DNA from: Acidobacteriota bacterium
GTDB taxonomy: Bacteria; Acidobacteriota; Terriglobia; 20CM-2-55-15
Direction of reading: 5' to 3'
Length of the DNA stretch: 50,515 nt
Assembly: GCA_022821265.1 (NCBI GenBank)
Contig: JAJEDW010000200.1
Span: 1 to 50,515, forward strand
In this document: piece after piece, positions 1-50,515 of the stretch
Layout: each line of letters starts with the position of its first letter
How positions within the stretch are numbered: position 1 is the first letter of the stretch
Program-made: the position numbers and the translations under genes
Notes under the pieces: model-generated
The model's input: only the letters and a program-made list of their open reading frames with translations
Database searches by the model: none
Told to the model about the DNA's origin: nothing

Positions 1-969
1 AACCCCCACGTGCACATCTTCCTCGAGGTCGGCAGCGGCCCGGAGACCGTGGCCTGGGCGGTGGAGTTGGAAAGCCGGATCGATTTGGGGCGCAGCGGTT
101 GGACCGGCGACGAGCTGGCCGTCGGCGACGTCATCCGCGTCGACGGCCCCTCGGCCCGCAACGAGACGCCGCAGGTGTGGGGCGAATCCGTCGTGCGCGC
201 CGAAGACGGAGCGCGGCTCTACACGCTGACCGAGGCGGCCGCGATCCCACCCATCGCCGAGGCGCGTCCGACGCCGCGATGGCCGGACGGAACGCCCCGT
301 CTGGGGCCGGAGCCGGGTGAACGGGGTTACTGGGGCCGGCCCGGCCTCACGTCGTTGATGGAAACCGGCGTCGAGGCCGACGTCGACGCCGACGGTCTCC
401 TTGCCGACATCGCCGACGTCGCTCGCGTCGCGCCGTTCCGCCAATGGGCCCGCGACCTGTACGCCGTCCGGCAGCGTGACGGCCTGAAGGACGATCCCCT
501 GTTCCTCTACTGCAAGCCGCCGGGCGGGCCGCGGCAGTTCCAGTTGCCCCAGGGCGTGCAGTTCGTTCAGGAACCGTACCGCGAGCGCATCTGGGTGATG
601 ATCGGAGGCGGCAACCACAACTGGCGCTTCATCCACCTGGACGGGCGCGACCCGATGGATCCGGCGCAGCCGGACTTCGGCCATCCGCTCTACTACGGCC
701 GGGCCGTCGCCGAGTGGGAGGGGGACACGCTGGTCGTCGAGACCATCGATTTCAACGAGGATTTCTGGTTCTCCAACGGCGGGCTGCCGCACACCGAACA
801 GTTGCGGCTGATGGAACGGATCACGCGGCCGGACCACGACACGCTCGAGTACGAGGTGACGATCGACGATCCGGGCGCCTACACCCGGCCGTGGACGGCC
901 GCCTGGACGCTGGAGTGGATTCCGGGAGACGAACTCCCGCGCTACTTCTGCCAGGACAACCGCCCCTAG
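1..969 (+). CDS. Secreted two-domain protein, 5'-truncated by the window edge: small NPH-motif (DUF6152-like) domain fused to a WEGDTLVV-motif domain (paralog A)
   Basis: The frame is open from nt 1. NPHVHIFLEV matches the NPH motif of 1200..1601, 21487..21879 and the N-terminus of 5587..6615. The C-terminal ~200 aa align with 1608..2477, 5587..6615, 19685..20686 and 20653..21474 (CKPPGG, AEWEGDTLVVET, DDPGAYT, FCQDN). Stop is TAG at 967..969. Confidence 0.8.
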   Translation, partial: NPHVHIFLEVGSGPETVAWAVELESRIDLGRSGWTGDELAVGDVIRVDGPSARNETPQVWGESVVRAEDGARLYTLTEAAAIPPIAEARPTPRWPDGTPRLGPEPGERGYWGRPGLTSLMETGVEADVDADGLLADIADVARVAPFRQWARDLYAVRQRDGLKDDPLFLYCKPPGGPRQFQLPQGVQFVQEPYRERIWVMIGGGNHNWRFIHLDGRDPMDPAQPDFGHPLYYGRAVAEWEGDTLVVETIDFNEDFWFSNGGLPHTEQLRLMERITRPDHDTLEYEVTIDDPGAYTRPWTAAWTLEWIPGDELPRYFCQDNRP

Positions 970-1129
970 GAGCCTGTGGTGAAACCCCTGCTGCATTCGA
1001 CCGGCGTGGCATCCCGTCCGGACTGCGTTGCTCGTCGGTCACATATCGGGAATATGCTCCCTCCTCGCGCCTTGCCGGACGGGCGCCTCACCGGTCTCGA
1101 TGCGACGCGGGGTTTCACCACAGGCTCCT
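968..1129. repeat. MITE-like palindromic element: perfect 21-nt terminal inverted repeats AGGAGCCTGTGGTGAAACCCC, with imperfect arms extending to ~54 nt
   Basis: 968..988 is the exact reverse complement of 1109..1129. The arms continue imperfectly to about 1021 and 1075 (CCCGTCCGG / CCGGACGGG) around a ~53-nt centre. The right end is followed by TTTT at 1131..1134. Related copies lie at 2476..2502 and 10857..10936. Confidence 0.65.
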
Positions 1130-1137
1130 GTTTTGAA

Positions 1138-1166
1138 TTGACTTGAACGCCGTATTCGCCAACACT
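1138..1166 (+). promoter_or_regulatory. Candidate sigma70-type promoter (TTGACT, 17 nt, AACACT) for 1200..1601
   Basis: TTGACT at 1138..1143, a 17-nt spacer, then AACACT at 1161..1166. It lies in a locally AT-richer intergenic stretch upstream of RBS GGGAGGGAAG. Confidence 0.3.
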
Positions 1167-1199
1167 CGATACCGATTCCGACCGACGGGAGGGAAGCCG

Positions 1200-1601
1200 A
1201 TGGGACTGCGAACCCTGGCGTGTCTGGCCGCCGTCAGCATCGTGGCCGCGTCCGCGCGACCGGCTGCGTCGCACCATGCGTTCGCCACCGAGTTCGACGC
1301 CAACAAGCCGGTGACCGTCACCGGTTACGTTACCCGGATTCAGTGGACGAACCCGCACACGTGGATCTACGTCAACGTCCCCGACGAGGAGGGCAACCTC
1401 GAGAACTGGGGCCTGGAGATGGGCTCTCCGATCGCGCTCTACGCCAACGGATGGAGCCGCGATTCGCTCCAGCTCGGCGAGGAAGTCGAGGTGGAGGGCA
1501 GCCTGGCCCGTGACGGCAGCAACCGCGTGAACGCCCGGACGGTGTTGATCAAGCGGACGGGCGAGCTGTTCGGCGCGGCGTCGAGCCAGCCGGGTCAGTA
1601 G
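1200..1601 (+). CDS. Small secreted protein, DUF6152-like (predicted mature N-terminus HH, plus NPH motif)
   Basis: ATG at 1200 is preceded by GGGAGGGAAG. Signal peptide MGLRTLACLAAVSIVAASARPAAS is followed by HHAFATEFD and WTNPHTWIYVNV. Paralogous to 21487..21879 and to the N-terminal domains of 1..969 and 5587..6615. Confidence 0.8.
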   Translation: MGLRTLACLAAVSIVAASARPAASHHAFATEFDANKPVTVTGYVTRIQWTNPHTWIYVNVPDEEGNLENWGLEMGSPIALYANGWSRDSLQLGEEVEVEGSLARDGSNRVNARTVLIKRTGELFGAASSQPGQ

Positions 1602-1607
1602 AGGCCG

Positions 1608-2477
1608 ATGATGCGCATCCGGCATGTCACGACCGCGGCGGCGGCCGCCCTCGTCCTGGCGTCCGGGGCCGTTCCGCTGCTGGCCCAGGCCGACGAGGAT
1701 CTGCTGAACGATCCCCGGCCCGCGCCGCGCTGGCCCGACGGACGCGTGAACTTCGGAGCCCCTCCCGGAGAGTCGGGCATCTGGCAGCCCTGGGGACGGC
1801 CGCTGCTGGCCGACCCGGTGGGGATCCCGATCACCGTCAACGACCGGCAGGGCCGGGCCGCGTTCTCGGGACCCCCGTTCGCCGGCAAGCCCACCGAGGA
1901 CGACGTGCCGTTCCAGCCCTGGGCGCGCGCGATGTACGCCTACCGGGAGACCAACCTCTACGAGCCGTACATCCGCTGCAAGCCGTCGGGCGGCGCCCGG
2001 CTGTACATCAGCCCCTTCGGCGTCGAGTTCGTCGACCAGCCGGAAACGCAGACGATCCTGCAGTTCGACGGCAACCTGCACACGTGGCGCATCATCTACA
2101 TGGACGGCCGCGAACATCCCGAAGACCTCCAGCCGAGCTACTACGGCCATTCCATCGGCCACTGGGAAGGCGACACGCTGGTCGTCGACACGGTCGGCTT
2201 CAACGAACGTTTCTGGATCGACCGGCAGGGCATCCCGCACACCGATCGGCTTCACCTGATCGAGCGGTTCACGCGCGAGAGCTTCGGAGCGATGAAGTAC
2301 GAGATGACCATCGACGATCCCGGCGCGTACACCGAAACCTGGACGACGGGGTTCTACCTGCGGTGGGAGCCGGAGGAAGTCCTCTACGAGTACATCTGCC
2401 AGGAAAACAACCAGGCGATCGCGCTGGAAATGGATCCTTCGCGCCCGATCGAGCGCGTCTACCAGTTCGTTCCCTAG
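1608..2477 (+). CDS. Secreted WEGDTLVV-motif protein (paralog B), uncharacterised family
   Basis: Signal peptide ends ...LLAQADE. Motifs CKPSGG, GHWEGDTLVVDTVGFN, DDPGAYTETW and EYICQEN are shared with four other ORFs in the window. It starts 6 nt after the stop of 1200..1601. Confidence 0.85.
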   Translation: MMRIRHVTTAAAAALVLASGAVPLLAQADEDLLNDPRPAPRWPDGRVNFGAPPGESGIWQPWGRPLLADPVGIPITVNDRQGRAAFSGPPFAGKPTEDDVPFQPWARAMYAYRETNLYEPYIRCKPSGGARLYISPFGVEFVDQPETQTILQFDGNLHTWRIIYMDGREHPEDLQPSYYGHSIGHWEGDTLVVDTVGFNERFWIDRQGIPHTDRLHLIERFTRESFGAMKYEMTIDDPGAYTETWTTGFYLRWEPEEVLYEYICQENNQAIALEMDPSRPIERVYQFVP

Positions 2478-2502
2478 GAGCCTGTGGTGAAGCCCCGCGT
2501 CC
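2476..2502. repeat. Solo arm of the MITE-like repeat, supplying the RBS and GTG start of 2484..2879
   Basis: AGGAGCCTGTGGTGAAGCCCCGCGTC matches 968..988 and the reverse complement of the right arm (..GAAACCCCGCGTC..) with one mismatch. The 25-nt junction CCCTAGGAGCCTGTGGTGAARCCCC follows the stops of both paralog A and paralog B. Confidence 0.6.
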
Positions 2503-2879
2503 CGGCCCTTGCGGCCCTCCTGCTCACGTGCCCAGTGATCGCCGCGACCATGGCGGCGCAGGAAGGCCACCCGTTGACCGGCACGTGGTACGGCGAATGG
2601 GGACCCGAGGACGACCGGCGCCAAGTGACGCTGGTCATGTCCTTCGACGGCGCCGACGTGACCGGGATCATGGATCCCGGCCCCACGGCCGCGTCGGTCC
2701 GGGCACGGCTGGATTCCACGGAATGGACCGTGCGCATCGAGGCGGAGAGACGGGACGGAACGGCGGCCTACGTGGCCGAGGGCGTCGTCACCGACGTGGG
2801 CTCCCGCAACCGCACGATTTCCGGCACGTGGCAGGCCGGCGACGCCGTGTCGAGCTTCAGCATCCGGCGGGAGGATTGA
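2484..2879 (+). CDS. Small secreted hypothetical protein
   Basis: GTG start is preceded by AGGAG. N-terminal hydrophobic signal (PALAALLLTCPVIAATMAAQ) and ordinary amino-acid composition. No family recognised. Confidence 0.6.
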   Translation: MVKPRVPALAALLLTCPVIAATMAAQEGHPLTGTWYGEWGPEDDRRQVTLVMSFDGADVTGIMDPGPTAASVRARLDSTEWTVRIEAERRDGTAAYVAEGVVTDVGSRNRTISGTWQAGDAVSSFSIRRED

Positions 2880-2881
2880 AA

Positions 2882-2898
2882 CGCGCCCTCAGGGCGTG
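2882..2898. terminator. Hairpin between convergent genes (CGCGCCC-TCA-GGGCGTG); possible terminator for the minus-strand DUF305 gene
   Basis: 7-bp stem including one G-U pair. The loop is the DUF305 stop codon. On the minus strand the stem is followed by UUUCAAU. Confidence 0.35.
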
Positions 2899-3506
2899 TC
2901 GGCGAGCCCCCATTCCCGGAGCCATTGGCGCATTCGCGTGATCTCGGCGCGCTGCTCGACGAGGATCTCCTCGACCAGGACGGCCAGCCCGTAGGGACGG
3001 CGGCCACTGGCCAACTGCTGCCGCTGTTGCGCCTGGGACATGTCGATGGCGCCCTGGTGGTGGTCGATCATTCCCTCCAGCCACAGCCGCTCGAACTCCG
3101 CGCCGTCGGCCGCCTCCAATGCCGCCATCCGGGCGCTGGACAGCATGCCGGCCATGGGCGGATCCCCGTCGAGCGCGTGGTCGGGCATCGCCAGCCCGCG
3201 CGCCCGGGCCAGCGCCATCAGCGACTGCATCTCGGCGATCTCGGCCGCCTGCGCCCTCAGGACGTAACCGGCGAAGCGCGTGAATTCCGCCCGGTCCGTC
3301 CGCTCCGGCACCATCCGGGACATGACCAGGGCCTGCTCGTGGTGGACCGTCATGTGGTGAAGGAACATCAGGTCCTGTTCGTTGAACAGCGGCGCCGCGG
3401 CGGGCGCATCGGTCTGAATGGGCGCGGCCGGCCCGGCCGCCAGCGTCGAGGCGGCCGTCAGGGCCGCGAGCGCCGGAACGATCATCGGATTCGAAGCGAG
3501 TCGCAT
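2889..3506 (-). CDS. DUF305 family (ferritin-like, metal/copper-associated) secreted protein
   Basis: Signal peptide, then two repeats of the DUF305 signature (DLMFLHHMTVHHEQALVMS and ERLWLEGMIDHHQGAIDMS). Confidence 0.8.
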   Translation of the reverse strand: MRLASNPMIVPALAALTAASTLAAGPAAPIQTDAPAAAPLFNEQDLMFLHHMTVHHEQALVMSRMVPERTDRAEFTRFAGYVLRAQAAEIAEMQSLMALARARGLAMPDHALDGDPPMAGMLSSARMAALEAADGAEFERLWLEGMIDHHQGAIDMSQAQQRQQLASGRRPYGLAVLVEEILVEQRAEITRMRQWLREWGLADTP

Positions 3507-3537
3507 GGCGTGATTCCCGTGGCGGCCGGCGGCCGGA

Positions 3538-5472
3538 TCAATGGGGGCTCGTGCGGTTCGACGAATGGATGCCGTCGCCGAGCAGCTCGTCCGCGCGCGG
3601 GCCGGTGTAGCGCAACACGTGCAGCCCGGTGTGGTTGTCTCCCACGTAGATCAGGCCGTTGTGGAGGTCGGGGTAGGACATGACGTCCCCCCACGGCACC
3701 GGGCGCGCATGGCCGACTTCCCTCGGGTTGAAGGGATTCGAGATGTCGATCGCGCGGACTCCCTGCCCGAGCCAGTTGACGAAGACCAGGTTCTCCAGCA
3801 CGGTCGGGTTGTGCGCGTGCATCATCGGACGGATCGCCGCGCCGGGCGGCACCGGCTGCGCCAGGCAGTTCTCGACCATGCTGTCCGACATCGCGTGGGC
3901 GCCGATCATCATGGGAGCGATTTCGGACTCGACGTTGATGATCCGCAGGCTCCGCTCCGGGCACGGACCGAAAGGCCATTCCTCGGTAATGACGACGTAG
4001 GCCGGCCGGCCATCCGCGTTCGCGCCGGACAGCGAGGGCCGGTTCGGAACCGGGACGGCGCTGTGGACGCTGACGGACGCGACGAACGGCGGCGCGAAGT
4101 CGAACCGGGACCGCTCCTCGAGCCGCGTGTACCGGACCAGCTTCCGGACGTCGGACATGTCCGAGGCGAGCATGGCCAGCAACCCGGGGTCGGAGTTGAG
4201 AACCGGATGCACGCAATCGTTCGCCGCCTCGGGGAGCCGCGCCACGTCGACCACGCCGCCCACCTCGCCGTCGACCCACACGTTGGTCGAGTGCGTATTG
4301 CAGACGCCGCCTCCCGCGAGGTCCGCGTTCGTGTTGTTCGCGACGAAGGCGGTGTTCAGGATGTACATCCCGGCCGTGCCGCCCGCCGCGTAGAACCGCT
4401 CGCCGTCGTCCGACATCGCACCGGAATGCAGGTCGTTGCCCTGGGACGGTTGCGAAGCGCCCGGGCGGCCCCATTGATCGGTCAGGTGGCTGTAGTCGGG
4501 AAACCGCCCGTCCGAGAACAGGCCGGTCGCGTCGGGCGCCTCGTCGCGCACGGGGCCGCCGACCTCTTCCAGCGTGAACGACGCCAGCAACAGCGGCTCC
4601 TCGAGCACCGCGCCGGTCGACTCATCCGTGACGGCCGTGAACACAAGGTCCTCTTCCTGCGAGCCGTACGTCTGGGAAATGACGACGAAGCGGTTGGGAT
4701 TGTCCGGATCGTGCCATAGATAGAACTCGTGCGCGAGGACGCCGGCCGCCGTCGCGCCCTCGTCGACCGGAAGACACGTCTCGGGATCCAGCGTGTACAC
4801 GATGACGTCGCCGCCGGTGCCCGTGGCCGCGGAGCGCACCATGAGCATGCGTTCGTCGCCGCCGGTCGTCGTGTAGCCGTAGGGACGGAGCTCCCGGTCG
4901 CGCACGGCGGTGTCGCGCGTGACGGTCATCAACTGGGGCATCGTGCCGACTTCGACGGGCGGTTCGTTCTCCGGATCGTCCTGGATCCGGAAGATCCGGA
5001 CGTCGCGGGTGACGCCGGGACCGGTCGTGTTCGTCGAGTTGCTCCGCCCCCAATAGAGGCACTGGCCCGCGATGCCGAGGCCGGTCGAACCCCACCCGGT
5101 CGGGAACCCGTCCAGGTCGCCGCCCGACCACTCGCCGGTCTCCGGATCCAGCTCGGACGGCGCCGTCGGCAGCCAGTGCAGCCACTCGAAGTTGGCGAAC
5201 AGCCCGAGCCGCTCGGCCGCCACGAACGCCCCGGCGTGCGCGTCCTCCGGCGAGGAGGTCGGATCCAGGTTCCCGGACGCGTCCAGGCGGCCGCCCGGCA
5301 ACTCCGCGAAGGGAATATCGAACGTGTCGAAGGTGACCGGAACACAGCGGACCGGACCTTCGAGTTCGGGGTCCTCGCACAGTTCGGGAGCGCCCCCCGT
5401 GTCCTGACCGGGCGCGGCCACGGCCGCGCCGGCCAACAGTGAGAGCGCCAGAATCATCCCTTGCAATCGCAT
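3538..5472 (-). CDS. Secreted beta-propeller protein, LVIVD-repeat-like
   Basis: Start trimmed to ATG 5472..5470, preceded by GGAGG, with signal peptide MRLQGMILALSLLAGAAVAAP. C-terminal segments such as GVRAIDISNPFNPREVG and LIYVGDNHTGLHVLRY resemble LVIVD repeats. The upstream part of the 996-aa ORF is antisense to 5587..6615. Confidence 0.65.
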   Translation of the reverse strand: MRLQGMILALSLLAGAAVAAPGQDTGGAPELCEDPELEGPVRCVPVTFDTFDIPFAELPGGRLDASGNLDPTSSPEDAHAGAFVAAERLGLFANFEWLHWLPTAPSELDPETGEWSGGDLDGFPTGWGSTGLGIAGQCLYWGRSNSTNTTGPGVTRDVRIFRIQDDPENEPPVEVGTMPQLMTVTRDTAVRDRELRPYGYTTTGGDERMLMVRSAATGTGGDVIVYTLDPETCLPVDEGATAAGVLAHEFYLWHDPDNPNRFVVISQTYGSQEEDLVFTAVTDESTGAVLEEPLLLASFTLEEVGGPVRDEAPDATGLFSDGRFPDYSHLTDQWGRPGASQPSQGNDLHSGAMSDDGERFYAAGGTAGMYILNTAFVANNTNADLAGGGVCNTHSTNVWVDGEVGGVVDVARLPEAANDCVHPVLNSDPGLLAMLASDMSDVRKLVRYTRLEERSRFDFAPPFVASVSVHSAVPVPNRPSLSGANADGRPAYVVITEEWPFGPCPERSLRIINVESEIAPMMIGAHAMSDSMVENCLAQPVPPGAAIRPMMHAHNPTVLENLVFVNWLGQGVRAIDISNPFNPREVGHARPVPWGDVMSYPDLHNGLIYVGDNHTGLHVLRYTGPRADELLGDGIHSSNRTSPH

Positions 5473-5586
5473 GGTCCAACCTCCTCGTCCGACCTTGATC
5501 ATACGCCCGGCCGTCAATCGACGCGTCGACCATCGTATCGTTGACGTCCCGGTCAAGCTGTAGTCTGATGGGCCGTGAGGTCCGGA

Positions 5587-6615
5587 ATGAAACACGCAAT
5601 CACGCTGGCGGGAATCCTCGCCGTCACGGCGCCGGCCGCCGGCCACCACAGCGACGCCGCGCTGGACATGAACGCGGTCGTGACCTTCGAGGGAACCGTC
5701 ACCGAGTATACGATGCGCAATCCCCACGCCTATTTCACGGTGGAAACCGTGAATGCGGCGGGAGAACGCGTCGAATGGACGGTGCAGATGGCCTCGGCGC
5801 TGACGATCGGGCGCCGGGGCTGGGCGCGCGATTCGCTGTCGTTCGGTGACCGCGTGAGCGTGGGGGTCCGGCCGGCGCGTGACGGACGGCCGTACGGATT
5901 GCTGGTGTCGGTCGAACGCGACGGACGGCCCGTGGTCGCGCCGCCCGGCGCCGGCCGGGGCGCCGGCCAGACGGCGCCCGCCGCACCGACGCTGGAAGGC
6001 ATCTGGATCGTCGATCGGGCGAGCCTGGGTCCGGATTATCCCGGTGGACTGGATCAACTGATGATCCGCGAACTGCGCTTGACCGAGCGGGGCCGGATCG
6101 CCGAAGCCGAGTACAGCCAGAACGACCCGGACAATCCCGAGCTGGCGTGCATGACGAAGCCGACGCCGGGAGGGATCATCTACACGGACCTCTACCCGAT
6201 GCAGATCGAGTTCGTCGAGGACGAGGACATCGTCATGATCCGCAGCCAGTACTTCGACCAGGAGCGCACGGTGTACATGGACGGACGCGGGCATCCCGAC
6301 GCCGACCAGCGGACGCACGAAGGACACTCGACCGGCCGTTGGGAAGGCGACGTGCTCGTCGTCGACACCGCGAACTTCGCGGACAACCGCTCGCCCTATC
6401 AGAACGGCATTCCGTCGGGCGCCCGGAAGCACGTCGTCGAACGCTACCGGTTGCACGAGGACGGCCGGCGCCTGACGGTCACCTTCACCCTGGAAGATCC
6501 GGATTACATCGCCGAACCGATGACGCACACGCGGGACCTGCTGTATGCGCCGAACCGGGACATGACGCCTTTCGACTGCGACCCCGAGGCGACCCGGCGC
6601 TATCTTCCGCGGTGA
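5587..6615 (+). CDS. Secreted fusion protein: DUF6152-like domain plus WEGDVLVV-motif domain (paralog C)
   Basis: Signal peptide MKHAITLAGILAVTAPAAG is followed by HHSDAAL and MRNPHAYFTVE (small domain). Then come ACMTKPTPGG, GRWEGDVLVVDTANF, LEDPDY and FDCDPE (large domain). Confidence 0.8.
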   Translation: MKHAITLAGILAVTAPAAGHHSDAALDMNAVVTFEGTVTEYTMRNPHAYFTVETVNAAGERVEWTVQMASALTIGRRGWARDSLSFGDRVSVGVRPARDGRPYGLLVSVERDGRPVVAPPGAGRGAGQTAPAAPTLEGIWIVDRASLGPDYPGGLDQLMIRELRLTERGRIAEAEYSQNDPDNPELACMTKPTPGGIIYTDLYPMQIEFVEDEDIVMIRSQYFDQERTVYMDGRGHPDADQRTHEGHSTGRWEGDVLVVDTANFADNRSPYQNGIPSGARKHVVERYRLHEDGRRLTVTFTLEDPDYIAEPMTHTRDLLYAPNRDMTPFDCDPEATRRYLPR

Positions 6616-6628
6616 GGCCGCGGCCGGC

Positions 6629-7009
6629 CTATTCCGATTCCAGAACGACGACGGCCGCCGAAACGCGCCGGTCGTGGGTCAGTGAGACGTGGAACCGGCC
6701 CGCGCCCAGCTCGAGCGCCCGTTCGAGCGCGCCGCCGTGGAGAACGAGCCGGGGTTGTCCCGACCCCAGACGTTCGACCTCGACGTCCTTCCAGCGGACG
6801 CCGCGGGCCCAACCGGTCCCCAGGGCCTTGAACGCGGCTTCCTTTGCCGCGAATCTTGCGGCAAAGTGAATGGGAGGATGCGCGGCGCCCTCGCAGTAGC
6901 CGGCTTCGCCGGGCGTGAAGATGCGCGAGACGAACCGGCGGGGAAAGCGTTCCAGCGAGCGCGCGATCCGCTCGTTCTCGATCACGTCGATGCCGATTCC
7001 GATGACCAC
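6629..7009 (-). CDS. acpS: Holo-[acyl-carrier-protein] synthase
   Basis: MVIGIGIDVIENERI start, FTPGE, and FAAKEAAFKALG are typical of AcpS; length is 126 aa. Confidence 0.9.
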   Translation of the reverse strand: MVIGIGIDVIENERIARSLERFPRRFVSRIFTPGEAGYCEGAAHPPIHFAARFAAKEAAFKALGTGWARGVRWKDVEVERLGSGQPRLVLHGGALERALELGAGRFHVSLTHDRRVSAAVVVLESE

Positions 7010-7056
7010 CCGCGGCTCCGCTCCGTTTGCCGGATGACGCCCCTCAGGAAGCAGCC

Positions 7057-7767
7057 ATGTTACACACGCGCACGCAATCCGACATCACGTTTCTGGCGGC
7101 GCCGGTCCTGGAGGCCGTTCCGCGCGTCGTGCACGCGTTCTCGACGCGGCGCCCGAGCCCGGACGACGGCTTCGCGGCCGTCGCGGGCATGGAGGGATGG
7201 CCGACGTTCCCACTCCGGCAAATCCACTCCGACCGCGTTCACTGGGTGGCCGGGGAGCGGCTCCCGGACACGGCCCCGGACGGAGACGCCGCGGCGACCG
7301 CGCTTCCAGGCGTGGCCCTCTCGGTGAGGACCGCCGACTGCGCGCCCGTGCTGATCGCCGATCGACGAGGGAGGGTCGTGGCCGCCGCCCACGCCGGCTG
7401 GCGCGGCGCCGCGGCCGGCGTGGTTCGACGGACCGTCGAGCAAGTGGTTTCCGAAGGCGGCGTGGAGGCCCGCGACCTCGCGGCGGCCATCGGGCCGCAT
7501 ATCGGCGTCTGCTGCATGGAGGTCGGCGACGACGTGGCCGATCGCTTCGCGCAGCCCGGAATCGTCCTCCGGCGGCCCGATTGGCCCAAGCCCCATCTGG
7601 ACCTCGGCGCGGCCAATCGCGCCCAGCTCGCCGACGCCGGCGTACCGCCGGAACGCGTCGAAGTCTCGACGCTGTGCACCCGATGCCGTCCCGACCTGTT
7701 TCATTCCTACCGCCGTGACGGCGAGAAGGCGGGCCGCATGCTGTCCCTCATCGGACTGGCGCCGTGA
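7057..7767 (+). CDS. pgeF: YfiH/PgeF family laccase-domain protein (purine nucleoside phosphorylase-like)
   Basis: Motifs HAFSTRR, TADCAPVLIAD, AHAGWRG and CTRC..LFHSYRRDG. ATG at 7057 is preceded by AGGAAG; an alternative TTG start is at 7027. Confidence 0.85.
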   Translation: MLHTRTQSDITFLAAPVLEAVPRVVHAFSTRRPSPDDGFAAVAGMEGWPTFPLRQIHSDRVHWVAGERLPDTAPDGDAAATALPGVALSVRTADCAPVLIADRRGRVVAAAHAGWRGAAAGVVRRTVEQVVSEGGVEARDLAAAIGPHIGVCCMEVGDDVADRFAQPGIVLRRPDWPKPHLDLGAANRAQLADAGVPPERVEVSTLCTRCRPDLFHSYRRDGEKAGRMLSLIGLAP

Positions 7768-8429
7768 ACGGAGGGTCCCGCCAGGCGGAACGCGAGGCCA
7801 TGGTGGCGCGCCAGATCCGATCGCGCGGCGTCCGCAACGCGGCCGTGCTCGCCGCCGTCCTCCGTGTTCCGCGGCACGAGTTCGTTCCCGACGAAGCCCG
7901 GGCGGACGCCTACGCCGACGGGCCGCTGCCGATCGGCGACGGCCAGACCATCTCGCAACCGTACGTCGTCGCCCGGATGACGGAAATGCTCGACCCGCGG
8001 CCCGGGCGCCGCGTCCTGGAAATCGGGACCGGATCCGGCTACCAGACCGCCGTCCTGGCCGAGCTCGGCGGCGAGGTGTTTTCGATCGAGGCCCGGAAGC
8101 CGCTGCTCGACGCGGCGCGGCAGACGCTGGAGCGCCTCGGCTACGGCCGAATCCGGTTCCGGCACGGGGACGGCGGCGCGGGGTGGCCCGAACACGCCCC
8201 GTTCGACCGCATCGTGATCACGGCGTGCGCCAGGGAGATTCCTCGCTCACTCGCCGTCCAGTTGGCGGCCCCGGGCCGGCTGGTCGGTCCGGTCGGAGAG
8301 CCGGGCGGCGAACAGCGGCTCGTGACCCTGACCCGAAACCGGAACGGGGAAATGGACATCGTCGAGGGCCTTCCGGTACGATTCGTGATGATGACCGCAT
8401 GGAAAGGGGGCAGCGAATCGACCCGATGA
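7764..8429 (+). CDS. pcm: Protein-L-isoaspartate O-methyltransferase
   Basis: Motifs TISQPYVVARMTEML, VLEIGTGSGYQTAVLAEL and FDRIVITA. GTGA start/stop overlap with pgeF. Confidence 0.9.
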   Translation: MNGGSRQAEREAMVARQIRSRGVRNAAVLAAVLRVPRHEFVPDEARADAYADGPLPIGDGQTISQPYVVARMTEMLDPRPGRRVLEIGTGSGYQTAVLAELGGEVFSIEARKPLLDAARQTLERLGYGRIRFRHGDGGAGWPEHAPFDRIVITACAREIPRSLAVQLAAPGRLVGPVGEPGGEQRLVTLTRNRNGEMDIVEGLPVRFVMMTAWKGGSESTR

Positions 8430-8938
8430 GATCGACGACGAAACTCTTGACGGCGGCGCTGGTGGCCACAGCCTGGCCGGCCATGGCCCAGGACGCGCCG
8501 CCCGCGCCCAATATCTCCGGCATGGCCGTCCAGGGCATGATGGTCGACCTGAACAACTTCAGGGGCGACAAGAACATCCTGGTCGTGTTCTACCGGATGC
8601 ACAACTGACCGTTCTGCCAGGCGCAGCTCGGCGAGCTGCAAGCGAACTACGAAGAGATACGGAACCTGGACGCGGAAGTCGTCGCCCTGAGCGCGGACAT
8701 CCCGGCCCAGGCCACGGTGACCGCCACGGAGTTGGGGCTCACCTATCCGATCCTGTCGGACTCGCCCCGCCGCTTCATCCGCGATTACGGCGTCCTGCAT
8801 CCGCAGGAAGGGATCGCGCGGCCCTCGTTGTTCATTCTGAACCGCGACGGGGCCCTGGAATGGAGCTACATCGGGGTGAACGCGTCGGATCGGCCTCCGA
8901 TCGACACGGTTCTGGACGAACTCCGGGCCCTGCAGTAG
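8426..8938 (+). CDS. Periplasmic AhpC/TSA-family (Prx-like) thiol:disulfide oxidoreductase, predicted selenoprotein (UGA 8606..8608 read as Sec in a U-P-F-C motif)
   Basis: ATGA overlap with the pcm stop. Signal peptide MRSTTKLLTAALVATAWPAMA. ILVVFYRMHN-TGA-PFCQAQLGEL continues in frame into the track ORF 8717..8938 (LTYPILSD, SLFILNRDG). The TGA sits where this family carries the first Cys of WCPxC. Confidence 0.75.
8623..8639 (+). promoter_or_regulatory. Candidate bacterial SECIS hairpin (GCAGCUC-GGC-GAGCUGC)
   Basis: Perfect 7-bp stem with a G-rich apical loop centred 22-24 nt 3' of the UGA at 8606..8608. Confidence 0.5.
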
Positions 8939-8989
8939 CGGCATCCCGCGGCCGGGCGGGCGCCTGTTCGGCGTGCTACCATCCGTTTC

Positions 8990-9400
8990 ATGGGTGGACG
9001 CAATCCCTACTTCGATGAACTGGAGGGCATCGCCCCTCCGACGCGGAAGTACACCGTCACGTTCCTGCCGATGAACGTCACCGTCGAGGTGGACCCGGAC
9101 GCGCTGCCGTACGGGGAGACGGGGCTGCCCGGCAGCATTCTCGACATCGCGCTGAAGCACGGTATCGACGTCGACCACGCCTGCGGGGGCGTCAGCGCGT
9201 GCTCCACCTGCCATTGCATCGTCGACGAGGGCGAGAACACGCTTTCCGAGATGACCGACGGCGAGGAGGACCAGCTCGCCTACGCTCCCGGCCTCACGCC
9301 GTCGAGCCGCCTCTCGTGCCAGTCGGTGGCCGACGGGTCGTCCGACCTGGTCGTCACCATCCCGGACTGGAACCGCAACGCCGTGCGGGAGTCCCACTGA
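8990..9400 (+). CDS. 2Fe-2S ferredoxin (adrenodoxin/Fdx-like)
   Basis: Motif ACGGVSACSTCHC ... LSCQ has the Cys spacing typical of vertebrate-type 2Fe-2S ferredoxins. Confidence 0.8.
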   Translation: MGGRNPYFDELEGIAPPTRKYTVTFLPMNVTVEVDPDALPYGETGLPGSILDIALKHGIDVDHACGGVSACSTCHCIVDEGENTLSEMTDGEEDQLAYAPGLTPSSRLSCQSVADGSSDLVVTIPDWNRNAVRESH

Positions 9401-9412
9401 ACCGCGCGCTGA

Positions 9413-9436
9413 GCCGGCGCCCGGCGGTTTTGTGTT
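9413..9436 (+). terminator. Candidate intrinsic terminator after the ferredoxin gene
   Basis: GCCGG-CGC-CCGGC hairpin followed by GGTTTTGTGTT. Confidence 0.4.
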
Positions 9437-9473
9437 GACCCCGTCTCGGCCGATGATCGAGACTACCGCCATC

Positions 9474-10496
9474 ATGACAACCTACAGGTGGTGGCTCACA
9501 GCGGTCGCGGCGGCGTGTTGCGCCGCAACGTCCGCCGCCGGAGGAGCGCAGGACGCCGGGGGGGCGGCCGGGACGACCGACACCGTCCCGGACGCTTCCG
9601 GAACGATCGAAAACGCACCGGACGAGGCCCTCGACCTGTTCAGTCTGCAGGTCGAGGTGCCGCTGGTCAACGTGACCGCGACGGTCCTGGACCTGTCGGG
9701 CGAGTACGTGGAAGGCCTGGCCGACGACAACTTCACGATCTTCGAGGATGGCGTGGAGCAGCAGATCGCGTTCTTCTCGCACGACGTGAACGTGCCCGTC
9801 AGCCTGGGAATCCTCGTCGACGTCAGCGGCAGCATGCGCTACAAGATCCAGCAGTCCCTGCAGACGGCGCGCGAGGTGGCCATGGCGCTGTCGCCCGACG
9901 ACGAGGTCTTCATCGTTACGTTCGCCGAAGATTCCAACGTGTTGACCGACTTCACCCCGACCGGACCGGACATTCAGGAGGTCTTCCGCGGCATCCGCAC
10001 CGGCGGCGACACCCACCAGTTCGACGCGATCGGCCTGGCGCTCCGCATGATGGAGAACGCGCGGCACCAGAAGAAAGTGCTGCTGCTGCTGACCGACGGT
10101 TTCGACACGCGGAGCCGGCTCCGGATCGAGGACGTGGACGAGCTGCTGAAGGAATCGGAGGTGCTGGTCTACGCGATCGGCATCGACGACGACGACGAGG
10201 ATCCCGAGGTGGCCCGGCGCACGCGGTATCACGTGTACCACTACATGCTCGCGCGGTTGACGGACGTGACCGGGGGCCGCGCGTTCCGGATCTACACGGG
10301 CCGGCGCTACGCGCTCCAGAGCCTGGCCGAAATATTGCTGCAGGAACTGCACCAGCAATACACGCTCAGCTACTACCCGACGAACCCCGCCCTGGACCAG
10401 AGCTGGCGCGAGATCCGCGTGCGCCTGGACAACCCGGCCGCGACCGTGCGCCACCGTACGGGGTACTACGCCGACGAGGCCGTCGGAGTCGAGTGA
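9474..10496 (+). CDS. VWA domain protein (VWFA-related, Acidobacteria-type)
   Basis: N-terminal signal, MIDAS-like GILVDVSGSM, LLLTDGFDTRS, and C-terminal YTLSYYPTN ... RHRTGYY. Alternative starts are at 9432 and 9453. Confidence 0.75.
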   Translation: MTTYRWWLTAVAAACCAATSAAGGAQDAGGAAGTTDTVPDASGTIENAPDEALDLFSLQVEVPLVNVTATVLDLSGEYVEGLADDNFTIFEDGVEQQIAFFSHDVNVPVSLGILVDVSGSMRYKIQQSLQTAREVAMALSPDDEVFIVTFAEDSNVLTDFTPTGPDIQEVFRGIRTGGDTHQFDAIGLALRMMENARHQKKVLLLLTDGFDTRSRLRIEDVDELLKESEVLVYAIGIDDDDEDPEVARRTRYHVYHYMLARLTDVTGGRAFRIYTGRRYALQSLAEILLQELHQQYTLSYYPTNPALDQSWREIRVRLDNPAATVRHRTGYYADEAVGVE

Positions 10497-10553
10497 GCGC
10501 CGGATCGTGGACGTCCATCAACGGCGGCCGCGAACGGCCGTCGCCAAACACCG

Positions 10554-10802
10554 ATGCTCATTGTCACCCGAAAGAAGGACGACCGGCTGATCATCGGAAA
10601 CGATATCGAGATACACGTCCTCCGGATCGGCCGCGACAACGTTCGCCTCGGGATCAAGGCGCCCCGCGACGTCTCCATTTACAGGCACGAGATCTACGAA
10701 CAATCCACGGAGGCGAACGTCGCCGAGAGCGCGCCTCCCGCCACGGAGCCGAACGGGACCGAGACGAATCCCGGGGGCGAGAACTCGGAACGGCAACCGT
10801 AG
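10554..10802 (+). CDS. csrA: Carbon storage regulator CsrA
   Basis: MLIVTRKKDDRLIIGNDIEIHVLRIGRDNVRLGIKAPRDVSIYRHEIY is a near-canonical CsrA core. Confidence 0.9.
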   Translation: MLIVTRKKDDRLIIGNDIEIHVLRIGRDNVRLGIKAPRDVSIYRHEIYEQSTEANVAESAPPATEPNGTETNPGGENSERQP

Positions 10803-10856
10803 CTGTTGCTCCCCGGCGCTGGCTTCGCCGCACTGGCGAGGACGTGTCACGTCCTG

Positions 10857-10936
10857 GGAGCCTGTCGTGCAACCCCGCGTGGCGCCGAGACCGGTGAGGA
10901 GCCCGTCCATTAGGACCCGTTGGGCAGGCCGGCTCC
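10857..10936. repeat. Third, shorter copy of the MITE-like repeat
   Basis: GGAGCCTGTCGTGCAACCCCGCGTGGCGCCGAGACCGGTGAGGAGCCCGTCC (10857..10908) matches the reverse complement of 1075..1128 with about 6 substitutions. A degenerate opposite end GGCTCC is at 10931..10936. Confidence 0.55.
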
Positions 10937-10988
10937 TGACCTTCAATGGTCATCGCCACGCTGCTTTGTGGACCCCACACGAGATGGC

Positions 10989-11017
10989 TTGCCCGTATTA
11001 TTCATGATGGGTAGTAT
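10989..11017 (+). promoter_or_regulatory. Candidate promoter TTGCCC, 17 nt, TAGTAT giving a leaderless vapB transcript
   Basis: AT-rich island in a GC-rich genome. The -10 hexamer ends 6 nt before ATG 11024, and there is no SD sequence. Confidence 0.45.
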
Positions 11018-11023
11018 GTGTCC

Positions 11024-11272
11024 ATGAAGACGACCATCGAGATTCAGGACGCGCTTCTCGTGCGGGCGAAGCGGTACGCCCGGCGGAACGGTCGTCCCCT
11101 GCGGGCCGTGGTCGAGGACGGGCTCCGACTCGTGCTGTCGACGTCGGCGACCCGTTCCCGATACCGGCTGCCGGACATGAGCGTCGGCGACTCGAAAGGC
11201 CCGGACCCCCTCGAGGCGTATTCTTGGCAGGACCTTCGCGACATGATCTACGGCGACACTGAAGGGCCGTGA
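11024..11272 (+). CDS. vapB: Type II antitoxin (VapB-like)
   Basis: MKTTIEIQDALLVRAKRYA start, small size, and GTGA overlap with the PIN toxin gene. Confidence 0.7.
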   Translation: MKTTIEIQDALLVRAKRYARRNGRPLRAVVEDGLRLVLSTSATRSRYRLPDMSVGDSKGPDPLEAYSWQDLRDMIYGDTEGP

Positions 11273-11715
11273 TCGCCGTAGACACGAACCTGCTCGTCTA
11301 CGCCCACCGCCGGGAATCACGTGTCCACGGTCCCGCCCTCGCCATACTGCGCGCACTGGCGGAGGGTGACGACGTGTGGGCGATACCGTGGCCGTGCTGC
11401 TACGAGTTTCTCAGCGTGGTGACCAACCGTCGGATCTGGAAGGATAAGGCGTCTACGGCGGAGCGCGCCTGGCGTCAGCTTGACGTGTGGACCTCGTCGC
11501 CGTCGAATCGGCTGTTGGGCGAAACCGACGACTTCCTCGACCTGTTGAGCAGCTTCGTCCAGCGTCCGCGGGTGCACGGACCGGTCGTCCACGACGCCCG
11601 GGTCGCCGCGATATGCGTCGCCCACGGCGCCGAGGCGTTGCTCACCCGCGATCGCGATTTCTCGCTGTTCCCGGAGCTCCGGACTCGCAATCCGTTGACG
11701 CCCGGTCGGCCCTGA
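11269..11715 (+). CDS. vapC: PIN-domain toxin VapC
   Basis: IAVDTNLLVYA start and acidic PIN residues (D5, E at ~45, HDARVAA, TRDRDF). Confidence 0.8.
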   Translation: MIAVDTNLLVYAHRRESRVHGPALAILRALAEGDDVWAIPWPCCYEFLSVVTNRRIWKDKASTAERAWRQLDVWTSSPSNRLLGETDDFLDLLSSFVQRPRVHGPVVHDARVAAICVAHGAEALLTRDRDFSLFPELRTRNPLTPGRP

Positions 11716-11782
11716 GTCTGCCGTTGACGGTTTCGCGCACCGAGTCGTGAGGCAGGCATTCGGACCGCCACGAGCCGGGCCG

Positions 11783-12661
11783 TCAAGGCCCGGCGACTTC
11801 GAGGCCCTCGGCGCGCAGGAGGTCGATCACGCTGTCCGCTCCGGACATGTGGGCCGCGCCGACCGCGATGAAGTGACTGCCCGAACCCGCCAGCGTCTCC
11901 GTGATCGCCTCGACCCAGTTCCGGTTTCGATTGATCAGCAACGCCTCGTGCACTTCGGGCGCCGTGTCGCGCATCGCCTCGTTCATGACCGCGTCGATCG
12001 CCGCGACGTCGCCGTCCTCCCAGGAGTCGACCAGATCGTCGACCATCTGGTCCAACTCGTCGAACATGACGAGGGTCTGCTCGAGCGAGGCGGCCTGGAT
12101 CTCCTGCGGCAGCTCCGCCAGGAATCGGATCTGCTGCTCGATCGTCTCGAAATACGCTACGGTTTTCCCGTCCGCGTTCGCCTGTTCCCAGAGCACGAAA
12201 TCCACGCCGGAGGCCGGGTCGTATCCGTGTGCCTGCAAGGCCGCCAGACTCAACGTCAGCTCGACCATCCACGGCCGCATGGGTTCCAGGGCGGCGGCCG
12301 GGAGTCCGAGCCCCGCCGCGATCTCGGCGAGCGAAGCGGCGGCCTCCTCGCTGATCTGAGACGAAAGCGTTTCGCCCGGCGCGTTCATGCCGTACTGGAG
12401 AACCAGCGAGGCGGCTTCGACCTGCGCGGCCGGGTCGGCCGCCGGGGCCTCGAACCAGATCGTGTCGGCGGCTTCGAACGCGGCCGTGATAGCCTCGGTC
12501 CGCCACTCGAGCTCGGGGGGCAGCACGTGCACCGTGCCGAAAATGTAGATTTCGGAGTCTTCGTCCGACAGGACCCAGATGGCGGGATCGGCAACGGCGG
12601 GAGCCGACGCGGCGGCGACGGCGATGGGGAGGATCAACTTGAGCTTGAACGGAAACCGCAT
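11783..12661 (-). CDS. TraB/GumN family protein, secreted
   Basis: Start ATG 12661..12659 is preceded by AGGAAAGGAAGG. Signal peptide, then IYIFGTVHVLP, NRNRNW, FIAVGAAHMSG. The rest of the 786-aa ORF is a shadow of 12752..14113. Confidence 0.75.
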   Translation of the reverse strand: MRFPFKLKLILPIAVAAASAPAVADPAIWVLSDEDSEIYIFGTVHVLPPELEWRTEAITAAFEAADTIWFEAPAADPAAQVEAASLVLQYGMNAPGETLSSQISEEAAASLAEIAAGLGLPAAALEPMRPWMVELTLSLAALQAHGYDPASGVDFVLWEQANADGKTVAYFETIEQQIRFLAELPQEIQAASLEQTLVMFDELDQMVDDLVDSWEDGDVAAIDAVMNEAMRDTAPEVHEALLINRNRNWVEAITETLAGSGSHFIAVGAAHMSGADSVIDLLRAEGLEVAGP

Positions 12662-12751
12662 CGATGCCTTCCTTTCCTGCACGCGATATCGCGTGGACGC
12701 TTTCCAGCGGGCGGTGCAACCCACCCGCGACATAGACAACGGGAGACGTCC

Positions 12752-14113
12752 ATGATAACGGAAAAGCGGATCGGCGTGCTTCACCCCGGCGAGATGGGCG
12801 TCTCCGTCGCGGCCGCCGCCCGGAACAGCGGTTTCGACGTCCTGTGGGCTTCGGACCGACGGAGCGAGGCAACGCGCCGGCGGGCCGCATCCCATGGCCT
12901 GCGGGACGCCGAGACCGTCGAACGCCTCGCCGCCGAGTGTCCGATCATCGTGAGCGTCTGTCCGCCGCACGCGGCCGACGCGGTGGCGGAAGCCGTCCTC
13001 GAGGCCGGGTTCCGGGGCGTCTACGTCGACGCCAACGCCATCCGGCCCGAGCGTTCCGTCGCGATGGGCGAGCGGATGGCGGCCCGGGGCGTACGCTTCG
13101 TCGACGGGGGCATCGTCGGCGAACCGGCATGGCGGGAAGGCACGACGTGGCTCCACCTGTCGGGCGAAGCCGCCGAGGAAGTGGCGGCCTGCTTCGCCGC
13201 CGGCCCGGTCCAGGCCACGATTCTGGGCGATACCGTCGGCCAGGCCTCGGCTCTGAAGATGTGTTTCGCGGCCAACACGAAGGGAACGACCGCGCTGCTG
13301 GCCGGGGCTCTCGCCACGGCCGAGCGCCTGGGCGTGCGCGAGGCCCTCGAAGTCCAGTGGGACGCCTGGAAACCGGGGTACGCCGCCGAGGCGGCGCATC
13401 GCGTGCGCGGCGCCGCGTCCCGGGCATGGCGTTTCGCCGGCGAGATGGACGAAATCTCCGCGACGTTCCGCGCCGCCGGGATGCCGGGCGAGTTTCACGC
13501 CGGCGCGGGCGAGGTGTATTCCCGCTTGGCGCGATACAGGGACGTGGAAACCGCTCCCGAGATCGAGGACATACTCGCGGCGCTCGGGACGGGCGGCGTC
13601 GCCGGCCCCGGGGCCTTCCCGTCGCGGGAACCGTTCCTCGTGCGCCCCGCGGCGCGGGGCGACGTTGCCGACATCCTGCGGCTGATCCGCGGCCTGGCGG
13701 AATACGAAGAGCTGGCGCACGCCGTGGAGGCGACCGAGGACGCCATCGAGCGGACGCTGTTCGGTCCGAGGCCGGCCGCCGAGGCGCTGCTGGGTTTCCA
13801 CGGGGACGAGGCCGTCGGGATCGCGATCTTCTTTCCGACGTATTCGACGTTCCTGGCGCGGCCGGGACTCTACCTGGAGGATCTGTTCGTCGTACCGCGC
13901 TGGCGGGGCCACGGACTCGGGCGCCGGCTCCTGGCGCGCGTGGCCGCCATCGCCGTCGGGCGCGGCTGCGGCCGCTTCGAATGGGCCGTCCTGGACTGGA
14001 ACACGCCGGCGATCGACTTCTACAAGAGCAAGGGGGCTCGCGTACTCGACGAATGGAAGCTGTGCCGGGTCACGGGCCGGGCGCTCCGCGACCTGGCCGA
14101 CAGCGCGGCGTAA
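12752..14113 (+). CDS. Fusion protein: NAD(P)-binding dehydrogenase-like domain (6PGDH-NAD-binding/DUF1932-like) plus C-terminal GNAT acetyltransferase
   Basis: ATG at 12752 is preceded by GGGAG. N-terminus RIGVLHPGEMGVSVA (Rossmann-like). C-terminal ~165 aa show GNAT motifs (LYLEDLFVVPRWRGHGLGRRLL, FYKSKGA). Confidence 0.65.
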   Translation: MITEKRIGVLHPGEMGVSVAAAARNSGFDVLWASDRRSEATRRRAASHGLRDAETVERLAAECPIIVSVCPPHAADAVAEAVLEAGFRGVYVDANAIRPERSVAMGERMAARGVRFVDGGIVGEPAWREGTTWLHLSGEAAEEVAACFAAGPVQATILGDTVGQASALKMCFAANTKGTTALLAGALATAERLGVREALEVQWDAWKPGYAAEAAHRVRGAASRAWRFAGEMDEISATFRAAGMPGEFHAGAGEVYSRLARYRDVETAPEIEDILAALGTGGVAGPGAFPSREPFLVRPAARGDVADILRLIRGLAEYEELAHAVEATEDAIERTLFGPRPAAEALLGFHGDEAVGIAIFFPTYSTFLARPGLYLEDLFVVPRWRGHGLGRRLLARVAAIAVGRGCGRFEWAVLDWNTPAIDFYKSKGARVLDEWKLCRVTGRALRDLADSAA

Positions 14114-14142
14114 GAGAGGGCCCGGCGCGTCTTCCGAGTACA

Positions 14143-14286
14143 ATGGCCGGCATGAAGTGCGATCTCTGTACCGAGGACGACGGCGCCGGCATCCACTATC
14201 ACGCGTTCATCGACGGCAAGCACTACTGGGTCTGCGAAGCCTGCAAGAAGCAGCACAACGTCGAGTCCGAGCACACGGACGAGTAG
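14143..14286 (+). CDS. 47-aa Cys-rich peptide (CxxC ... CxxC, zinc-ribbon-like)
   Basis: MAGMKCDLCTEDDGAGIHYHAFIDGKHYWVCEACKKQHNVESEHTDE. It ends 10 nt before the radical SAM gene. No clear SD, so the coding status is tentative. Confidence 0.45.
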   Translation: MAGMKCDLCTEDDGAGIHYHAFIDGKHYWVCEACKKQHNVESEHTDE

Positions 14287-14296
14287 CCGGAAGCCG

Positions 14297-15748
14297 ATGG
14301 ACCTCCGGCCGCGATGGAAGTCCCGCCTCGAGCGCGCCGGTTTCGCCGTCCGACGCGTACTGCCCGCCCGCCTGAAGGACCCCCTGCTCGACGAAGCCGA
14401 GACGGCGCTTCGGTCCATCGATGAAAAACGTGCGTTCATGCGTTTCGCCGACGCGTTCCGGTCGAAGCTGTTCGATCGTCTGGACGCGGCCTACCGTGAC
14501 GAGCTGTTCGCGAAGCTCCTCGCCCTGAAGCTGTCGAACCTCGCCGTGGCCCAACACCACTACCACCGCCGGCACGCGGACCTTGTGGCGCGGCCCGTGC
14601 AGCTCACCGTGGATCCGACCAACGCGTGCCAACTCGCCTGCCCCGGTTGCGTCCACACGACGAACCCGGAGCGCCGCGGGCTGTTCGACTGGCCGCGCGC
14701 GGCGCTGCCCGCGTCCGTCCACGACGCGTTCCTGGAGCTTGCGGGCCCGTTCGCGTTCTCGACGCTGCTGTACAACTACGGCGAACCGCTTCTGCACCGG
14801 GACTTCCCCTCGTTCGTGCGCTCGGCCAAGCGGTTCCTGCTGTTTACGCACACGTCGACGAACCTGTCGATGCCGGTGCCGGACCCCGACGCACTGGTGG
14901 CCTCCGGCCTGGACCGGATCGTCTGCTCGATCGACGGCGCGACGCAGGACGTCTACGCCCGCTACCGGCGGAACGGCGACTTGGCTCTGGTCGTCGAGAA
15001 CGTCCGGAAACTGGTGGCCGCGCGGAAGCGGTCCGGAACGCGCACGCCCTACCTGGTCTGGCAGTTCCTGACCTTCCGCCACAACGCCCACCAGGTCCGC
15101 GACGCCATCCGGACGGCGCGGGCGTTGGGTGTGGACGAAGCCCTCGTCGAAACGCCGTTCAGCGTCGAGCACGACGATCCGGACATCCGGGCCGTCACGG
15201 TCCGGGAGCGGGGCCGGCACGTGTTCGCGCGCTGGGACGGAAACTGGTGCTCGAAACCGGAGCGGCACCGCGTCGATGCCGCGGCCCCCGCCATCGAGCG
15301 GGAGTACGCGCGCTCCTGGGAGGAGCGGTTCGATGAGGAGACCGCCGGCGCGGAAGAACCGTCCCGCCGGGGCGCGCTCACATGTGACTGGCTGTACCAG
15401 AACGTGACGCTGGACGGGGCGCGGCGCGTCCTGCCCTGCTGCATGGCGCCGGAGACGTCGGAAAAGCCGCTGGTGTTCGCCCGCTTCGACGCGGACGATG
15501 GGGTCCGGCTTCGGAATCCCGCCAACACGCCCATGGCCGTCCTCGCGCGCCTGGCCCTCGGCGACCGCAAGTCCTACGATTCCCGCGTGAGGGACCTTCC
15601 TCGGGCGGAGCGGCCCTACTGCGCGGAATGCCGGGAGAAACCGCCGCCGTATCACCTGAACAACATCGCCGGCGACGCGTGGGCCCTCGACCCGGAACGG
15701 GCGCTGCCCCGCATGCTGGCCGCGACGCTGACCGGCTGGGAGCGGTGA
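14297..15748 (+). CDS. Radical SAM enzyme with a Cys-rich C-terminal (SPASM/twitch-like) region
   Basis: CX3CX2C motif in TNACQLACPGCVH, with GEPLL downstream. C-terminal cysteines: LTCDW, LPCCMAP, PYCAEC. About 100-aa N-terminal extension. Confidence 0.75.
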   Translation: MDLRPRWKSRLERAGFAVRRVLPARLKDPLLDEAETALRSIDEKRAFMRFADAFRSKLFDRLDAAYRDELFAKLLALKLSNLAVAQHHYHRRHADLVARPVQLTVDPTNACQLACPGCVHTTNPERRGLFDWPRAALPASVHDAFLELAGPFAFSTLLYNYGEPLLHRDFPSFVRSAKRFLLFTHTSTNLSMPVPDPDALVASGLDRIVCSIDGATQDVYARYRRNGDLALVVENVRKLVAARKRSGTRTPYLVWQFLTFRHNAHQVRDAIRTARALGVDEALVETPFSVEHDDPDIRAVTVRERGRHVFARWDGNWCSKPERHRVDAAAPAIEREYARSWEERFDEETAGAEEPSRRGALTCDWLYQNVTLDGARRVLPCCMAPETSEKPLVFARFDADDGVRLRNPANTPMAVLARLALGDRKSYDSRVRDLPRAERPYCAECREKPPPYHLNNIAGDAWALDPERALPRMLAATLTGWER

Positions 15749-15775
15749 GGGCCCCGTGCGCCGCCGAGGGGCGGC

Positions 15776-16777
15776 TCATTCCCGGCAGCGCCTGAAGAAC
15801 CGGACCACGTTGAAACCGACGATCTCGCGGAACGGCGCCATCCCCATCGTGTAATGTCCGCATGGCAGCACCACGCGGCGGTGCGCCACGTCATGCCGGT
15901 CGAAAGCGTCGAACGCCGTCCGGGTGAGGTCGTAGGGGAAGGACAGGTCGTACTTCCCGACGATGCACAGCATCGGGCGCCGGCTTCCGGCAAGGCGGGG
16001 AACGAACGGCAAGGGGCTGATCGGCGTCCAGAACCGGCGCAGCGCCTCCAGGTCGAGGGCGGATTCCAGGGACGCGCGCACGTGCGCGGTCGACAGACCG
16101 CGCCAGACGACGTCGGCGAACAGCGTCGACACGTGGATGAACGCGTTCGATACCAGACGCGGATCGTGCGCCATCGCCAGAAACCCGATGCTGGATCCGA
16201 TGCTCGTGCCCAGCACGCCCAACCGCGAATACCCGCGCGATTCGAGCCAGTCGGCCGCCCGGCGAACCTCCAGAACCGCCTGGCGGTTCGTCGCGATCGT
16301 CTGCCCGATGTTGGCGCCCACCAGGTGTTCCGCCCGCTCCATGTGGTCCGGGCGGCGGTCGTCGTGGTACGGGAGACTCATCCGAAGCGTCGAGACGCCG
16401 AAGCGTTGGAGGACGCGGCACAACCCGATGTGGCTGTCCGGCTGGGCGTTCCACTGCGGCAGGACGATCACGGCCAGCCTCCCCCCGCCGTCGAAGAACC
16501 GCGCACGCACGACATTGTTGGCGGCGTCCGGCGTCCGGACCGGGCTGGGGAAGCTCAAACGGAATCCATCGAACGTGTAGTCGCCAATCGGCTCGGCGCT
16601 GAAATAGGCGTCGCTGTCGGCCAACGCCCGGCCGACGTACGCCTCCAGCGCGGCCCCGGGATCGGACCCGTTGGCCGCATCCAGGTGCTCGACGCCCCAG
16701 GCGAACGGGCGGGGATGGCGGTTCGTGTCCCGGGAGTGCCAGCTTCGCTCGCGACGCTCGATGTACCGATGCAGCAT
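15776..16777 (-). CDS. Alpha/beta hydrolase
   Basis: Nucleophile elbow GTSIGSS, C-terminal LPCGHYT (catalytic His region), 333 aa. Confidence 0.7.
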   Translation of the reverse strand: MLHRYIERRERSWHSRDTNRHPRPFAWGVEHLDAANGSDPGAALEAYVGRALADSDAYFSAEPIGDYTFDGFRLSFPSPVRTPDAANNVVRARFFDGGGRLAVIVLPQWNAQPDSHIGLCRVLQRFGVSTLRMSLPYHDDRRPDHMERAEHLVGANIGQTIATNRQAVLEVRRAADWLESRGYSRLGVLGTSIGSSIGFLAMAHDPRLVSNAFIHVSTLFADVVWRGLSTAHVRASLESALDLEALRRFWTPISPLPFVPRLAGSRRPMLCIVGKYDLSFPYDLTRTAFDAFDRHDVAHRRVVLPCGHYTMGMAPFREIVGFNVVRFFRRCRE

Positions 16778-16789
16778 CGACGCCGGGGT

Positions 16790-19645
16790 CTATGAAACAG
16801 CCTCGTCCGAGGGCAGGGCGCGGGCCAGCGCCTCGGCCGGATGCCACGGCCGGCGCCCGGTCGCGTCGGCGATCTGCTGGCGGCAGGACACGCCCGGGGT
16901 GACGATGGGCGTTTCCGGCGACGCGTCCAGCGCCGGAAGAAGCCGGCGGCGTCCGATGGCGAGCGACAGGTCGTAGTGCTCGCTCTCGTATCCGAACGAC
17001 CCGGCCATGCCGCAGCACCCCGAGTCGATTTCGTCCACTTCGTAGGCGGCCCCGAGAACATTCTTGAGGGGCCCGCTTCCGACGAGAGCTTTTTCGTGAC
17101 AATGCGTGTGGAGCAACGCCCGGGGCCGGGCCGGCCGATACCGCACCTTCCAGCGGCCGGCGCGCGTCTCGCGGTCGATGAACTCCTCGAGCAGGAACGT
17201 CGAGGCGGCCACTTCGCGCACCTCCGGTCCGGACACGAGGTCCGCGTACTCGTCGCGGAACGTCAACATGCAACTCGGTTCACACCCGACGATGGCGTAG
17301 CCCCGGGACACCCACGGATGCAGCGCCCCGACGTTGGAACGCGCCATCGCGCGCGCCGTCTCCGCCAGGCCCTTCGATATCGGCGGGCGGCCGCAGCAGA
17401 CGCGATCGGCGAGCCGCACCTCGTAGCCGGCGGCTTCCAGCAACGCGGTGGCCGCCCGCCCGATCTCGGGGTGGTTGTAGTTGACGAACGTGTCGTGGAA
17501 GAGCACGACGCGCCCCGACCCGCCGCCCGCTTTGCGCGGGCGCCGTTCGCGGAACCAGGATTCGAAGGTCTGCCCGGCGATCGGCGGCAGCGCACGGCGC
17601 GCGTCGATCCCGAGCCAGCGGTCCATCCAGCGCCTCAGGACCGGATGCGCCATCAGGCGGTTCGACAGGCCCGGGGCCCGGGACGCCATCCGGCTCAGCC
17701 GGTGGATGTGTCCGAACACCAGCGAGCGGAGCGGCGTGCCGTTCGCGTCGTTGTATTGCGCCAGGAACTCGTACTTCAACTTGGCCATGTCGACCGCCGA
17801 CGGGCATTCGGCCTTGCAGGCCTTGCATTCCAGGCACAGATCCAGCGCGTCGTGGAGGCTTCGCCCGGTCCACGCCTCCGGGGGCAGCTTGCCCGACAGG
17901 ACCTCGCGCATCAGGTTGGCGCGTCCGCGAGTGGAATGGGCCTCGTCGCGCGTCGCCATGTAGGAGGGGCACATCGTGCCGTTGTTCACCTTGCGGCACA
18001 CCGCCATGCCGTTGCACATCTCGACGGCGGCCGCCAGACCGCCCTCCCGGGAAAAGTCGTAGTGCGTCTTCACGTGAACGGTCTCGTAGCGCTCGCCGAA
18101 CCGCAGGTTGGCGTCCATGGGCGGCGCGTCGACGATCTTTCCGGGATTCATCCGGCAATCCGGATCGAACGCGCGCTTGACCTGTTGGAACGCCCGGTAG
18201 ACGGCGGTTCCGAACAGCGTCTCGTTCAGGTGGCTCCGCGCGAGCCCGTCCCCGTGCTCGCCGCTCATGGCGCCCCCGAACTCCATGACCAGCTCCGCGA
18301 TCTCCGTGGTCATGTCCTTCATCTTCCGGATTTCGGACGGCCGCTTCGTGTCGATCAGAGGCCGGATGTGGAGGCACCCCACGCTGGCGTGGCCGTAGTA
18401 ACCGGCGCTGGTGTCGTACTTGCGGATGACGTCGCGGAACCGGGTGAAGAATTCCGGAAGCCGTTCGGGGAGCACGGCGCAGTCCTCCACGAACGCGATC
18501 GGCTTGCGCTCCCCGCGCGTTCCCAGCAACAGGCCGAGCCCGGCCTTTCTGAGCTTCCACACCCGCTCCTGACCCGGGCCGTCGAGCGCCCGGGGATAGG
18601 CGTAGCCGAGTCCCGCCTTCCGGAGCGCCGCCTCCAGCCCGTCCAGCTTCGCCGTCAACTCCGCCTCGCCGTCGCCGTAGAACTCGACCAGCAGGATGGC
18701 GCCGGGCCGGCCCTCGATGAACCCGATCTCGCGCGAGAATTCCAGGGAGCCGCGCGCCAGATCGAGCACCATGTCGTCGACGAGCTCGATGGCGGAGGGC
18801 CCGGACGGCAGGATGACCTCGCTGGCGCGGATCGCGTCCACGATGTCCTCGAAGTGGACGGTCATCAGCGCGGTGGCGCGCGGACGCGGCTCGATGCGGA
18901 CCTTGGCGCGGTGCACCATCGCCAGAGTGCCTTCCGAACCCACGATCAGCTTGGCCAGGTTGAACTTTCCGTTGCGAACGAACTCGTCGAGGTTGTAGCC
19001 GGTCACCCGACGCATCAACCGCGGGAAGCGCGCCTCGATCTCGCCGCGATCGAGATCGACGATCTCGGCGATCCGGCCTTCCAGTCCGCCGCGTCGGCGC
19101 GCCTCCTCGAAGCCGATTTCCTTGAACAGGCGCCGCTCGCCGGATGCGAGGACGGCGTCGACCTCCAGGACGTGGTCGATCGTCTTGCCGTAGAAGATCG
19201 AATGCGAACCGGCGGAGTTGTTGCCGATCATCCCGCCGATGGTCGCGCGGTTGGCCGTGGACGTGTCCGGACCGAACAGGCGGCCCATCGGTTTCAGGTG
19301 CAGGTTGAACTGCTCCTGGACGACGCCGGGCTCGACCCAGGCCCATCCTTCCTCGGTGTTGACCTCGAGAACGCGGTTCAGGTACTTGGAGCCGTCGATG
19401 ACGACGGCGTGCCCCACGGACTGCCCCGCCAGGCTCGTGCCGCCGCCGCGCGGCAGGACCGGCGCGTCGAATTCCGCGGCCGCCTCCATCGCGGCGAACA
19501 CGTCTTCGGGCGTGCGGGGAACGACCACGCCGATGGGCATGATCTCGTAGATGCTGGCGTCGGTGCTGTAGAGCAGGCGCGACGATTCGTCGAAGCGCAC
19601 CTCGCCCGCAACCCGTTCCTTCAACACGGCTTCCAGGTCGTGCAT
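16790..19645 (-). CDS. FAD-binding plus Fe-S (GlcD-GlcF fusion, YdiJ-like) 2-hydroxyacid dehydrogenase
   Basis: N-terminal FAD PCMH domain (PRGGGTSLAGQSVG), central CxxCxxC clusters (CLECKACKAECP), C-terminal CCG domains (CCGMAGSFG). An alternative GTG start is at 19663. Confidence 0.85.
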   Translation of the reverse strand: MHDLEAVLKERVAGEVRFDESSRLLYSTDASIYEIMPIGVVVPRTPEDVFAAMEAAAEFDAPVLPRGGGTSLAGQSVGHAVVIDGSKYLNRVLEVNTEEGWAWVEPGVVQEQFNLHLKPMGRLFGPDTSTANRATIGGMIGNNSAGSHSIFYGKTIDHVLEVDAVLASGERRLFKEIGFEEARRRGGLEGRIAEIVDLDRGEIEARFPRLMRRVTGYNLDEFVRNGKFNLAKLIVGSEGTLAMVHRAKVRIEPRPRATALMTVHFEDIVDAIRASEVILPSGPSAIELVDDMVLDLARGSLEFSREIGFIEGRPGAILLVEFYGDGEAELTAKLDGLEAALRKAGLGYAYPRALDGPGQERVWKLRKAGLGLLLGTRGERKPIAFVEDCAVLPERLPEFFTRFRDVIRKYDTSAGYYGHASVGCLHIRPLIDTKRPSEIRKMKDMTTEIAELVMEFGGAMSGEHGDGLARSHLNETLFGTAVYRAFQQVKRAFDPDCRMNPGKIVDAPPMDANLRFGERYETVHVKTHYDFSREGGLAAAVEMCNGMAVCRKVNNGTMCPSYMATRDEAHSTRGRANLMREVLSGKLPPEAWTGRSLHDALDLCLECKACKAECPSAVDMAKLKYEFLAQYNDANGTPLRSLVFGHIHRLSRMASRAPGLSNRLMAHPVLRRWMDRWLGIDARRALPPIAGQTFESWFRERRPRKAGGGSGRVVLFHDTFVNYNHPEIGRAATALLEAAGYEVRLADRVCCGRPPISKGLAETARAMARSNVGALHPWVSRGYAIVGCEPSCMLTFRDEYADLVSGPEVREVAASTFLLEEFIDRETRAGRWKVRYRPARPRALLHTHCHEKALVGSGPLKNVLGAAYEVDEIDSGCCGMAGSFGYESEHYDLSLAIGRRRLLPALDASPETPIVTPGVSCRQQIADATGRRPWHPAEALARALPSDEAVS

Positions 19646-19653
19646 CAGTCGGG

Positions 19654-19662
19654 AGTGTAGCA
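19654..19662 (-). promoter_or_regulatory. Candidate extended -10 element TGCTACACT, 8 nt upstream of ATG 19645 (leaderless or near-leaderless)
   Basis: The minus strand reads CCGGGTGCTACACTCccgactgATG. The same 15-mer CCGGGTGCTACACTC recurs at 27393..27407. Confidence 0.4.
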
Positions 19663-19684
19663 CCCGGAACCGGGACGCCGGGGA

Positions 19685-20686
19685 TCAGGGACCGGACGCC
19701 TCCTCGGCCGCGCGCGCCGCGGCGAGGATGTTCGCCATCGAGTAGTTGCCCTCGTGGCAGGCGTATTCGTACAGGGGGCCCTCGGCCCGCATCATCGGGA
19801 TCTCGCCCGACCACGTGGACGTGAAGGACTCCGGATCGTCGACGGTGAATTCGTAGAGCAGCGTGTGGGCGTCGGTTCGCGTAAACCGCTCCAGCACTCG
19901 CAGGTTGCCCCCGGCGCCGCGGAAGTGGGTCCGGTCGGTGAAATTCCTGGTTTCGACCACCAGCGTATCGCCTTCCCATTGTCCGCGCGAATCGCCCAGC
20001 CACTGCCGGACGCGGTCATGGAGATGCGGCCCCTCGCCGACGGGAATGATGCGGACGTCGTGGATCATCTCGATCAGGATCACGACGTGGTCCCGGCTCT
20101 GCACGATCTGGTAGTTGTTGTTGTAGCCGGCCGGCAGCATGGGCGGCCCGTTGTTGCCCCGGGTGATGCAACGGTCGGCGAGCGAACGGTCCTCGGGGCC
20201 GTCGGCGGGCCGCAACCGCCGGGCTTCGGCGCGCTCGGCGGCGCGCTCCCGCGCCGCCGGCGTCAGCGGCGGAATGCGGCCGTCGGGAGGATCCACGATC
20301 AGCGACGTTCGCCGTGTCGTCACGGTCGCCGTGCCCCGGTCCCACCAGAAGTCGTTATACCCGGTCCGAAGGTCGGCCTCGGGGTCGGCGCTGCGCCGGT
20401 CCGCGTGCGTGCGCTCGCGCGCCCGGCGCGCGTATTCGGCCGCTTCCTCCACTGTCAGGAACTCCCTGTCCGCCAGATCCGCGGGACGTTCCAGCGGCGT
20501 GACGGTCGAATTCGTCCGTATCCCCTGAAGGTCCGGGCGTCCGTCGGCGGTGCGCGGGATGGACCCGTCCGCGTCCTGGCCGGCGGCCGCGGACATGGGC
20601 GCGACCGACGCCATGAGCGTCAACACCGCACCGCGAATCACCCCGCAACGGCTCAAAACGGCGAGTCCCTCAGTCCTTCCGCGCAC
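19685..20686 (-). CDS. Secreted WEGDTLVV-motif protein (paralog D)
   Basis: Motifs CITRGNNGPP, GQWEGDTLVVETRNF, VDDPESFT and YEYACHEGN. The ATG start overlaps the upstream gene by 34 nt; an alternative GTG start at 20638 removes the overlap. Confidence 0.8.
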   Translation of the reverse strand: MRGRTEGLAVLSRCGVIRGAVLTLMASVAPMSAAAGQDADGSIPRTADGRPDLQGIRTNSTVTPLERPADLADREFLTVEEAAEYARRARERTHADRRSADPEADLRTGYNDFWWDRGTATVTTRRTSLIVDPPDGRIPPLTPAARERAAERAEARRLRPADGPEDRSLADRCITRGNNGPPMLPAGYNNNYQIVQSRDHVVILIEMIHDVRIIPVGEGPHLHDRVRQWLGDSRGQWEGDTLVVETRNFTDRTHFRGAGGNLRVLERFTRTDAHTLLYEFTVDDPESFTSTWSGEIPMMRAEGPLYEYACHEGNYSMANILAAARAAEEASGP

Positions 20687-21474
20687 GCGAACTCGCGGAG
20701 CTCGTCGTTGGGCGCGTACGCGCGCCGGTAGGTGCGCGTGATCTCCCAGGGCTCCTCCAGCGCGATCGGATCGTTCACGGTGATGTGGTCTTCCAGCACG
20801 TCGGTGTCGATGAATCGGATCCGCTCGGTGATGGTCATCTGATCGCTGTGCGGCGACGAGTTGTCGATGAAGGAGTTGGTGGTGAGGGCCACGGTTTCGA
20901 CGACGAGCGTGTCGCCTTCCCAGCGGCCGGTCGAATAACCGGCGTAGGTCGGATCGTCCAGGACGTCATCGGACGGCTGGCGGCCGTCCAGGTAGACGCG
21001 CCGCAGCGCGTCCTGCCATTCGCTGAAGAACGTGATCTTGTCCTCGTTCTGCATGATCTCCATGCCGTAGGCCATGGACATCATCGCCGGCATTCCCGGC
21101 GGCAGGCAGTTGGCGATGTTGTCGTACTCGTAGGATCCGGCCATCCGCGATTCGCGGATCACCTCCCACTCGGCCATGTATTCCGGCGTCAGCCTCGGGG
21201 CGTTGGGCGAACGGCCGGCCGACAGATCGCTGGTGGGCGCGGACCGCGTCGGCGGGGGCAACGGCTCGCCCGGCTGCGCCGCGGGCGCCGCGCCGCGACC
21301 CCGGCCGCCGGCCGGATTGAACGGGTAGTACACGCCCGTGAAGTCCGGAGTGCCCGCCGCGGACTGCTCCGCCGGGGCGGAGCTCTCCGGCGCGGCGCAT
21401 CCGGCCGCCGACAGGATCAGGACGGCCAGGGCGCACGCGCCCCCGTTGACGATGGTGCGTATGTGCATTCGCAT
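20653..21474 (-). CDS. Secreted WEGDTLVV-motif protein (paralog E)
   Basis: Signal/lipoprotein-like N-terminus (LILSAAGCAAP). Motifs NCLPPGMP, GRWEGDTLVVETVA, VNDPIALEEPW and EFACAEG. Confidence 0.8.
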   Translation of the reverse strand: MRMHIRTIVNGGACALAVLILSAAGCAAPESSAPAEQSAAGTPDFTGVYYPFNPAGGRGRGAAPAAQPGEPLPPPTRSAPTSDLSAGRSPNAPRLTPEYMAEWEVIRESRMAGSYEYDNIANCLPPGMPAMMSMAYGMEIMQNEDKITFFSEWQDALRRVYLDGRQPSDDVLDDPTYAGYSTGRWEGDTLVVETVALTTNSFIDNSSPHSDQMTITERIRFIDTDVLEDHITVNDPIALEEPWEITRTYRRAYAPNDELREFACAEGLRDSPF

Positions 21475-21486
21475 CCCCTCGAACGG

Positions 21487-21879
21487 CTACTGAAAGAAGT
21501 TCGGCGAGTTGCCGAGCACCGTTCCGTCTTCCTTGGTGACCCGGGCGATGATGCCGACGCGGCTGCCGTCCTTGGCCGGGCTGGCATGCACGGTGACGCG
21601 GTCGCCGGCTTCCAGGACCGTGCGGCTCCATCCGGCCCGCCGCAGTATTCCGGGCGCTCGCCCCTCGACGAGCCATTCCTGGGGATCGCCGTCCTCGTCC
21701 TCCACCGTCATGTGGAGCCAGGTGTGGGGGTTGGACCAGCGCCACTCCGTCACCACGCCGACCAGCGTGATGATCTCGTCCACCTGGTAGGCCGAGTTGC
21801 TGTGGTGCGGCGCCGCCGGGCGGGCGAGAGCCGCCGCGGCCACAGCCGCCAGCAGAGCCATAGAGCCGACTTTCATCAC
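21487..21879 (-). CDS. Small secreted DUF6152-like protein
   Basis: Signal peptide ...ALARPAAP is followed by HHSNSAYQ and WSNPHTWLHMTV. Paralog of 1200..1601. Confidence 0.8.
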   Translation of the reverse strand: MMKVGSMALLAAVAAAALARPAAPHHSNSAYQVDEIITLVGVVTEWRWSNPHTWLHMTVEDEDGDPQEWLVEGRAPGILRRAGWSRTVLEAGDRVTVHASPAKDGSRVGIIARVTKEDGTVLGNSPNFFQ

Positions 21880-21894
21880 AGGACCTCCACGCCG

Positions 21895-22113
21895 CTACGG
21901 CATCCCGCACGTACCGGGCTCGTCGGCGCCGCATGCGCCGCACCCCGGCGCGTCGAATGCTGGTTCGCCGCCGCCGGCGACGGCAAAGACCGAGAGCTTC
22001 TTCTCCACGTTCACGCTCGCGCATGCGGCGCACGGCGCCGGCGTCGTCGACGCCGTCACGAGCTTCTCGAACTCCGCGCCGCAGTCGATGCACACGTATT
22101 CGAACAAGGGCAT
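21895..22113 (-). CDS. FmdB-family zinc-ribbon protein
   Basis: MPLFEYVCIDCGAEFE ... CAAC, then a Gly/Cys-rich tail. Start ATG is at 22113..22111. Confidence 0.75.
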   Translation of the reverse strand: MPLFEYVCIDCGAEFEKLVTASTTPAPCAACASVNVEKKLSVFAVAGGGEPAFDAPGCGACGADEPGTCGMP

Positions 22114-22118
22114 GACGC

Positions 22119-23219
22119 TCACTCCACCCAATCGGCGATGAAGACGTTGGTGTTTCCGGGATCCTCGGCGAACCGGTTCGAGGCGAACAGCAACTGCGAG
22201 CCGTCCGGGCTGAAGATCGGGAAACCGTCGAACGCCTCGTCGAAGGTCAGTCGCTCCAGGCCGGTTCCGTCGATGCCGATCATGTAGAGCTCGAAGTTGG
22301 GGACCCGGGGATTCTGGTTGTCCATGTCCGAGGCGAAGATGATCTTTTCGCCGCCGGGATGGAAGAACGGCGCCCAGTTGGCGCCTCCGATCGTGGTCAG
22401 TTGCCGCTTTTCGCTGCCGTCGGCCCGCATCACCCAGATCTCCAGGTTGTCGGGCATGACCAGGTCCCGCGCGAGCAGATCGTCGTAGGCGGTGAGCGCC
22501 TCGGGGTCCGTCGGGTGATGCGCGCGGTACACGATCCACTGGCTGTCGGGCGAGAAGAAGGCGCCGCCGTCGTAACCGCGCTCGAAGGTCAGACGCGTCT
22601 GCTCGCTGCCGTCGACGTTCATCGTGTAGATTTCCAGGTCGCCGTCACGCGTCGAGGTGAAGACGATCTTCTCGCCGTCGGGCGAAACCGTGCCTTCGGC
22701 GTCGTAGCCGTCCGCGTCGGTCAGACGGACGAGGCCGGAGCCGTCCGCGTTCGCGGAGTAGATGTCGAACGACCGGTACAGCGGCCAGACGTAACCCGCC
22801 GAAGGATCGGGCTCGGGCGGGCATTCCGGGCCGCCCAGGTGCGTCGACGCGTAGATGATCCGGCCGTCCGCCAGGTAGTAGCCGCACGTGGTGCGGCCTT
22901 CGCCGGTCGACACCATCCGCAGGTCGGACCCGTCCAGGTTCATCGTGTACTGCTGGTCGCACGCGCCCCCGTCGCGCGTGGACTGGAAGATGATCCGCTC
23001 CCCGTCGAACGAGAAGTACGCTTCCGCGTTCTCGCCGCCGAACGTCAACTGCCGAATGTTTCGCAGGTGGACCTCGTCGGGATGCGACGGCACGGTCCGC
23101 GCCGTCGGCTCGGAAACGGCTTCGTCCGACGCGGCCGGAGACGCCGCCTCGTCCGCACCCGAACATGCGGCGGCGAGGGGCCAGAGGGCCATGACCAGGA
23201 CACGCAAGCGCCGGTTCAT
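22119..23219 (-). CDS. TolB-like / PD40 beta-propeller repeat protein, secreted
   Basis: Repeated FSPDG..I.F.S.RDG units (YFSFDGERIIFQSTRDG, VSPDGEKIVFTSTRDG, FFSPDSQWIVY, IFSPDGSQLLFASNR). ATGA overlap with the upstream peptidase gene. Confidence 0.8.
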   Translation of the reverse strand: MNRRLRVLVMALWPLAAACSGADEAASPAASDEAVSEPTARTVPSHPDEVHLRNIRQLTFGGENAEAYFSFDGERIIFQSTRDGGACDQQYTMNLDGSDLRMVSTGEGRTTCGYYLADGRIIYASTHLGGPECPPEPDPSAGYVWPLYRSFDIYSANADGSGLVRLTDADGYDAEGTVSPDGEKIVFTSTRDGDLEIYTMNVDGSEQTRLTFERGYDGGAFFSPDSQWIVYRAHHPTDPEALTAYDDLLARDLVMPDNLEIWVMRADGSEKRQLTTIGGANWAPFFHPGGEKIIFASDMDNQNPRVPNFELYMIGIDGTGLERLTFDEAFDGFPIFSPDGSQLLFASNRFAEDPGNTNVFIADWVE

Positions 23220-25066
23220 CGCGCCTCCAGTGTGACATCGGCCTCGATCCGCGCGTCTTGGCGCGTGACCGCGACGGGCACGGTGTCGCCAGGCTGAACC
23301 GCCTGGAGCGCGTAGGTGAAGTCGTACAGGTTGCCGATGCGGTTGCCGTTGAACTCCACGAGGATGTCGCCGGCCGCGAATCCCGCCTCGGCGGCCGGGC
23401 TCCCCGGGTTGACGTCGGCGAACAGCACGCCGTCCACTTCGGTGAAGTCGGGAATGGAACCGAAGTACGGGCCGTAGCCGCCGCCGCTGCCGGAGACGGG
23501 CCGCGGCTCCTCGACTCGCGTATAGAGCGGGCGTTCGGGTCCGTTGGCCAATCGCTCCATGGCGCCGTAGGCCACCCGGAGCACCTGGAGCGCCCCGTCC
23601 GCGTCGATCTTGTCGGCCGTGTCCGTCGGCTTGTGGTAGTCGCCGTGGAGGCCCGAGAAGAAGAACAGCACCGGCACTTCCTTGATGTTGAACGACATGT
23701 GGTCGCTGCCGCCCATGCCCGAGTCGGAGTAGTCGAGCTGGAGCCCCGTATCGTTCACGCTTTCCAACAACTCGGTCAGACCCGCCGCCGTGCCGACGCC
23801 GCTGGCGTAGACGCGGTCGTCGCGGATCCGCCCGATCATGTCCAGGTTGATCATGGCGGCCGCGTTCTCCAGGGGGATCGTCGGCTGGTTCACGAAGTGG
23901 TTCGAGCCGAGCAACCCGATCTCTTCTCCGGAAAAGCCCATGAACAGGAGCGAACGGGCGAAGGCGCCCCGGTTCTCGGAAGCCGTGCGCGCCAGCTCGA
24001 GCATGCCCGCCGTGCCGGACGCGTTGTCGTCCGCGCCGTGATGAATCTGTCCCTCGCCGTCGGACGCCAGGGAGAACTCGCCGTCCAGGCCCAGGTGGTC
24101 GTAGTGCGCGCCCACGACGACCCACTCCTCGCGCAACACCGGGTCGGAACCCTCGATGCGGGCCACGACGTTCCGGAGCGGCGAACGGACGCGGACGACG
24201 TCGGCCGTGACGCCGGCCACGCTGCCCGGCACTTCGAAGGAACGCGGCGCGAGCTCCGAGTCGATGGCCCGCTGCGCGGCGCCGAGGTCGAAACCGAAAC
24301 CGGCGAAGTAGTCGACGACCGGTTCCATGCGGACGTACGCCGCGATCAGCCCCGAATCGTCGCCCGTCGTGCCCTCGGCCGTAGCCCGCACTTCCTGCGC
24401 GTCCGGCGCGTGCTGTTCGGGATCCAGGATGAACAGGATCGCCGCCGCGCCGTGCTGCTTCGCGTTGATGACCTTGTTCATCAGCGAGGCGTGGCTGGTG
24501 AAGTCCGTCCCCGCGAACGGGCTCTCCGGGTCGTTCTCCCGGGGCTCGTGACGGAAGGCGACGACGATCTTGCCCGCGACGTCGACGCCGCCGTAGTCGT
24601 CCCAGTGCATCTCGGGCGCGGTGATGCCGTACCCGACGAACGCCAGCTCACCGGACGCGGCGCCGTCGGCGGACAGTTTCAGCGGCGCGAAGTCCACCAT
24701 CGGCGTGAAGGGCTCCGCGCCCAGCGTCAGCGCGCTCCCGTTCCCGAGCCGGGCGTCCGTGGTGGCCTCGAAACCCTGAAAATAGGAACCGTCCTCACCC
24801 GCCGGCGCGAGCCCCAACAAGCGAAACTGGTCGGCGAGGTATTCGGCGGCCTCCTCGAGTTCGGGCGAACCGTTCCCGCGGCCCTGCATGTCGGGCGACG
24901 CCAGGTGGCGGACGTGCTCCAGGTACCGCCCGCGCGAAAACTCGGGCGCGGCGTCCGCCGACGTCTGCACCGCGGGCGCGGGCGCGAGCGCCAGCCCCAC
25001 GACGGCGCCCGCGGCGAGCATCCCCACGATCACCGCGATCGGATAATGTCTCGTTTGCATGCGCAC
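23216..25066 (-). CDS. M28-family aminopeptidase with PA domain and C-terminal PDZ domain
   Basis: M28 metal-ligand regions (VVGAHYDHLG, HHGADDNASG, FSGEEIGLLGS, GGSDHMSF). C-terminal PDZ-like segment (GSPAAEAGFAAGDILVEFNG). Confidence 0.8.
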   Translation of the reverse strand: MRMQTRHYPIAVIVGMLAAGAVVGLALAPAPAVQTSADAAPEFSRGRYLEHVRHLASPDMQGRGNGSPELEEAAEYLADQFRLLGLAPAGEDGSYFQGFEATTDARLGNGSALTLGAEPFTPMVDFAPLKLSADGAASGELAFVGYGITAPEMHWDDYGGVDVAGKIVVAFRHEPRENDPESPFAGTDFTSHASLMNKVINAKQHGAAAILFILDPEQHAPDAQEVRATAEGTTGDDSGLIAAYVRMEPVVDYFAGFGFDLGAAQRAIDSELAPRSFEVPGSVAGVTADVVRVRSPLRNVVARIEGSDPVLREEWVVVGAHYDHLGLDGEFSLASDGEGQIHHGADDNASGTAGMLELARTASENRGAFARSLLFMGFSGEEIGLLGSNHFVNQPTIPLENAAAMINLDMIGRIRDDRVYASGVGTAAGLTELLESVNDTGLQLDYSDSGMGGSDHMSFNIKEVPVLFFFSGLHGDYHKPTDTADKIDADGALQVLRVAYGAMERLANGPERPLYTRVEEPRPVSGSGGGYGPYFGSIPDFTEVDGVLFADVNPGSPAAEAGFAAGDILVEFNGNRIGNLYDFTYALQAVQPGDTVPVAVTRQDARIEADVTLEAR

Positions 25067-25117
25067 GATGATAGCCAGAACCCCACGGGAGGCGCAACGA
25101 AACGGAACGGCGCCGGA

Positions 25118-25444
25118 CTACGAGAGCTTGCTGGAGACGAACCGGTTCAGGCTGACACCCGACTCGGCCGCGCGAATCGCCAACATTCGGTGAACCTCGG
25201 GCGGAACGCGGACGACGAAGCGCCCACTGTACGGCCGGCTTGAAATCGGTTTCGGCACGGCTTCCCCGTTCCGCTCCATGTCGTCAAGCACTCGGGTCAC
25301 CAGGGCCCGAATTCCCCGCAGAGCCGTCTCCGGCTTATTTCCGAGCCAACTCAAGCTGGGAAACTCCGCACAGAGGCCAACGTGCTCCCGGTCGTCCTCC
25401 GACCAGGTGACGCGATACGTATATCGATCAACTGTCTTTGCCAT
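25118..25444 (-). CDS. hicB: HicB-family antitoxin with C-terminal RHH domain
   Basis: YTYRVTWSEDDREHVGLCAEFPSLSW (HicB fold) and PPEVHRMLAIRAAESGVSLNRFV (RHH). 17-nt overlap with the upstream toxin gene. Confidence 0.75.
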   Translation of the reverse strand: MAKTVDRYTYRVTWSEDDREHVGLCAEFPSLSWLGNKPETALRGIRALVTRVLDDMERNGEAVPKPISSRPYSGRFVVRVPPEVHRMLAIRAAESGVSLNRFVSSKLS

Positions 25445-25685
25445 CGGATTCCAATCTTCGAATCGCCCACAGCACTTGGCGATCCTGATAGGCCTTGGCC
25501 TGTCCCCGAGCGTTCTGAATGTTCACGCGGGGGTCGCCCGCCCACGGTATGCGGTAGACCTGGTGACTCGTCGCTGAGATTCGAGCCTTGCCGAAGTAAT
25601 GATCGCAGATCTTGCAGAGGTCCCTGAAGCGGACTCCGGCCGGATTCCGCTGCATCCCGGACAAGACTTCGTCGATCGACGCCAC
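25428..25685 (-). CDS. hicA: HicA-like toxin (putative)
   Basis: 85 aa, upstream of and overlapping hicB. The SHQVYRIPW...NIQ...GQAKAYQDRQVL pattern resembles a HicA variant. The assignment rests mainly on context. Confidence 0.5.
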   Translation of the reverse strand: MASIDEVLSGMQRNPAGVRFRDLCKICDHYFGKARISATSHQVYRIPWAGDPRVNIQNARGQAKAYQDRQVLWAIRRLESDGKDS

Positions 25686-25691
25686 GGATCG

Positions 25692-25700
25692 ATAGTATCA
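25692..25700 (-). promoter_or_regulatory. Candidate extended -10 element TGATACTAT, 6 nt upstream of the hicA GTG start (leaderless)
   Basis: The minus strand reads TAATGATACTATcgatccGTG in a locally AT-rich stretch. Confidence 0.4.
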
Positions 25701-25754
25701 TTAATGACATCACACTCGATGGTCCGCGACGCGCCGGCGCCCTGTGTCACGTCC

Positions 25755-26060
25755 TCACTCCGCGCCGTCGGGCACGACCACGCCGTCGGCGGCGAACTCT
25801 TCCAGGGTCTCGGGGTTCTTCCGGATGGCGCGAGCGACCGACCACTCGGCCGCGAATTCCAGCAGGAGGCCGTAGGGCACGATGCCGGCAAACACGAGGA
25901 AGCTCGCGACGTAGTAGCGATAGTAGACCAGCGCCAGCGGAACGAAGATGAAGAGCAGCATCAGGCGGTGCAGCACGGCGCCCGGCACCGTTCGCGTGCG
26001 CCACCAGTAGGACGCTTCCTTGCGAACGACCCGGAAACCGGTCTCAGGCGCCGGGGGCAT
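25755..26060 (-). CDS. Small membrane protein, hypothetical
   Basis: Two hydrophobic helices (LMLLFIFVPLALVYY and FLVFAGIVPYGLLLEF). The start overlaps the 3' end of 26044..27315 by 17 nt. Start choice is uncertain. Confidence 0.45.
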   Translation of the reverse strand: MPPAPETGFRVVRKEASYWWRTRTVPGAVLHRLMLLFIFVPLALVYYRYYVASFLVFAGIVPYGLLLEFAAEWSVARAIRKNPETLEEFAADGVVVPDGAE

Positions 26061-27315
26061 TGACGACCGCGGGCGGGTCCCAGGTCGCTTGCAAGTCCCG
26101 TATCCCGTTCGACGGGCTGCGCGCGAGACCGTCGAACGGACCCCGAACCTGCCCCAACTCGCTTCGGATGAAGCGTTGCAACTGGGCCCCGCGCTTCTCG
26201 ATGAGCGATCTCGCGTCCGAGGGCGTGTCGCCATTGAACAGGATGAAGTCGAGCTGGGCGGCGGCGGCGTCCCATTCCCAGATGCCGACGACCTCGCCGT
26301 CGCACAGCACGGTCGCCAGGGGATCCTTCAGCACGCGCCCCCCCAGCCGCGCGAACAGCTTCGTCGAGTGCTCCGGGCGCGTGAAGCGGGCCGCGATCTC
26401 GCGTTGGCCCTTCAGGAACACGTCGCGGAACGGGATGAAGTTGACGGCCGGGCTCTTCGGCTCGAACTCGGCGAGCTGTTTCAACTGCGGGCCTGGAATC
26501 AGGAACTCGTCCGCGCTGCCTGCGAGCGCGACCCGCTCGAGCTTCGGCTCGACGGACTCCACCGCCCGCATCGCCTCGGTCACGTGGAGACCGGACCACC
26601 ACGCGAAGTCCTTGACGCGCGCCGGACCCTCGGCCGCAAAATACCGTGCGGCGAGCGCGGCGCCGGCCGGTTCGGGCTTGAGCGGGAACGTGTGCGCCTC
26701 GGGTATCAGGCTCGACAGAAGCGCGAACGCGTGGTTGGGCGTATCCAGCCGCCCGTCGGACTGGACCTTGGCGATCCGGCCCTCTTCCCCGAGCAGGTGG
26801 ACCGCCAACCGGAGGCTCCCCGTCATGCCGATCCGCCGCAGCGTGGAGGGGAACTCCCGAACCAGACCCGACGGGACGCTGTCACGAATCTCCGCCTCGG
26901 TCCGCGGTCCGGACTCGAGGCAGCCGAGGACCGCGTTCTTCAGCCCGTCCATCTCCGCGCGCGTCAGCGGCAGAATGTCCTCGGCCTGGGCCGCCAGGTC
27001 CGTGAACGTTCGCGCGCGCACCTGGAGCGCCACGGGAACGTCCTCGGCCGGGACCAGCATGGTGTTTCCCCTCAGGACGTCCAACTGAACGAGCGCGCGT
27101 TCCCTGAAGACCATCCGGTCCAGGGCGGAGGGACGGAAGCCGGCCATGCGGGCCCAGAGCGAGATGTAGGGGGTGGAGCCGCCCGGCGCGTAGATCCATC
27201 CCACGGACCGGATCAGATCGACGACACCGCGGCCGCGGAACGGACGGTCGAGCCACTGCCGGTGCATCCGCCACGCATTGAGTCGCCCGAGTGGGAACGG
27301 CGTCATGCGTTTCAT
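26044..27315 (-). CDS. Winged-helix DNA-binding protein, YcaQ/AlkZ (DUF1006) family
   Basis: N-terminus RLNAWRMHRQWLD ... VVDLIRSVGWIYAPGGSTPYISLWARM is typical of the family; 423 aa. Confidence 0.7.
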   Translation of the reverse strand: MKRMTPFPLGRLNAWRMHRQWLDRPFRGRGVVDLIRSVGWIYAPGGSTPYISLWARMAGFRPSALDRMVFRERALVQLDVLRGNTMLVPAEDVPVALQVRARTFTDLAAQAEDILPLTRAEMDGLKNAVLGCLESGPRTEAEIRDSVPSGLVREFPSTLRRIGMTGSLRLAVHLLGEEGRIAKVQSDGRLDTPNHAFALLSSLIPEAHTFPLKPEPAGAALAARYFAAEGPARVKDFAWWSGLHVTEAMRAVESVEPKLERVALAGSADEFLIPGPQLKQLAEFEPKSPAVNFIPFRDVFLKGQREIAARFTRPEHSTKLFARLGGRVLKDPLATVLCDGEVVGIWEWDAAAAQLDFILFNGDTPSDARSLIEKRGAQLQRFIRSELGQVRGPFDGLARSPSNGIRDLQATWDPPAVVNAPGA

Positions 27316-27397
27316 GACCGGTATCGCCGTTCCCTGTCCCTGGTCTCGATCATGCGGGCAAGCGCCTTCCCGCCGGCTTCCCGGACAGTGTCCCGGG

Positions 27398-27406
27398 TGC
27401 TACACT
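27398..27406 (+). promoter_or_regulatory. Candidate extended -10 element TGCTACACT
   Basis: Second copy of the 15-mer CCGGGTGCTACACTC, about 97 nt upstream of 27503..27883. Confidence 0.3.
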
Positions 27407-27502
27407 CGGTGTCTCGACGGGAGTCCCGATTCTAGCAGTCCGGGGGGGAATTCGCCACCGGCTGCGGAAATTCAACACGCCGCGATGTAGACGATTCCCA
27501 GA

Positions 27503-27883
27503 ATGATCGGGTTGCGGCACGCCGCGCTGCGTGTCCGCGACGTCGATCGCTCCATCGACTTCTACCGGACGATGTTCGGCATGGAACTGGAGTGGAGGCC
27601 GGACGCCGACAACGCGTATCTCACCTCCGGAACCGACAACCTGGCGTTGCACGGCCTGCCCCCGGGAACCGAGCCCGGCGCGCCCCAGACGCTCGACCAC
27701 ATCGGTTTCGTCGTCCGAAGCGCCGAAGACGTGGACCTTTGGGCCGAGCACGTGAGGGCGCGGGAATGGCCGCTGGAAGAAGCGCCCAGGACGCACCGCG
27801 ACGGCGCGCGTTCCTTCTACCTCAAGGATCCCGACGGCATACTGATCCAGGTGATCCACCACCCGCCGATCAGCGATCCGTAA
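27503..27883 (+). CDS. VOC/glyoxalase family protein
   Basis: GLRHAALRVRDVDRSIDFYRTMFGMEL, HIGFVV, and SFYLKDPDGILIQV. Confidence 0.85.
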   Translation: MIGLRHAALRVRDVDRSIDFYRTMFGMELEWRPDADNAYLTSGTDNLALHGLPPGTEPGAPQTLDHIGFVVRSAEDVDLWAEHVRAREWPLEEAPRTHRDGARSFYLKDPDGILIQVIHHPPISDP

Positions 27884-27901
27884 CGCCCCCGGGTTCGGTC
27901 G

Positions 27902-27910
27902 TGTTATAAA
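27902..27910 (+). promoter_or_regulatory. Candidate extended -10 element TGTTATAAA upstream of the acyl-CoA ligase gene
   Basis: AT-rich island. RBS GGAGG follows at 27928..27932 and ATG at 27939. Confidence 0.4.
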
Positions 27911-27938
27911 CTCGCACCTGAAATTACGGAGGTTCTCC

Positions 27939-29393
27939 ATGCCCTTCATCTCCGAGATGTTCGATCAGGCGGTCGCGAAGCATCGCGACCGTACGGCGCT
28001 CGTCGACGAGACCGGACGCTCGTGGTCGTTCGGCGAGCTGGACGGCGAAGTCCATCGACTTGCGGCGAGGATTCAGAACGAGGTCCCCGGCAACGCGGTC
28101 GGCATCCTGCTGCTGAATTCCGAGCGCTACCTGATTTCGATGCTCGCCGTCTGGCGGGCCGGAAAGACGGCCGTGCCCTTGAACTACCTGCTGCCGCCGC
28201 AGGATCTCGGCTTCATCCTGAAAGACTCGGGAATGTCGGGGCTGATCGCGTCCGGCTTCTTCAACGAGGCATTGACCAAGATCCGGCCGCTGTTCGGAGA
28301 CCGCGGCACGATTCTGATGGCGGACGCCCCCGACTTCCTGCCGCCGGACGCCGCCCGGGCGGAAGCGGCGGACCAGGACCCGGCGCTGTTCCTGTACACC
28401 TCCGGGACGACCGGACGGCCCAAGGGCGTGGTTCTCACCCATGCCAACCTGCTCGCGAACGTCCGCTCGTGCCAGCAGGCCGGGGATTTCGACGAGACGG
28501 ACAGCTTCCTGTGCCTGCTTCCCTTCTTCCACACCTACGCGATCACGGGCACGTTCCTGCTGCCCATGCTCCACGGGGCCAAGATGGTCCTGCTGGACCG
28601 GTTCCAGCCCGTGAAGGTCCTGAACCTGATCGCCGCCCACGGGATCACGTGTTTCCTGGCCATTCCGTCGATGTACCGCGTGCTGGCCGCCACCGAGGAG
28701 CCCGTCGACGTCAGCTCGCTGCGCTTTCCGATCTCGGGCGGCGAACCGTTGCCGGTGGCCGTGGCCGAGGCGTTTCAAGCGCGGTTCGGGGTGGACATCT
28801 TCGAAGGCTACGGCCAGACCGAGGCGGCGCCGGTCGTCTCGCTCAACGTCCCGGGCGCCCGCAAGCTGGGAACCGTGGGCCGCGCGCTGCCCAACGTCGA
28901 AATGGCGATCTGGGACGACGAGAAGACACCGCTTCCGGCCGGAGACGTCGGCGAGATCATGGTGCGCGGAGACAACGTCATGGCCGGCTACCGCAATCTC
29001 CCGGAAGAAACGGCGCGGACCGTCACGGACGGATGGCTGCATACCGGCGACCTCGGGCACATGGACGCGGACGGGTACGTGACGATCACCGGCCGGAAGA
29101 AAGACCTCATCATCTCCGCGGGCGAGAACATCTATCCCCGCGAGATCGAGGAAGTCCTCCATCAGCATGTGGGCGTGAAGGAAGCGGCCGTCATCGGAAT
29201 CGCCGACGAGACTCGGGGCGAAGTCCCGAAAGCGTTCGTGATCGGGCAGGAGGGGGCGGCACTCGACGACAAGGAACTGCGAAGCTTCTGCCGCGAACGC
29301 ATGGCCGCCTACAAGGTGCCCCGCGTCTTCGAAATCGTCCCCGATTTGCCGCGGAACCCGACCGGCAAGGTCCTGAAAAGGATGCTCAAGTGA
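27939..29393 (+). CDS. AMP-dependent acyl-CoA ligase (FadD-like)
   Basis: [44 protein letters not shown], and PRNPTGKVLK. Confidence 0.9.
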   Translation: MPFISEMFDQAVAKHRDRTALVDETGRSWSFGELDGEVHRLAARIQNEVPGNAVGILLLNSERYLISMLAVWRAGKTAVPLNYLLPPQDLGFILKDSGMSGLIASGFFNEALTKIRPLFGDRGTILMADAPDFLPPDAARAEAADQDPALFLYTSGTTGRPKGVVLTHANLLANVRSCQQAGDFDETDSFLCLLPFFHTYAITGTFLLPMLHGAKMVLLDRFQPVKVLNLIAAHGITCFLAIPSMYRVLAATEEPVDVSSLRFPISGGEPLPVAVAEAFQARFGVDIFEGYGQTEAAPVVSLNVPGARKLGTVGRALPNVEMAIWDDEKTPLPAGDVGEIMVRGDNVMAGYRNLPEETARTVTDGWLHTGDLGHMDADGYVTITGRKKDLIISAGENIYPREIEEVLHQHVGVKEAAVIGIADETRGEVPKAFVIGQEGAALDDKELRSFCRERMAAYKVPRVFEIVPDLPRNPTGKVLKRMLK

Positions 29394-29394
29394 C

Positions 29395-29417
29395 GGCCGC
29401 GCGGCCCGTTTGATTTC
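29395..29417 (+). terminator. Candidate terminator (GGCC-GCGC-GGCC followed by CGTTTGATTT)
   Basis: Short GC hairpin plus a T-rich tail immediately after the ligase stop codon. Confidence 0.35.
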
Positions 29418-29437
29418 GGTTGGCCGGCATGTATAAT
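29410..29437 (+). promoter_or_regulatory. Candidate sigma70 promoter TTGATT, 16 nt, TATAAT for the ferredoxin gene
   Basis: Perfect -10 hexamer at 29432..29437. The downstream RBS GAAGGAG precedes ATG 29492. Confidence 0.5.
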
Positions 29438-29491
29438 GACTTCCGCTGAGCGCCAGTATCCGATCCGTTATACACGTCGAAGGAGATCGCA

Positions 29492-29761
29492 ATGACCTAC
29501 ATCATCGGTTCGCCCTGCATCGGCACCAAGGACACGGCGTGCGTGGATGCCTGCCCGGTGGACTGCATCCATCCGAAGTCGGACGAGGAAGGTTTCGAGG
29601 AGACCCAACTGCTGTTCATCAACCCCGAAGAGTGCATCGACTGCGGCGCGTGCGAGCCGGCCTGCCCGGTATCGGCCATCTGGCCCGAGGACAGCGTGCC
29701 CGAGGACGAGCAGCAGTACATTGCGATGAACTACGAGTACTTCGGCCAGACCGCGCCGTAG
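29492..29761 (+). CDS. Ferredoxin, [3Fe-4S][4Fe-4S]/7Fe type (FdxA-like)
   Basis: [27 protein letters not shown] and [16 protein letters not shown]. Confidence 0.9.
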
Positions 29762-29791
29762 CGCGTTTACCGAAGAATCTCCGATCGATGG

Positions 29792-29823
29792 ACGGGCGGC
29801 CCGCGGGCCGCCCGTTTTGTTTT
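29792..29823 (+). terminator. Rho-independent terminator
   Basis: Perfect 10-bp stem ACGGGCGGCC / GGCCGCCCGT with a CGCG loop, followed by TTTGTTTT. Confidence 0.8.
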
Positions 29824-29870
29824 CGGGCGGCCGTGGTTTATTCTCCGTGCGCCCGGGTGAGGAGACCTCC

Positions 29871-31826
29871 ATGGCGGATGGGACGAGCATCGAGTCGAGC
29901 CTGAACGAAACACGTGTCTTTCAGCCCAGCCGGGACTTCGCCGGCCGTGCACGGGTGGGCAGCCTTGAGGCCTACGAGGCGCTCTACGCGCGGTCGATGG
30001 ACGATCCGGATGGATTCTGGACCGAGGTCGCCTCCGAGCTGGAGTGGTTCGAGCCCTGGTCGCGGGTGATGGAAGGGGACGCGCCGTGGGTGAAGTGGTT
30101 CGTCGGGGCGAAGACCAACCTGTCCTACAACTGCCTGGACCGGCACCTGACGACGTGGCGCAAGAACCGGGCCGCCCTGATCTGGGAAGGCGAGCCGGGC
30201 GACGTCCGCGTCTTCACCTACCAGATGCTCCATCGCGAGGTCTGCCGGTTCGCGAACGTGTTGACCACGTTGGGCCTGGAAGCCGGGGACCGGGCCACGA
30301 TCTATCTCGGCATGATTCCGGAGCTGCCGATCGCGATGCTGGCCTGCGCGCGCATCGGCGTCACCCACAACGTCGTGTTCGGCGGGTTCAGCGCCGACGC
30401 GTTGCGCGACCGGATCAACGATTCCCGGTCCAGGGTCGTCATCACGGCCGACGGCGGGCGCCGGCGCGGCGCCGTCGTTCCGTTGAAGAAGAACGCGGAC
30501 GAGGCGATGACCGATACGCCGTCGGTGGAGCACGTGATCGTCGTCCGGCGCACGGGCGAGGACGTGTCGATGCGGTCCGGCCGCGACCTGTGGCTGCACG
30601 AACTGTACCGCGACGCCTCGGATCGGTGCGAAGCGGCGGCGCTGGACGCCGAGCATCCGTCGTTCATGCTCTACACCAGCGGGACCACCGGAAAACCGAA
30701 GGGCGTGGTGCACAGCACCGGGGGGTACATGGTCGGCGCGTACGCGACCGCGCGGTGGGTCTTCGATCTCCAGGACGAGGACACGTACTGGTGCGCCGCC
30801 GATTGCGGTTGGGTGACCGGGCACACCTACATCGTTTACGGGCCTCTTCTCAACGGGACGACCTGCATGATGTACGAGGGCGCCCCGAACCATCCCGGGC
30901 CGGATCGGCTCTGGTCGATCATCGAGAAATACCGGGTGACGATTCTCTACACGGCGCCCACCGCCATTCGCTCCTTCATCAAGTGGGGCGACCAGTGGCC
31001 GGAGAAGCACGACCTGTCCAGCCTCCGGCTCCTCGGCACCGTGGGCGAACCGATCAACCCGGAAGCCTGGATGTGGTACCACACGCGGATCGGCGGCGGG
31101 CGCTGCCCGATCGTCGACACGTGGTGGCAGACCGAGACGGGCTCGATCATGATCTCGCCCCTGCCCGGGGCGACTCCCACGAAGCCCGGCTCGGGGACGC
31201 GGCCGCTGCCGGGGATCGTCCCGGACATCGTGGACAAGGACGGCCGTTCGCTGCCCGACAACCAGGGCGGATTCCTGGTCGTGCGGCGTCCATGGCCGTC
31301 CATGATGCGGACGATCTACGGCGATCCGGAACGGTACGAGCGCCAGTACTGGAACGAGATCCCCGGTGTCTACTTCACGGGCGACGGGGCGCGCCGCGAC
31401 GAGGACGGCTATTACTGGATCATGGGCCGCATCGACGACGTGATCAACGTTTCCGGCCACCGGATCGGCACCATGGAGGTGGAGAGCGCTTTGGTGTCCC
31501 ACGCGAACGTGGCCGAGGCGGCCGCCGTCGGCGTCGAGCATGACGTCAAGGGACAGGCGGTGGTGGCTTTCGTCACGCCGAAGGGCGCGTCCGCGCCCGG
31601 GCCCGAGCTCACGGACGCCCTGCGCGACCATGTCGCCAAGATGATCGGCGCCTTCGCCAAGCCGGAGCAGATCCGGTTTACCGACGCGCTGCCCAAGACC
31701 CGGTCCGGCAAGATCATGCGCCGGCTGCTGCGCGACCTGGCGTCGGGCCGGGAAACCGTGGGCGACACCACGACCCTGGAGGACTACTCGGTGCTGGCGG
31801 CGCTCCGCGAATCGGAGGAAGGATAG
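29871..31826 (+). CDS. acs: Acetyl-CoA synthetase
   Basis: ATG is preceded by GAGGAG. Motifs [63 protein letters not shown] and [14 protein letters not shown]. Confidence 0.95.
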
Positions 31827-31833
31827 GTCCGAG

Positions 31834-32736
31834 GTGAAAGTCGGCTTCATCGGCCTGGGGATCATGGGCCGGCCCATGGCGTTGAACCTGGTTCGCGCCG
31901 GTTTCCGCCTCGTCGTTCACAACCGAAGCCGGCAAGTCGTGGACGCGCTCGCCGCCGCCGGAGCCCGCGGCGCCGGCTCCCCCAAGGAGGTCGCCGCCGC
32001 GTCGGACGTCGTCATAACGATGCTGCCCGATTCTCCCGACGTCGAGCAGGTCGTGCTCGGAACCGACGGCCTGATCGACGGCATCCGGTTCGGCACGCTG
32101 CTCGTCGACATGAGCACGATCAATCCCCTGGTGTCCCGCAAAGTCGGCGGCGCCATGGCGGCGCGGGGAGCCGCCATGCTCGACGCCCCGGTGAGCGGGG
32201 GCGAGAAGGGCGCCATCGACGGCACACTGTCGATCATGGTCGGAGGCGAGAGCCGCGACGTCGAACGGGCCCGGCCGTTGTTCGATGTCATGGGGCGGAC
32301 CGTTACGCACATGGGTCCGCTCGGCAGCGGCGGCTTCACGAAGCTCGCGAATCAGATCATCGTCGCCGTCAACCTGAGCGCCATCGGCGAGGCGCTTGTC
32401 CTGGGCGCCCGGTCGGGCGTGGATCCGGAGAAGATGATCCAGGCGCTGTCGGGCGGCATGGCGGCCAGCCGGTGCCTGGAACTGAAGGGCGGGAAGATCC
32501 TGTCAGGGGACTTCGAGCCCGGATTCAAGATCGACCTGCACGCCAAGGATCTGCGACTCGTACGCCAGACGGCCGATGCCCTGGGCGTGGCCATTCCGAC
32601 GACCGCGCTGGTGGAGCAGTACCTCACCGCTTTGAGGACGCGGGGGAAGGGCGGAGAGGACCACTCCGCGATCATCCGCTTTTTCGAGGACCTAGCGGGA
32701 ATCGAAGTCCGAAACGGCTCCGGCGGCGGCTACTGA
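31834..32736 (+). CDS. 2-hydroxy-3-oxopropionate (tartronate semialdehyde) reductase / 3-hydroxyisobutyrate dehydrogenase family
   Basis: KVGFIGLGIMGRPMALNL, DAPVSGGEKGA, and KDLRL. Confidence 0.85.
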   Translation: MKVGFIGLGIMGRPMALNLVRAGFRLVVHNRSRQVVDALAAAGARGAGSPKEVAAASDVVITMLPDSPDVEQVVLGTDGLIDGIRFGTLLVDMSTINPLVSRKVGGAMAARGAAMLDAPVSGGEKGAIDGTLSIMVGGESRDVERARPLFDVMGRTVTHMGPLGSGGFTKLANQIIVAVNLSAIGEALVLGARSGVDPEKMIQALSGGMAASRCLELKGGKILSGDFEPGFKIDLHAKDLRLVRQTADALGVAIPTTALVEQYLTALRTRGKGGEDHSAIIRFFEDLAGIEVRNGSGGGY

Positions 32737-33236
32737 ACCGTCCGCGCGTAGTTGAGGTAGCTCTCGGCCGAGGCCTCCAGCGTGTCGAGATACGCCGGCC
32801 AGGACTCGGGGGTGTATCCGACGGGCGCCTCGGTCGATCTCAACTCGCCGATGACGGCGATGGCGCGCTCTCCGTACTCGATCGCCGCGTCGACGTCTTC
32901 CCGGGTCAGGGCCAGATTGTAGGTCAGCGCGATCAGGGCCTCGACGTTGTCCTCCTCCTCGTCCAGCAGCTTGCGCGCGTACACCATCGCGTTGGCGGAG
33001 TCCTGTTGCTGGTTGTAGATGTTCATGATCATCGTGAGGATCTGAACATGAACGGGCGATCCGGGAAATTCGCTTTCGAACTGCATGGCCAACTCGAGCC
33101 GGTCGCTGTCGCTGGCGGCGGCCTCGATCTGCCCGAAGAGCGCGTCTTCGGGTGTGCCGGCGATGAGCTGGGCCGAAGCGCCGGTCGCGAAGACCAGCGA
33201 GAGGACGAGGGCGCCAACGAGACATTGGACTTTCAT
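32730..33236 (-). CDS. Secreted helical (TPR-like) hypothetical protein
   Basis: Signal peptide MKVQCLVGALVLSLVFATGASA. RBS AGGAG. Acidic helical composition. No family recognised. Confidence 0.6.
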   Translation of the reverse strand: MKVQCLVGALVLSLVFATGASAQLIAGTPEDALFGQIEAAASDSDRLELAMQFESEFPGSPVHVQILTMIMNIYNQQQDSANAMVYARKLLDEEEDNVEALIALTYNLALTREDVDAAIEYGERAIAVIGELRSTEAPVGYTPESWPAYLDTLEASAESYLNYARTVQ

Positions 33237-33303
33237 CGTTCTATCGCTCCTGTGAGCCGCAATTTAGCAGAGTTTTCCAAGAGAATTCACGAAATTTTGA
33301 CCG

Positions 33304-34524
33304 TCAGTCCAACCGGTTGCCGGCGAAACGCCGCTTGACGTAGTCGTCAACGATCGCGGTGAACTCGGCCACGATGGATTCGCCCTTCAACGTGGTCATC
33401 AGCCGGGAGTCCACGTAGACGGGCGCCTTGGGCTCTTCGCCCGTCCCGGGCAGCGAAATGCCGATGTCGGCGTGCTTGGATTCGCCCGGTCCGTTGACCA
33501 CGCAACCCATCACCGCGACCCGGAGATCCTCGACGCCCGGATACCGCGACTTCCATACCGGCATCTGCCGCTCCAGGTACGCGTCGATATCGGCCGCCAT
33601 CTCCTGGAACAGCGTGCTCGTCGTCCGGCCGCACCCGGGGCAGGCGGTCACCGCGGGCGCGAACCGGCGCAGGTCCAGGCTCTGCAGGATGTCGCGCGCC
33701 ACGCGGACCTCCTCGGCGCGGTCGCCTCCCGGCTCGGGCGTCAGGCTGACGCGGATCGTGTCTCCGATCCCCTCCTGAAGCAGCACCGCCAGGGCCGCGG
33801 CGCTCCGCACCGTCCCCCGGCGCCCCATCCCGGCCTCGGTCAATCCGAGATGCAGGGGGCAGTCGGTCCGGCGCGAAAGCTCCCGGTACACGTCGATCAG
33901 GTCCTGCACCTGGGACACCTTCGCGCTGAGGATGACGGCGTTCTCCGGAAGGCCGCAGGACTCGGCGACGGCGACCGAATCGAGCGCGCTGCGGACCATG
34001 GCTTCGAGGATCACGCCCCGGGCGTCCTTGGGTTCGGCCCGCGCGGCGTTCTCGTCCATCAGGCGCGTGACGAGCGCCTGGTCGAGCGAGCCCCAGTTGA
34101 CGCCGATCCGAACGGGCTTGCCGTTGTCGCGCGCGATGCCGACGATGGTCTGGAAGTTCCGGTCGTCGCGCTGTCCGATGCCGACGTTGCCGGGATTGAT
34201 GCGGTACTTGGCCAGGGCGCGGGCGCATTCGGGAAAGTCCCGGAGCAGGACATGGCCGTTGTAGTGGAAGTCGCCGACGATAGGGACATCCAGGCCGGCG
34301 TCGCCCAGCCGTTCGACGATTTCGGGAACCGCGGCGGCCGCGGCCGGCGTGTTGACGGTGACGCGCACCAGCTCGGATCCGGCCTCGGCCAGGTCGTGGA
34401 CCTGGCGGGCGGTGGCCTCGACGTCGGCCGTGTCAGTGTTGGTCATGGACTGGACCACGATCGGATGCCGCCCTCCGATAGGAACGCCGCCCACGTCCAC
34501 GGTGCGTGTTTCGCGTCGTATCAC
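33304..34524 (-). CDS. ispG: 4-hydroxy-3-methylbut-2-en-1-yl diphosphate synthase
   Basis: [25 protein letters not shown], and [11 protein letters not shown]. Confidence 0.95.
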
Positions 34525-34576
34525 GTCCGGATTCCTTTCGCACGCCGTCGCCCGGACGGGCGCGACCGCTCGAGGG

Positions 34577-35536
34577 TTAATCTATCACCGCCGTCTCCTG
34601 CGGCACATACATGTTCAGGATCTCACGCGCGATCGCCGCGGCCATCTCCATGCGTCCCGACGCGCCGCCCATGATCGTGATCTTTCCCATCTCCACGGTC
34701 TCGAACTCGACGATCTTCTCGGTGCCCCGGATCCCGTGAAAGGGATCGTCCTTGCTGTAGAGCTTCGGGCCGACCTGGATGGACTCGCCGTCGTAGACGC
34801 CCACCAGCTTCCAGGCCCGTCCCGAGTCGATCGCCACCCGCGGGTCGACGTCCCGAATCCCCTGAATGCGAACGTCGTCGAGGTGGAAGTTCGACCCCGT
34901 CGCGGCGTTGACCATGATGATCATCTTCGCGGCGGTGTCGATGCCCTCGATGTCCTGGTCCGGATCGGGCTCCGCGATCTCCATCGCGACGGCCTTCGCC
35001 AGGGACTCGTCGAAGGTCCGTCCGGCTTCCATTTCCGTCAGGATCAGGTTGGTCGTGCTGTTGGCGGCGGCCCGCATTCGAGTCAGCGTCGCGCCCCGGA
35101 GGTCCCGGACTGCCGTATTGACGGCCGGGAACACGCCGTCGATGCAGAAGTGGAACTTCGCGCCGGACGCCTGCGCCTGCGAGTTGAGATCGCGGTAGGC
35201 CGCCACCAGCGGCCCCTTGTTCACCGTCAAGACGTCGATGCCGCCCTCGAGCGCCGACTTCAACAGCCTGGTCGCCGGCGCTCCGTCGGGATAGACGCTC
35301 GGAAGCGCCTCGATGACCACGTCGGCGTCCTGGATCGGGTCGACGCCGGGCTCGCAGGCCAGCGCGTCGAGGTCCAGGGCGACCGTCTCCTCGCCCCGCC
35401 ATGCACCGGAGCGCCGGAGGACGCCGACGACGCGCAGGTCGATCGGAAAATCGCGCTTCGGCCAGTATTCGAGCAATCCCCGCACCACGTTCCCGGCCCC
35501 CAGGAAGGCGACGCGCAACGTTCGCTCCGACGTCAT
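34577..35536 (-). CDS. Homoserine dehydrogenase family oxidoreductase
   Basis: Start ATG is at 35536..35534. [14 protein letters not shown] (Rossmann), [10 protein letters not shown], and a C-terminal catalytic-domain-like region. The exact subfamily is uncertain. Confidence 0.55.
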
Positions 35537-35581
35537 GGCGCCATGGTACACTCGCCCGGACGAAACCACTCCCCCGGATTG

Positions 35582-35983
35582 ATGTTTGGCGTCCCGCTCC
35601 ACCGGTTGATCATCTATCTTCCCGTCCTTCTTTCGTTTGCGGCGCTCGTCACCGACGCCTGGGCCGCGGCGTCCGGGGCGGGGCGCGCCCACGCCGCCGG
35701 CTCCCGCCTTTCGAAATGGGCGGCGGCGGCGGCGCTGGCCGCGGTGGCAAGCGGCTTCAGCCTGGCCGGGCAGTCGGGTGTCGGGAGCCGCGGCGAGGTC
35801 ACCGGACACGCGGCGCTGGGTTCGGCCGCGGCGATCGTCCTGGCGGCGTTCGCCTACGCGCGGTACGCCGCGGAGAACCGCGGCGAGGGGCCCGCGACAG
35901 CCTACTCCGGACTCTGGATGGCGGCCGAGGTCCTGGCCGTGGTCCTGGTGACCGCTGCGGCCGTCGTCGGCTTCGGCCTGTAA
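35582..35983 (+). CDS. Integral membrane protein (four helices, DUF2231-like)
   Basis: Hydrophobic segments IIYLPVLLSFAALV, AAAAALAAVASGF, AAAIVLAAFAYA and VLAVVLVTAAAVVGF. Confidence 0.55.
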   Translation: MFGVPLHRLIIYLPVLLSFAALVTDAWAAASGAGRAHAAGSRLSKWAAAAALAAVASGFSLAGQSGVGSRGEVTGHAALGSAAAIVLAAFAYARYAAENRGEGPATAYSGLWMAAEVLAVVLVTAAAVVGFGL

Positions 35984-36008
35984 CGCCAGAGCCCCCCGGT
36001 CCGGATTC

Positions 36009-36698
36009 CTACGCGTCGAGGACGTAGTCCCGCTCGACGAGGGTTCCGGGTTCGCCCGGATACTTCAAGAGCTCCAGGGCGTCGGCGAGAACGCGTGACT
36101 GGAGAGGGGCCTCTCCGGGCCGGCCCAGCGACTGCCCGATCGGGAACGGCTTGGGACGGAGCGCGCGCGGGGGCCCGGCCTGCTCGGACTCCTCCGGCGA
36201 AACCGTGATCAGAACCGTCGAGATTCCCATGCATTCGATGGCGCGCTGTATCGTGACGACCGTCCGATGACAGAGCGGTCAGCCGCCGGTGAGCACGACC
36301 GCGTCGGGGCGCGTGCGCGCCACGGCTTCGGCGATCTCCCAACTCGTCTCTTCCTTGAGCTTCCGCAGTTGGGTGGTCAACCCCATGGAGAAATGCGCTT
36401 CGGCGACCTTCCCGAACACGCCCTCCCGCTGCAGCGCTCTCAGGCGATCGACGGGGAACACGCAGTTGATGTCGGCGTCGGCCGCCGTCGTGTCGTAGTG
36501 GCCCGCCGACACGCGCAGGTCGGACGCGGCCGCGTCCCCGGGTATGACGCGGAAGGTCGGATCGTTGTCGCCGAACGGCTCGGCGCCCTCCGGGTGGACG
36601 CCGGCGGTGGTGACCAAGCCGACGCGGGACTCTCCCAGGGCCCGTTTGAACGGGGTGTAGGGTATGCAGGCCCGGGCGAGTTGGGGAGTCACGGACAT
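36009..36698 (-). CDS. Short GrdB-family (glycine/sarcosine/betaine reductase component B-like) predicted selenoprotein; UGA 36281..36279 read as Sec in LTGG-U-PLC
   Basis: The track ORFs 36279..36974 (C-terminal part) and 36009..36230 are in the same frame, joined by TGA plus 16 sense codons. HYDTT..INCVFPVDRLRALQREG and DAVVLTGG-U-PLCHRTVVTIQRAIECMGISTVLIT parallel the GrdB Sec region (ILTSTUGTCTRCGATMVKEIERAGIP, from memory). Confidence 0.8.
36246..36273 (-). promoter_or_regulatory. SECIS-like hairpin with a GGUC apical loop
   Basis: The minus-strand RNA CUGUCAUCGGAC-GGUC-GUCACGAUACAG forms 11 bp with two single-nt bulges. The apical loop lies 18-21 nt 3' of the UGA. The GGUC loop resembles the E. 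coli fdhF SECIS apex. Confidence 0.65.
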
Positions 36699-36748
36699 GG
36701 ATCCACGAACGGCACGGGACCCGAGGGTCCCATGCCGCCCCCGCCGGA

Positions 36749-37228
36749 TCAGTCGTCGAGTTTCTTCAATTCCTCGAACAGCACGGAATTCTTGGGCTGG
36801 TCGCCGATCTCGTGCACGTCGACATAGCGGATCACGCCCTGCTTGTCGATGATGAAAATCGCGCGTTCGGCGAAGCCTTCCCGGCGCAGGACGTTGTATT
36901 GGAGGGCCACGTGTCCGTGCGGAAAGAAATCGCTCAACAGCGGATAGGACAGCCCGCCGAGCGATTCCGCCCACGCCTTGTTGCTGAAGATCGAATCGAT
37001 GCTGATGCCCATGACCTGGGCATCGTACCGGTCGAACTCGGAGAGATCCTCCTCGTACGCCGGCATCTGCAGGGTTCAGACCGGAGTGAACGCAACGGGG
37101 TAGAAGGCGATGACGACGTTCTTCTTCCCCTTGAAGCTGGACAGCGTGACTTCCGTGTCCAGGTGCGAGTTGAGCGTGAAGTCGGGCGCCTCGTCGCCCA
37201 CCTTGAGCTCGTTCGTCGGGTTCGGCAT
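36749..37228 (-). CDS. AhpE-like peroxiredoxin, predicted selenoprotein (UGA 37078..37076 read as Sec at the peroxidatic position: AFYPVAFTPV-U-T)
   Basis: ATG 37228..37226 is preceded by AGAGGAG. 54 sense codons (MPNPTNELKVGDEAPDFTLNS...VVIAFYPVAFTPV) run in frame through the TGA into the track ORF 36749..37066 (ISIDS, YPLLSDFFPHG, IFIIDKQG). Confidence 0.8.
37019..37061 (-). promoter_or_regulatory. Possible SECIS region (GGCGUAC...GUAC-GAU-GCC outer stem, GGAGG-AUC-UCUCC apex)
   Basis: The stem-loop apex lies about 29-31 nt 3' of the UGA. It is less canonical than the other two hairpins. Confidence 0.3.
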
Positions 37229-37412
37229 GAAATCTCCTCTCTGGTCAGTTGCGCCGCCCGGCCCGTGGTGACCGGCGACCGGATAGGATAAGCAATCTCC
37301 GGCTCAAAATCACCCCCTGCGCGGATTTCGGTGACGCACGGTTGCGGCACCCCAATGCCTTGTCGTACAGGCGAGAGCTGGACCCAAGCTTTTCGAAGCG
37401 GCCGCGTACCGG

Positions 37413-37541
37413 TTACGCTCGCGGCCGGTCGCCCGAACCACGTTCGTGCGCTGCAACCGCCAGTGGACGGTCCGCATCGGTCAGAGCGCCGGGCGCTTCC
37501 ATGAGCTTGTAGAGATACGTCGTGTCGAGGAGGACCTGCAC
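37413..37541 (-). pseudogene. Truncated PIN-domain (VapC-like) toxin remnant, 42 codons
   Basis: The GTG start is 4 nt after the phd stop. VQVLLDTTYLYKLMEAPGALTDADR matches the N-terminus of PIN toxins, but the frame stops after 42 aa. No PIN C-terminal motifs appear in any frame downstream. Confidence 0.5.
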
Positions 37542-37544
37542 GGC

Positions 37545-37826
37545 CTACTCGTCGCGTTCGTCGTCCAGTCCGAGGACATGGCGGCTGAGCACGGGATCGT
37601 GGAAGGCCGCTTCCATGGCGTCCACTTCGTCCGACGGCGCGTTCTCGATCCCCAGGCGGCGTCGCGCCGCTTCCAGCTTCTCGAAATCGATCCCGCCGCG
37701 ACGGTCGCAGCGCACAAGCTCCGCGGCAGGCCGCCCATGCTTCGTGATGATCACACGCTCGCCGTTACGGGCGGCCGCGACCAGTTCGGAGAGCCGTGCT
37801 TTCGCGTCGCGAATGGCAAGTTCCAT
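37545..37826 (-). CDS. Phd/YefM-family antitoxin
   Basis: MELAIRDAKARLSELVAAARNGERVIITKHGRPAAELV is a typical Phd/YefM N-terminal domain. RBS GGAG. The rest of the 755-aa ORF is a shadow. Confidence 0.8.
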   Translation of the reverse strand: MELAIRDAKARLSELVAAARNGERVIITKHGRPAAELVRCDRRGGIDFEKLEAARRRLGIENAPSDEVDAMEAAFHDPVLSRHVLGLDDERDE

Positions 37827-37993
37827 GACGGGTGGCTCCAGTCGTTTTGCCGTTGTCATCACTATGCCCCGGGGCGGCGGCGCATTCAAGACCATATCGT
37901 GACCACATCGTTCATAACGAGGCGTGACCGAACGGATCGGGTTCGACTTCAGCGCCGTCGGCGGCCACGTCCGATTCGGCCGCGCCCGCGGCG

Positions 37994-38602
37994 TCACTCC
38001 GGAGTCAACCAGCCGAGAAAGACGAACCCGCCGACGAGCAATACGAGAAAGACGATCGCCAGGAGCTCGAAGTACCGGTCGATGAACACGCGAATCCGCG
38101 CCCCGAACGTGCGGATCAGAGCGCCGATCAGGAAGTAGCGCAGCGAGCGCATCACGGCCGACGTCGCAATGAAGACGCCGAAGTTCACGTCGAACACGCC
38201 GGCCGTGATCGTCGCCACCTTGTACGGGATGGGCGTGAGCGCGGCCGCGGCGACGGCCAGCGCGTTGTATTCGTCGTACAGCTCCGCGATGCGCGCGTAG
38301 TGGCCTTCGTAACCGTAGAGCCGGACGAGCGGTTCGCCGATCAGATCGTAGAACTCGTGGCCGATCAGATACCCGAACGCGCCGCCCAGGACCGATCCCG
38401 TGCTGGTGATCAGCGCGAAGCGGAACGCGCGCGCCGGCACGGACACGGCCAGGGCGATGAACAGCGGCTCGGGCGGGATCGGGAAGAACGACGACTCCGC
38501 GAACGCGACGACGAACAGCGCCCAGGATCCGTACGGGCTGTCGGCCCATCCGAGCACCCAGTCGTACATTCGCCGCATCCACGTGGTCACCGGTCCGAGC
38601 AT
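37994..38602 (-). CDS. DedA/VTT-domain membrane protein (YqaA-like)
   Basis: FAESSFFPIPPEPLFIAL, GSVLGGAFGYLIG, and multiple TM helices. The start is uncertain (38602, 38578 or 38695). Confidence 0.75.
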   Translation of the reverse strand: MLGPVTTWMRRMYDWVLGWADSPYGSWALFVVAFAESSFFPIPPEPLFIALAVSVPARAFRFALITSTGSVLGGAFGYLIGHEFYDLIGEPLVRLYGYEGHYARIAELYDEYNALAVAAAALTPIPYKVATITAGVFDVNFGVFIATSAVMRSLRYFLIGALIRTFGARIRVFIDRYFELLAIVFLVLLVGGFVFLGWLTPE

Positions 38603-38699
38603 GGCCGTCGACGACGTTAGCACAGCCCGGGAGAGCCCGAGGGCGCCTCGGCTTCGGTGATATGATCCGGTGGCCCATGGCGCCGGGTCCGGCATCCAG

Positions 38700-39578
38700 A
38701 TGAAGATCGCGATACTCGGAGCGAGCGGACAGTTGGGCTCCGACCTGCGGGAGTGCCTGAACGGTCACGAGTTGACGGCGTTCACCCGGGAGGACTTCGA
38801 CGTTCGCGACCAGCCGGCCGCGTTGGAGCACCTGACGCGGATCCGACCGGACGTCATAGTCAACACGACGGCCTTCCACCAGGTCGATCTCTGCGAATCC
38901 CGGGCCGACGACGCGTTCGCCGTCAACACGGTCGCCGTCTACGGGCTGGCCGCGATCGCGAACCGGTTGGGGGCCAAGCTGGTGCACATCAGCACCGACT
39001 ACGTGCTCTCGGGTGACGGAAGCCGGCCGCTGTCGGAGGACGATGCGCCGTGTCCGGTCAACGTCTACGCCCAATCCAAGCTCGCCGGGGAGTACGTTGT
39101 CCGCAACGTCGCCGACCGGCACCTGCTGATCCGGACCTCGGGCCTCTATGGCGCGGCGGGCGGCGCGGGAAGGGGCGGCAACTTCGTCGAGACCATGATC
39201 CGGAAGGCCGGGAACGGGGAACACGCCCGCATCGTCGATGACCAGATCGTCTCGCCGACGTGGACCGGCGACCTCGCCCCGCAGATCGCGTCCATGTTGG
39301 ACAACGACCTCGAGGGGCTGTTCCACGCATCGGCCGAGGGCAGTTGCTCCTGGTACGCGTTCGCCACCACCGTAGCGTCGCTGTGCGGACTCGCCGCGTC
39401 GTTCACGGCGACGACCAGCCGGGCTTACGGCAGCCCGGCGCCGCGGCCGGCCTACTCCGTGCTCGAGAACGCGCGCCTGGAGCGGCTCGGGCTCAACCGC
39501 ATGCTCGATTGGAGGGACGGCCTGGCGCGGTATCTCCAGGTCCGGCACGGCATAGCGCCCGGCGCGCCGCATCCATGA
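38700..39578 (+). CDS. rfbD: dTDP-4-dehydrorhamnose reductase
   Basis: MKIAILGASGQLG, HISTDYVLSG, YAQSKLAGE, WYAFA, and RPAYSVL. Confidence 0.85.
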   Translation: MKIAILGASGQLGSDLRECLNGHELTAFTREDFDVRDQPAALEHLTRIRPDVIVNTTAFHQVDLCESRADDAFAVNTVAVYGLAAIANRLGAKLVHISTDYVLSGDGSRPLSEDDAPCPVNVYAQSKLAGEYVVRNVADRHLLIRTSGLYGAAGGAGRGGNFVETMIRKAGNGEHARIVDDQIVSPTWTGDLAPQIASMLDNDLEGLFHASAEGSCSWYAFATTVASLCGLAASFTATTSRAYGSPAPRPAYSVLENARLERLGLNRMLDWRDGLARYLQVRHGIAPGAPHP

Positions 39579-40774
39579 ACATCCTGTTCCTGACGGCGTA
39601 CCCGCCCGTCCTGGACATGCACGGCGGCGGGGTCCGGATGTACCACAATATCCGGATTCTGGGCCGTAGACACCGTGTGCACGTCGTCTCATACGTGGAG
39701 AGCGACGAGGAACGCGACCGTCTCGGAAAGATCGGCGGAATCTGCGAGTCGGTCCGGGCGGTCGTCCGCGCGCCCGGCCGCGCGGCTGGCCGCCGGTTCC
39801 GGACCCCCGCACAGATCCGCGGATTCGACCTCCCCGAGATGCGCCGGGCCGTCGAGGAGACGCGCCGCCGGCACGCCATCGACGTCGTCCAGTGCGAGTA
39901 CGTGGAGATGGCGCTGTTCCACGCCGCCGACGCGTTCTCGGTCTGGACCGTCACGGATCTGTTGTCCCCCGGTCACCGGGAGCGGTTCGAGTCGGCGACG
40001 CGTCCGCTGGAGCGGGCCCGCTGGTACCGGCGCTGGAAGTCCATGGCGCGCTTCGAAACCCGCGCGGCCACCCGATTCGACCGCGTGGTGGCGATGACGC
40101 CCGACGATGCGGCCCACATCCGCCGCCGCGCGCCCGGCGCGGACGTCCGCGACATTCCGATCGGAGTGGACAGCCGCCGCTACGCGCCGCTCGATCCCGA
40201 CCCCGCCGCCCCCCTGCGGGTCGTGTTCCTGGGAAACCACCGACATGCGCCCAACCTGGAAGCGGTGGTTTTCATACGGGACCAACTCGCGCCGATGCTG
40301 CCCTCGCTCCGATTCGAGGTCGCCGGGCGCGGTCTGCCCAACGGCATGCTCGACGGCAGCCCCGTCCGCGATGTGGGCTTCCAGGCCGACACGCGCGGCC
40401 TGTATCGACGGCCGAACACCATCGTCGTGGCGCCGCTGTTCTCGGGTCGCGGGCAACGGGTCAAGCTGCTGGAAGCCTTCGCGATGGGCGTTCCGGTGGT
40501 CGCGACGACGTTGGCGGCGGCCGGTTTTCCGGTGCGCGACGGGAAGGAGGCCCGGATCGCCGAAACGGCGGACGATTTCCGCTCCGCACTGGCGGCGCTC
40601 GGCGAATCCAGAGATCTGCGGGAAGATCTCGGCTCCAATGGCCGCCGGATGGTACTGGACCGGTTCGAATGGGACATACTGGCGGACCGGTTTCTCGAAG
40701 TCGTCGAACCGGGCCCGGATTTCGACGGCCGGGGGAAGGGACGATGGAATCGACAGCCCGGATCGATGTCCTGA
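39575..40774 (+). CDS. Glycosyltransferase, GT4 (GT-B) family
   Basis: ATGA overlap with rfbD. MNILFLTAYPP start. C-terminal GRGQRVKLLEAFAMGVPVVAT (E-x7-E region). Confidence 0.8.
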   Translation: MNILFLTAYPPVLDMHGGGVRMYHNIRILGRRHRVHVVSYVESDEERDRLGKIGGICESVRAVVRAPGRAAGRRFRTPAQIRGFDLPEMRRAVEETRRRHAIDVVQCEYVEMALFHAADAFSVWTVTDLLSPGHRERFESATRPLERARWYRRWKSMARFETRAATRFDRVVAMTPDDAAHIRRRAPGADVRDIPIGVDSRRYAPLDPDPAAPLRVVFLGNHRHAPNLEAVVFIRDQLAPMLPSLRFEVAGRGLPNGMLDGSPVRDVGFQADTRGLYRRPNTIVVAPLFSGRGQRVKLLEAFAMGVPVVATTLAAAGFPVRDGKEARIAETADDFRSALAALGESRDLREDLGSNGRRMVLDRFEWDILADRFLEVVEPGPDFDGRGKGRWNRQPGSMS

Positions 40775-41631
40775 CGCTCTTTCACAACGATCGACGCCGG
40801 GTCGGTTCGTTCGTGGACGCGCTCGGACGCACGTCGATTCCGATCACCCTCCACGTCCTGGACAACGGTTCGGCGGACGGGACCGCCGATGCTCTGGCCG
40901 CCCGCCTTCCCGAGTTCGAATTCCCGGTTCGGATGCACCGGTCGATGCGCAACCTCGGTTTCGCGGCCGGCATGAACCGGCTGGCCCGCCAAGCCGACGG
41001 CGAGTTCATGTTTCTCCTGAACTCCGACGCCCGCCCCGCGCCCGACGTCATCGAGCGGCTCGCGGCGCGGGCCCGCTCGGACGCCCGCATCGGGATCTGC
41101 GAGGCGCGCCAGGCGCCGCACGCACACCCGAAAGCGGTCGATCCGGCAACCGGGGAAACGACGTGGTGCTCGGGCGCCGCGGCGTTGATTCGCCGGGCGG
41201 CCTTCGAAGAGCTCGGCGGTTTCGACGAGACGCTGTACTTCATGTACTGCGAAGACATCGATCTGAGTTGGAGACTGTGGCTGAACGGGTGGAAGTGCGT
41301 CCACGTTCCCGACGCCATCGTGGAGCATCCGGCCGGAGGCTCGCCGGACCCCGGCCGGGCGGCCCGCAGGCCCTCGCGGCACTATTTCAGCTTCCGCAAT
41401 TCGCTCTTCATCTATCACCGGTTCCGAAAACCGGGCGACGGACGCGTCCTGGCGGGCTTCCTGTCGAAGCGATTCGCGTCCCGGCGCTATTCGTTCCTCA
41501 GCAAGGCCCTGTTCGCGATTGCGTTCGTGGATCACATTCGCTATATTCCGTACTTGCGACGGACCCGGCCAAGGGACGGGTACCGGGATCATCCGTGGGT
41601 TCGGCTCAACGAAACATCGCTGGCGGAATGA
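40744..41631 (+). CDS. Glycosyltransferase family 2
   Basis: IDVLTLFHND, LDNGSADGT, FLLNSDA, and GGFDETLYFMYCEDIDLSWR. Confidence 0.8.
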   Translation: MESTARIDVLTLFHNDRRRVGSFVDALGRTSIPITLHVLDNGSADGTADALAARLPEFEFPVRMHRSMRNLGFAAGMNRLARQADGEFMFLLNSDARPAPDVIERLAARARSDARIGICEARQAPHAHPKAVDPATGETTWCSGAAALIRRAAFEELGGFDETLYFMYCEDIDLSWRLWLNGWKCVHVPDAIVEHPAGGSPDPGRAARRPSRHYFSFRNSLFIYHRFRKPGDGRVLAGFLSKRFASRRYSFLSKALFAIAFVDHIRYIPYLRRTRPRDGYRDHPWVRLNETSLAE

Positions 41632-41752
41632 GCGGGAGCTGCCCGGAATCCGGGCGGTTCCGCCGCTCGAACCACGGAAAGGCGCAGCTCGGGGGGATGA
41701 CGACGCGGTTGGGTCAATCGATTATTCTCAAACGAACTTCCGGGCTCTGTCA

Positions 41753-42745
41753 GTGCATACACTATCGGTCGTAATTCCCACGCTCAATCGTGCGGATCTG
41801 CTGGCCCGTACGATCCATTCCATCGAATCCCAGACGATTCCCCGGGACCGTTACGAGGTCATCGTCGTCGACAACAACTCGGACGACGAAACGCAACGCG
41901 TGCTCGCGGAAAGCGCCGACCGGTATCCGAACCTCCAGTTCGCGACAGAGACGCGGCCCGGCGCGGCCGTCACGCGGAACACGGGGCTTCAACGGGCCGG
42001 CGGGGACGTGGTCCTGTTCATCGACGACGACATCGAGGCCGACCCCGACCTGATCGAGGCTCACCTGAAGATCCACGCGACGGAAGCCGACGCCTCGGTG
42101 ATCGGAACGATCCGGACCCAGTGGGAAGCGACACGGGACCCGTTTCTCCGCTACCTGAGGGATCGCCGAATCTACAATCCCTACACGCTGAGCGGCGGGC
42201 GGATGGATTTTTCCTCCTACCACACCGGCAACGTGTCCACGCCCCGCCATCTTCTGAACGCCGTCGGCGGCTTCGACGAACGCTTCGCGGTCTACGGGAT
42301 GGAGGACATCGAGCTGGGCTACCGACTGGAACGCATCGGCTCGGTCATGATTCCGGGAGCGGACGCCATCGGAACTCACAATTATGCGCCGACGTTCACG
42401 CAATTCACGGAACGTTGCGAGTTGGCCGGCTTCTCCCTCGGACTGATGCTTGCGCTGCACCCCGAACTCCGAAGCCGGTTTACGGAAAACAGCGCCGTCA
42501 CCCGGGTTCTGCGTCCCTTCCACAAGGCATACCGTGCGGTCGTCCCGTTCATCGAACCGGCCGTTCGTACTCTGAGCCTGCTGGATTCCCGCCAAGGAAC
42601 GGGTCCGGTTTCCGTGCCGCTGGCATTCCACTTCGGTTGGGCCCTTCGGTACCACTTCTTCGTCGGCTACTCCCGCTATCTGGCCGTCGCCCGCGGGCCG
42701 ATGGTGGCCGTCAAGGCCCGTCCCGTCGAGGAGTCCGGAGACTGA
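41753..42745 (+). CDS. Glycosyltransferase family 2
   Basis: LSVVIPTLNR, VVDNNSDDET, LFIDDDI, and GGFDERFAVYGMEDIELGYR. The GTG start is tentative. Confidence 0.75.
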   Translation: MHTLSVVIPTLNRADLLARTIHSIESQTIPRDRYEVIVVDNNSDDETQRVLAESADRYPNLQFATETRPGAAVTRNTGLQRAGGDVVLFIDDDIEADPDLIEAHLKIHATEADASVIGTIRTQWEATRDPFLRYLRDRRIYNPYTLSGGRMDFSSYHTGNVSTPRHLLNAVGGFDERFAVYGMEDIELGYRLERIGSVMIPGADAIGTHNYAPTFTQFTERCELAGFSLGLMLALHPELRSRFTENSAVTRVLRPFHKAYRAVVPFIEPAVRTLSLLDSRQGTGPVSVPLAFHFGWALRYHFFVGYSRYLAVARGPMVAVKARPVEESGD

Positions 42746-42859
42746 CGGAGATTCCGGTGCGCGGTGGATTGGGCTGACCGACGCCGCTGGGAACCGAACA
42801 CGGATCCACGTTCGACTTTTTCGGCGTTCACGGCGTCTTCCGAAGTGTGAGGCCGGATC

Positions 42860-43411
42860 TTGAGCCTGGAACGCGCCGACGACAGCAAGATCATCGAGAG
42901 GGTGCTCGCCGGAGACGCCAACGCGTTCAATCTCCTGGTCTGGCAGTGGGAGAAGCCGATCTACAACTACATCTTGCGAATGGTCCGCAGTCCGGACGAC
43001 GCCATGGACCTGTGCCAGGACAGCTTCATCAAGGCGTTCGAGGAGCTCGGCAAGCTCAAGGAACGCGACCGGTTCTCGGCCTGGCTGTACCGGATCGCGC
43101 ACAACGTGTGCTACTCGCGGTTCCGCAAGGACCGCGGCAAGATCTTCGTCGAGCTGGACCCGGACTTCGGCGCCGCGCGGATTCCCATCGAGGGCCGGCT
43201 GGACGTGGAGAAGGCGCTGGACGCGCTGCCGGAAGACCAGCGTGAAGTGGTTGTGCTGAAGGTGTATCAGGGCCTGAAGTTCGACGAGATCGCCGCCGTG
43301 CAGGGCGCGCCCGTGTCGACCGTCAAGTCGCGGTTGTACATGGGTTTCGAAAAAATGAAATCGGTTCTGGACGATGGCGCGCGCGCGCGTCCTCGGCCCG
43401 GAACGTCATGA
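42860..43411 (+). CDS. ECF-type RNA polymerase sigma-70 factor
   Basis: Region 2 (DAMDLCQDSFIKAF, FSAWLYRIAHNV) and region 4 (LPEDQREVVVLKVYQGLKFDEIAAVQGAPVSTVKSRL). Confidence 0.9.
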   Translation: MSLERADDSKIIERVLAGDANAFNLLVWQWEKPIYNYILRMVRSPDDAMDLCQDSFIKAFEELGKLKERDRFSAWLYRIAHNVCYSRFRKDRGKIFVELDPDFGAARIPIEGRLDVEKALDALPEDQREVVVLKVYQGLKFDEIAAVQGAPVSTVKSRLYMGFEKMKSVLDDGARARPRPGTS

Positions 43412-43424
43412 ACGGGTGAATCCG

Positions 43425-44081
43425 ATGTCCCATCTTGAAGACAGGCTCGCCGAATTCGTATTCGAGGAACTGTCCGCCGGCGAAATGGAGACGGCGCGTC
43501 AACACGTCGCCCGGTGCATGGAGTGCCAGGGCCGCGTCGCCGAGTTCCGCGGCGTCCGCGATTGGCTGGGACAATCGCCCGACGTGGACGTTCCGCGACG
43601 CACGGTCTTCGTACCCGAGGCGCCTCGCAAGAGGTTCCCGAGCGGGTGGGGACTCGCATGGACCGTGCCGACGGGTCTCGCGGCGGCCGTCCTGCTGGCG
43701 GTGGTCTGGGCCGGCCCGTTCCAGTTGGATTGGGACGACGCGGGCCTTCGGATCGCGTTCGGGGCGGGGGCCGATCCGGAGGCCGTCGCCACTGCGCTCC
43801 CGGCGATCGATTACGACAGCCTGGACTACTCACAGATCGAGGCGCGCATCCAGCCCGTCGTGCAAGCGCGGCTGGAATCGGTTCTAGCCGAACGCGACGC
43901 CGAATGGAGCCGGCTGCTCGAGGCGCGGATCGAGGCGAGCGAGGAAACCCGGCGCCTGGACCTTCTTCGGGTCCGCGCCGACATGGGGAACCTGTACGAC
44001 GGGCAGCGCAGCGTCGAGCGCGATATCTTCAGGCAGAACGCGGCGCTGCAGGAGTTCGCCGATCTGCGGGGGCTCGAATAG
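43425..44081 (+). CDS. Anti-sigma factor (zf-HC2), single-pass membrane protein
   Basis: HVARCMECQ (Hx3Cx2C). TM segment LAWTVPTGLAAAVLLAVVWAG. It immediately follows the ECF sigma gene. Confidence 0.75.
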   Translation: MSHLEDRLAEFVFEELSAGEMETARQHVARCMECQGRVAEFRGVRDWLGQSPDVDVPRRTVFVPEAPRKRFPSGWGLAWTVPTGLAAAVLLAVVWAGPFQLDWDDAGLRIAFGAGADPEAVATALPAIDYDSLDYSQIEARIQPVVQARLESVLAERDAEWSRLLEARIEASEETRRLDLLRVRADMGNLYDGQRSVERDIFRQNAALQEFADLRGLE

Positions 44082-44090
44082 GGAACGACG

Positions 44091-44624
44091 ATGACACGCC
44101 GCATAATGACGGGACTGGCGTCGCTGGCCCTGCTGGGCCTGGGGGCGCCCCGCGCCGTTCCGGCCGCGGCCGACGTCGACCCCGAGCAGGCCCTGGCCCT
44201 GACCGCGGCCATCGACGCCCGCCTCGGGGCGATCGTTCCGACCGTGTTCCAGGAAGCCAAGGCGACGTATCTGGAAGACTACGGCCTGGTCGTCACGGCC
44301 GAGGTGGCGCTGGCGCCGCCCCGCAACCCGTTCGTCGGGCCCGGCGATCCCGACTTGATCCGCAGCCAGAGCGTGGCGCGCCTGGACGCGCTCGAAGATG
44401 GCGCCGTCGAGGTGTTGGGCGAACAGGTGCCGGAGATCGACGGCCTGACGGCCGAGGAGCGGGTCACCCTGGTGATCTACCTGATCAACCCGAACCCGGT
44501 CGACCTGCCGGACCTGCCCGCGCAACTGGTGTTCGCGGTCCGGAAGAGCGACGCCGACGCGCTTCGCTCCGGGGCCCTGGACGATGCCGCCTTCCGCCAA
44601 CGCGTCAACATTCGGGAAGACTGA
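44091..44624 (+). CDS. Secreted hypothetical protein
   Basis: Signal peptide MTRRIMTGLASLALLGLGAPRAVPAAA. Ordinary composition. No family recognised. Confidence 0.55.
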   Translation: MTRRIMTGLASLALLGLGAPRAVPAAADVDPEQALALTAAIDARLGAIVPTVFQEAKATYLEDYGLVVTAEVALAPPRNPFVGPGDPDLIRSQSVARLDALEDGAVEVLGEQVPEIDGLTAEERVTLVIYLINPNPVDLPDLPAQLVFAVRKSDADALRSGALDDAAFRQRVNIRED

Positions 44625-44628
44625 AACC

Positions 44629-46320
44629 TTGAAGGCACTCCTGTCGACAGATCGGAAGCTCTTCGGAGAGGTGTTGCGCGACAAGGGCCTGATTGCCGAG
44701 GACGATCTCGCCAACGCGCTCGCGCTCCAGAAGGAAAGCGGCGACCGGCTGGGCAAGTTACTGGTCGACCTCGGTTTCGTCTCCCAAAGGGATGTGCTGG
44801 CCTGCCTGGGCGAACACCTCGGCGTCCCGGTGTTCACGGGCGACTACCCGGCCGTGCCGATCGAGGCCGACCGGCTGCCGCATCGCTTCCTGCGCGCAGC
44901 CCTGGCCCTCCCCGTACACATGGAAGGCGACGTCCTCGCGCTCGTGATGGCCGACCCGTTGGACACGGAGACCCGCTCCGCCATCGGCCAACGCACCGGG
45001 CTTCGACTCGACGTTCACCTGGCTTCCGAGGCCGCCATCTGCGATCACCTCGACCGCCTGTACGGCGCGGACGAGTCGGAAACGATGATCGAGACCCTGG
45101 GCGAGTCCATCGGCGAGGACGACATCGAGCAGCTTCGCGACCTCGCGTCCGAGGTTCCGGTCATTCGAATGGTCAACCTGATCATCTCGCGGGCCGTCGA
45201 GTCGCGGGCGAGCGACATCCACATCGAGCCGTTCGAGAAGGAGCTGCAACTGCGTTACCGCGTCGACGGCGTGCTGCAGAACGTCGATGCGCCGCCGAAT
45301 GCCATGAGGGCCGCCGTGATCTCGCGCATCAAGCTGATGGCGAAGCTCAACATCGCGGAACGCCGCCTTCCGCAGGACGGCCGGATCAAGCTGAAGGTCC
45401 TCGGGAAGGAGATCGACCTGCGCGTTTCGACGCTGCCCACCATGTACGGCGAAAGCGTGGTGATGCGAATACTGGACAAGTCCAGCACCGACCTGATCGA
45501 CCTCCGGCGCCTCGGGTTCCCCGCGGATCTGTACGACTCGATCTGCGCGATGACGTCCAAGCCCCACGGCATCTTCCTGGTGACCGGCCCCACTGGCAGC
45601 GGCAAGAGCACGACGCTCTACAGCGCGTTGAAGAGAATCAACATCCCCGACCGGAAGATCATCACGATCGAAGACCCCGTCGAGTACCAGATGGACGGCA
45701 TCAACCAGATCCAGGTCAACGCGCAGATCGGTCTGACCTTTTCGGCCGGGTTGCGGCACATCGTGCGGCAGGACCCGGACGTGATCATGGTCGGCGAGAT
45801 CCGCGACCTCGAAACGGCGGAGATCGCGATCCGGTCGGCGTTGACGGGGCACCTGGTGTTCAGCACGCTCCACACCAACGACGCGCCGAGCGCCGTCACG
45901 CGGCTGATCGACATGGGCGTCGAAGACTACCTGCTGGCGTCGTCGCTGATCGGCATTCTGGCGCAGCGCCTGGTGCGCGTGATCTGCTCGTCGTGCCGGA
46001 AACCCGAGTCCGCCGCCGCGGCCGCCATGCGGGACGCCGGGTTCCCGGTCGACGAAACGCGCGGCTCGGTCGAGGTGTACCGGGGGGCGGGTTGCGAAGC
46101 TTGCGCCTACACGGGGTTCGAAGGACGGCAGGGGATCTTCGAGCTGCTCGACGTGGACGACGCGATGCGCGGCGTCATCACCACGAGCCCGGATTCGAAC
46201 GTGCTCAAGTCCCAGGCCGAACGATCCGGGATGCGGCCCCTGCGCGACGACGGCTGGTCGAAGGTGCTGGCCGGCGTCACCACCCCCGACGAAATCCTCC
46301 GCGTCACCCAGGAGATGTAG
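44629..46320 (+). CDS. gspE: Type II secretion / type IV pilus assembly ATPase (GspE/PilB family)
   Basis: N-terminal MshEN-like domain (LGEVLRDKGLIAEDDLANAL...LGKLLVDLGFV), Walker A GPTGSGKST, GEIRD, and tetracysteine CSSC...CEAC. TTG start is proposed at 44629; the track start 44584 overlaps the upstream gene. Confidence 0.9.
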   Translation: MKALLSTDRKLFGEVLRDKGLIAEDDLANALALQKESGDRLGKLLVDLGFVSQRDVLACLGEHLGVPVFTGDYPAVPIEADRLPHRFLRAALALPVHMEGDVLALVMADPLDTETRSAIGQRTGLRLDVHLASEAAICDHLDRLYGADESETMIETLGESIGEDDIEQLRDLASEVPVIRMVNLIISRAVESRASDIHIEPFEKELQLRYRVDGVLQNVDAPPNAMRAAVISRIKLMAKLNIAERRLPQDGRIKLKVLGKEIDLRVSTLPTMYGESVVMRILDKSSTDLIDLRRLGFPADLYDSICAMTSKPHGIFLVTGPTGSGKSTTLYSALKRINIPDRKIITIEDPVEYQMDGINQIQVNAQIGLTFSAGLRHIVRQDPDVIMVGEIRDLETAEIAIRSALTGHLVFSTLHTNDAPSAVTRLIDMGVEDYLLASSLIGILAQRLVRVICSSCRKPESAAAAAMRDAGFPVDETRGSVEVYRGAGCEACAYTGFEGRQGIFELLDVDDAMRGVITTSPDSNVLKSQAERSGMRPLRDDGWSKVLAGVTTPDEILRVTQEM

Positions 46321-46333
46321 CCGGTCTGAAACG

Positions 46334-47545
46334 ATGGGCACGTTCGTCTACAAGGCCGTGAACCGCCAGGGGCAGCCCGCCGAAGGGCGCCTGGAGGCCG
46401 CCGATGCGCACGCGGCGTCGTTCAACCTGCAGACGATGGGGTTGATCCCGATATCGGTCGAGGCCCCGGCGCCCCGGCGGCGGCCGAACCTCTCCCGCTT
46501 CGGCATCCGGTGGGTGCGGCGCAGGGACATTCTTTTCTTCACCGAGGAGTTGTCGACGCTGGTCGGGGCCGGGCTCCCGCTGGACCGCAGCCTGAGCATC
46601 GCCGCCGAGTTGGCGTCCAATCCCGTGCTCGAGGACGTGATTCGCGACCTGCTGCAGCGGATCAAGGGGGGCGCCTCGCTCGCCGATGCGCTGGGGGCTC
46701 ATCCCCGCCACTTCTCGCCCCTCTACGTCAGCATGGTGCGCGCGGGCGAGGCGGGCGGCGTCCTGGACGTCATCCTGGAACGGCTGACCGGATTCGAACG
46801 GTCCTCCGACGAGCTGCGTTCGTACCTGACCTCGTCGCTCGTCTACCCGGCGTTGTTGACGCTGGTGGGGATGGGCTCGCTCGGGATCCTCTTCTACATG
46901 GTCATCCCGCGCTTCGCGACGATCTTCGAAGACATCGGGGCGGAGATCCCGCCGCTCACGATGACGCTGCTGGCCATGTCCTCGGCCGTCCGGTCCTATT
47001 GGTGGGTCGCCCTGCTGGCCGCGGCCGGCGTCGTTGTCGGCGCCCGCGCCTGGGTGCGGTCCTCGCGCGGCGGCCGGCAATGGGACGCCCTGCGGCTGCG
47101 GCTGCCCCTGATCGGTCCGACGCTGATCAAGATCGAGGTGTCGCGGTTCGCGCGCACGCTGGGAACCTTGCTGGCCAGCGCCGTGCCGTTGATCCTGGGC
47201 GTGCGCATCGTTCAGGACATCGCCCGCAACCGGATCGTTTCCGAGGCCATCGCCAAGATCGCCGACGGCGCCAAGCGCGGCGAGGGCGTGGCCCGGCCGA
47301 TGCAGGAAGCCGGCGTGTTTCCCGGGCTGGCGACGCACCTGGTGAGCATCGGCGAGGAGACCGGCCGTCTCGACACGATGCTTCTTCAACTGGCCGACGT
47401 CTACGAGAAAGACGTCCGGACGTCGGTGAAGGCGCTCACTTCCGTATTCGAGCCGGTTATCATTCTGATCATGGGAGTGCTGATCGGCATCGTCGTGTTG
47501 TCGATGCTGATGGCCATCTTCAGCATCAACGATATCGCCCTGTAG
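46334..47545 (+). CDS. gspF: Type II secretion system protein F (GspF/PilC family)
   Basis: Two T2SSF repeats (FTEELSTLVGAGLPL, FARTLGTLLASAVPL) and three TM segments. Confidence 0.9.
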   Translation: MGTFVYKAVNRQGQPAEGRLEAADAHAASFNLQTMGLIPISVEAPAPRRRPNLSRFGIRWVRRRDILFFTEELSTLVGAGLPLDRSLSIAAELASNPVLEDVIRDLLQRIKGGASLADALGAHPRHFSPLYVSMVRAGEAGGVLDVILERLTGFERSSDELRSYLTSSLVYPALLTLVGMGSLGILFYMVIPRFATIFEDIGAEIPPLTMTLLAMSSAVRSYWWVALLAAAGVVVGARAWVRSSRGGRQWDALRLRLPLIGPTLIKIEVSRFARTLGTLLASAVPLILGVRIVQDIARNRIVSEAIAKIADGAKRGEGVARPMQEAGVFPGLATHLVSIGEETGRLDTMLLQLADVYEKDVRTSVKALTSVFEPVIILIMGVLIGIVVLSMLMAIFSINDIAL

Positions 47546-47565
47546 CGGAGCCAGCGGAGAAACCG

Positions 47566-48012
47566 ATGATGATGGAAACCCCATGCCGGGCCGATGGCCG
47601 TCATCGGCGCGACGCCGGAATCACGCTGATCGAGCTGCTCGTGGTGATGGTCATCATCGGGCTGTTCGCCACGCTGGTCGGCACGCGTGTCATCGGCCGC
47701 GTCGATCAGGCCCGCGTGACCGCGGCGCAAAGCCAGATCGCCCAGTACTCGACCGCCCTCGATCTTTTCCGCCTCGACACCGGACGATACCCGACCACGG
47801 AGGAAGGGCTCCAGGCCCTCCGCACGCCGCCCTCCGGCCTGGATTCCTGGGACGGCCCGTACGTGGAAAGCAACATCGGGAACGATCCCTGGAACAACGC
47901 CTACGTCTACCGGCAACCGGGCGAGCACGACGAGTTCGACCTCATGTCGTTCGGCGCGGACGGCGTTGAAGGCGGCGAGGACGACGACCGCGACATCGTC
48001 AGCTGGGAATAG
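47566..48012 (+). CDS. gspG: Type II secretion major pseudopilin GspG
   Basis: Prepilin site G/ITLIELLVVMVIIG. GspG core QIAQYSTALDLFRLDTGRYPTTEEGLQAL, DPWNNAYVY, and SFGADG. Confidence 0.9.
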   Translation: MMMETPCRADGRHRRDAGITLIELLVVMVIIGLFATLVGTRVIGRVDQARVTAAQSQIAQYSTALDLFRLDTGRYPTTEEGLQALRTPPSGLDSWDGPYVESNIGNDPWNNAYVYRQPGEHDEFDLMSFGADGVEGGEDDDRDIVSWE

Positions 48013-48079
48013 ACTTTTTCCCCCGTTCCCGCGTCTTTACCGTGTGGCCGGCCCATGAGCGCGGCCGAACGGTCCTGAA

Positions 48080-49411
48080 ATGCTGAATACCACCGTTGGA
48101 CTCGAGCTCGCCGAAGAGACACTCAGTATCGCCGTCGTCCGGTCGTTCCTGGGCCGCCGCCGTCTCCTGGGAACCTACGATGTCCCGGGATTCGGCTCGA
48201 TGCCGGTGGAAGAACGGCGGCGGCGTTGGCTCGACCTCCGGAAGAAGCACGGGATTCCGGTTTCACGCGTGCACCTGATTCTGCCGCACGCGGACGGGAT
48301 CGCCCGGCAACTGGAACTGCCCCTGGAAGTCCAGGACAAGCTCGACGACGTCGTGCGCCTCCAGATGGAAGCCGTCTCTCCGTGGCCGGTCGAGGAGGTG
48401 TACTGGGCCTGGGCGCGGACGCCGTCCGCCAAGGGCGCCAAGAACCTGACCGTGACGATCGTCGTCGTCCCGAAGGGCCGGCTCGACGCGCATGCCGAGA
48501 CGTTCGGCGCGGCCGGACTCCCGCTGAGGGGGGCGACAATCGCCGCGGGCGCGTGGGCCGCGAGCGCCGCGACGCTCTGGGAGGGCGCCGCCCCGATCAT
48601 CGTCCTGAACTGCGGACCCGGGCATGTCGAGGGCGTGGTCACCACCGGACGACGGTTTTTCACGGCCGGCGGCGCCGGTTCGGACACGGTCGCCGCGGCG
48701 CGATCGGTCCTCGACCGGCTTCTGGCGCTGGGTCGCGTGTCGGAACCCGACGACGCGAGGCTTGTCGCCTACGGAACCGCCGTCGACGCGCTTCCCGAAG
48801 AGTCTCCCGTCCATATTCCGCTCGAAAACGCGCCGGCCGGCGCCTGGCGCCGGTTCGGCGCCGTGGCCGCCGCGTTGTCGGGAATCTCCGACTGCGGGTT
48901 CGCACCGAACGTGCTGCCACCCGCGCAGAGGTATCGCGAAAGCCGGAGGCAACTGATCCCGACCGCCGTTCTTGTCGTCCTGGGCGTCGCCGGCCTCTTG
49001 GCGTCGATTGTCCGCGAGCCGTACCAGAGCCGGATCTACGCGGCGCGGATCGCGGAGGAGATCGAGCGCGTCGCGCCGGAGGCGATGGCCGTGGCCGACC
49101 GTGAACAGGAGCTTCTCGCCCTGGAGCAGCGATACCAGTCGCTCGCCGGCCATGCGTCCTCCCCGGACCGGGCCCTGGAGAGCCTGCGGGCGGTCGCCGG
49201 CCTGCTGCCCGTCACGGACTGGCTCTCCAGCTACAGCTACCAGGACGGACGCGTCGAGATCACGGGACTGGCCCTGGACACCACGGCGCTGCAGGGCCTG
49301 CTGGAAGCGGACGCCCTGTTCGGGAACGTCGAGTTCGTCGGGCCCGTCAGCCCCGATCCGTCGGGCAAGAACCGGTTCACCCTCCGGCTCGAGACGGGAG
49401 CCGCACCATGA
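48080..49411 (+). CDS. PilM/GspL-like cytoplasmic domain fused to a TM plus PilN-like periplasmic domain
   Basis: Position after gspG, a single TM (IPTAVLVVLGVAGLLASIV), then a coiled-coil and a PilN/GspL-periplasmic-like C-terminus. Assignment is by architecture only. Confidence 0.55.
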   Translation: MLNTTVGLELAEETLSIAVVRSFLGRRRLLGTYDVPGFGSMPVEERRRRWLDLRKKHGIPVSRVHLILPHADGIARQLELPLEVQDKLDDVVRLQMEAVSPWPVEEVYWAWARTPSAKGAKNLTVTIVVVPKGRLDAHAETFGAAGLPLRGATIAAGAWAASAATLWEGAAPIIVLNCGPGHVEGVVTTGRRFFTAGGAGSDTVAAARSVLDRLLALGRVSEPDDARLVAYGTAVDALPEESPVHIPLENAPAGAWRRFGAVAAALSGISDCGFAPNVLPPAQRYRESRRQLIPTAVLVVLGVAGLLASIVREPYQSRIYAARIAEEIERVAPEAMAVADREQELLALEQRYQSLAGHASSPDRALESLRAVAGLLPVTDWLSSYSYQDGRVEITGLALDTTALQGLLEADALFGNVEFVGPVSPDPSGKNRFTLRLETGAAP

Positions 49412-49977
49412 CGATCCGCCTGAAACCCAGAGACCGGCGGGCCGTCGCGGGGCTGGCGTTCGCGCTGGCGGCCTACGGCGTCATCTCGTGGCTGGCGTTG
49501 CCGGCGTGGGACAGGCTTCAGGCGGCGTCGGAGACGGTCGACGTCCGCGAGTCCGAACTCCAGCGCTACCGGCGGGCCCTGGTTCGCCAAGGGCGGTACG
49601 AGGAGTTGGGCCAACGCCTGGAAACACGCATGGAGACCCTGGAATCCCGCGTCATCCGGGCCGAGACCGCCGCTCTCGCGTCGGTCGCGCTGCAGTCCGT
49701 CGTCGAGGCCACGGCCGCGGACGCGGGCGTGACGCTGGGCGAACGGACCCTCGCCCCGCCCCGGGAACTGGACGACTTCTACGGCGAAACCGCCATGTCG
49801 GTGACGTTCGAGTGCGAGCCGGCGCAACTGGTCGCGCTGTTGGCCGGCATGCGCGACACGGCGATTCTGGTCACGGTGCGCCAACTCGAGATCGAGACGG
49901 CCGAGGCGGCCGAAACGGACGCGAGCAAGCGGCTGCGGGTCTCGCTCACCGTGGCCGGGCTGATGGAGACCACGTAA
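49408..49977 (+). CDS. GspM/PilO-like assembly protein
   Basis: ATGA overlap with the upstream gene. N-terminal TM followed by a coiled-coil (ESELQRYRRAL). Size and position fit GspM/PilO. Confidence 0.5.
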   Translation: MTIRLKPRDRRAVAGLAFALAAYGVISWLALPAWDRLQAASETVDVRESELQRYRRALVRQGRYEELGQRLETRMETLESRVIRAETAALASVALQSVVEATAADAGVTLGERTLAPPRELDDFYGETAMSVTFECEPAQLVALLAGMRDTAILVTVRQLEIETAEAAETDASKRLRVSLTVAGLMETT

Positions 49978-49990
49978 CACGGGGGCCGGC

Positions 49991-50515
49991 ATGGATCGAC
50001 GTATTCTGGTTCTGAACCTCGTTTTCGTCGCGTTGATCGTCACCGCGGCGGTCCGGCTCATCGACCGGTGGAACGCCTACGAGGCGGAACACCAGGTCGA
50101 TGCGATCCAGCCCGAGGCCGAGATCGATCCGCCGGAGATCCCCGCCGAGGCCGGGGACGGCGGTTCCGAGCCGCAGGACTGGAGCACGGTGTCGGGACTG
50201 AACCCGTTCAGCCCCGACCGCAACGACATTCCGATCGTGGCGCCGCTCCCGCCCCCCGAACCCGAGGAACAGCCCGTGCCCGCGTCCCTGACCCTGCCGA
50301 TGATCCGCGGGACGATGCTGCTGGGCGAGGACCGCATCGCCTTGTTGGCGCCCCGATCCCCGCTCCTGCCCGACCAGCCGGTCCGGGTCGGGGAGACCTT
50401 CGAGGGATGGAGGCTGGAGGAAATCGGCCGGAAGCACGTGGTCGTGGCGGCCGGCGGCGCGCGGCGCACGGTCGAGATGAACGACCCGACCGCTCCCGTC
50501 CTCCGGGAAAACGTA
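49991..50515 (+). CDS. Membrane-anchored Pro-rich protein, 3'-truncated by the window edge (GspC/PilP-like position)
   Basis: ATG at 49991, TM LVLNLVFVALIVTAAV, a Pro/Glu-rich linker, and an open frame to the window end. It is absent from the ORF track because no stop falls within the window. Confidence 0.5.
   Translation, partial: MDRRILVLNLVFVALIVTAAVRLIDRWNAYEAEHQVDAIQPEAEIDPPEIPAEAGDGGSEPQDWSTVSGLNPFSPDRNDIPIVAPLPPPEPEEQPVPASLTLPMIRGTMLLGEDRIALLAPRSPLLPDQPVRVGETFEGWRLEEIGRKHVVVAAGGARRTVEMNDPTAPVLRENV

Follow-up and report, generated by a model that had tools for sequence, protein, structure and literature searches.

A peroxiredoxin-like gene of Acidobacteriota, split in two by annotation at a TGA that most likely encodes selenocysteine

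Selenoprotein genes are easily broken up by annotation that takes every TGA for a stop. The gene at 8426..8938 of an acidobacterial window (the whole stretch of DNA analysed, 50.5 kb) is very likely such a case. As judged from its sequence, it is probably one gene for an exported thiol:disulfide oxidoreductase with a peroxiredoxin (Prx) fold and the active site U61-P-F-C64, in which UGA is most likely read as selenocysteine (Sec). Standard annotation breaks it into 8426..8608 and 8717..8938, and the probable reason is that the active-site TGA encodes Sec. The gene is an ordinary new member of a bacterial selenoprotein family, the Prx-like family, that has already been catalogued (PMC2398784 Table 2; PMC9312934; PMC13188914), and it leaves knowledge of the selenoprotein families and of Sec decoding unchanged. 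The features of the gene and its surroundings are collected in the table.

Table. Coordinates of the features of the predicted selenoprotein gene and of related genes in the window.
Feature	Position	Strand	Remarks
Predicted selenoprotein CDS, complete	8426..8938	+	170 codons plus stop; Sec is codon 61
In-frame TGA, predicted selenocysteine codon (U61)	8606..8608	+	Same column in 26/26 sequences; 113 homolog domains have the leading Cys of their CxxC here
Redox motif U61-P-F-C64	8606..8617	+	In alignment to M. tuberculosis AhpE, C64 is the peroxidatic Cys and U61 the Prx Thr
SECIS-like hairpin	8623..8639	+	Stem 7 bp, GCAGCUC/GAGCUGC; apical loop GGC; -10.1 kcal/mol
Arg132 codon	8819..8821	+	Aligns with the conserved catalytic Prx Arg (AhpE R116); invariant in orthologs
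Predicted Sec-type (SPase I) signal peptide, residues 1-21	8426..8488	+	By inspection and hydropathy only
ORF of the annotation track, GTG start, 73 aa	8717..8938	+	Artefactual C-terminal piece of the 8426..8938 gene; same frame
pcm, protein-L-isoaspartate O-methyltransferase	7764..8429	+	Upstream gene, ending in a TGA that overlaps the start of the selenoprotein gene
Second predicted selenoprotein gene, AhpE-type peroxiredoxin, TxxU	36749..37228	-	TGA at the peroxidatic Cys

The reading frame opens with MRSTTKLLTAALVATAWPAMAQ, runs through ILVVFYRMHN to the TGA, continues as PFCQAQLGELQANYEEIRNLDAEVVALSAD and closes with the stop at 8936..8938. It agrees with the original prediction, which described an ORF that starts as ATGA over the stop of pcm, meets the TGA after ILVVFYRMHN and passes into the downstream ORF of the track, a redoxin gene being cut into two ORFs. 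The TGA that ends pcm does overlap the ATG at 8426, and the two pieces share one frame. Among the orthologs, divergence at the three codon positions amounts to 0.21/0.11/0.48 upstream of the TGA and to 0.28/0.22/0.54 downstream of it. Both flanks are under purifying selection at the protein level, and the gene contains neither frameshifts nor further stops.

The TGA itself is conserved. It occupies the U61 column in all 26 orthologous sequences, which comprise the window, four metagenome contigs, 20 Acidobacteriota genomes and one Chloroflexota genome, and which share 28-96% protein identity. The same column alternates with Cys: a search of 1.84 billion representatives gave 148 aligned homolog domains, 113 of which carry the first Cys of CxxC there, usually in the context F-Y-R-G-x-W-C-P-x-C. 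Alignment to Cys homologs, the check that had been proposed, thus places the TGA at the N-terminal redox Cys, as predicted. Where the database entries P0001-3 show Trp at this position, the underlying codon is a TGA that was translated with code 4. Ten homologs that read WxxC were considered as further probable cases of TGA; P0102 and P0107 turned out to be W-CPxC with a one-residue insertion and P0072 a genuine TGG, and TGA was confirmed for P0041 and P0017 from a check of DNA and sequences. One relative, L107, has a genuine TGG in the U61 column.

Several explanations other than Sec insertion have to be weighed against these observations. If the TGA were a true stop, which is what the annotation track depicts, the products would be a secreted peptide of 60 residues and a separate C-terminal protein started at GTG 8717. 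This is hardly credible, as such a stop would sever a single thioredoxin/peroxiredoxin fold through its active site. The codons between the TGA and the GTG (+1 to +36) are conserved as protein, with a coding pattern of divergence (0.25/0.21/0.49) and with Cys64, which is invariant, and the helix QLxELQ among them, and the internal GTG is not kept as a start, the database fragments beginning at differing positions. The view that the two ORFs are the remnants of a pseudogene, or that an error of sequencing or assembly has turned TGC or TGG into TGA, draws on the facts that TGC, TGT and TGG are each one base change away from TGA, that standard gene callers split the gene and that one relative reads TGG; it is already effectively refuted by the recurrence of the TGA at one column in independent assemblies of such varied identity, by purifying selection on both sides of an otherwise intact frame and by the preserved gene order.

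Recoding of the UGA to Cys or another residue by a suppressor tRNA, either an acidobacterial allo-tRNA (UCA anticodon) or a selC*-type tRNA-Sec-like tRNA-Cys, has precedents in the work of Mukai et al., according to which the allo-tRNAs of Acidobacteria may be missense or nonsense suppressors and the selC* tRNA-Cys of delta-proteobacteria may read UGA (PMC5389517). The relative with TGG at the U61 column would fit such recoding, as would the failure to find Sec machinery: ARAGORN detects no tRNA, hence no tRNA-Sec, either in the window or across 22 loci, SelA, SelB and SelD are not found by Pfam scans of 20 large ORFs of the window, and tblastn with E. coli SelA, SelB and SelD (used as probes only) gives no match over 411 kb of related loci. 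The window and these loci are a small fraction of each genome, and the absence of selA, selB, selD and tRNA-Sec from them is uninformative. Suppressor recoding is nevertheless very unlikely. Of the 48 genes in the window, 27 end normally with TGA, so the genetic code is not reassigned and general suppression would conflict with the main stop codon; the 22 loci have no tRNA of any kind near the gene. Moreover, only four TGAs in the window have 50 stop-free codons and coding signal on both sides. Two are ordinary gene junctions and two lie at redox-active positions of AhpC/TSA-family proteins, a pattern that exceeds chance. Each of the latter two sits exactly on a redox Cys position, in the known pattern of Sec/Cys alternation, and each protein family is a catalogued family of selenoproteins. 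The other member of this pair, the gene on the reverse strand, shares its TGA with the 29 orthologs nearest to it, distant relatives having TGC or TGT instead. The presence of this gene makes it very probable that the source organism decodes Sec. Selenoproteins are on record for Acidobacteria (PMC1794560 Table 2).

Evidence for Sec insertion is also sought in the RNA downstream of the UGA. The hairpin GCAGCTC-GGC-GAGCTGC starts 14 nt past the TGA, with a distance of 21 nt from UGA to loop. Among the four bSECIS criteria given in PMC13188914 (Fig. 2 legend) are an apical loop of 3-9 nt with an upper stem of 4-16 bp, a distance of 16-37 nt from UGA to apical loop and a minimum free energy of -7.5 kcal/mol or lower. 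The hairpin falls within all four, with its loop of 3 nt, stem of 7 bp, spacing of 21 nt and -10.1 kcal/mol for the hairpin alone. They are passed by 25 of the 26 orthologous sequences, compared with 5% of other in-frame positions in the same genes, and the spacing is 20-25 nt in all 26. The apical loop, GGC in the window, is GGN or A-G-U/G-U-G in orthologs. The hairpin seems to be under synonymous constraint: across 23 orthologs the wobble sites of the stem are frozen and those of the loop are free, the loop Gly using all four codons, and the only three of 58 conserved degenerate codons with zero synonymous variation all lie within the stem. One stem pair varies as G-C, G-U and A-U, and the distant TGA homologs L025 and L106 fold hairpins of a different kind at this position. 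Covariation in the stem is weak: four of the seven base pairs are constant throughout, the variation is too slight for a decisive outcome, and 40 of 500 shuffles reach an equally high score.

The original prediction was accurate as to the hairpin itself (its coordinates, 7 bp, GGC loop and position 14 nt downstream) and implied more evidential weight than it carries. CAGCTC and GAGCTG are reverse complements, so the need to encode the peptide QLxELQ largely produces the hairpin; it is weaker evidence for that reason and because a homolog with a Cys codon has an identical one. Such an identical 7-bp hairpin is found in one of four Cys-codon homologs, and two of the four pass the bSECIS criteria. 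An equally good bSECIS-like hairpin occurs at 6% of random positions in the window, and by itself the hairpin is only modestly unusual. The local fold around the TGA, computed from the single sequence, does not exceed shuffled sequences in stability (z = -0.11), and thermodynamic stability by itself was therefore dropped as an argument. A scan of the whole window against Rfam at gathering thresholds gave no match, which says only that no family of the library reached its threshold. A rather doubtful idea is that the QLxELQ palindrome CAGCTC/GAGCTG, at about 21 nt from the codon for the leading CxxC Cys, forms a 'latent SECIS' already present in some Cys homologs. Such a pre-adaptation would allow a single TGC-to-TGA change to give a working selenoprotein and would explain why several distinct subfamilies have TGA in this column.

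The read-through product matches the Pfam family AhpC-TSA (pfam00578) at 2.2e-26, scoring 92.6 bits where the cutoff is 26. The match spans residues 26-146 and thereby crosses the TGA and covers both halves of the gene, in line with the AhpC/TSA-like redoxin that had been predicted; Redoxin matches at 4.3e-17. The scaffold is peroxiredoxin-like rather than TlpA/ResA-like. A structure model of the ortholog P0001, of moderate confidence only (pLDDT 68), places the UxxC motif at the junction of strand 50-56 and helix 62-73, and the best 50 fold neighbours found by Foldseek are all peroxiredoxins. A TlpA/ResA-like scaffold was rejected on the same Foldseek result and on a score of 35.3 bits for the ResA model, against a cutoff of 170. 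TlpA, ResA and CcmG (W-C-x-x-C) do resemble the predicted protein: they too are exported, adopt a Trx-like fold, match the same Pfam models and cap the first helix with a motif of the CxxC type. The similarity is weak, however, at 3.5e-6 for ResA in the PDB compared with 1e-16 for AhpE.

Mycobacterium tuberculosis AhpE (Rv2238c), a 1-Cys peroxiredoxin, is, among solved structures, the relative closest in sequence and has the same fold (TM about 0.65-0.71). Cys64, invariant in the orthologs, stands opposite its peroxidatic Cys45, and Arg132 opposite its catalytic Arg116, so that these two residues of a canonical Prx are present. The remainder of the canonical P-x3-T/S-x2-C motif is absent: the AhpE sequence P-L-A-F-T-G-I-C is replaced by R-M-H-N-U-P-F-C, with Arg57 in place of the Pro and Sec61 at the position of the Thr. 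AhpE is cytoplasmic, in contrast with the predicted export of the acidobacterial protein. A selenoprotein that acts as a periplasmic peroxidase, in which peroxide would convert Sec61 to a selenenic acid, Cys64 would resolve it and Arg132 would assist, is possible and the less probable function. It is favoured by the nearest solved relatives and fold neighbours that are all peroxiredoxins and by the invariance of Cys64, at the peroxidatic position, and of Arg132. The loss of the Prx Pro and Thr argues against it, as do the CxxC, here a thioredoxin-type arrangement, and the label thiol:disulfide oxidoreductase that the Prx-like UxxC family bears by prediction only (PMC9312934).

The preferred assignment, a thiol:disulfide oxidoreductase, follows the description of that known family (pfam00578, UxxC/UxxU; reference WP_010940744.1 from Geobacter; 'Prx-like 1' of the GOS survey), with which the gene was compared. 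The in-frame UGA supplies the first residue of U61-P-F-C64, aligned with the CxxC Cys, in keeping with the family motif. The shared features are an AhpC/TSA domain, a Sec that comes first in a UxxC replacing the TxxC of Prx, abundant CxxC homologs and a bSECIS-type hairpin closely downstream (PMC1088965, PMC2398784, PMC9312934, PMC13188914). The present group differs in being centred on Acidobacteriota, in its conserved signal peptide and pgeF-pcm-X-fer2 neighbourhood, and in the local motif F-Y-R-M-H-N-U-P-F-C, which has no Trp ahead of the Sec. SelL, described as a Prx-like protein (PMC2398784), likewise has Sec in an xx-spaced motif at the same position of a Prx-like fold; it contains UxxU, whereas the acidobacterial motif is UxxC. 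The top NCBIfam match, NF040769 ('SelL-related redox protein'), reaches 7e-15 and 55.1 bits over residues 29-123 only, far below its cutoff of 120. Sec-containing Prx (TxxU) belong to the same Pfam family and are represented in the window by the second gene. Their Sec replaces the peroxidatic Cys (T-x-x-U), whereas that of U61-P-F-C64 lies three residues earlier and the Cys of the peroxidatic position is retained.

The N-terminus has the parts of a signal peptide, namely an n-region with R2 and K6, the h-region LLTAALVATAW and the c-region PAMA. Cleavage is predicted after A-M-A, before Q22, and a twin-arginine motif is absent. The signal peptide was part of the original prediction, and an equivalent N-terminus is kept in all 25 Acidobacteriota orthologs. 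The further suggestion that export of a Sec-containing redoxin through the Sec pathway deserves remark did not hold up. Insertion of selenocysteine takes place while the protein is being translated, and signal peptides or lipoboxes are found in Cys homologs of the family too, which makes such export unremarkable.

For Sec insertion, SelB dependence, export, substrate and redox partner, we infer the following course. SelB, recruited by the stem-loop whose apical loop lies 21 nt past the UGA at 8606, would bring in Sec-tRNA(Sec), and the UGA would most likely be decoded as selenocysteine. The full-length pre-protein would be exported unfolded via the Sec translocon and lose its signal peptide of 21 residues, leaving a mature form of about 16 kDa with Q22 as its first residue. 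Once in the periplasm, Sec61, exposed where it caps the N-terminus of the first helix, may act as the attacking nucleophile and cycle with Cys64 through a selenenylsulfide. The substrates of the pair might be envelope proteins, with disulfides or sulfenic acids to be reduced, or else peroxides.

The gene is misannotated in public data, where it is found cut into two pieces, reduced to a stub of its C-terminal part, or complete but with a Trp that code-4 translation has wrongly introduced. As this affects at least 26 assemblies, the acidobacterial selenoproteome is probably under-counted. Soil Acidobacteriota (Terriglobia/Solibacteraceae lineages) keep this predicted exported Sec redox enzyme in a housekeeping cluster, pgeF-pcm-X-fer2. 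The gene order acpS / pgeF-pcm-redoxin-fer2-VWA is kept across loci, the pcm ortholog of locus L004 matches PF01135, and the ortholog L005 sits in OZ253554.1, a complete genome of this lineage. Two more complete chromosomes, OZ253536.1 and OZ252023.1, and the near-identical MAG JAJEEE01 also carry the gene. The overlap of the pcm stop with the start of the selenoprotein gene makes co-transcription probable in the window. Among the orthologs, an 'ATGA' at the start is mostly Met followed by Lys or Arg, and overlap with an upstream stop is not implied by it.

The gene layout put forward in the original prediction, with the overlap on pcm, the in-frame TGA, the annotated C-terminal ORF in the same frame and the hairpin, matches the sequence exactly. 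Protein-level selection acts across the entire redoxin frame, including the stretch from the TGA to the GTG of the annotated ORF, as judged from mean pairwise nucleotide divergence at codon positions 1/2/3 of 0.21/0.11/0.48 5' of the TGA, 0.28/0.22/0.54 3' of the TGA, and 0.25/0.21/0.49 between the TGA and the GTG. The frame is most plausibly translated as a single protein; neither a pseudogene or sequencing error nor a pair of separate products is tenable given the divergence pattern and the conservation of the TGA. The genetic code is not reassigned, because TGA is the normal stop in 27 of the 48 window genes.

Coordinates of the two TGA-containing genes and associated features in the window
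Feature	Position	Strand	Detail
pcm ORF	7764..8429	+	terminal TGA overlaps ATG 8426
Redoxin frame	8426 to stop 8936..8938	+	begins MRSTTKLLTAALVATAWPAMAQDAPPAPN, reaches ILVVFYRMHN, then TGA
In-frame TGA	8606..8608	+	followed by PFCQAQLGELQANYEEIRNLDAEVVALSAD onward to stop 8936..8938
Annotated ORF, 73 aa, GTG start	8717..8938	+	contained within redoxin frame
Hairpin GCAGCTC-GGC-GAGCTGC	8623..8639	+	14 nt 3' of TGA
Second TGA gene, AhpE-type peroxiredoxin	36749..37228	-	TGA 37076..37078, context VIAFYPVAFTPV*TLQ

Conservation of the TGA was examined among orthologs. A word-indexed protein search returned five C-terminal fragments and three full-length homologs (P0001-P0003) with Trp recorded at the TGA column, which is TGA at the DNA level (loci L001-L003). 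On the metagenome contig L004, the gene is split in the same way and has the same neighbours. Scanning a single genome from each species added 21 loci, all with TGA at the homologous column, consisting of 20 from Acidobacteriota (Terriglobia, Solibacteraceae, Sulfopaludibacter) and one from Anaerolineales that is only 28% identical. The protein of Acidobacteria bacterium p16x34bins.10 (L008) is 96% identical to the window redoxin, and the organism itself is probably a near relative of the source. Public metagenome calls for P0001, P0002, P0003, P0017 and P0041 (loci L001-L003, L106, L108) give full-length proteins with Trp at the selenocysteine (Sec) position, evidently as genetic code 4, in which TGA is Trp, was applied to short contigs. 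Such translation is a systematic artefact that conceals selenoproteins as 'W' variants.

That the TGA replaces the N-terminal redox Cys of a W-C-P-x-C motif, as originally proposed, is borne out by a profile search against 1.84 billion representative proteins: among the best 150 of 9109 matches, 113 of 148 aligned domains have the first Cys of CxxC at the column, and the usual motif is F-Y-R-G-x-W-C-P-x-C. A subset of 'W' entries was re-examined at the DNA or sequence level. The 'W' is TGA in P0041 and P0017, both from other subfamilies, while P0102 and P0107 are truly W-C-P-x-C, a one-residue insertion having misled the column read-out. A genuine TGG is present in P0072 (Logan SRR24198227 contig, L107 1636..1638; context R-S-A-D-W-W-P-F-C), which keeps the downstream hairpin; the TGG may have arisen recently from TGA, mark an inactive variant or be a sequencing error. 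Together, the read-out and the DNA checks show that TGA and Cys codons alternate at the column, the classical Sec/Cys signature.

Both Pfam AhpC-TSA (2.2e-26, residues 26-146) and Redoxin (4.3e-17) match the 170-residue read-through product across the TGA. The closest solved relative is the 1-Cys peroxiredoxin AhpE of M. tuberculosis (1e-16). In the AhpE alignment, the Pro and Thr of P-x3-T-x2-C correspond to Arg57 and the TGA column (U61), respectively, the peroxidatic Cys45 to Cys64, and the catalytic Arg116 to Arg132; lacking this Pro and Thr, the redoxin is not a canonical peroxiredoxin. A structure model of the ortholog P0001 (pLDDT 68, pTM 0.65) places residue 61 between strand 50-56 and helix 62-73, the CxxC position of the thioredoxin fold, and a Foldseek comparison of the model with the PDB gives only peroxiredoxins among the top 50 neighbours (TM about 0.6-0.7). 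The redoxin is thus a peroxiredoxin scaffold bearing a thioredoxin-type U-x-x-C motif. A TlpA/ResA-type identity was rejected, as the solved relative and these neighbours are peroxiredoxins. The redoxin falls below the cutoff of the NCBIfam 'SelL-related redox protein' model (55 versus 120 bits).

'Prx-like thiol:disulfide oxidoreductase' selenoproteins are defined operationally by pfam00578 plus UxxC or UxxU (PMC9312934; PMC13188914), and 'Prx-like 1' of the GOS survey comprises 225 selenoproteins and 2,740 Cys homologs (PMC2398784). With pfam00578 and UxxC, the redoxin appears to be a new, exported, Acidobacteriota-centred member of an already known selenoprotein family, and the main value of the finding is annotation correction.

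Screening the window for further TGAs embedded in coding signal revealed a second gene (AhpE-type peroxiredoxin, 1.4e-30), the well-known TxxU Sec-peroxiredoxin. Its TGA lies exactly at the peroxidatic Cys (P-V-A-F-T-P-V-U), and it has an ATG at 37228 with an RBS and a long stem-loop 3' of the TGA (-26.1 kcal/mol, z = -1.9). Standard ORF calling splits this gene and leaves the C-terminal ORF 36749..37066. The 29 metagenomic orthologs closest to it (about 55-79% identity) all have TGA, with TGC or TGT in more distant relatives; the 60 nt 3' of the codon average -19.9 kcal/mol in TGA genes versus -12.0 in Cys genes. Since two independent conserved selenoprotein-type genes lie on one 50-kb stretch, the genome very likely decodes Sec. 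Acidobacteria are listed with selenoproteins in Table 2 of PMC1794560. No tRNA was found in the window or in 22 loci, no Rfam match in the window, no SelA, SelB or SelD among 20 large window genes, and no match for Sec machinery by tblastn of 411 kb with approximate E. coli queries; covering only a small part of any genome, these negatives do not count against Sec decoding. The chief mechanistic rival, reading of the UGA by an unusual suppressor tRNA such as an acidobacterial allo-tRNA or selC*-type tRNA-Cys (PMC5389517), is considered very improbable.

The Fig. 2 legend of PMC13188914 describes a bacterial SECIS (bSECIS) with 3-9 nt in the apical loop, 4-16 bp in the upper stem, a G within the first two loop positions, a UGA-to-loop distance of 16-37 nt and an MFE no higher than -7.5 kcal/mol. 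The window hairpin, with a 7-bp stem, GGC loop, 21-nt spacing and -10.1 kcal/mol, agrees throughout, as do 25 of 26 orthologs; by comparison, 5% of the other in-frame positions in these genes agree, and 14% of randomly chosen positions in the GC-rich window do (6% at -10 kcal/mol or lower). The strongest RNA-level evidence comes from synonymous sites: only 3 of 58 conserved degenerate codons are invariant across the 23 distinct orthologs, and these lie in the stem (Ala GCG, Gln CAG, Glu GAG), all four codons are in use for the loop Gly, and third-position entropy reaches its minimum for the gene in the 7-codon window that starts at the hairpin. In the distant homologs L025 and L106, the equivalent place is occupied by different hairpins, both with AGUU loops.

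Much of the hairpin follows from the peptide Q-L-x-E-L-Q itself: CAGCTC and GAGCTG, which encode it, are reverse complements. Among four Cys-codon homologs with this peptide, two fit the bSECIS model, stem wobble sites vary (CTC, GAA, CAA, GCC), and one has the identical 7-bp hairpin: L110 (ENA ERZ25039545 contig_38679; P0095, TGT codon, QLGELQ) carries GCAGCUC-GGU-GAGCUGC at the same offset as TGA genes, so the peptide motif alone encodes the palindrome. Formal covariation is weak, as 40 of 500 shuffles score as high and four stem pairs never vary; one pair varies (G-C 17, G-U 6, A-U 2). The hairpin of the original prediction therefore stands as a perfect structure that is compatible with a SECIS and seemingly kept by the TGA clade, yet it is not confined to TGA genes and shows no extra stability over shuffles (z = -0.11). 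QLxELQ is found in three of four independent TGA subfamilies versus about 20% of CxxC homologs. That the palindrome acts as a latent SECIS easing Cys-to-Sec switches in the Prx-like family is rather doubtful, and is the sole idea here deemed worth following up.

The predicted signal peptide has an equivalent in all 25 Acidobacteriota orthologs, consisting of a short basic n-region, a hydrophobic core of 10-14 residues and an A-x-A-type c-region, with no twin-arginine motif among them; the Chloroflexota homolog lacks a signal peptide. Export by the Sec pathway, originally singled out as noteworthy, needs no special explanation: Cys homologs likewise bear signal peptides or lipoboxes, and passage of an unfolded chain through the Sec translocon is unremarkable because selenocysteine is inserted during translation. 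In the proposed mechanism, UGA 8606 would be recoded SelB-dependently to insert Sec61, and export of the pre-protein would be followed by cleavage after Ala21. Exposed Sec61 would then serve as the nucleophile in the periplasm, cycling with Cys64 via a selenenylsulfide, and could reduce a disulfide/sulfenate or a peroxide. A peroxidase role, to which the retained peroxidatic-position Cys and Prx Arg lend some weight, is possible but on the unlikely side.

The gene order acpS (-) / pgeF (Cu-oxidase_4)-pcm-selenoprotein-2Fe-2S ferredoxin (fer2)-VWA-domain protein (-csrA) is kept across Acidobacteriota loci (window 6629..10802; L004-L024). Overlapping stop/start codons at both the pgeF/pcm and pcm/selenoprotein junctions suggest co-transcription with pcm; the pgeF-pcm neighbourhood offers no clear clue to the substrate. 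Elsewhere in the window, a 996-aa ORF (3538..6528, -) overlaps a 346-aa ORF (5575..6615, +), and the translation of 3538..5499 (-) has no Pfam match at 1e-5. Some bacteria have GlpC-type Fe-S oxidoreductases that are selenoproteins; in the window, a 957-aa GlcD/GlpC-like fusion of FAD-linked oxidase, 4Fe-4S dicluster and CCG cysteine-rich domains (16790..19663, -) contains no visible in-frame TGA. A type IV pilus / type II secretion cluster (44584..49977, +), with a T2SSE ATPase bearing an MshEN domain, a T2SSF platform protein and a PilN-like protein, appears unrelated to the redoxin.

Follow-up and report, generated by a model that had tools for sequence, protein, structure and literature searches.

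AhpE of Mycobacterium tuberculosis (Rv2238c) needs an external reductant and is reduced by mycoredoxin-1/mycothiol. AhpE-type peroxiredoxins (Prx) are recognised by the signature P-x-A-F-(T/S)-x-(V/I)-Cp together with a conserved Arg (PMC5302317). A U-x-x-C motif, in which U is selenocysteine (Sec), is listed for PrdB and GrdB (PMC13188914), and the Sec/Cys pair of these proteins cycles via a selenenylsulfide (PMC10298544). In oxic ocean metagenomes "PrdB" ranks with "Prx" as one of the most abundant selenoproteins; the Sargasso Sea survey counted 43 Prx and 42 PrdB selenoproteins and the GOS survey 253 and 235, and Prx/SelW and Prx-like/AhpD-like selenoprotein neighbours were noted in the GOS data. 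Among cultured Sec users, Anaeromyxobacter dehalogenans has an entry reading "peroxiredoxin (3), proline reductase". In the literature searchable without subscription, "Prx" and "PrdB" are listed apart, and we found neither a description of their pairing nor any link of the GrdB/PrdB family to peroxide metabolism. The pairing is also absent from the operon section of a 2026 review and from the GOS and Sargasso papers. Here we describe a locus in which a Prx gene is followed by a PrdB-like gene, both containing an in-frame UGA. A first-pass annotation of this locus had not recognised the pairing as a module; this holds for the literature just described, but the pair proved to be a widely conserved two-gene module.

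Results

The window analysed here is the whole 50,515-nt stretch of contig JAJEDW010000200.1 from an Acidobacteriota bacterium. The coordinates of the two genes, the motifs surrounding their in-frame TGA codons, the 50-nt spacer and the ribosome-binding site AGAGGAG were all found as the first-pass annotation had described them; the last, a Shine-Dalgarno-like sequence read off the minus strand at 37234..37240, lies 5 nt upstream of the gene 1 ATG. Gene 1 (36749..37228, minus strand) extends from the ATG at 37228 to a TGA stop at 36751..36749 and comprises 159 codons plus the stop. Its product, which contains no Cys residue, matches Pfam AhpC-TSA (1.3e-36), and its closest solved relative is M. 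tuberculosis AhpE (1.4e-30). The in-frame TGA (37076..37078, minus strand) lies in the context AFYPVAFTPV-U-TLQMP, and alignment places the encoded U51 at the peroxidatic Cys of Cys-containing homologs, equivalent to Cys45 of AhpE, in agreement with the initial assignment of this codon to the peroxidatic position. The active site is P44-x-A-F-T48-P-V-U51 plus R122; gene 1 thus combines the AhpC-TSA fold, the YPVAFTPV-U signature and the Arg of AhpE-type enzymes. Among homologs from species-representative genomes, the codon is TGA in 67 of 77, and the position is W in some JGI proteins that were called with a UGA=Trp code. Position 51 is the sole conserved U/C across 78 homologs, Cys82 being present in 34 of them, and the family therefore has no conserved resolving Cys and is of the 1-Cys type. 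The score against the PrxU model NF040737 was 74.6 bits, under the equivalog cutoff of 270. Judged from its sequence, gene 1 encodes a peroxiredoxin of the AhpE type that uses Sec as its peroxidatic residue.

Gene 2 (36009..36698, minus strand) starts with the ATG at 36698 and ends at a TAG stop (36011..36009) after 229 codons. Its in-frame TGA (36279..36281, minus strand), in the context LTGG-U-PLCHR, opens the U-x-x-C motif, U140-P-L-C143-H-R. Alignment of 58 full-length Cys homologs (LTGG-C-PLC-HR) shows Cys without exception at the place of U140, which bears out the earlier claim that the TGA occupies a conserved Cys position, and the sequences of three close relatives, P0001, P0018 and P0090, stop precisely at LTGG. 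At 74 of 80 loci in species-representative genomes the codon is TGA. C11, U/C140 and C143 were found in 80 of 80 PrdB-like genes, and the residues D46, H67, Y68, D76, R87, H144, R145, R152, E155 and R178 are invariant polar residues of the protein.

The first-pass annotation had called gene 2 a short GrdB. Membership of the GRDB superfamily was upheld (Pfam GRDB, 7.4e-10; score 39.1 against a gathering score of 22), but the protein is specifically PrdB-like, as it matched NCBIfam TIGR04483 over its full length (3.6e-47, positions 20-223 of 238), whereas the GrdB, GrdF and GrdH models, which describe proteins of ~430 aa, gave 46-54 bits and matched only in the C-terminal region, ~263 to 424, under all of their cutoffs (TIGR01917, 602; NF040794, 800; NF040795, 775; subfamily TIGR01918, 65.45). 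The TIGR04483 score was 160.8 bits against a PrdB equivalog cutoff of 300 bits, and all 58 Cys homologs were also under this cutoff (best E-value 9e-61; P0002, 188 bits). Because only the Pfam GRDB gathering score is passed, the protein is assigned to the GRDB superfamily only. When judged against the published motif listing, the U-x-x-C motif of gene 2 has Sec in the same place as that of PrdB. Taking the alignments, the model scores and the gene neighbourhood together, we classify gene 2 as a stand-alone PrdB-like selenoprotein outside D-proline reductase proper, given the lack of a nearby gene for a PrdA pyruvoyl subunit and a score below the equivalog threshold. A fold was predicted for P0002, a Cys homolog 58% identical to gene 2 (pLDDT 92.9); the model is a well-defined alpha/beta domain, unlike the thioredoxin fold. 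Nothing significant was detected by Foldseek against the PDB or by phmmer against PDB sequences, and by the same searches no solved structure of the GrdB/PrdB family was found.

Several observations bear on whether the two TGAs are read as Sec. Both codons are kept in six other assemblies (L001-L006), which represent the same or sister populations but derive from different samples and assemblers. Beyond each TGA the reading frames retain 50-97% amino-acid identity and reach the same C-termini. Taken with the homolog counts given above, these results agree with the earlier view that the TGAs did not arise by chance; in both genes the UGA is aligned with Cys and the downstream frame is conserved, as is characteristic of selenoprotein genes. 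TGA is an ordinary stop in 10 of the 14 Pfam-supported ORFs of the window, gene 1 included, which excludes genome-wide UGA reassignment and indicates that recoding is site-specific. No selA, selB, selD or tRNA-Sec gene was detected in the 50-kb window, nor did the flanking DNA of 60 related loci yield one, and the Sec machinery of the host is therefore assumed. A third UGA-containing redox gene, also a selenoprotein gene, is present at 8426..8938 with a hairpin of its own, and the presence of three such genes in one window provides indirect support for this assumption.

The earlier annotation had proposed a SECIS search after each UGA, and hairpins with comparative support were found at both sites. 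The SECIS-type hairpin of gene 1 (37026..37065, minus strand; -19.3 kcal/mol, z -3.05) has an upper stem GGAG/CUCC and an apical loop GAUCU, at a distance of 27 nt from the UGA. Over the 57 nt that follow the Prx codon in homologs, the median folding z was -2.18 for 66 Sec forms, as against -0.16 for 10 Cys forms (Mann-Whitney p 4e-6). The hairpin of gene 2 (36242..36277, minus strand; -15.6 kcal/mol, z -2.9) contains a core at 36250..36268, AUCGGAC-GGUC-GUC(A)CGAU, with the apical loop GGUC 17 nt past the UGA. The 7-bp helix, which was specified by hand for the pairing score and not by consensus folding, is 94.9% paired over 76 distinct Sec forms, 17 of which have U-A in place of a C-G pair, and the loop carries GG in 75 of 76 Sec forms and none of 6 Cys forms (Fisher 2e-8). 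Both hairpins agree with the published bSECIS description (loop of 3-9 nt, G in the first two loop positions, spacing of 16-37 nt, MFE <= -7.5). RNAalifold returned nearly no consensus structure for the 76 PrdB-like and 66 Prx post-UGA segments, and the pairing registers of the Prx hairpins differ between lineages; in the PrdB-like gene the whole-segment MFE fails to tell Sec from Cys forms, and only the small GGUC hairpin separates them. A gathering-threshold Rfam scan of the whole window returned no family.

A very stable, GC-rich hairpin without a U tract (36700..36750, minus strand; -38.7 kcal/mol, z -4.5; 0 of 200 shuffles equally stable) fills the 50-nt spacer between the gene 1 stop and the gene 2 ATG. 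It could partially uncouple the expression of the two genes, and similar intercistronic hairpins occur in certain lineages only. A scan of 35800-37600 for sigma-70 promoters and intrinsic terminators found nothing.

The first-pass annotation had suggested asking whether the pair co-occurs in other genomes. Of 80 species-representative genomes with a PrdB-like gene, 78 have an AhpE-like Prx gene in its flank; the two genes share a strand in 75, the median gap is ~85 nt, and in about 65 of the genomes both members carry the TGA. The hosts belong to Acidobacteriota, Myxococcota, Chloroflexota and Methylomirabilota, and the pair was recovered as well when the search began from the Prx side. The Sec/Cys state of one gene is correlated with that of the other (65/2/6/4; Fisher 0.002), and the distance matrix of the Prx correlates with that of the PrdB-like protein (Mantel r 0.895). 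No third gene is conserved beside the pair in more than 25 of 84 loci, and Pfam searches within +/-10 kb detected no PrdA/GrdE-type pyruvoyl subunit, prdC or other prd gene. Exceptions to tight linkage exist. Some Cys-form PrdB-like genes are only loosely linked to Prx (that of P0014 comes after a CDO_I-like cupin gene), in Dictyobacter the Prx gene is 1.8 kb from the PrdB-like gene on the opposite strand, and there are stand-alone Cys AhpE-like Prx genes with no PrdB-like neighbour. A sister group of AhpE-like Prx proteins (55-60% identical) consists of fusions with a glutaredoxin (Grx) domain, and the single Grx-fusion locus examined has no PrdB-like neighbour. Natural Cys/Cys pairs were found at L020 and at L035, L070 and L089 (Ktedonobacterales and Chloroflexi MAGs among others). 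This distribution suggests that the two genes form a conserved module and are probably co-transcribed.

Discussion

We hold with moderate confidence that both genes are genuine selenoprotein genes and that they constitute one module operating as a peroxide relay. The pair is probably an undescribed antioxidant module rather than an amino-acid fermentation enzyme. Recycling of a Sec-Prx that has no resolving Cys by the U-x-x-C protein is, we infer, the likeliest mechanism. Both UGAs would be decoded through the SECIS hairpins immediately 3' within the coding sequence. The Prx selenolate would reduce a hydroperoxide and be converted to a selenenic acid, which the selenol of the PrdB-like protein would attack to give an intermolecular Se-Se bond; Cys143 would then resolve this bond by forming an intramolecular selenenylsulfide, freeing the reduced Prx, and a general thiol system, for example thioredoxin, would re-reduce the PrdB-like protein. 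Such a relay is supported by the Prx having kept its peroxidase active site while having no conserved second Cys, and the Grx-fused sister proteins lend it circumstantial support. The adjacency, co-inheritance and correlated Sec use of the two genes are also expected of any linked genes that are inherited together, and the many invariant polar residues of the PrdB-like protein go beyond the usual need of a redox carrier and hint at a small-molecule active site.

One objection to reading the TGAs as Sec is that they are sequencing or assembly errors, mark pseudogenes, or encode Trp or Gly through an alternative code. Gene callers do break gene 1 into 50+105 aa and gene 2 into 139+73 aa, and W stands at the Prx site in some JGI proteins, both of which speak for it. 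This explanation is nevertheless extremely improbable, and effectively refuted, given that the same TGAs recur in six independent assemblies and ~70 species-level genomes, that frame and protein sequence are conserved beyond them, that homologs show Cys, not Trp, at the aligned residue, that SECIS hairpins follow both codons, and that TGA ends 10 of the 14 confident ORFs of the window. Another argument accepts both selenoproteins but holds that they are merely syntenic and function independently, the linkage being due to shared regulation, for example by selenium availability, or to lineage history. The strong hairpin between the two cistrons of the window and the stand-alone Cys Prx genes are consistent with independence; we consider it improbable, since order, strand and short spacing are kept in four phyla while all flanking genes vary, and since linkage is near-universal from the PrdB-like side (78 of 80 loci).

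The more serious alternative concerns the nature of the PrdB-like protein, which may, by analogy with Stickland reductases, be the catalytic subunit of a small-molecule reductase that splits C-N, C-S, C-Se or comparable bonds, with the Sec-Prx-like protein as its electron donor, protector or redox sensor rather than as the enzyme that is served. The invariant charged and polar residues outside the redox motif, among which several Arg could bind a carboxylate, the full-length match to the PrdB model, the predicted alpha/beta fold, which is other than that of thioredoxin, and the ability of the gene to pair also with a CDO_I-like cupin gene all point in this direction. Against it, neither a pyruvoyl subunit of the PrdA/GrdE type nor any other third gene is conserved beside the pair, and the Prx holds the complete site P-x-A-F-T-x-V-U plus Arg, which argues that it is built for peroxides and not as a disulfide reductant. 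We therefore regard a reductase of this kind as unlikely, though less so than independent functions, and retain the peroxide relay as the preferred reading.

Full-length Cys forms of gene 2 are annotated "D-proline reductase (dithiol) PrdB", a name that wrongly implies that soil Acidobacteriota, Chloroflexota and Myxococcota carry out Stickland fermentation. We tentatively propose that the environmental family catalogued for two decades as "proline reductase PrdB" may be, outside Stickland fermenters, a dedicated selenol recycler of 1-Sec AhpE-type Prx in an all-selenium peroxide relay. If so, the relay would explain the near-equal numbers of Prx and PrdB in the Sargasso Sea and GOS surveys, and the module offers a testable account of the abundance of "PrdB" in the oxic ocean. 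Coupling of a GrdB/PrdB-family protein to a Prx would represent a new type of Prx recycling and would give this family, structurally uncharacterised so far, its first role outside Stickland metabolism. The existence of natural Cys/Cys pairs makes the biochemistry testable without selenoprotein expression.

The relationship of the locus to described systems can be considered gene by gene. Gene 1 resembles the Sec "Prx" family (the TxxU proteins of the Zhang and Gladyshev surveys, including PrxU of Eubacterium acidaminophilum) in having Sec in place of the peroxidatic Cys in T-x-x-U and a SECIS hairpin directly downstream; unlike PrxU, it falls into the AhpE-like 1-Cys class and has no other Cys. 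The P-x-A-F-T-x-(V/I)-C signature, the SDFWPHG motif and the lack of a resolving Cys are common to gene 1 and M. tuberculosis AhpE, and this lack makes an external reductant necessary for both. The two proteins differ in that AhpE has Cys where gene 1 has Sec, and in that the candidate reductant of gene 1 is an unrelated PrdB-like selenoprotein. For gene 2, the closest curated model is that of PrdB from the prd operon of Clostridium sticklandii and C. difficile (238 versus 229 aa), with which it shares Sec in the U-x-x-C motif, the selenenylsulfide cycling being that of PrdB. In contrast to PrdB, gene 2 is under the equivalog cutoff, has no prdA, prdC or other prd gene nearby, occurs in hosts that are not Stickland fermenters and has a peroxiredoxin as its partner. 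The arrangement of the pair recalls ahpC-ahpF, ahpC-ahpD, the Prx-Grx fusions and the Prx/SelW and Prx-like/AhpD-like neighbours of the GOS data, in which the gene of a recycling protein comes after the peroxidase gene or is joined to it; what distinguishes the present pair from these modules of a Prx and a dedicated reductant is that the partner comes from the GrdB/PrdB family.

Two consecutive genes with an in-frame TGA

Each of two consecutive minus-strand genes within 36009..37228 has one internal TGA in its reading frame. Gene 1 extends from an ATG at 37228 to a TGA stop at 36751..36749 and is preceded by the sequence AGAGGAG (37240..37234, minus strand); its internal TGA (37078..37076) lies within AFYPVAFTPV-U-TLQMP. 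Gene 2 follows after a spacer of 50 nt, running from an ATG at 36698 to a TAG stop at 36011..36009, with its TGA (36281..36279) within LTGG-U-PLCHR. We re-read the sequence and found the coordinates and motifs of the first-pass annotation to be correct for both genes. The ORF list and public gene calls cut gene 1 into pieces of 50 and 105 aa and gene 2 into pieces of 139 and 73 aa.

The spacer (36700..36750, minus strand) is occupied almost throughout by a single GC-rich hairpin (−38.7 kcal/mol, z −4.5), which has no U tract and whose 3' arm reaches the ATG of gene 2; this hairpin may modulate how strongly the two genes are expressed relative to each other. The loci of close relatives (L010-L014) have no such hairpin, and the spacers of some other lineages carry equally strong, unrelated hairpins (e.g. 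loci L023, L030, L035, L045, L075 and L092). A 93-aa gene resembling Phd/YefM-type antitoxins (37545..37826, minus strand) lies 316 nt upstream of gene 1 on the same strand; it is an orphan, with no toxin gene seen. It is missing in the syntenic Terriglobia loci L007 and L010; genes of this type are present in L104 (2600..2875), L105 and L106, and one is placed upstream of, and divergent from, an unrelated AhpE-like peroxiredoxin of the Cys type (protein P0139). The product may bind DNA and regulate the peroxiredoxin, or the association may be coincidental.

A 1-Sec peroxiredoxin and a PrdB-like protein

With U replaced by Cys, the gene 1 product matched Pfam AhpC-TSA (1.3e-36), and its best solved relative was Mycobacterium tuberculosis AhpE (1.4e-30), in which the peroxidatic Cys45 aligned with U51, the selenocysteine (Sec) of gene 1. 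The signature P-x-A-F-T-x-V-Cp, assigned to AhpE in the peroxiredoxin atlas (PMC5302317), and the conserved Arg122 are both present. Since the protein contains no cysteine at all, it is a 1-Sec peroxiredoxin that lacks a resolving residue. A single extra Cys, aligned to residue 82, occurs in 34 of 78 paired homologs (among L015-L094) and in none from the lineage of the window; this Cys82 could be a lineage-specific resolving residue.

Gene 2 had been labeled a short GrdB-family gene. The PrdB (D-proline reductase) model of NCBIfam gave a full-length match (positions 20-223 of 238, E 3.6e-47) at 160.8 bits, below its cutoff of 300. The ~430-aa GrdB, GrdF and GrdH models were matched only in their C-terminal region and far under their cutoffs; the label thus holds for the GRDB superfamily and not for GrdB itself. 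None of the 58 full-length Cys homologs tested reached the PrdB cutoff either, and we found no dedicated NCBIfam model for the clade. Given these scores below the PrdB cutoff and the partial GrdB-type match, gene 2 is a member of a separate, PrdB-like subfamily within the Pfam GRDB superfamily. AlphaFold modeled a Cys homolog with confidence (pLDDT 92.9), and neither its fold nor the sequence gave a significant PDB match, so that no functional lead came from structure. In the window, Terriglobia, Ktedonobacterales and Anaeromyxobacteraceae the redox residues are spaced as U-P-L-C (UxxC); Blastocatellia, Pyrinomonadaceae and some Chloroflexota have one codon more, giving U-P-x-V-C (UxxxC; alignment A3, columns 4-18; L021-L094).

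Selenocysteine at conserved cysteine positions

In both proteins U occupies a conserved Cys position. Cys homologs of the peroxiredoxin read FTPV-C at the site of U51, and the column of U140, the Sec of gene 2, is an invariant Cys within G-C-P-x-C-H-R in 58 full-length homologs. Three close relatives of gene 2 stop precisely at LTGG, and dozens of peroxiredoxin relatives are known only as 105-aa C-terminal pieces beginning right after the TGA. Some "full length" public JGI peroxiredoxins (P0121, P0123 and P0128) have W at this site (FTPV-W-T), a pattern indicating that their contigs were gene-called under a UGA=Trp code, which masks the selenoprotein. Both TGAs recur in six other assemblies of the same or sister populations, obtained from different samples and with different assemblers. 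TGA is the stop of 10 of the 14 Pfam-supported ORFs of the window, gene 1 included, which rules out a genome-wide reading of UGA as sense; the recoding is therefore site-specific. Neither the 50-kb window nor the flanking DNA of 60 related loci contained a selA, selB, selD or tRNA-Sec gene; that the host possesses the Sec machinery is presumed. Selenoproteins have been reported in Acidobacteria (PMC1794560).

Gene 1 has a hairpin of 40 nt with the loop GAUCU, 27 nt from the UGA (−19.3 kcal/mol, z −3.05), and gene 2 has one with the loop GGUC, 17 nt from its UGA (−15.6 kcal/mol, z −2.9). Both fall within the published bacterial SECIS model, which asks for a loop of 3-9 nt with G in its first two positions, a spacing of 16-37 nt and an MFE of −7.5 or lower. 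In the PrdB-like genes, the 7-bp helix is 94.9% paired over 76 distinct Sec forms, 17 of which carry a C-G to U-A double change, and the loop GG takes in the third base of a Thr codon, a synonymous site. The Sec and Cys forms differed in both families, with p-values that overstate independence because the sequences are phylogenetically related: the median folding z of the 57 nt after the peroxiredoxin codon was −2.18 in 66 distinct Sec forms versus −0.16 in 10 Cys forms (Mann-Whitney p 4e-6), and the loop GG was present in 75 of 76 PrdB-like Sec forms versus none of 6 Cys forms (Fisher 2e-8). This comparison tells RNA constraint apart from protein constraint. Anaeromyxobacteraceae carry the GGUC loop on a stem of another register (GCACGG-UGGUCA-CCGUGC). 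The Cys-aligned TGAs and the SECIS hairpins together support the initial interpretation of two adjacent UGA-recoded selenoprotein genes.

Besides the pair, the window contains another candidate selenoprotein gene, its third (8426..8938, plus strand; TGA at 8606..8608; AhpC-TSA 2.2e-26). It encodes a Prx-like thiol:disulfide oxidoreductase that bears a signal peptide and the motif VVFYRMHN-U-PFC, and it is of the known "Prx-like UxxC" type; the C of its UxxC coincides with the canonical Cp of AhpE. At 21 nt past the UGA there is a hairpin with seven perfect base pairs (GCAGCUC-GGC-GAGCUGC, −10.4 kcal/mol). Truncation of this gene by gene callers would be expected.

The gene pair is conserved across phyla

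A scan with the PrdB-like alignment, using one genome per species (GTDB), confirmed at least 584 relatives, and we analyzed the best 80 loci; these are the ones most similar to the query, and the linkage frequency refers to them rather than to the whole family. The pairing first noted in this window recurs: tblastn with both window proteins detected an AhpE-like peroxiredoxin, 48-62% identical, in 78 of these best 80 of at least 584, directly upstream of the PrdB-like gene on the same strand in 75 of the 78 (median gap ~85 nt). Searches seeded with peroxiredoxin fragments led to the same pair. The closest of the 80 loci are from Acidobacteriota MAGs (91% and ~70% identity), so that an origin of the window in this phylum is very probable; the hosts include Acidobacteriota (Terriglobia, Blastocatellia, Pyrinomonadaceae), Anaeromyxobacteraceae and other Myxococcota, Chloroflexota (Ktedonobacterales and others) and Methylomirabilota. 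TGA is present in both genes at ~65 loci, four are Cys/Cys, six combine a Cys peroxiredoxin with a Sec PrdB-like protein and two have the opposite combination; the Sec or Cys state of one gene is linked to that of the other (Fisher 0.002, without correction for phylogeny). The pairwise distance matrices of the two proteins are correlated (Mantel r 0.895). When all flanking ORFs were clustered, any third family was limited to at most 25 of 84 loci, and PrdA was not found; the two genes therefore travel as a unit through shifting neighborhoods. A tRNA-Cys(GCA) gene ~3 kb downstream of the pair in Anaeromyxobacteraceae/Myxococcales loci (L019, L024, L037, L039 and L043) is probably lineage synteny.

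There are exceptions to the pairing. In Dictyobacter the peroxiredoxin gene is 1.8 kb from the PrdB-like gene on the opposite strand. In one lineage (L098, 3315..3956 and 4001..4726; L099) a Cys-form PrdB-like protein, P0014, follows not a peroxiredoxin but a protein of 213 aa, encoded 45 nt upstream, with a weak match to the cysteine dioxygenase (CDO_I) cupin; PrdB-like proteins may therefore not be limited to serving a single thiol-oxidation enzyme.

A possible role of the PrdB-like protein

From the genomic context we infer that the PrdB-like protein recycles the oxidized peroxiredoxin. The peroxiredoxin has a complete Sec peroxidatic site and no resolving Cys, and C11, U/C140 and C143 of its partner are conserved in all 80 genes. 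In such a relay, the PrdB-like selenol would attack the selenenic acid of the peroxiredoxin, Cys143 would resolve the mixed Se-Se bond to give a selenenylsulfide, and a general thiol system would then reduce the selenenylsulfide of the PrdB-like protein. AhpE needs an external reductant, mycoredoxin-1/mycothiol, and sister AhpE-like peroxiredoxins (55-60% identical) are fused to a glutaredoxin domain; both points make the relay plausible. So does the selenenylsulfide cycle known for the Sec/Cys pair of GrdB and PrdB (PMC10298544). At the loci examined, no PrdB-like gene neighbored the stand-alone Cys AhpE-like peroxiredoxins or one peroxiredoxin-glutaredoxin fusion, and the fusion, in one lineage only, supplies its own reductant where the PrdB-like gene is absent. 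In the main rival reading, the PrdB-like protein would be a small-molecule reductase in its own right. Its many invariant polar residues favor this; that no pyruvoyl-subunit gene was found near the pair speaks against it.

Comparison with known selenoprotein families

Gene 1 and gene 2 are each a new member of an already known selenoprotein family, "Prx (TxxU)" and "proline reductase PrdB (UxxC)" having long been known individually. The part of a 2026 review that deals with selenoprotein operons lists grdA-grdB, prdB-prdC, frhA-frhD-hdrA, Prx-SelW, Prx-like-AhpD-like, SAO and Tso, and the Prx-PrdB pair is absent from these. The openly accessible literature gave nothing relevant on PrdB-like or GrdB-like proteins or PF07355, and the pairing, judged from that literature, is probably undescribed. 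What this analysis adds is the conserved module of a peroxiredoxin and a PrdB-like partner. Among the known selenoprotein families of the Sargasso Sea, Prx ranked second and PrdB third in abundance (43 and 42 genes), and the two were similarly abundant in GOS (253 and 235). In these surveys the PrdB family is taken to be D-proline reductase; the module implies that outside Stickland fermenters the annotation "PrdB" is wrong.
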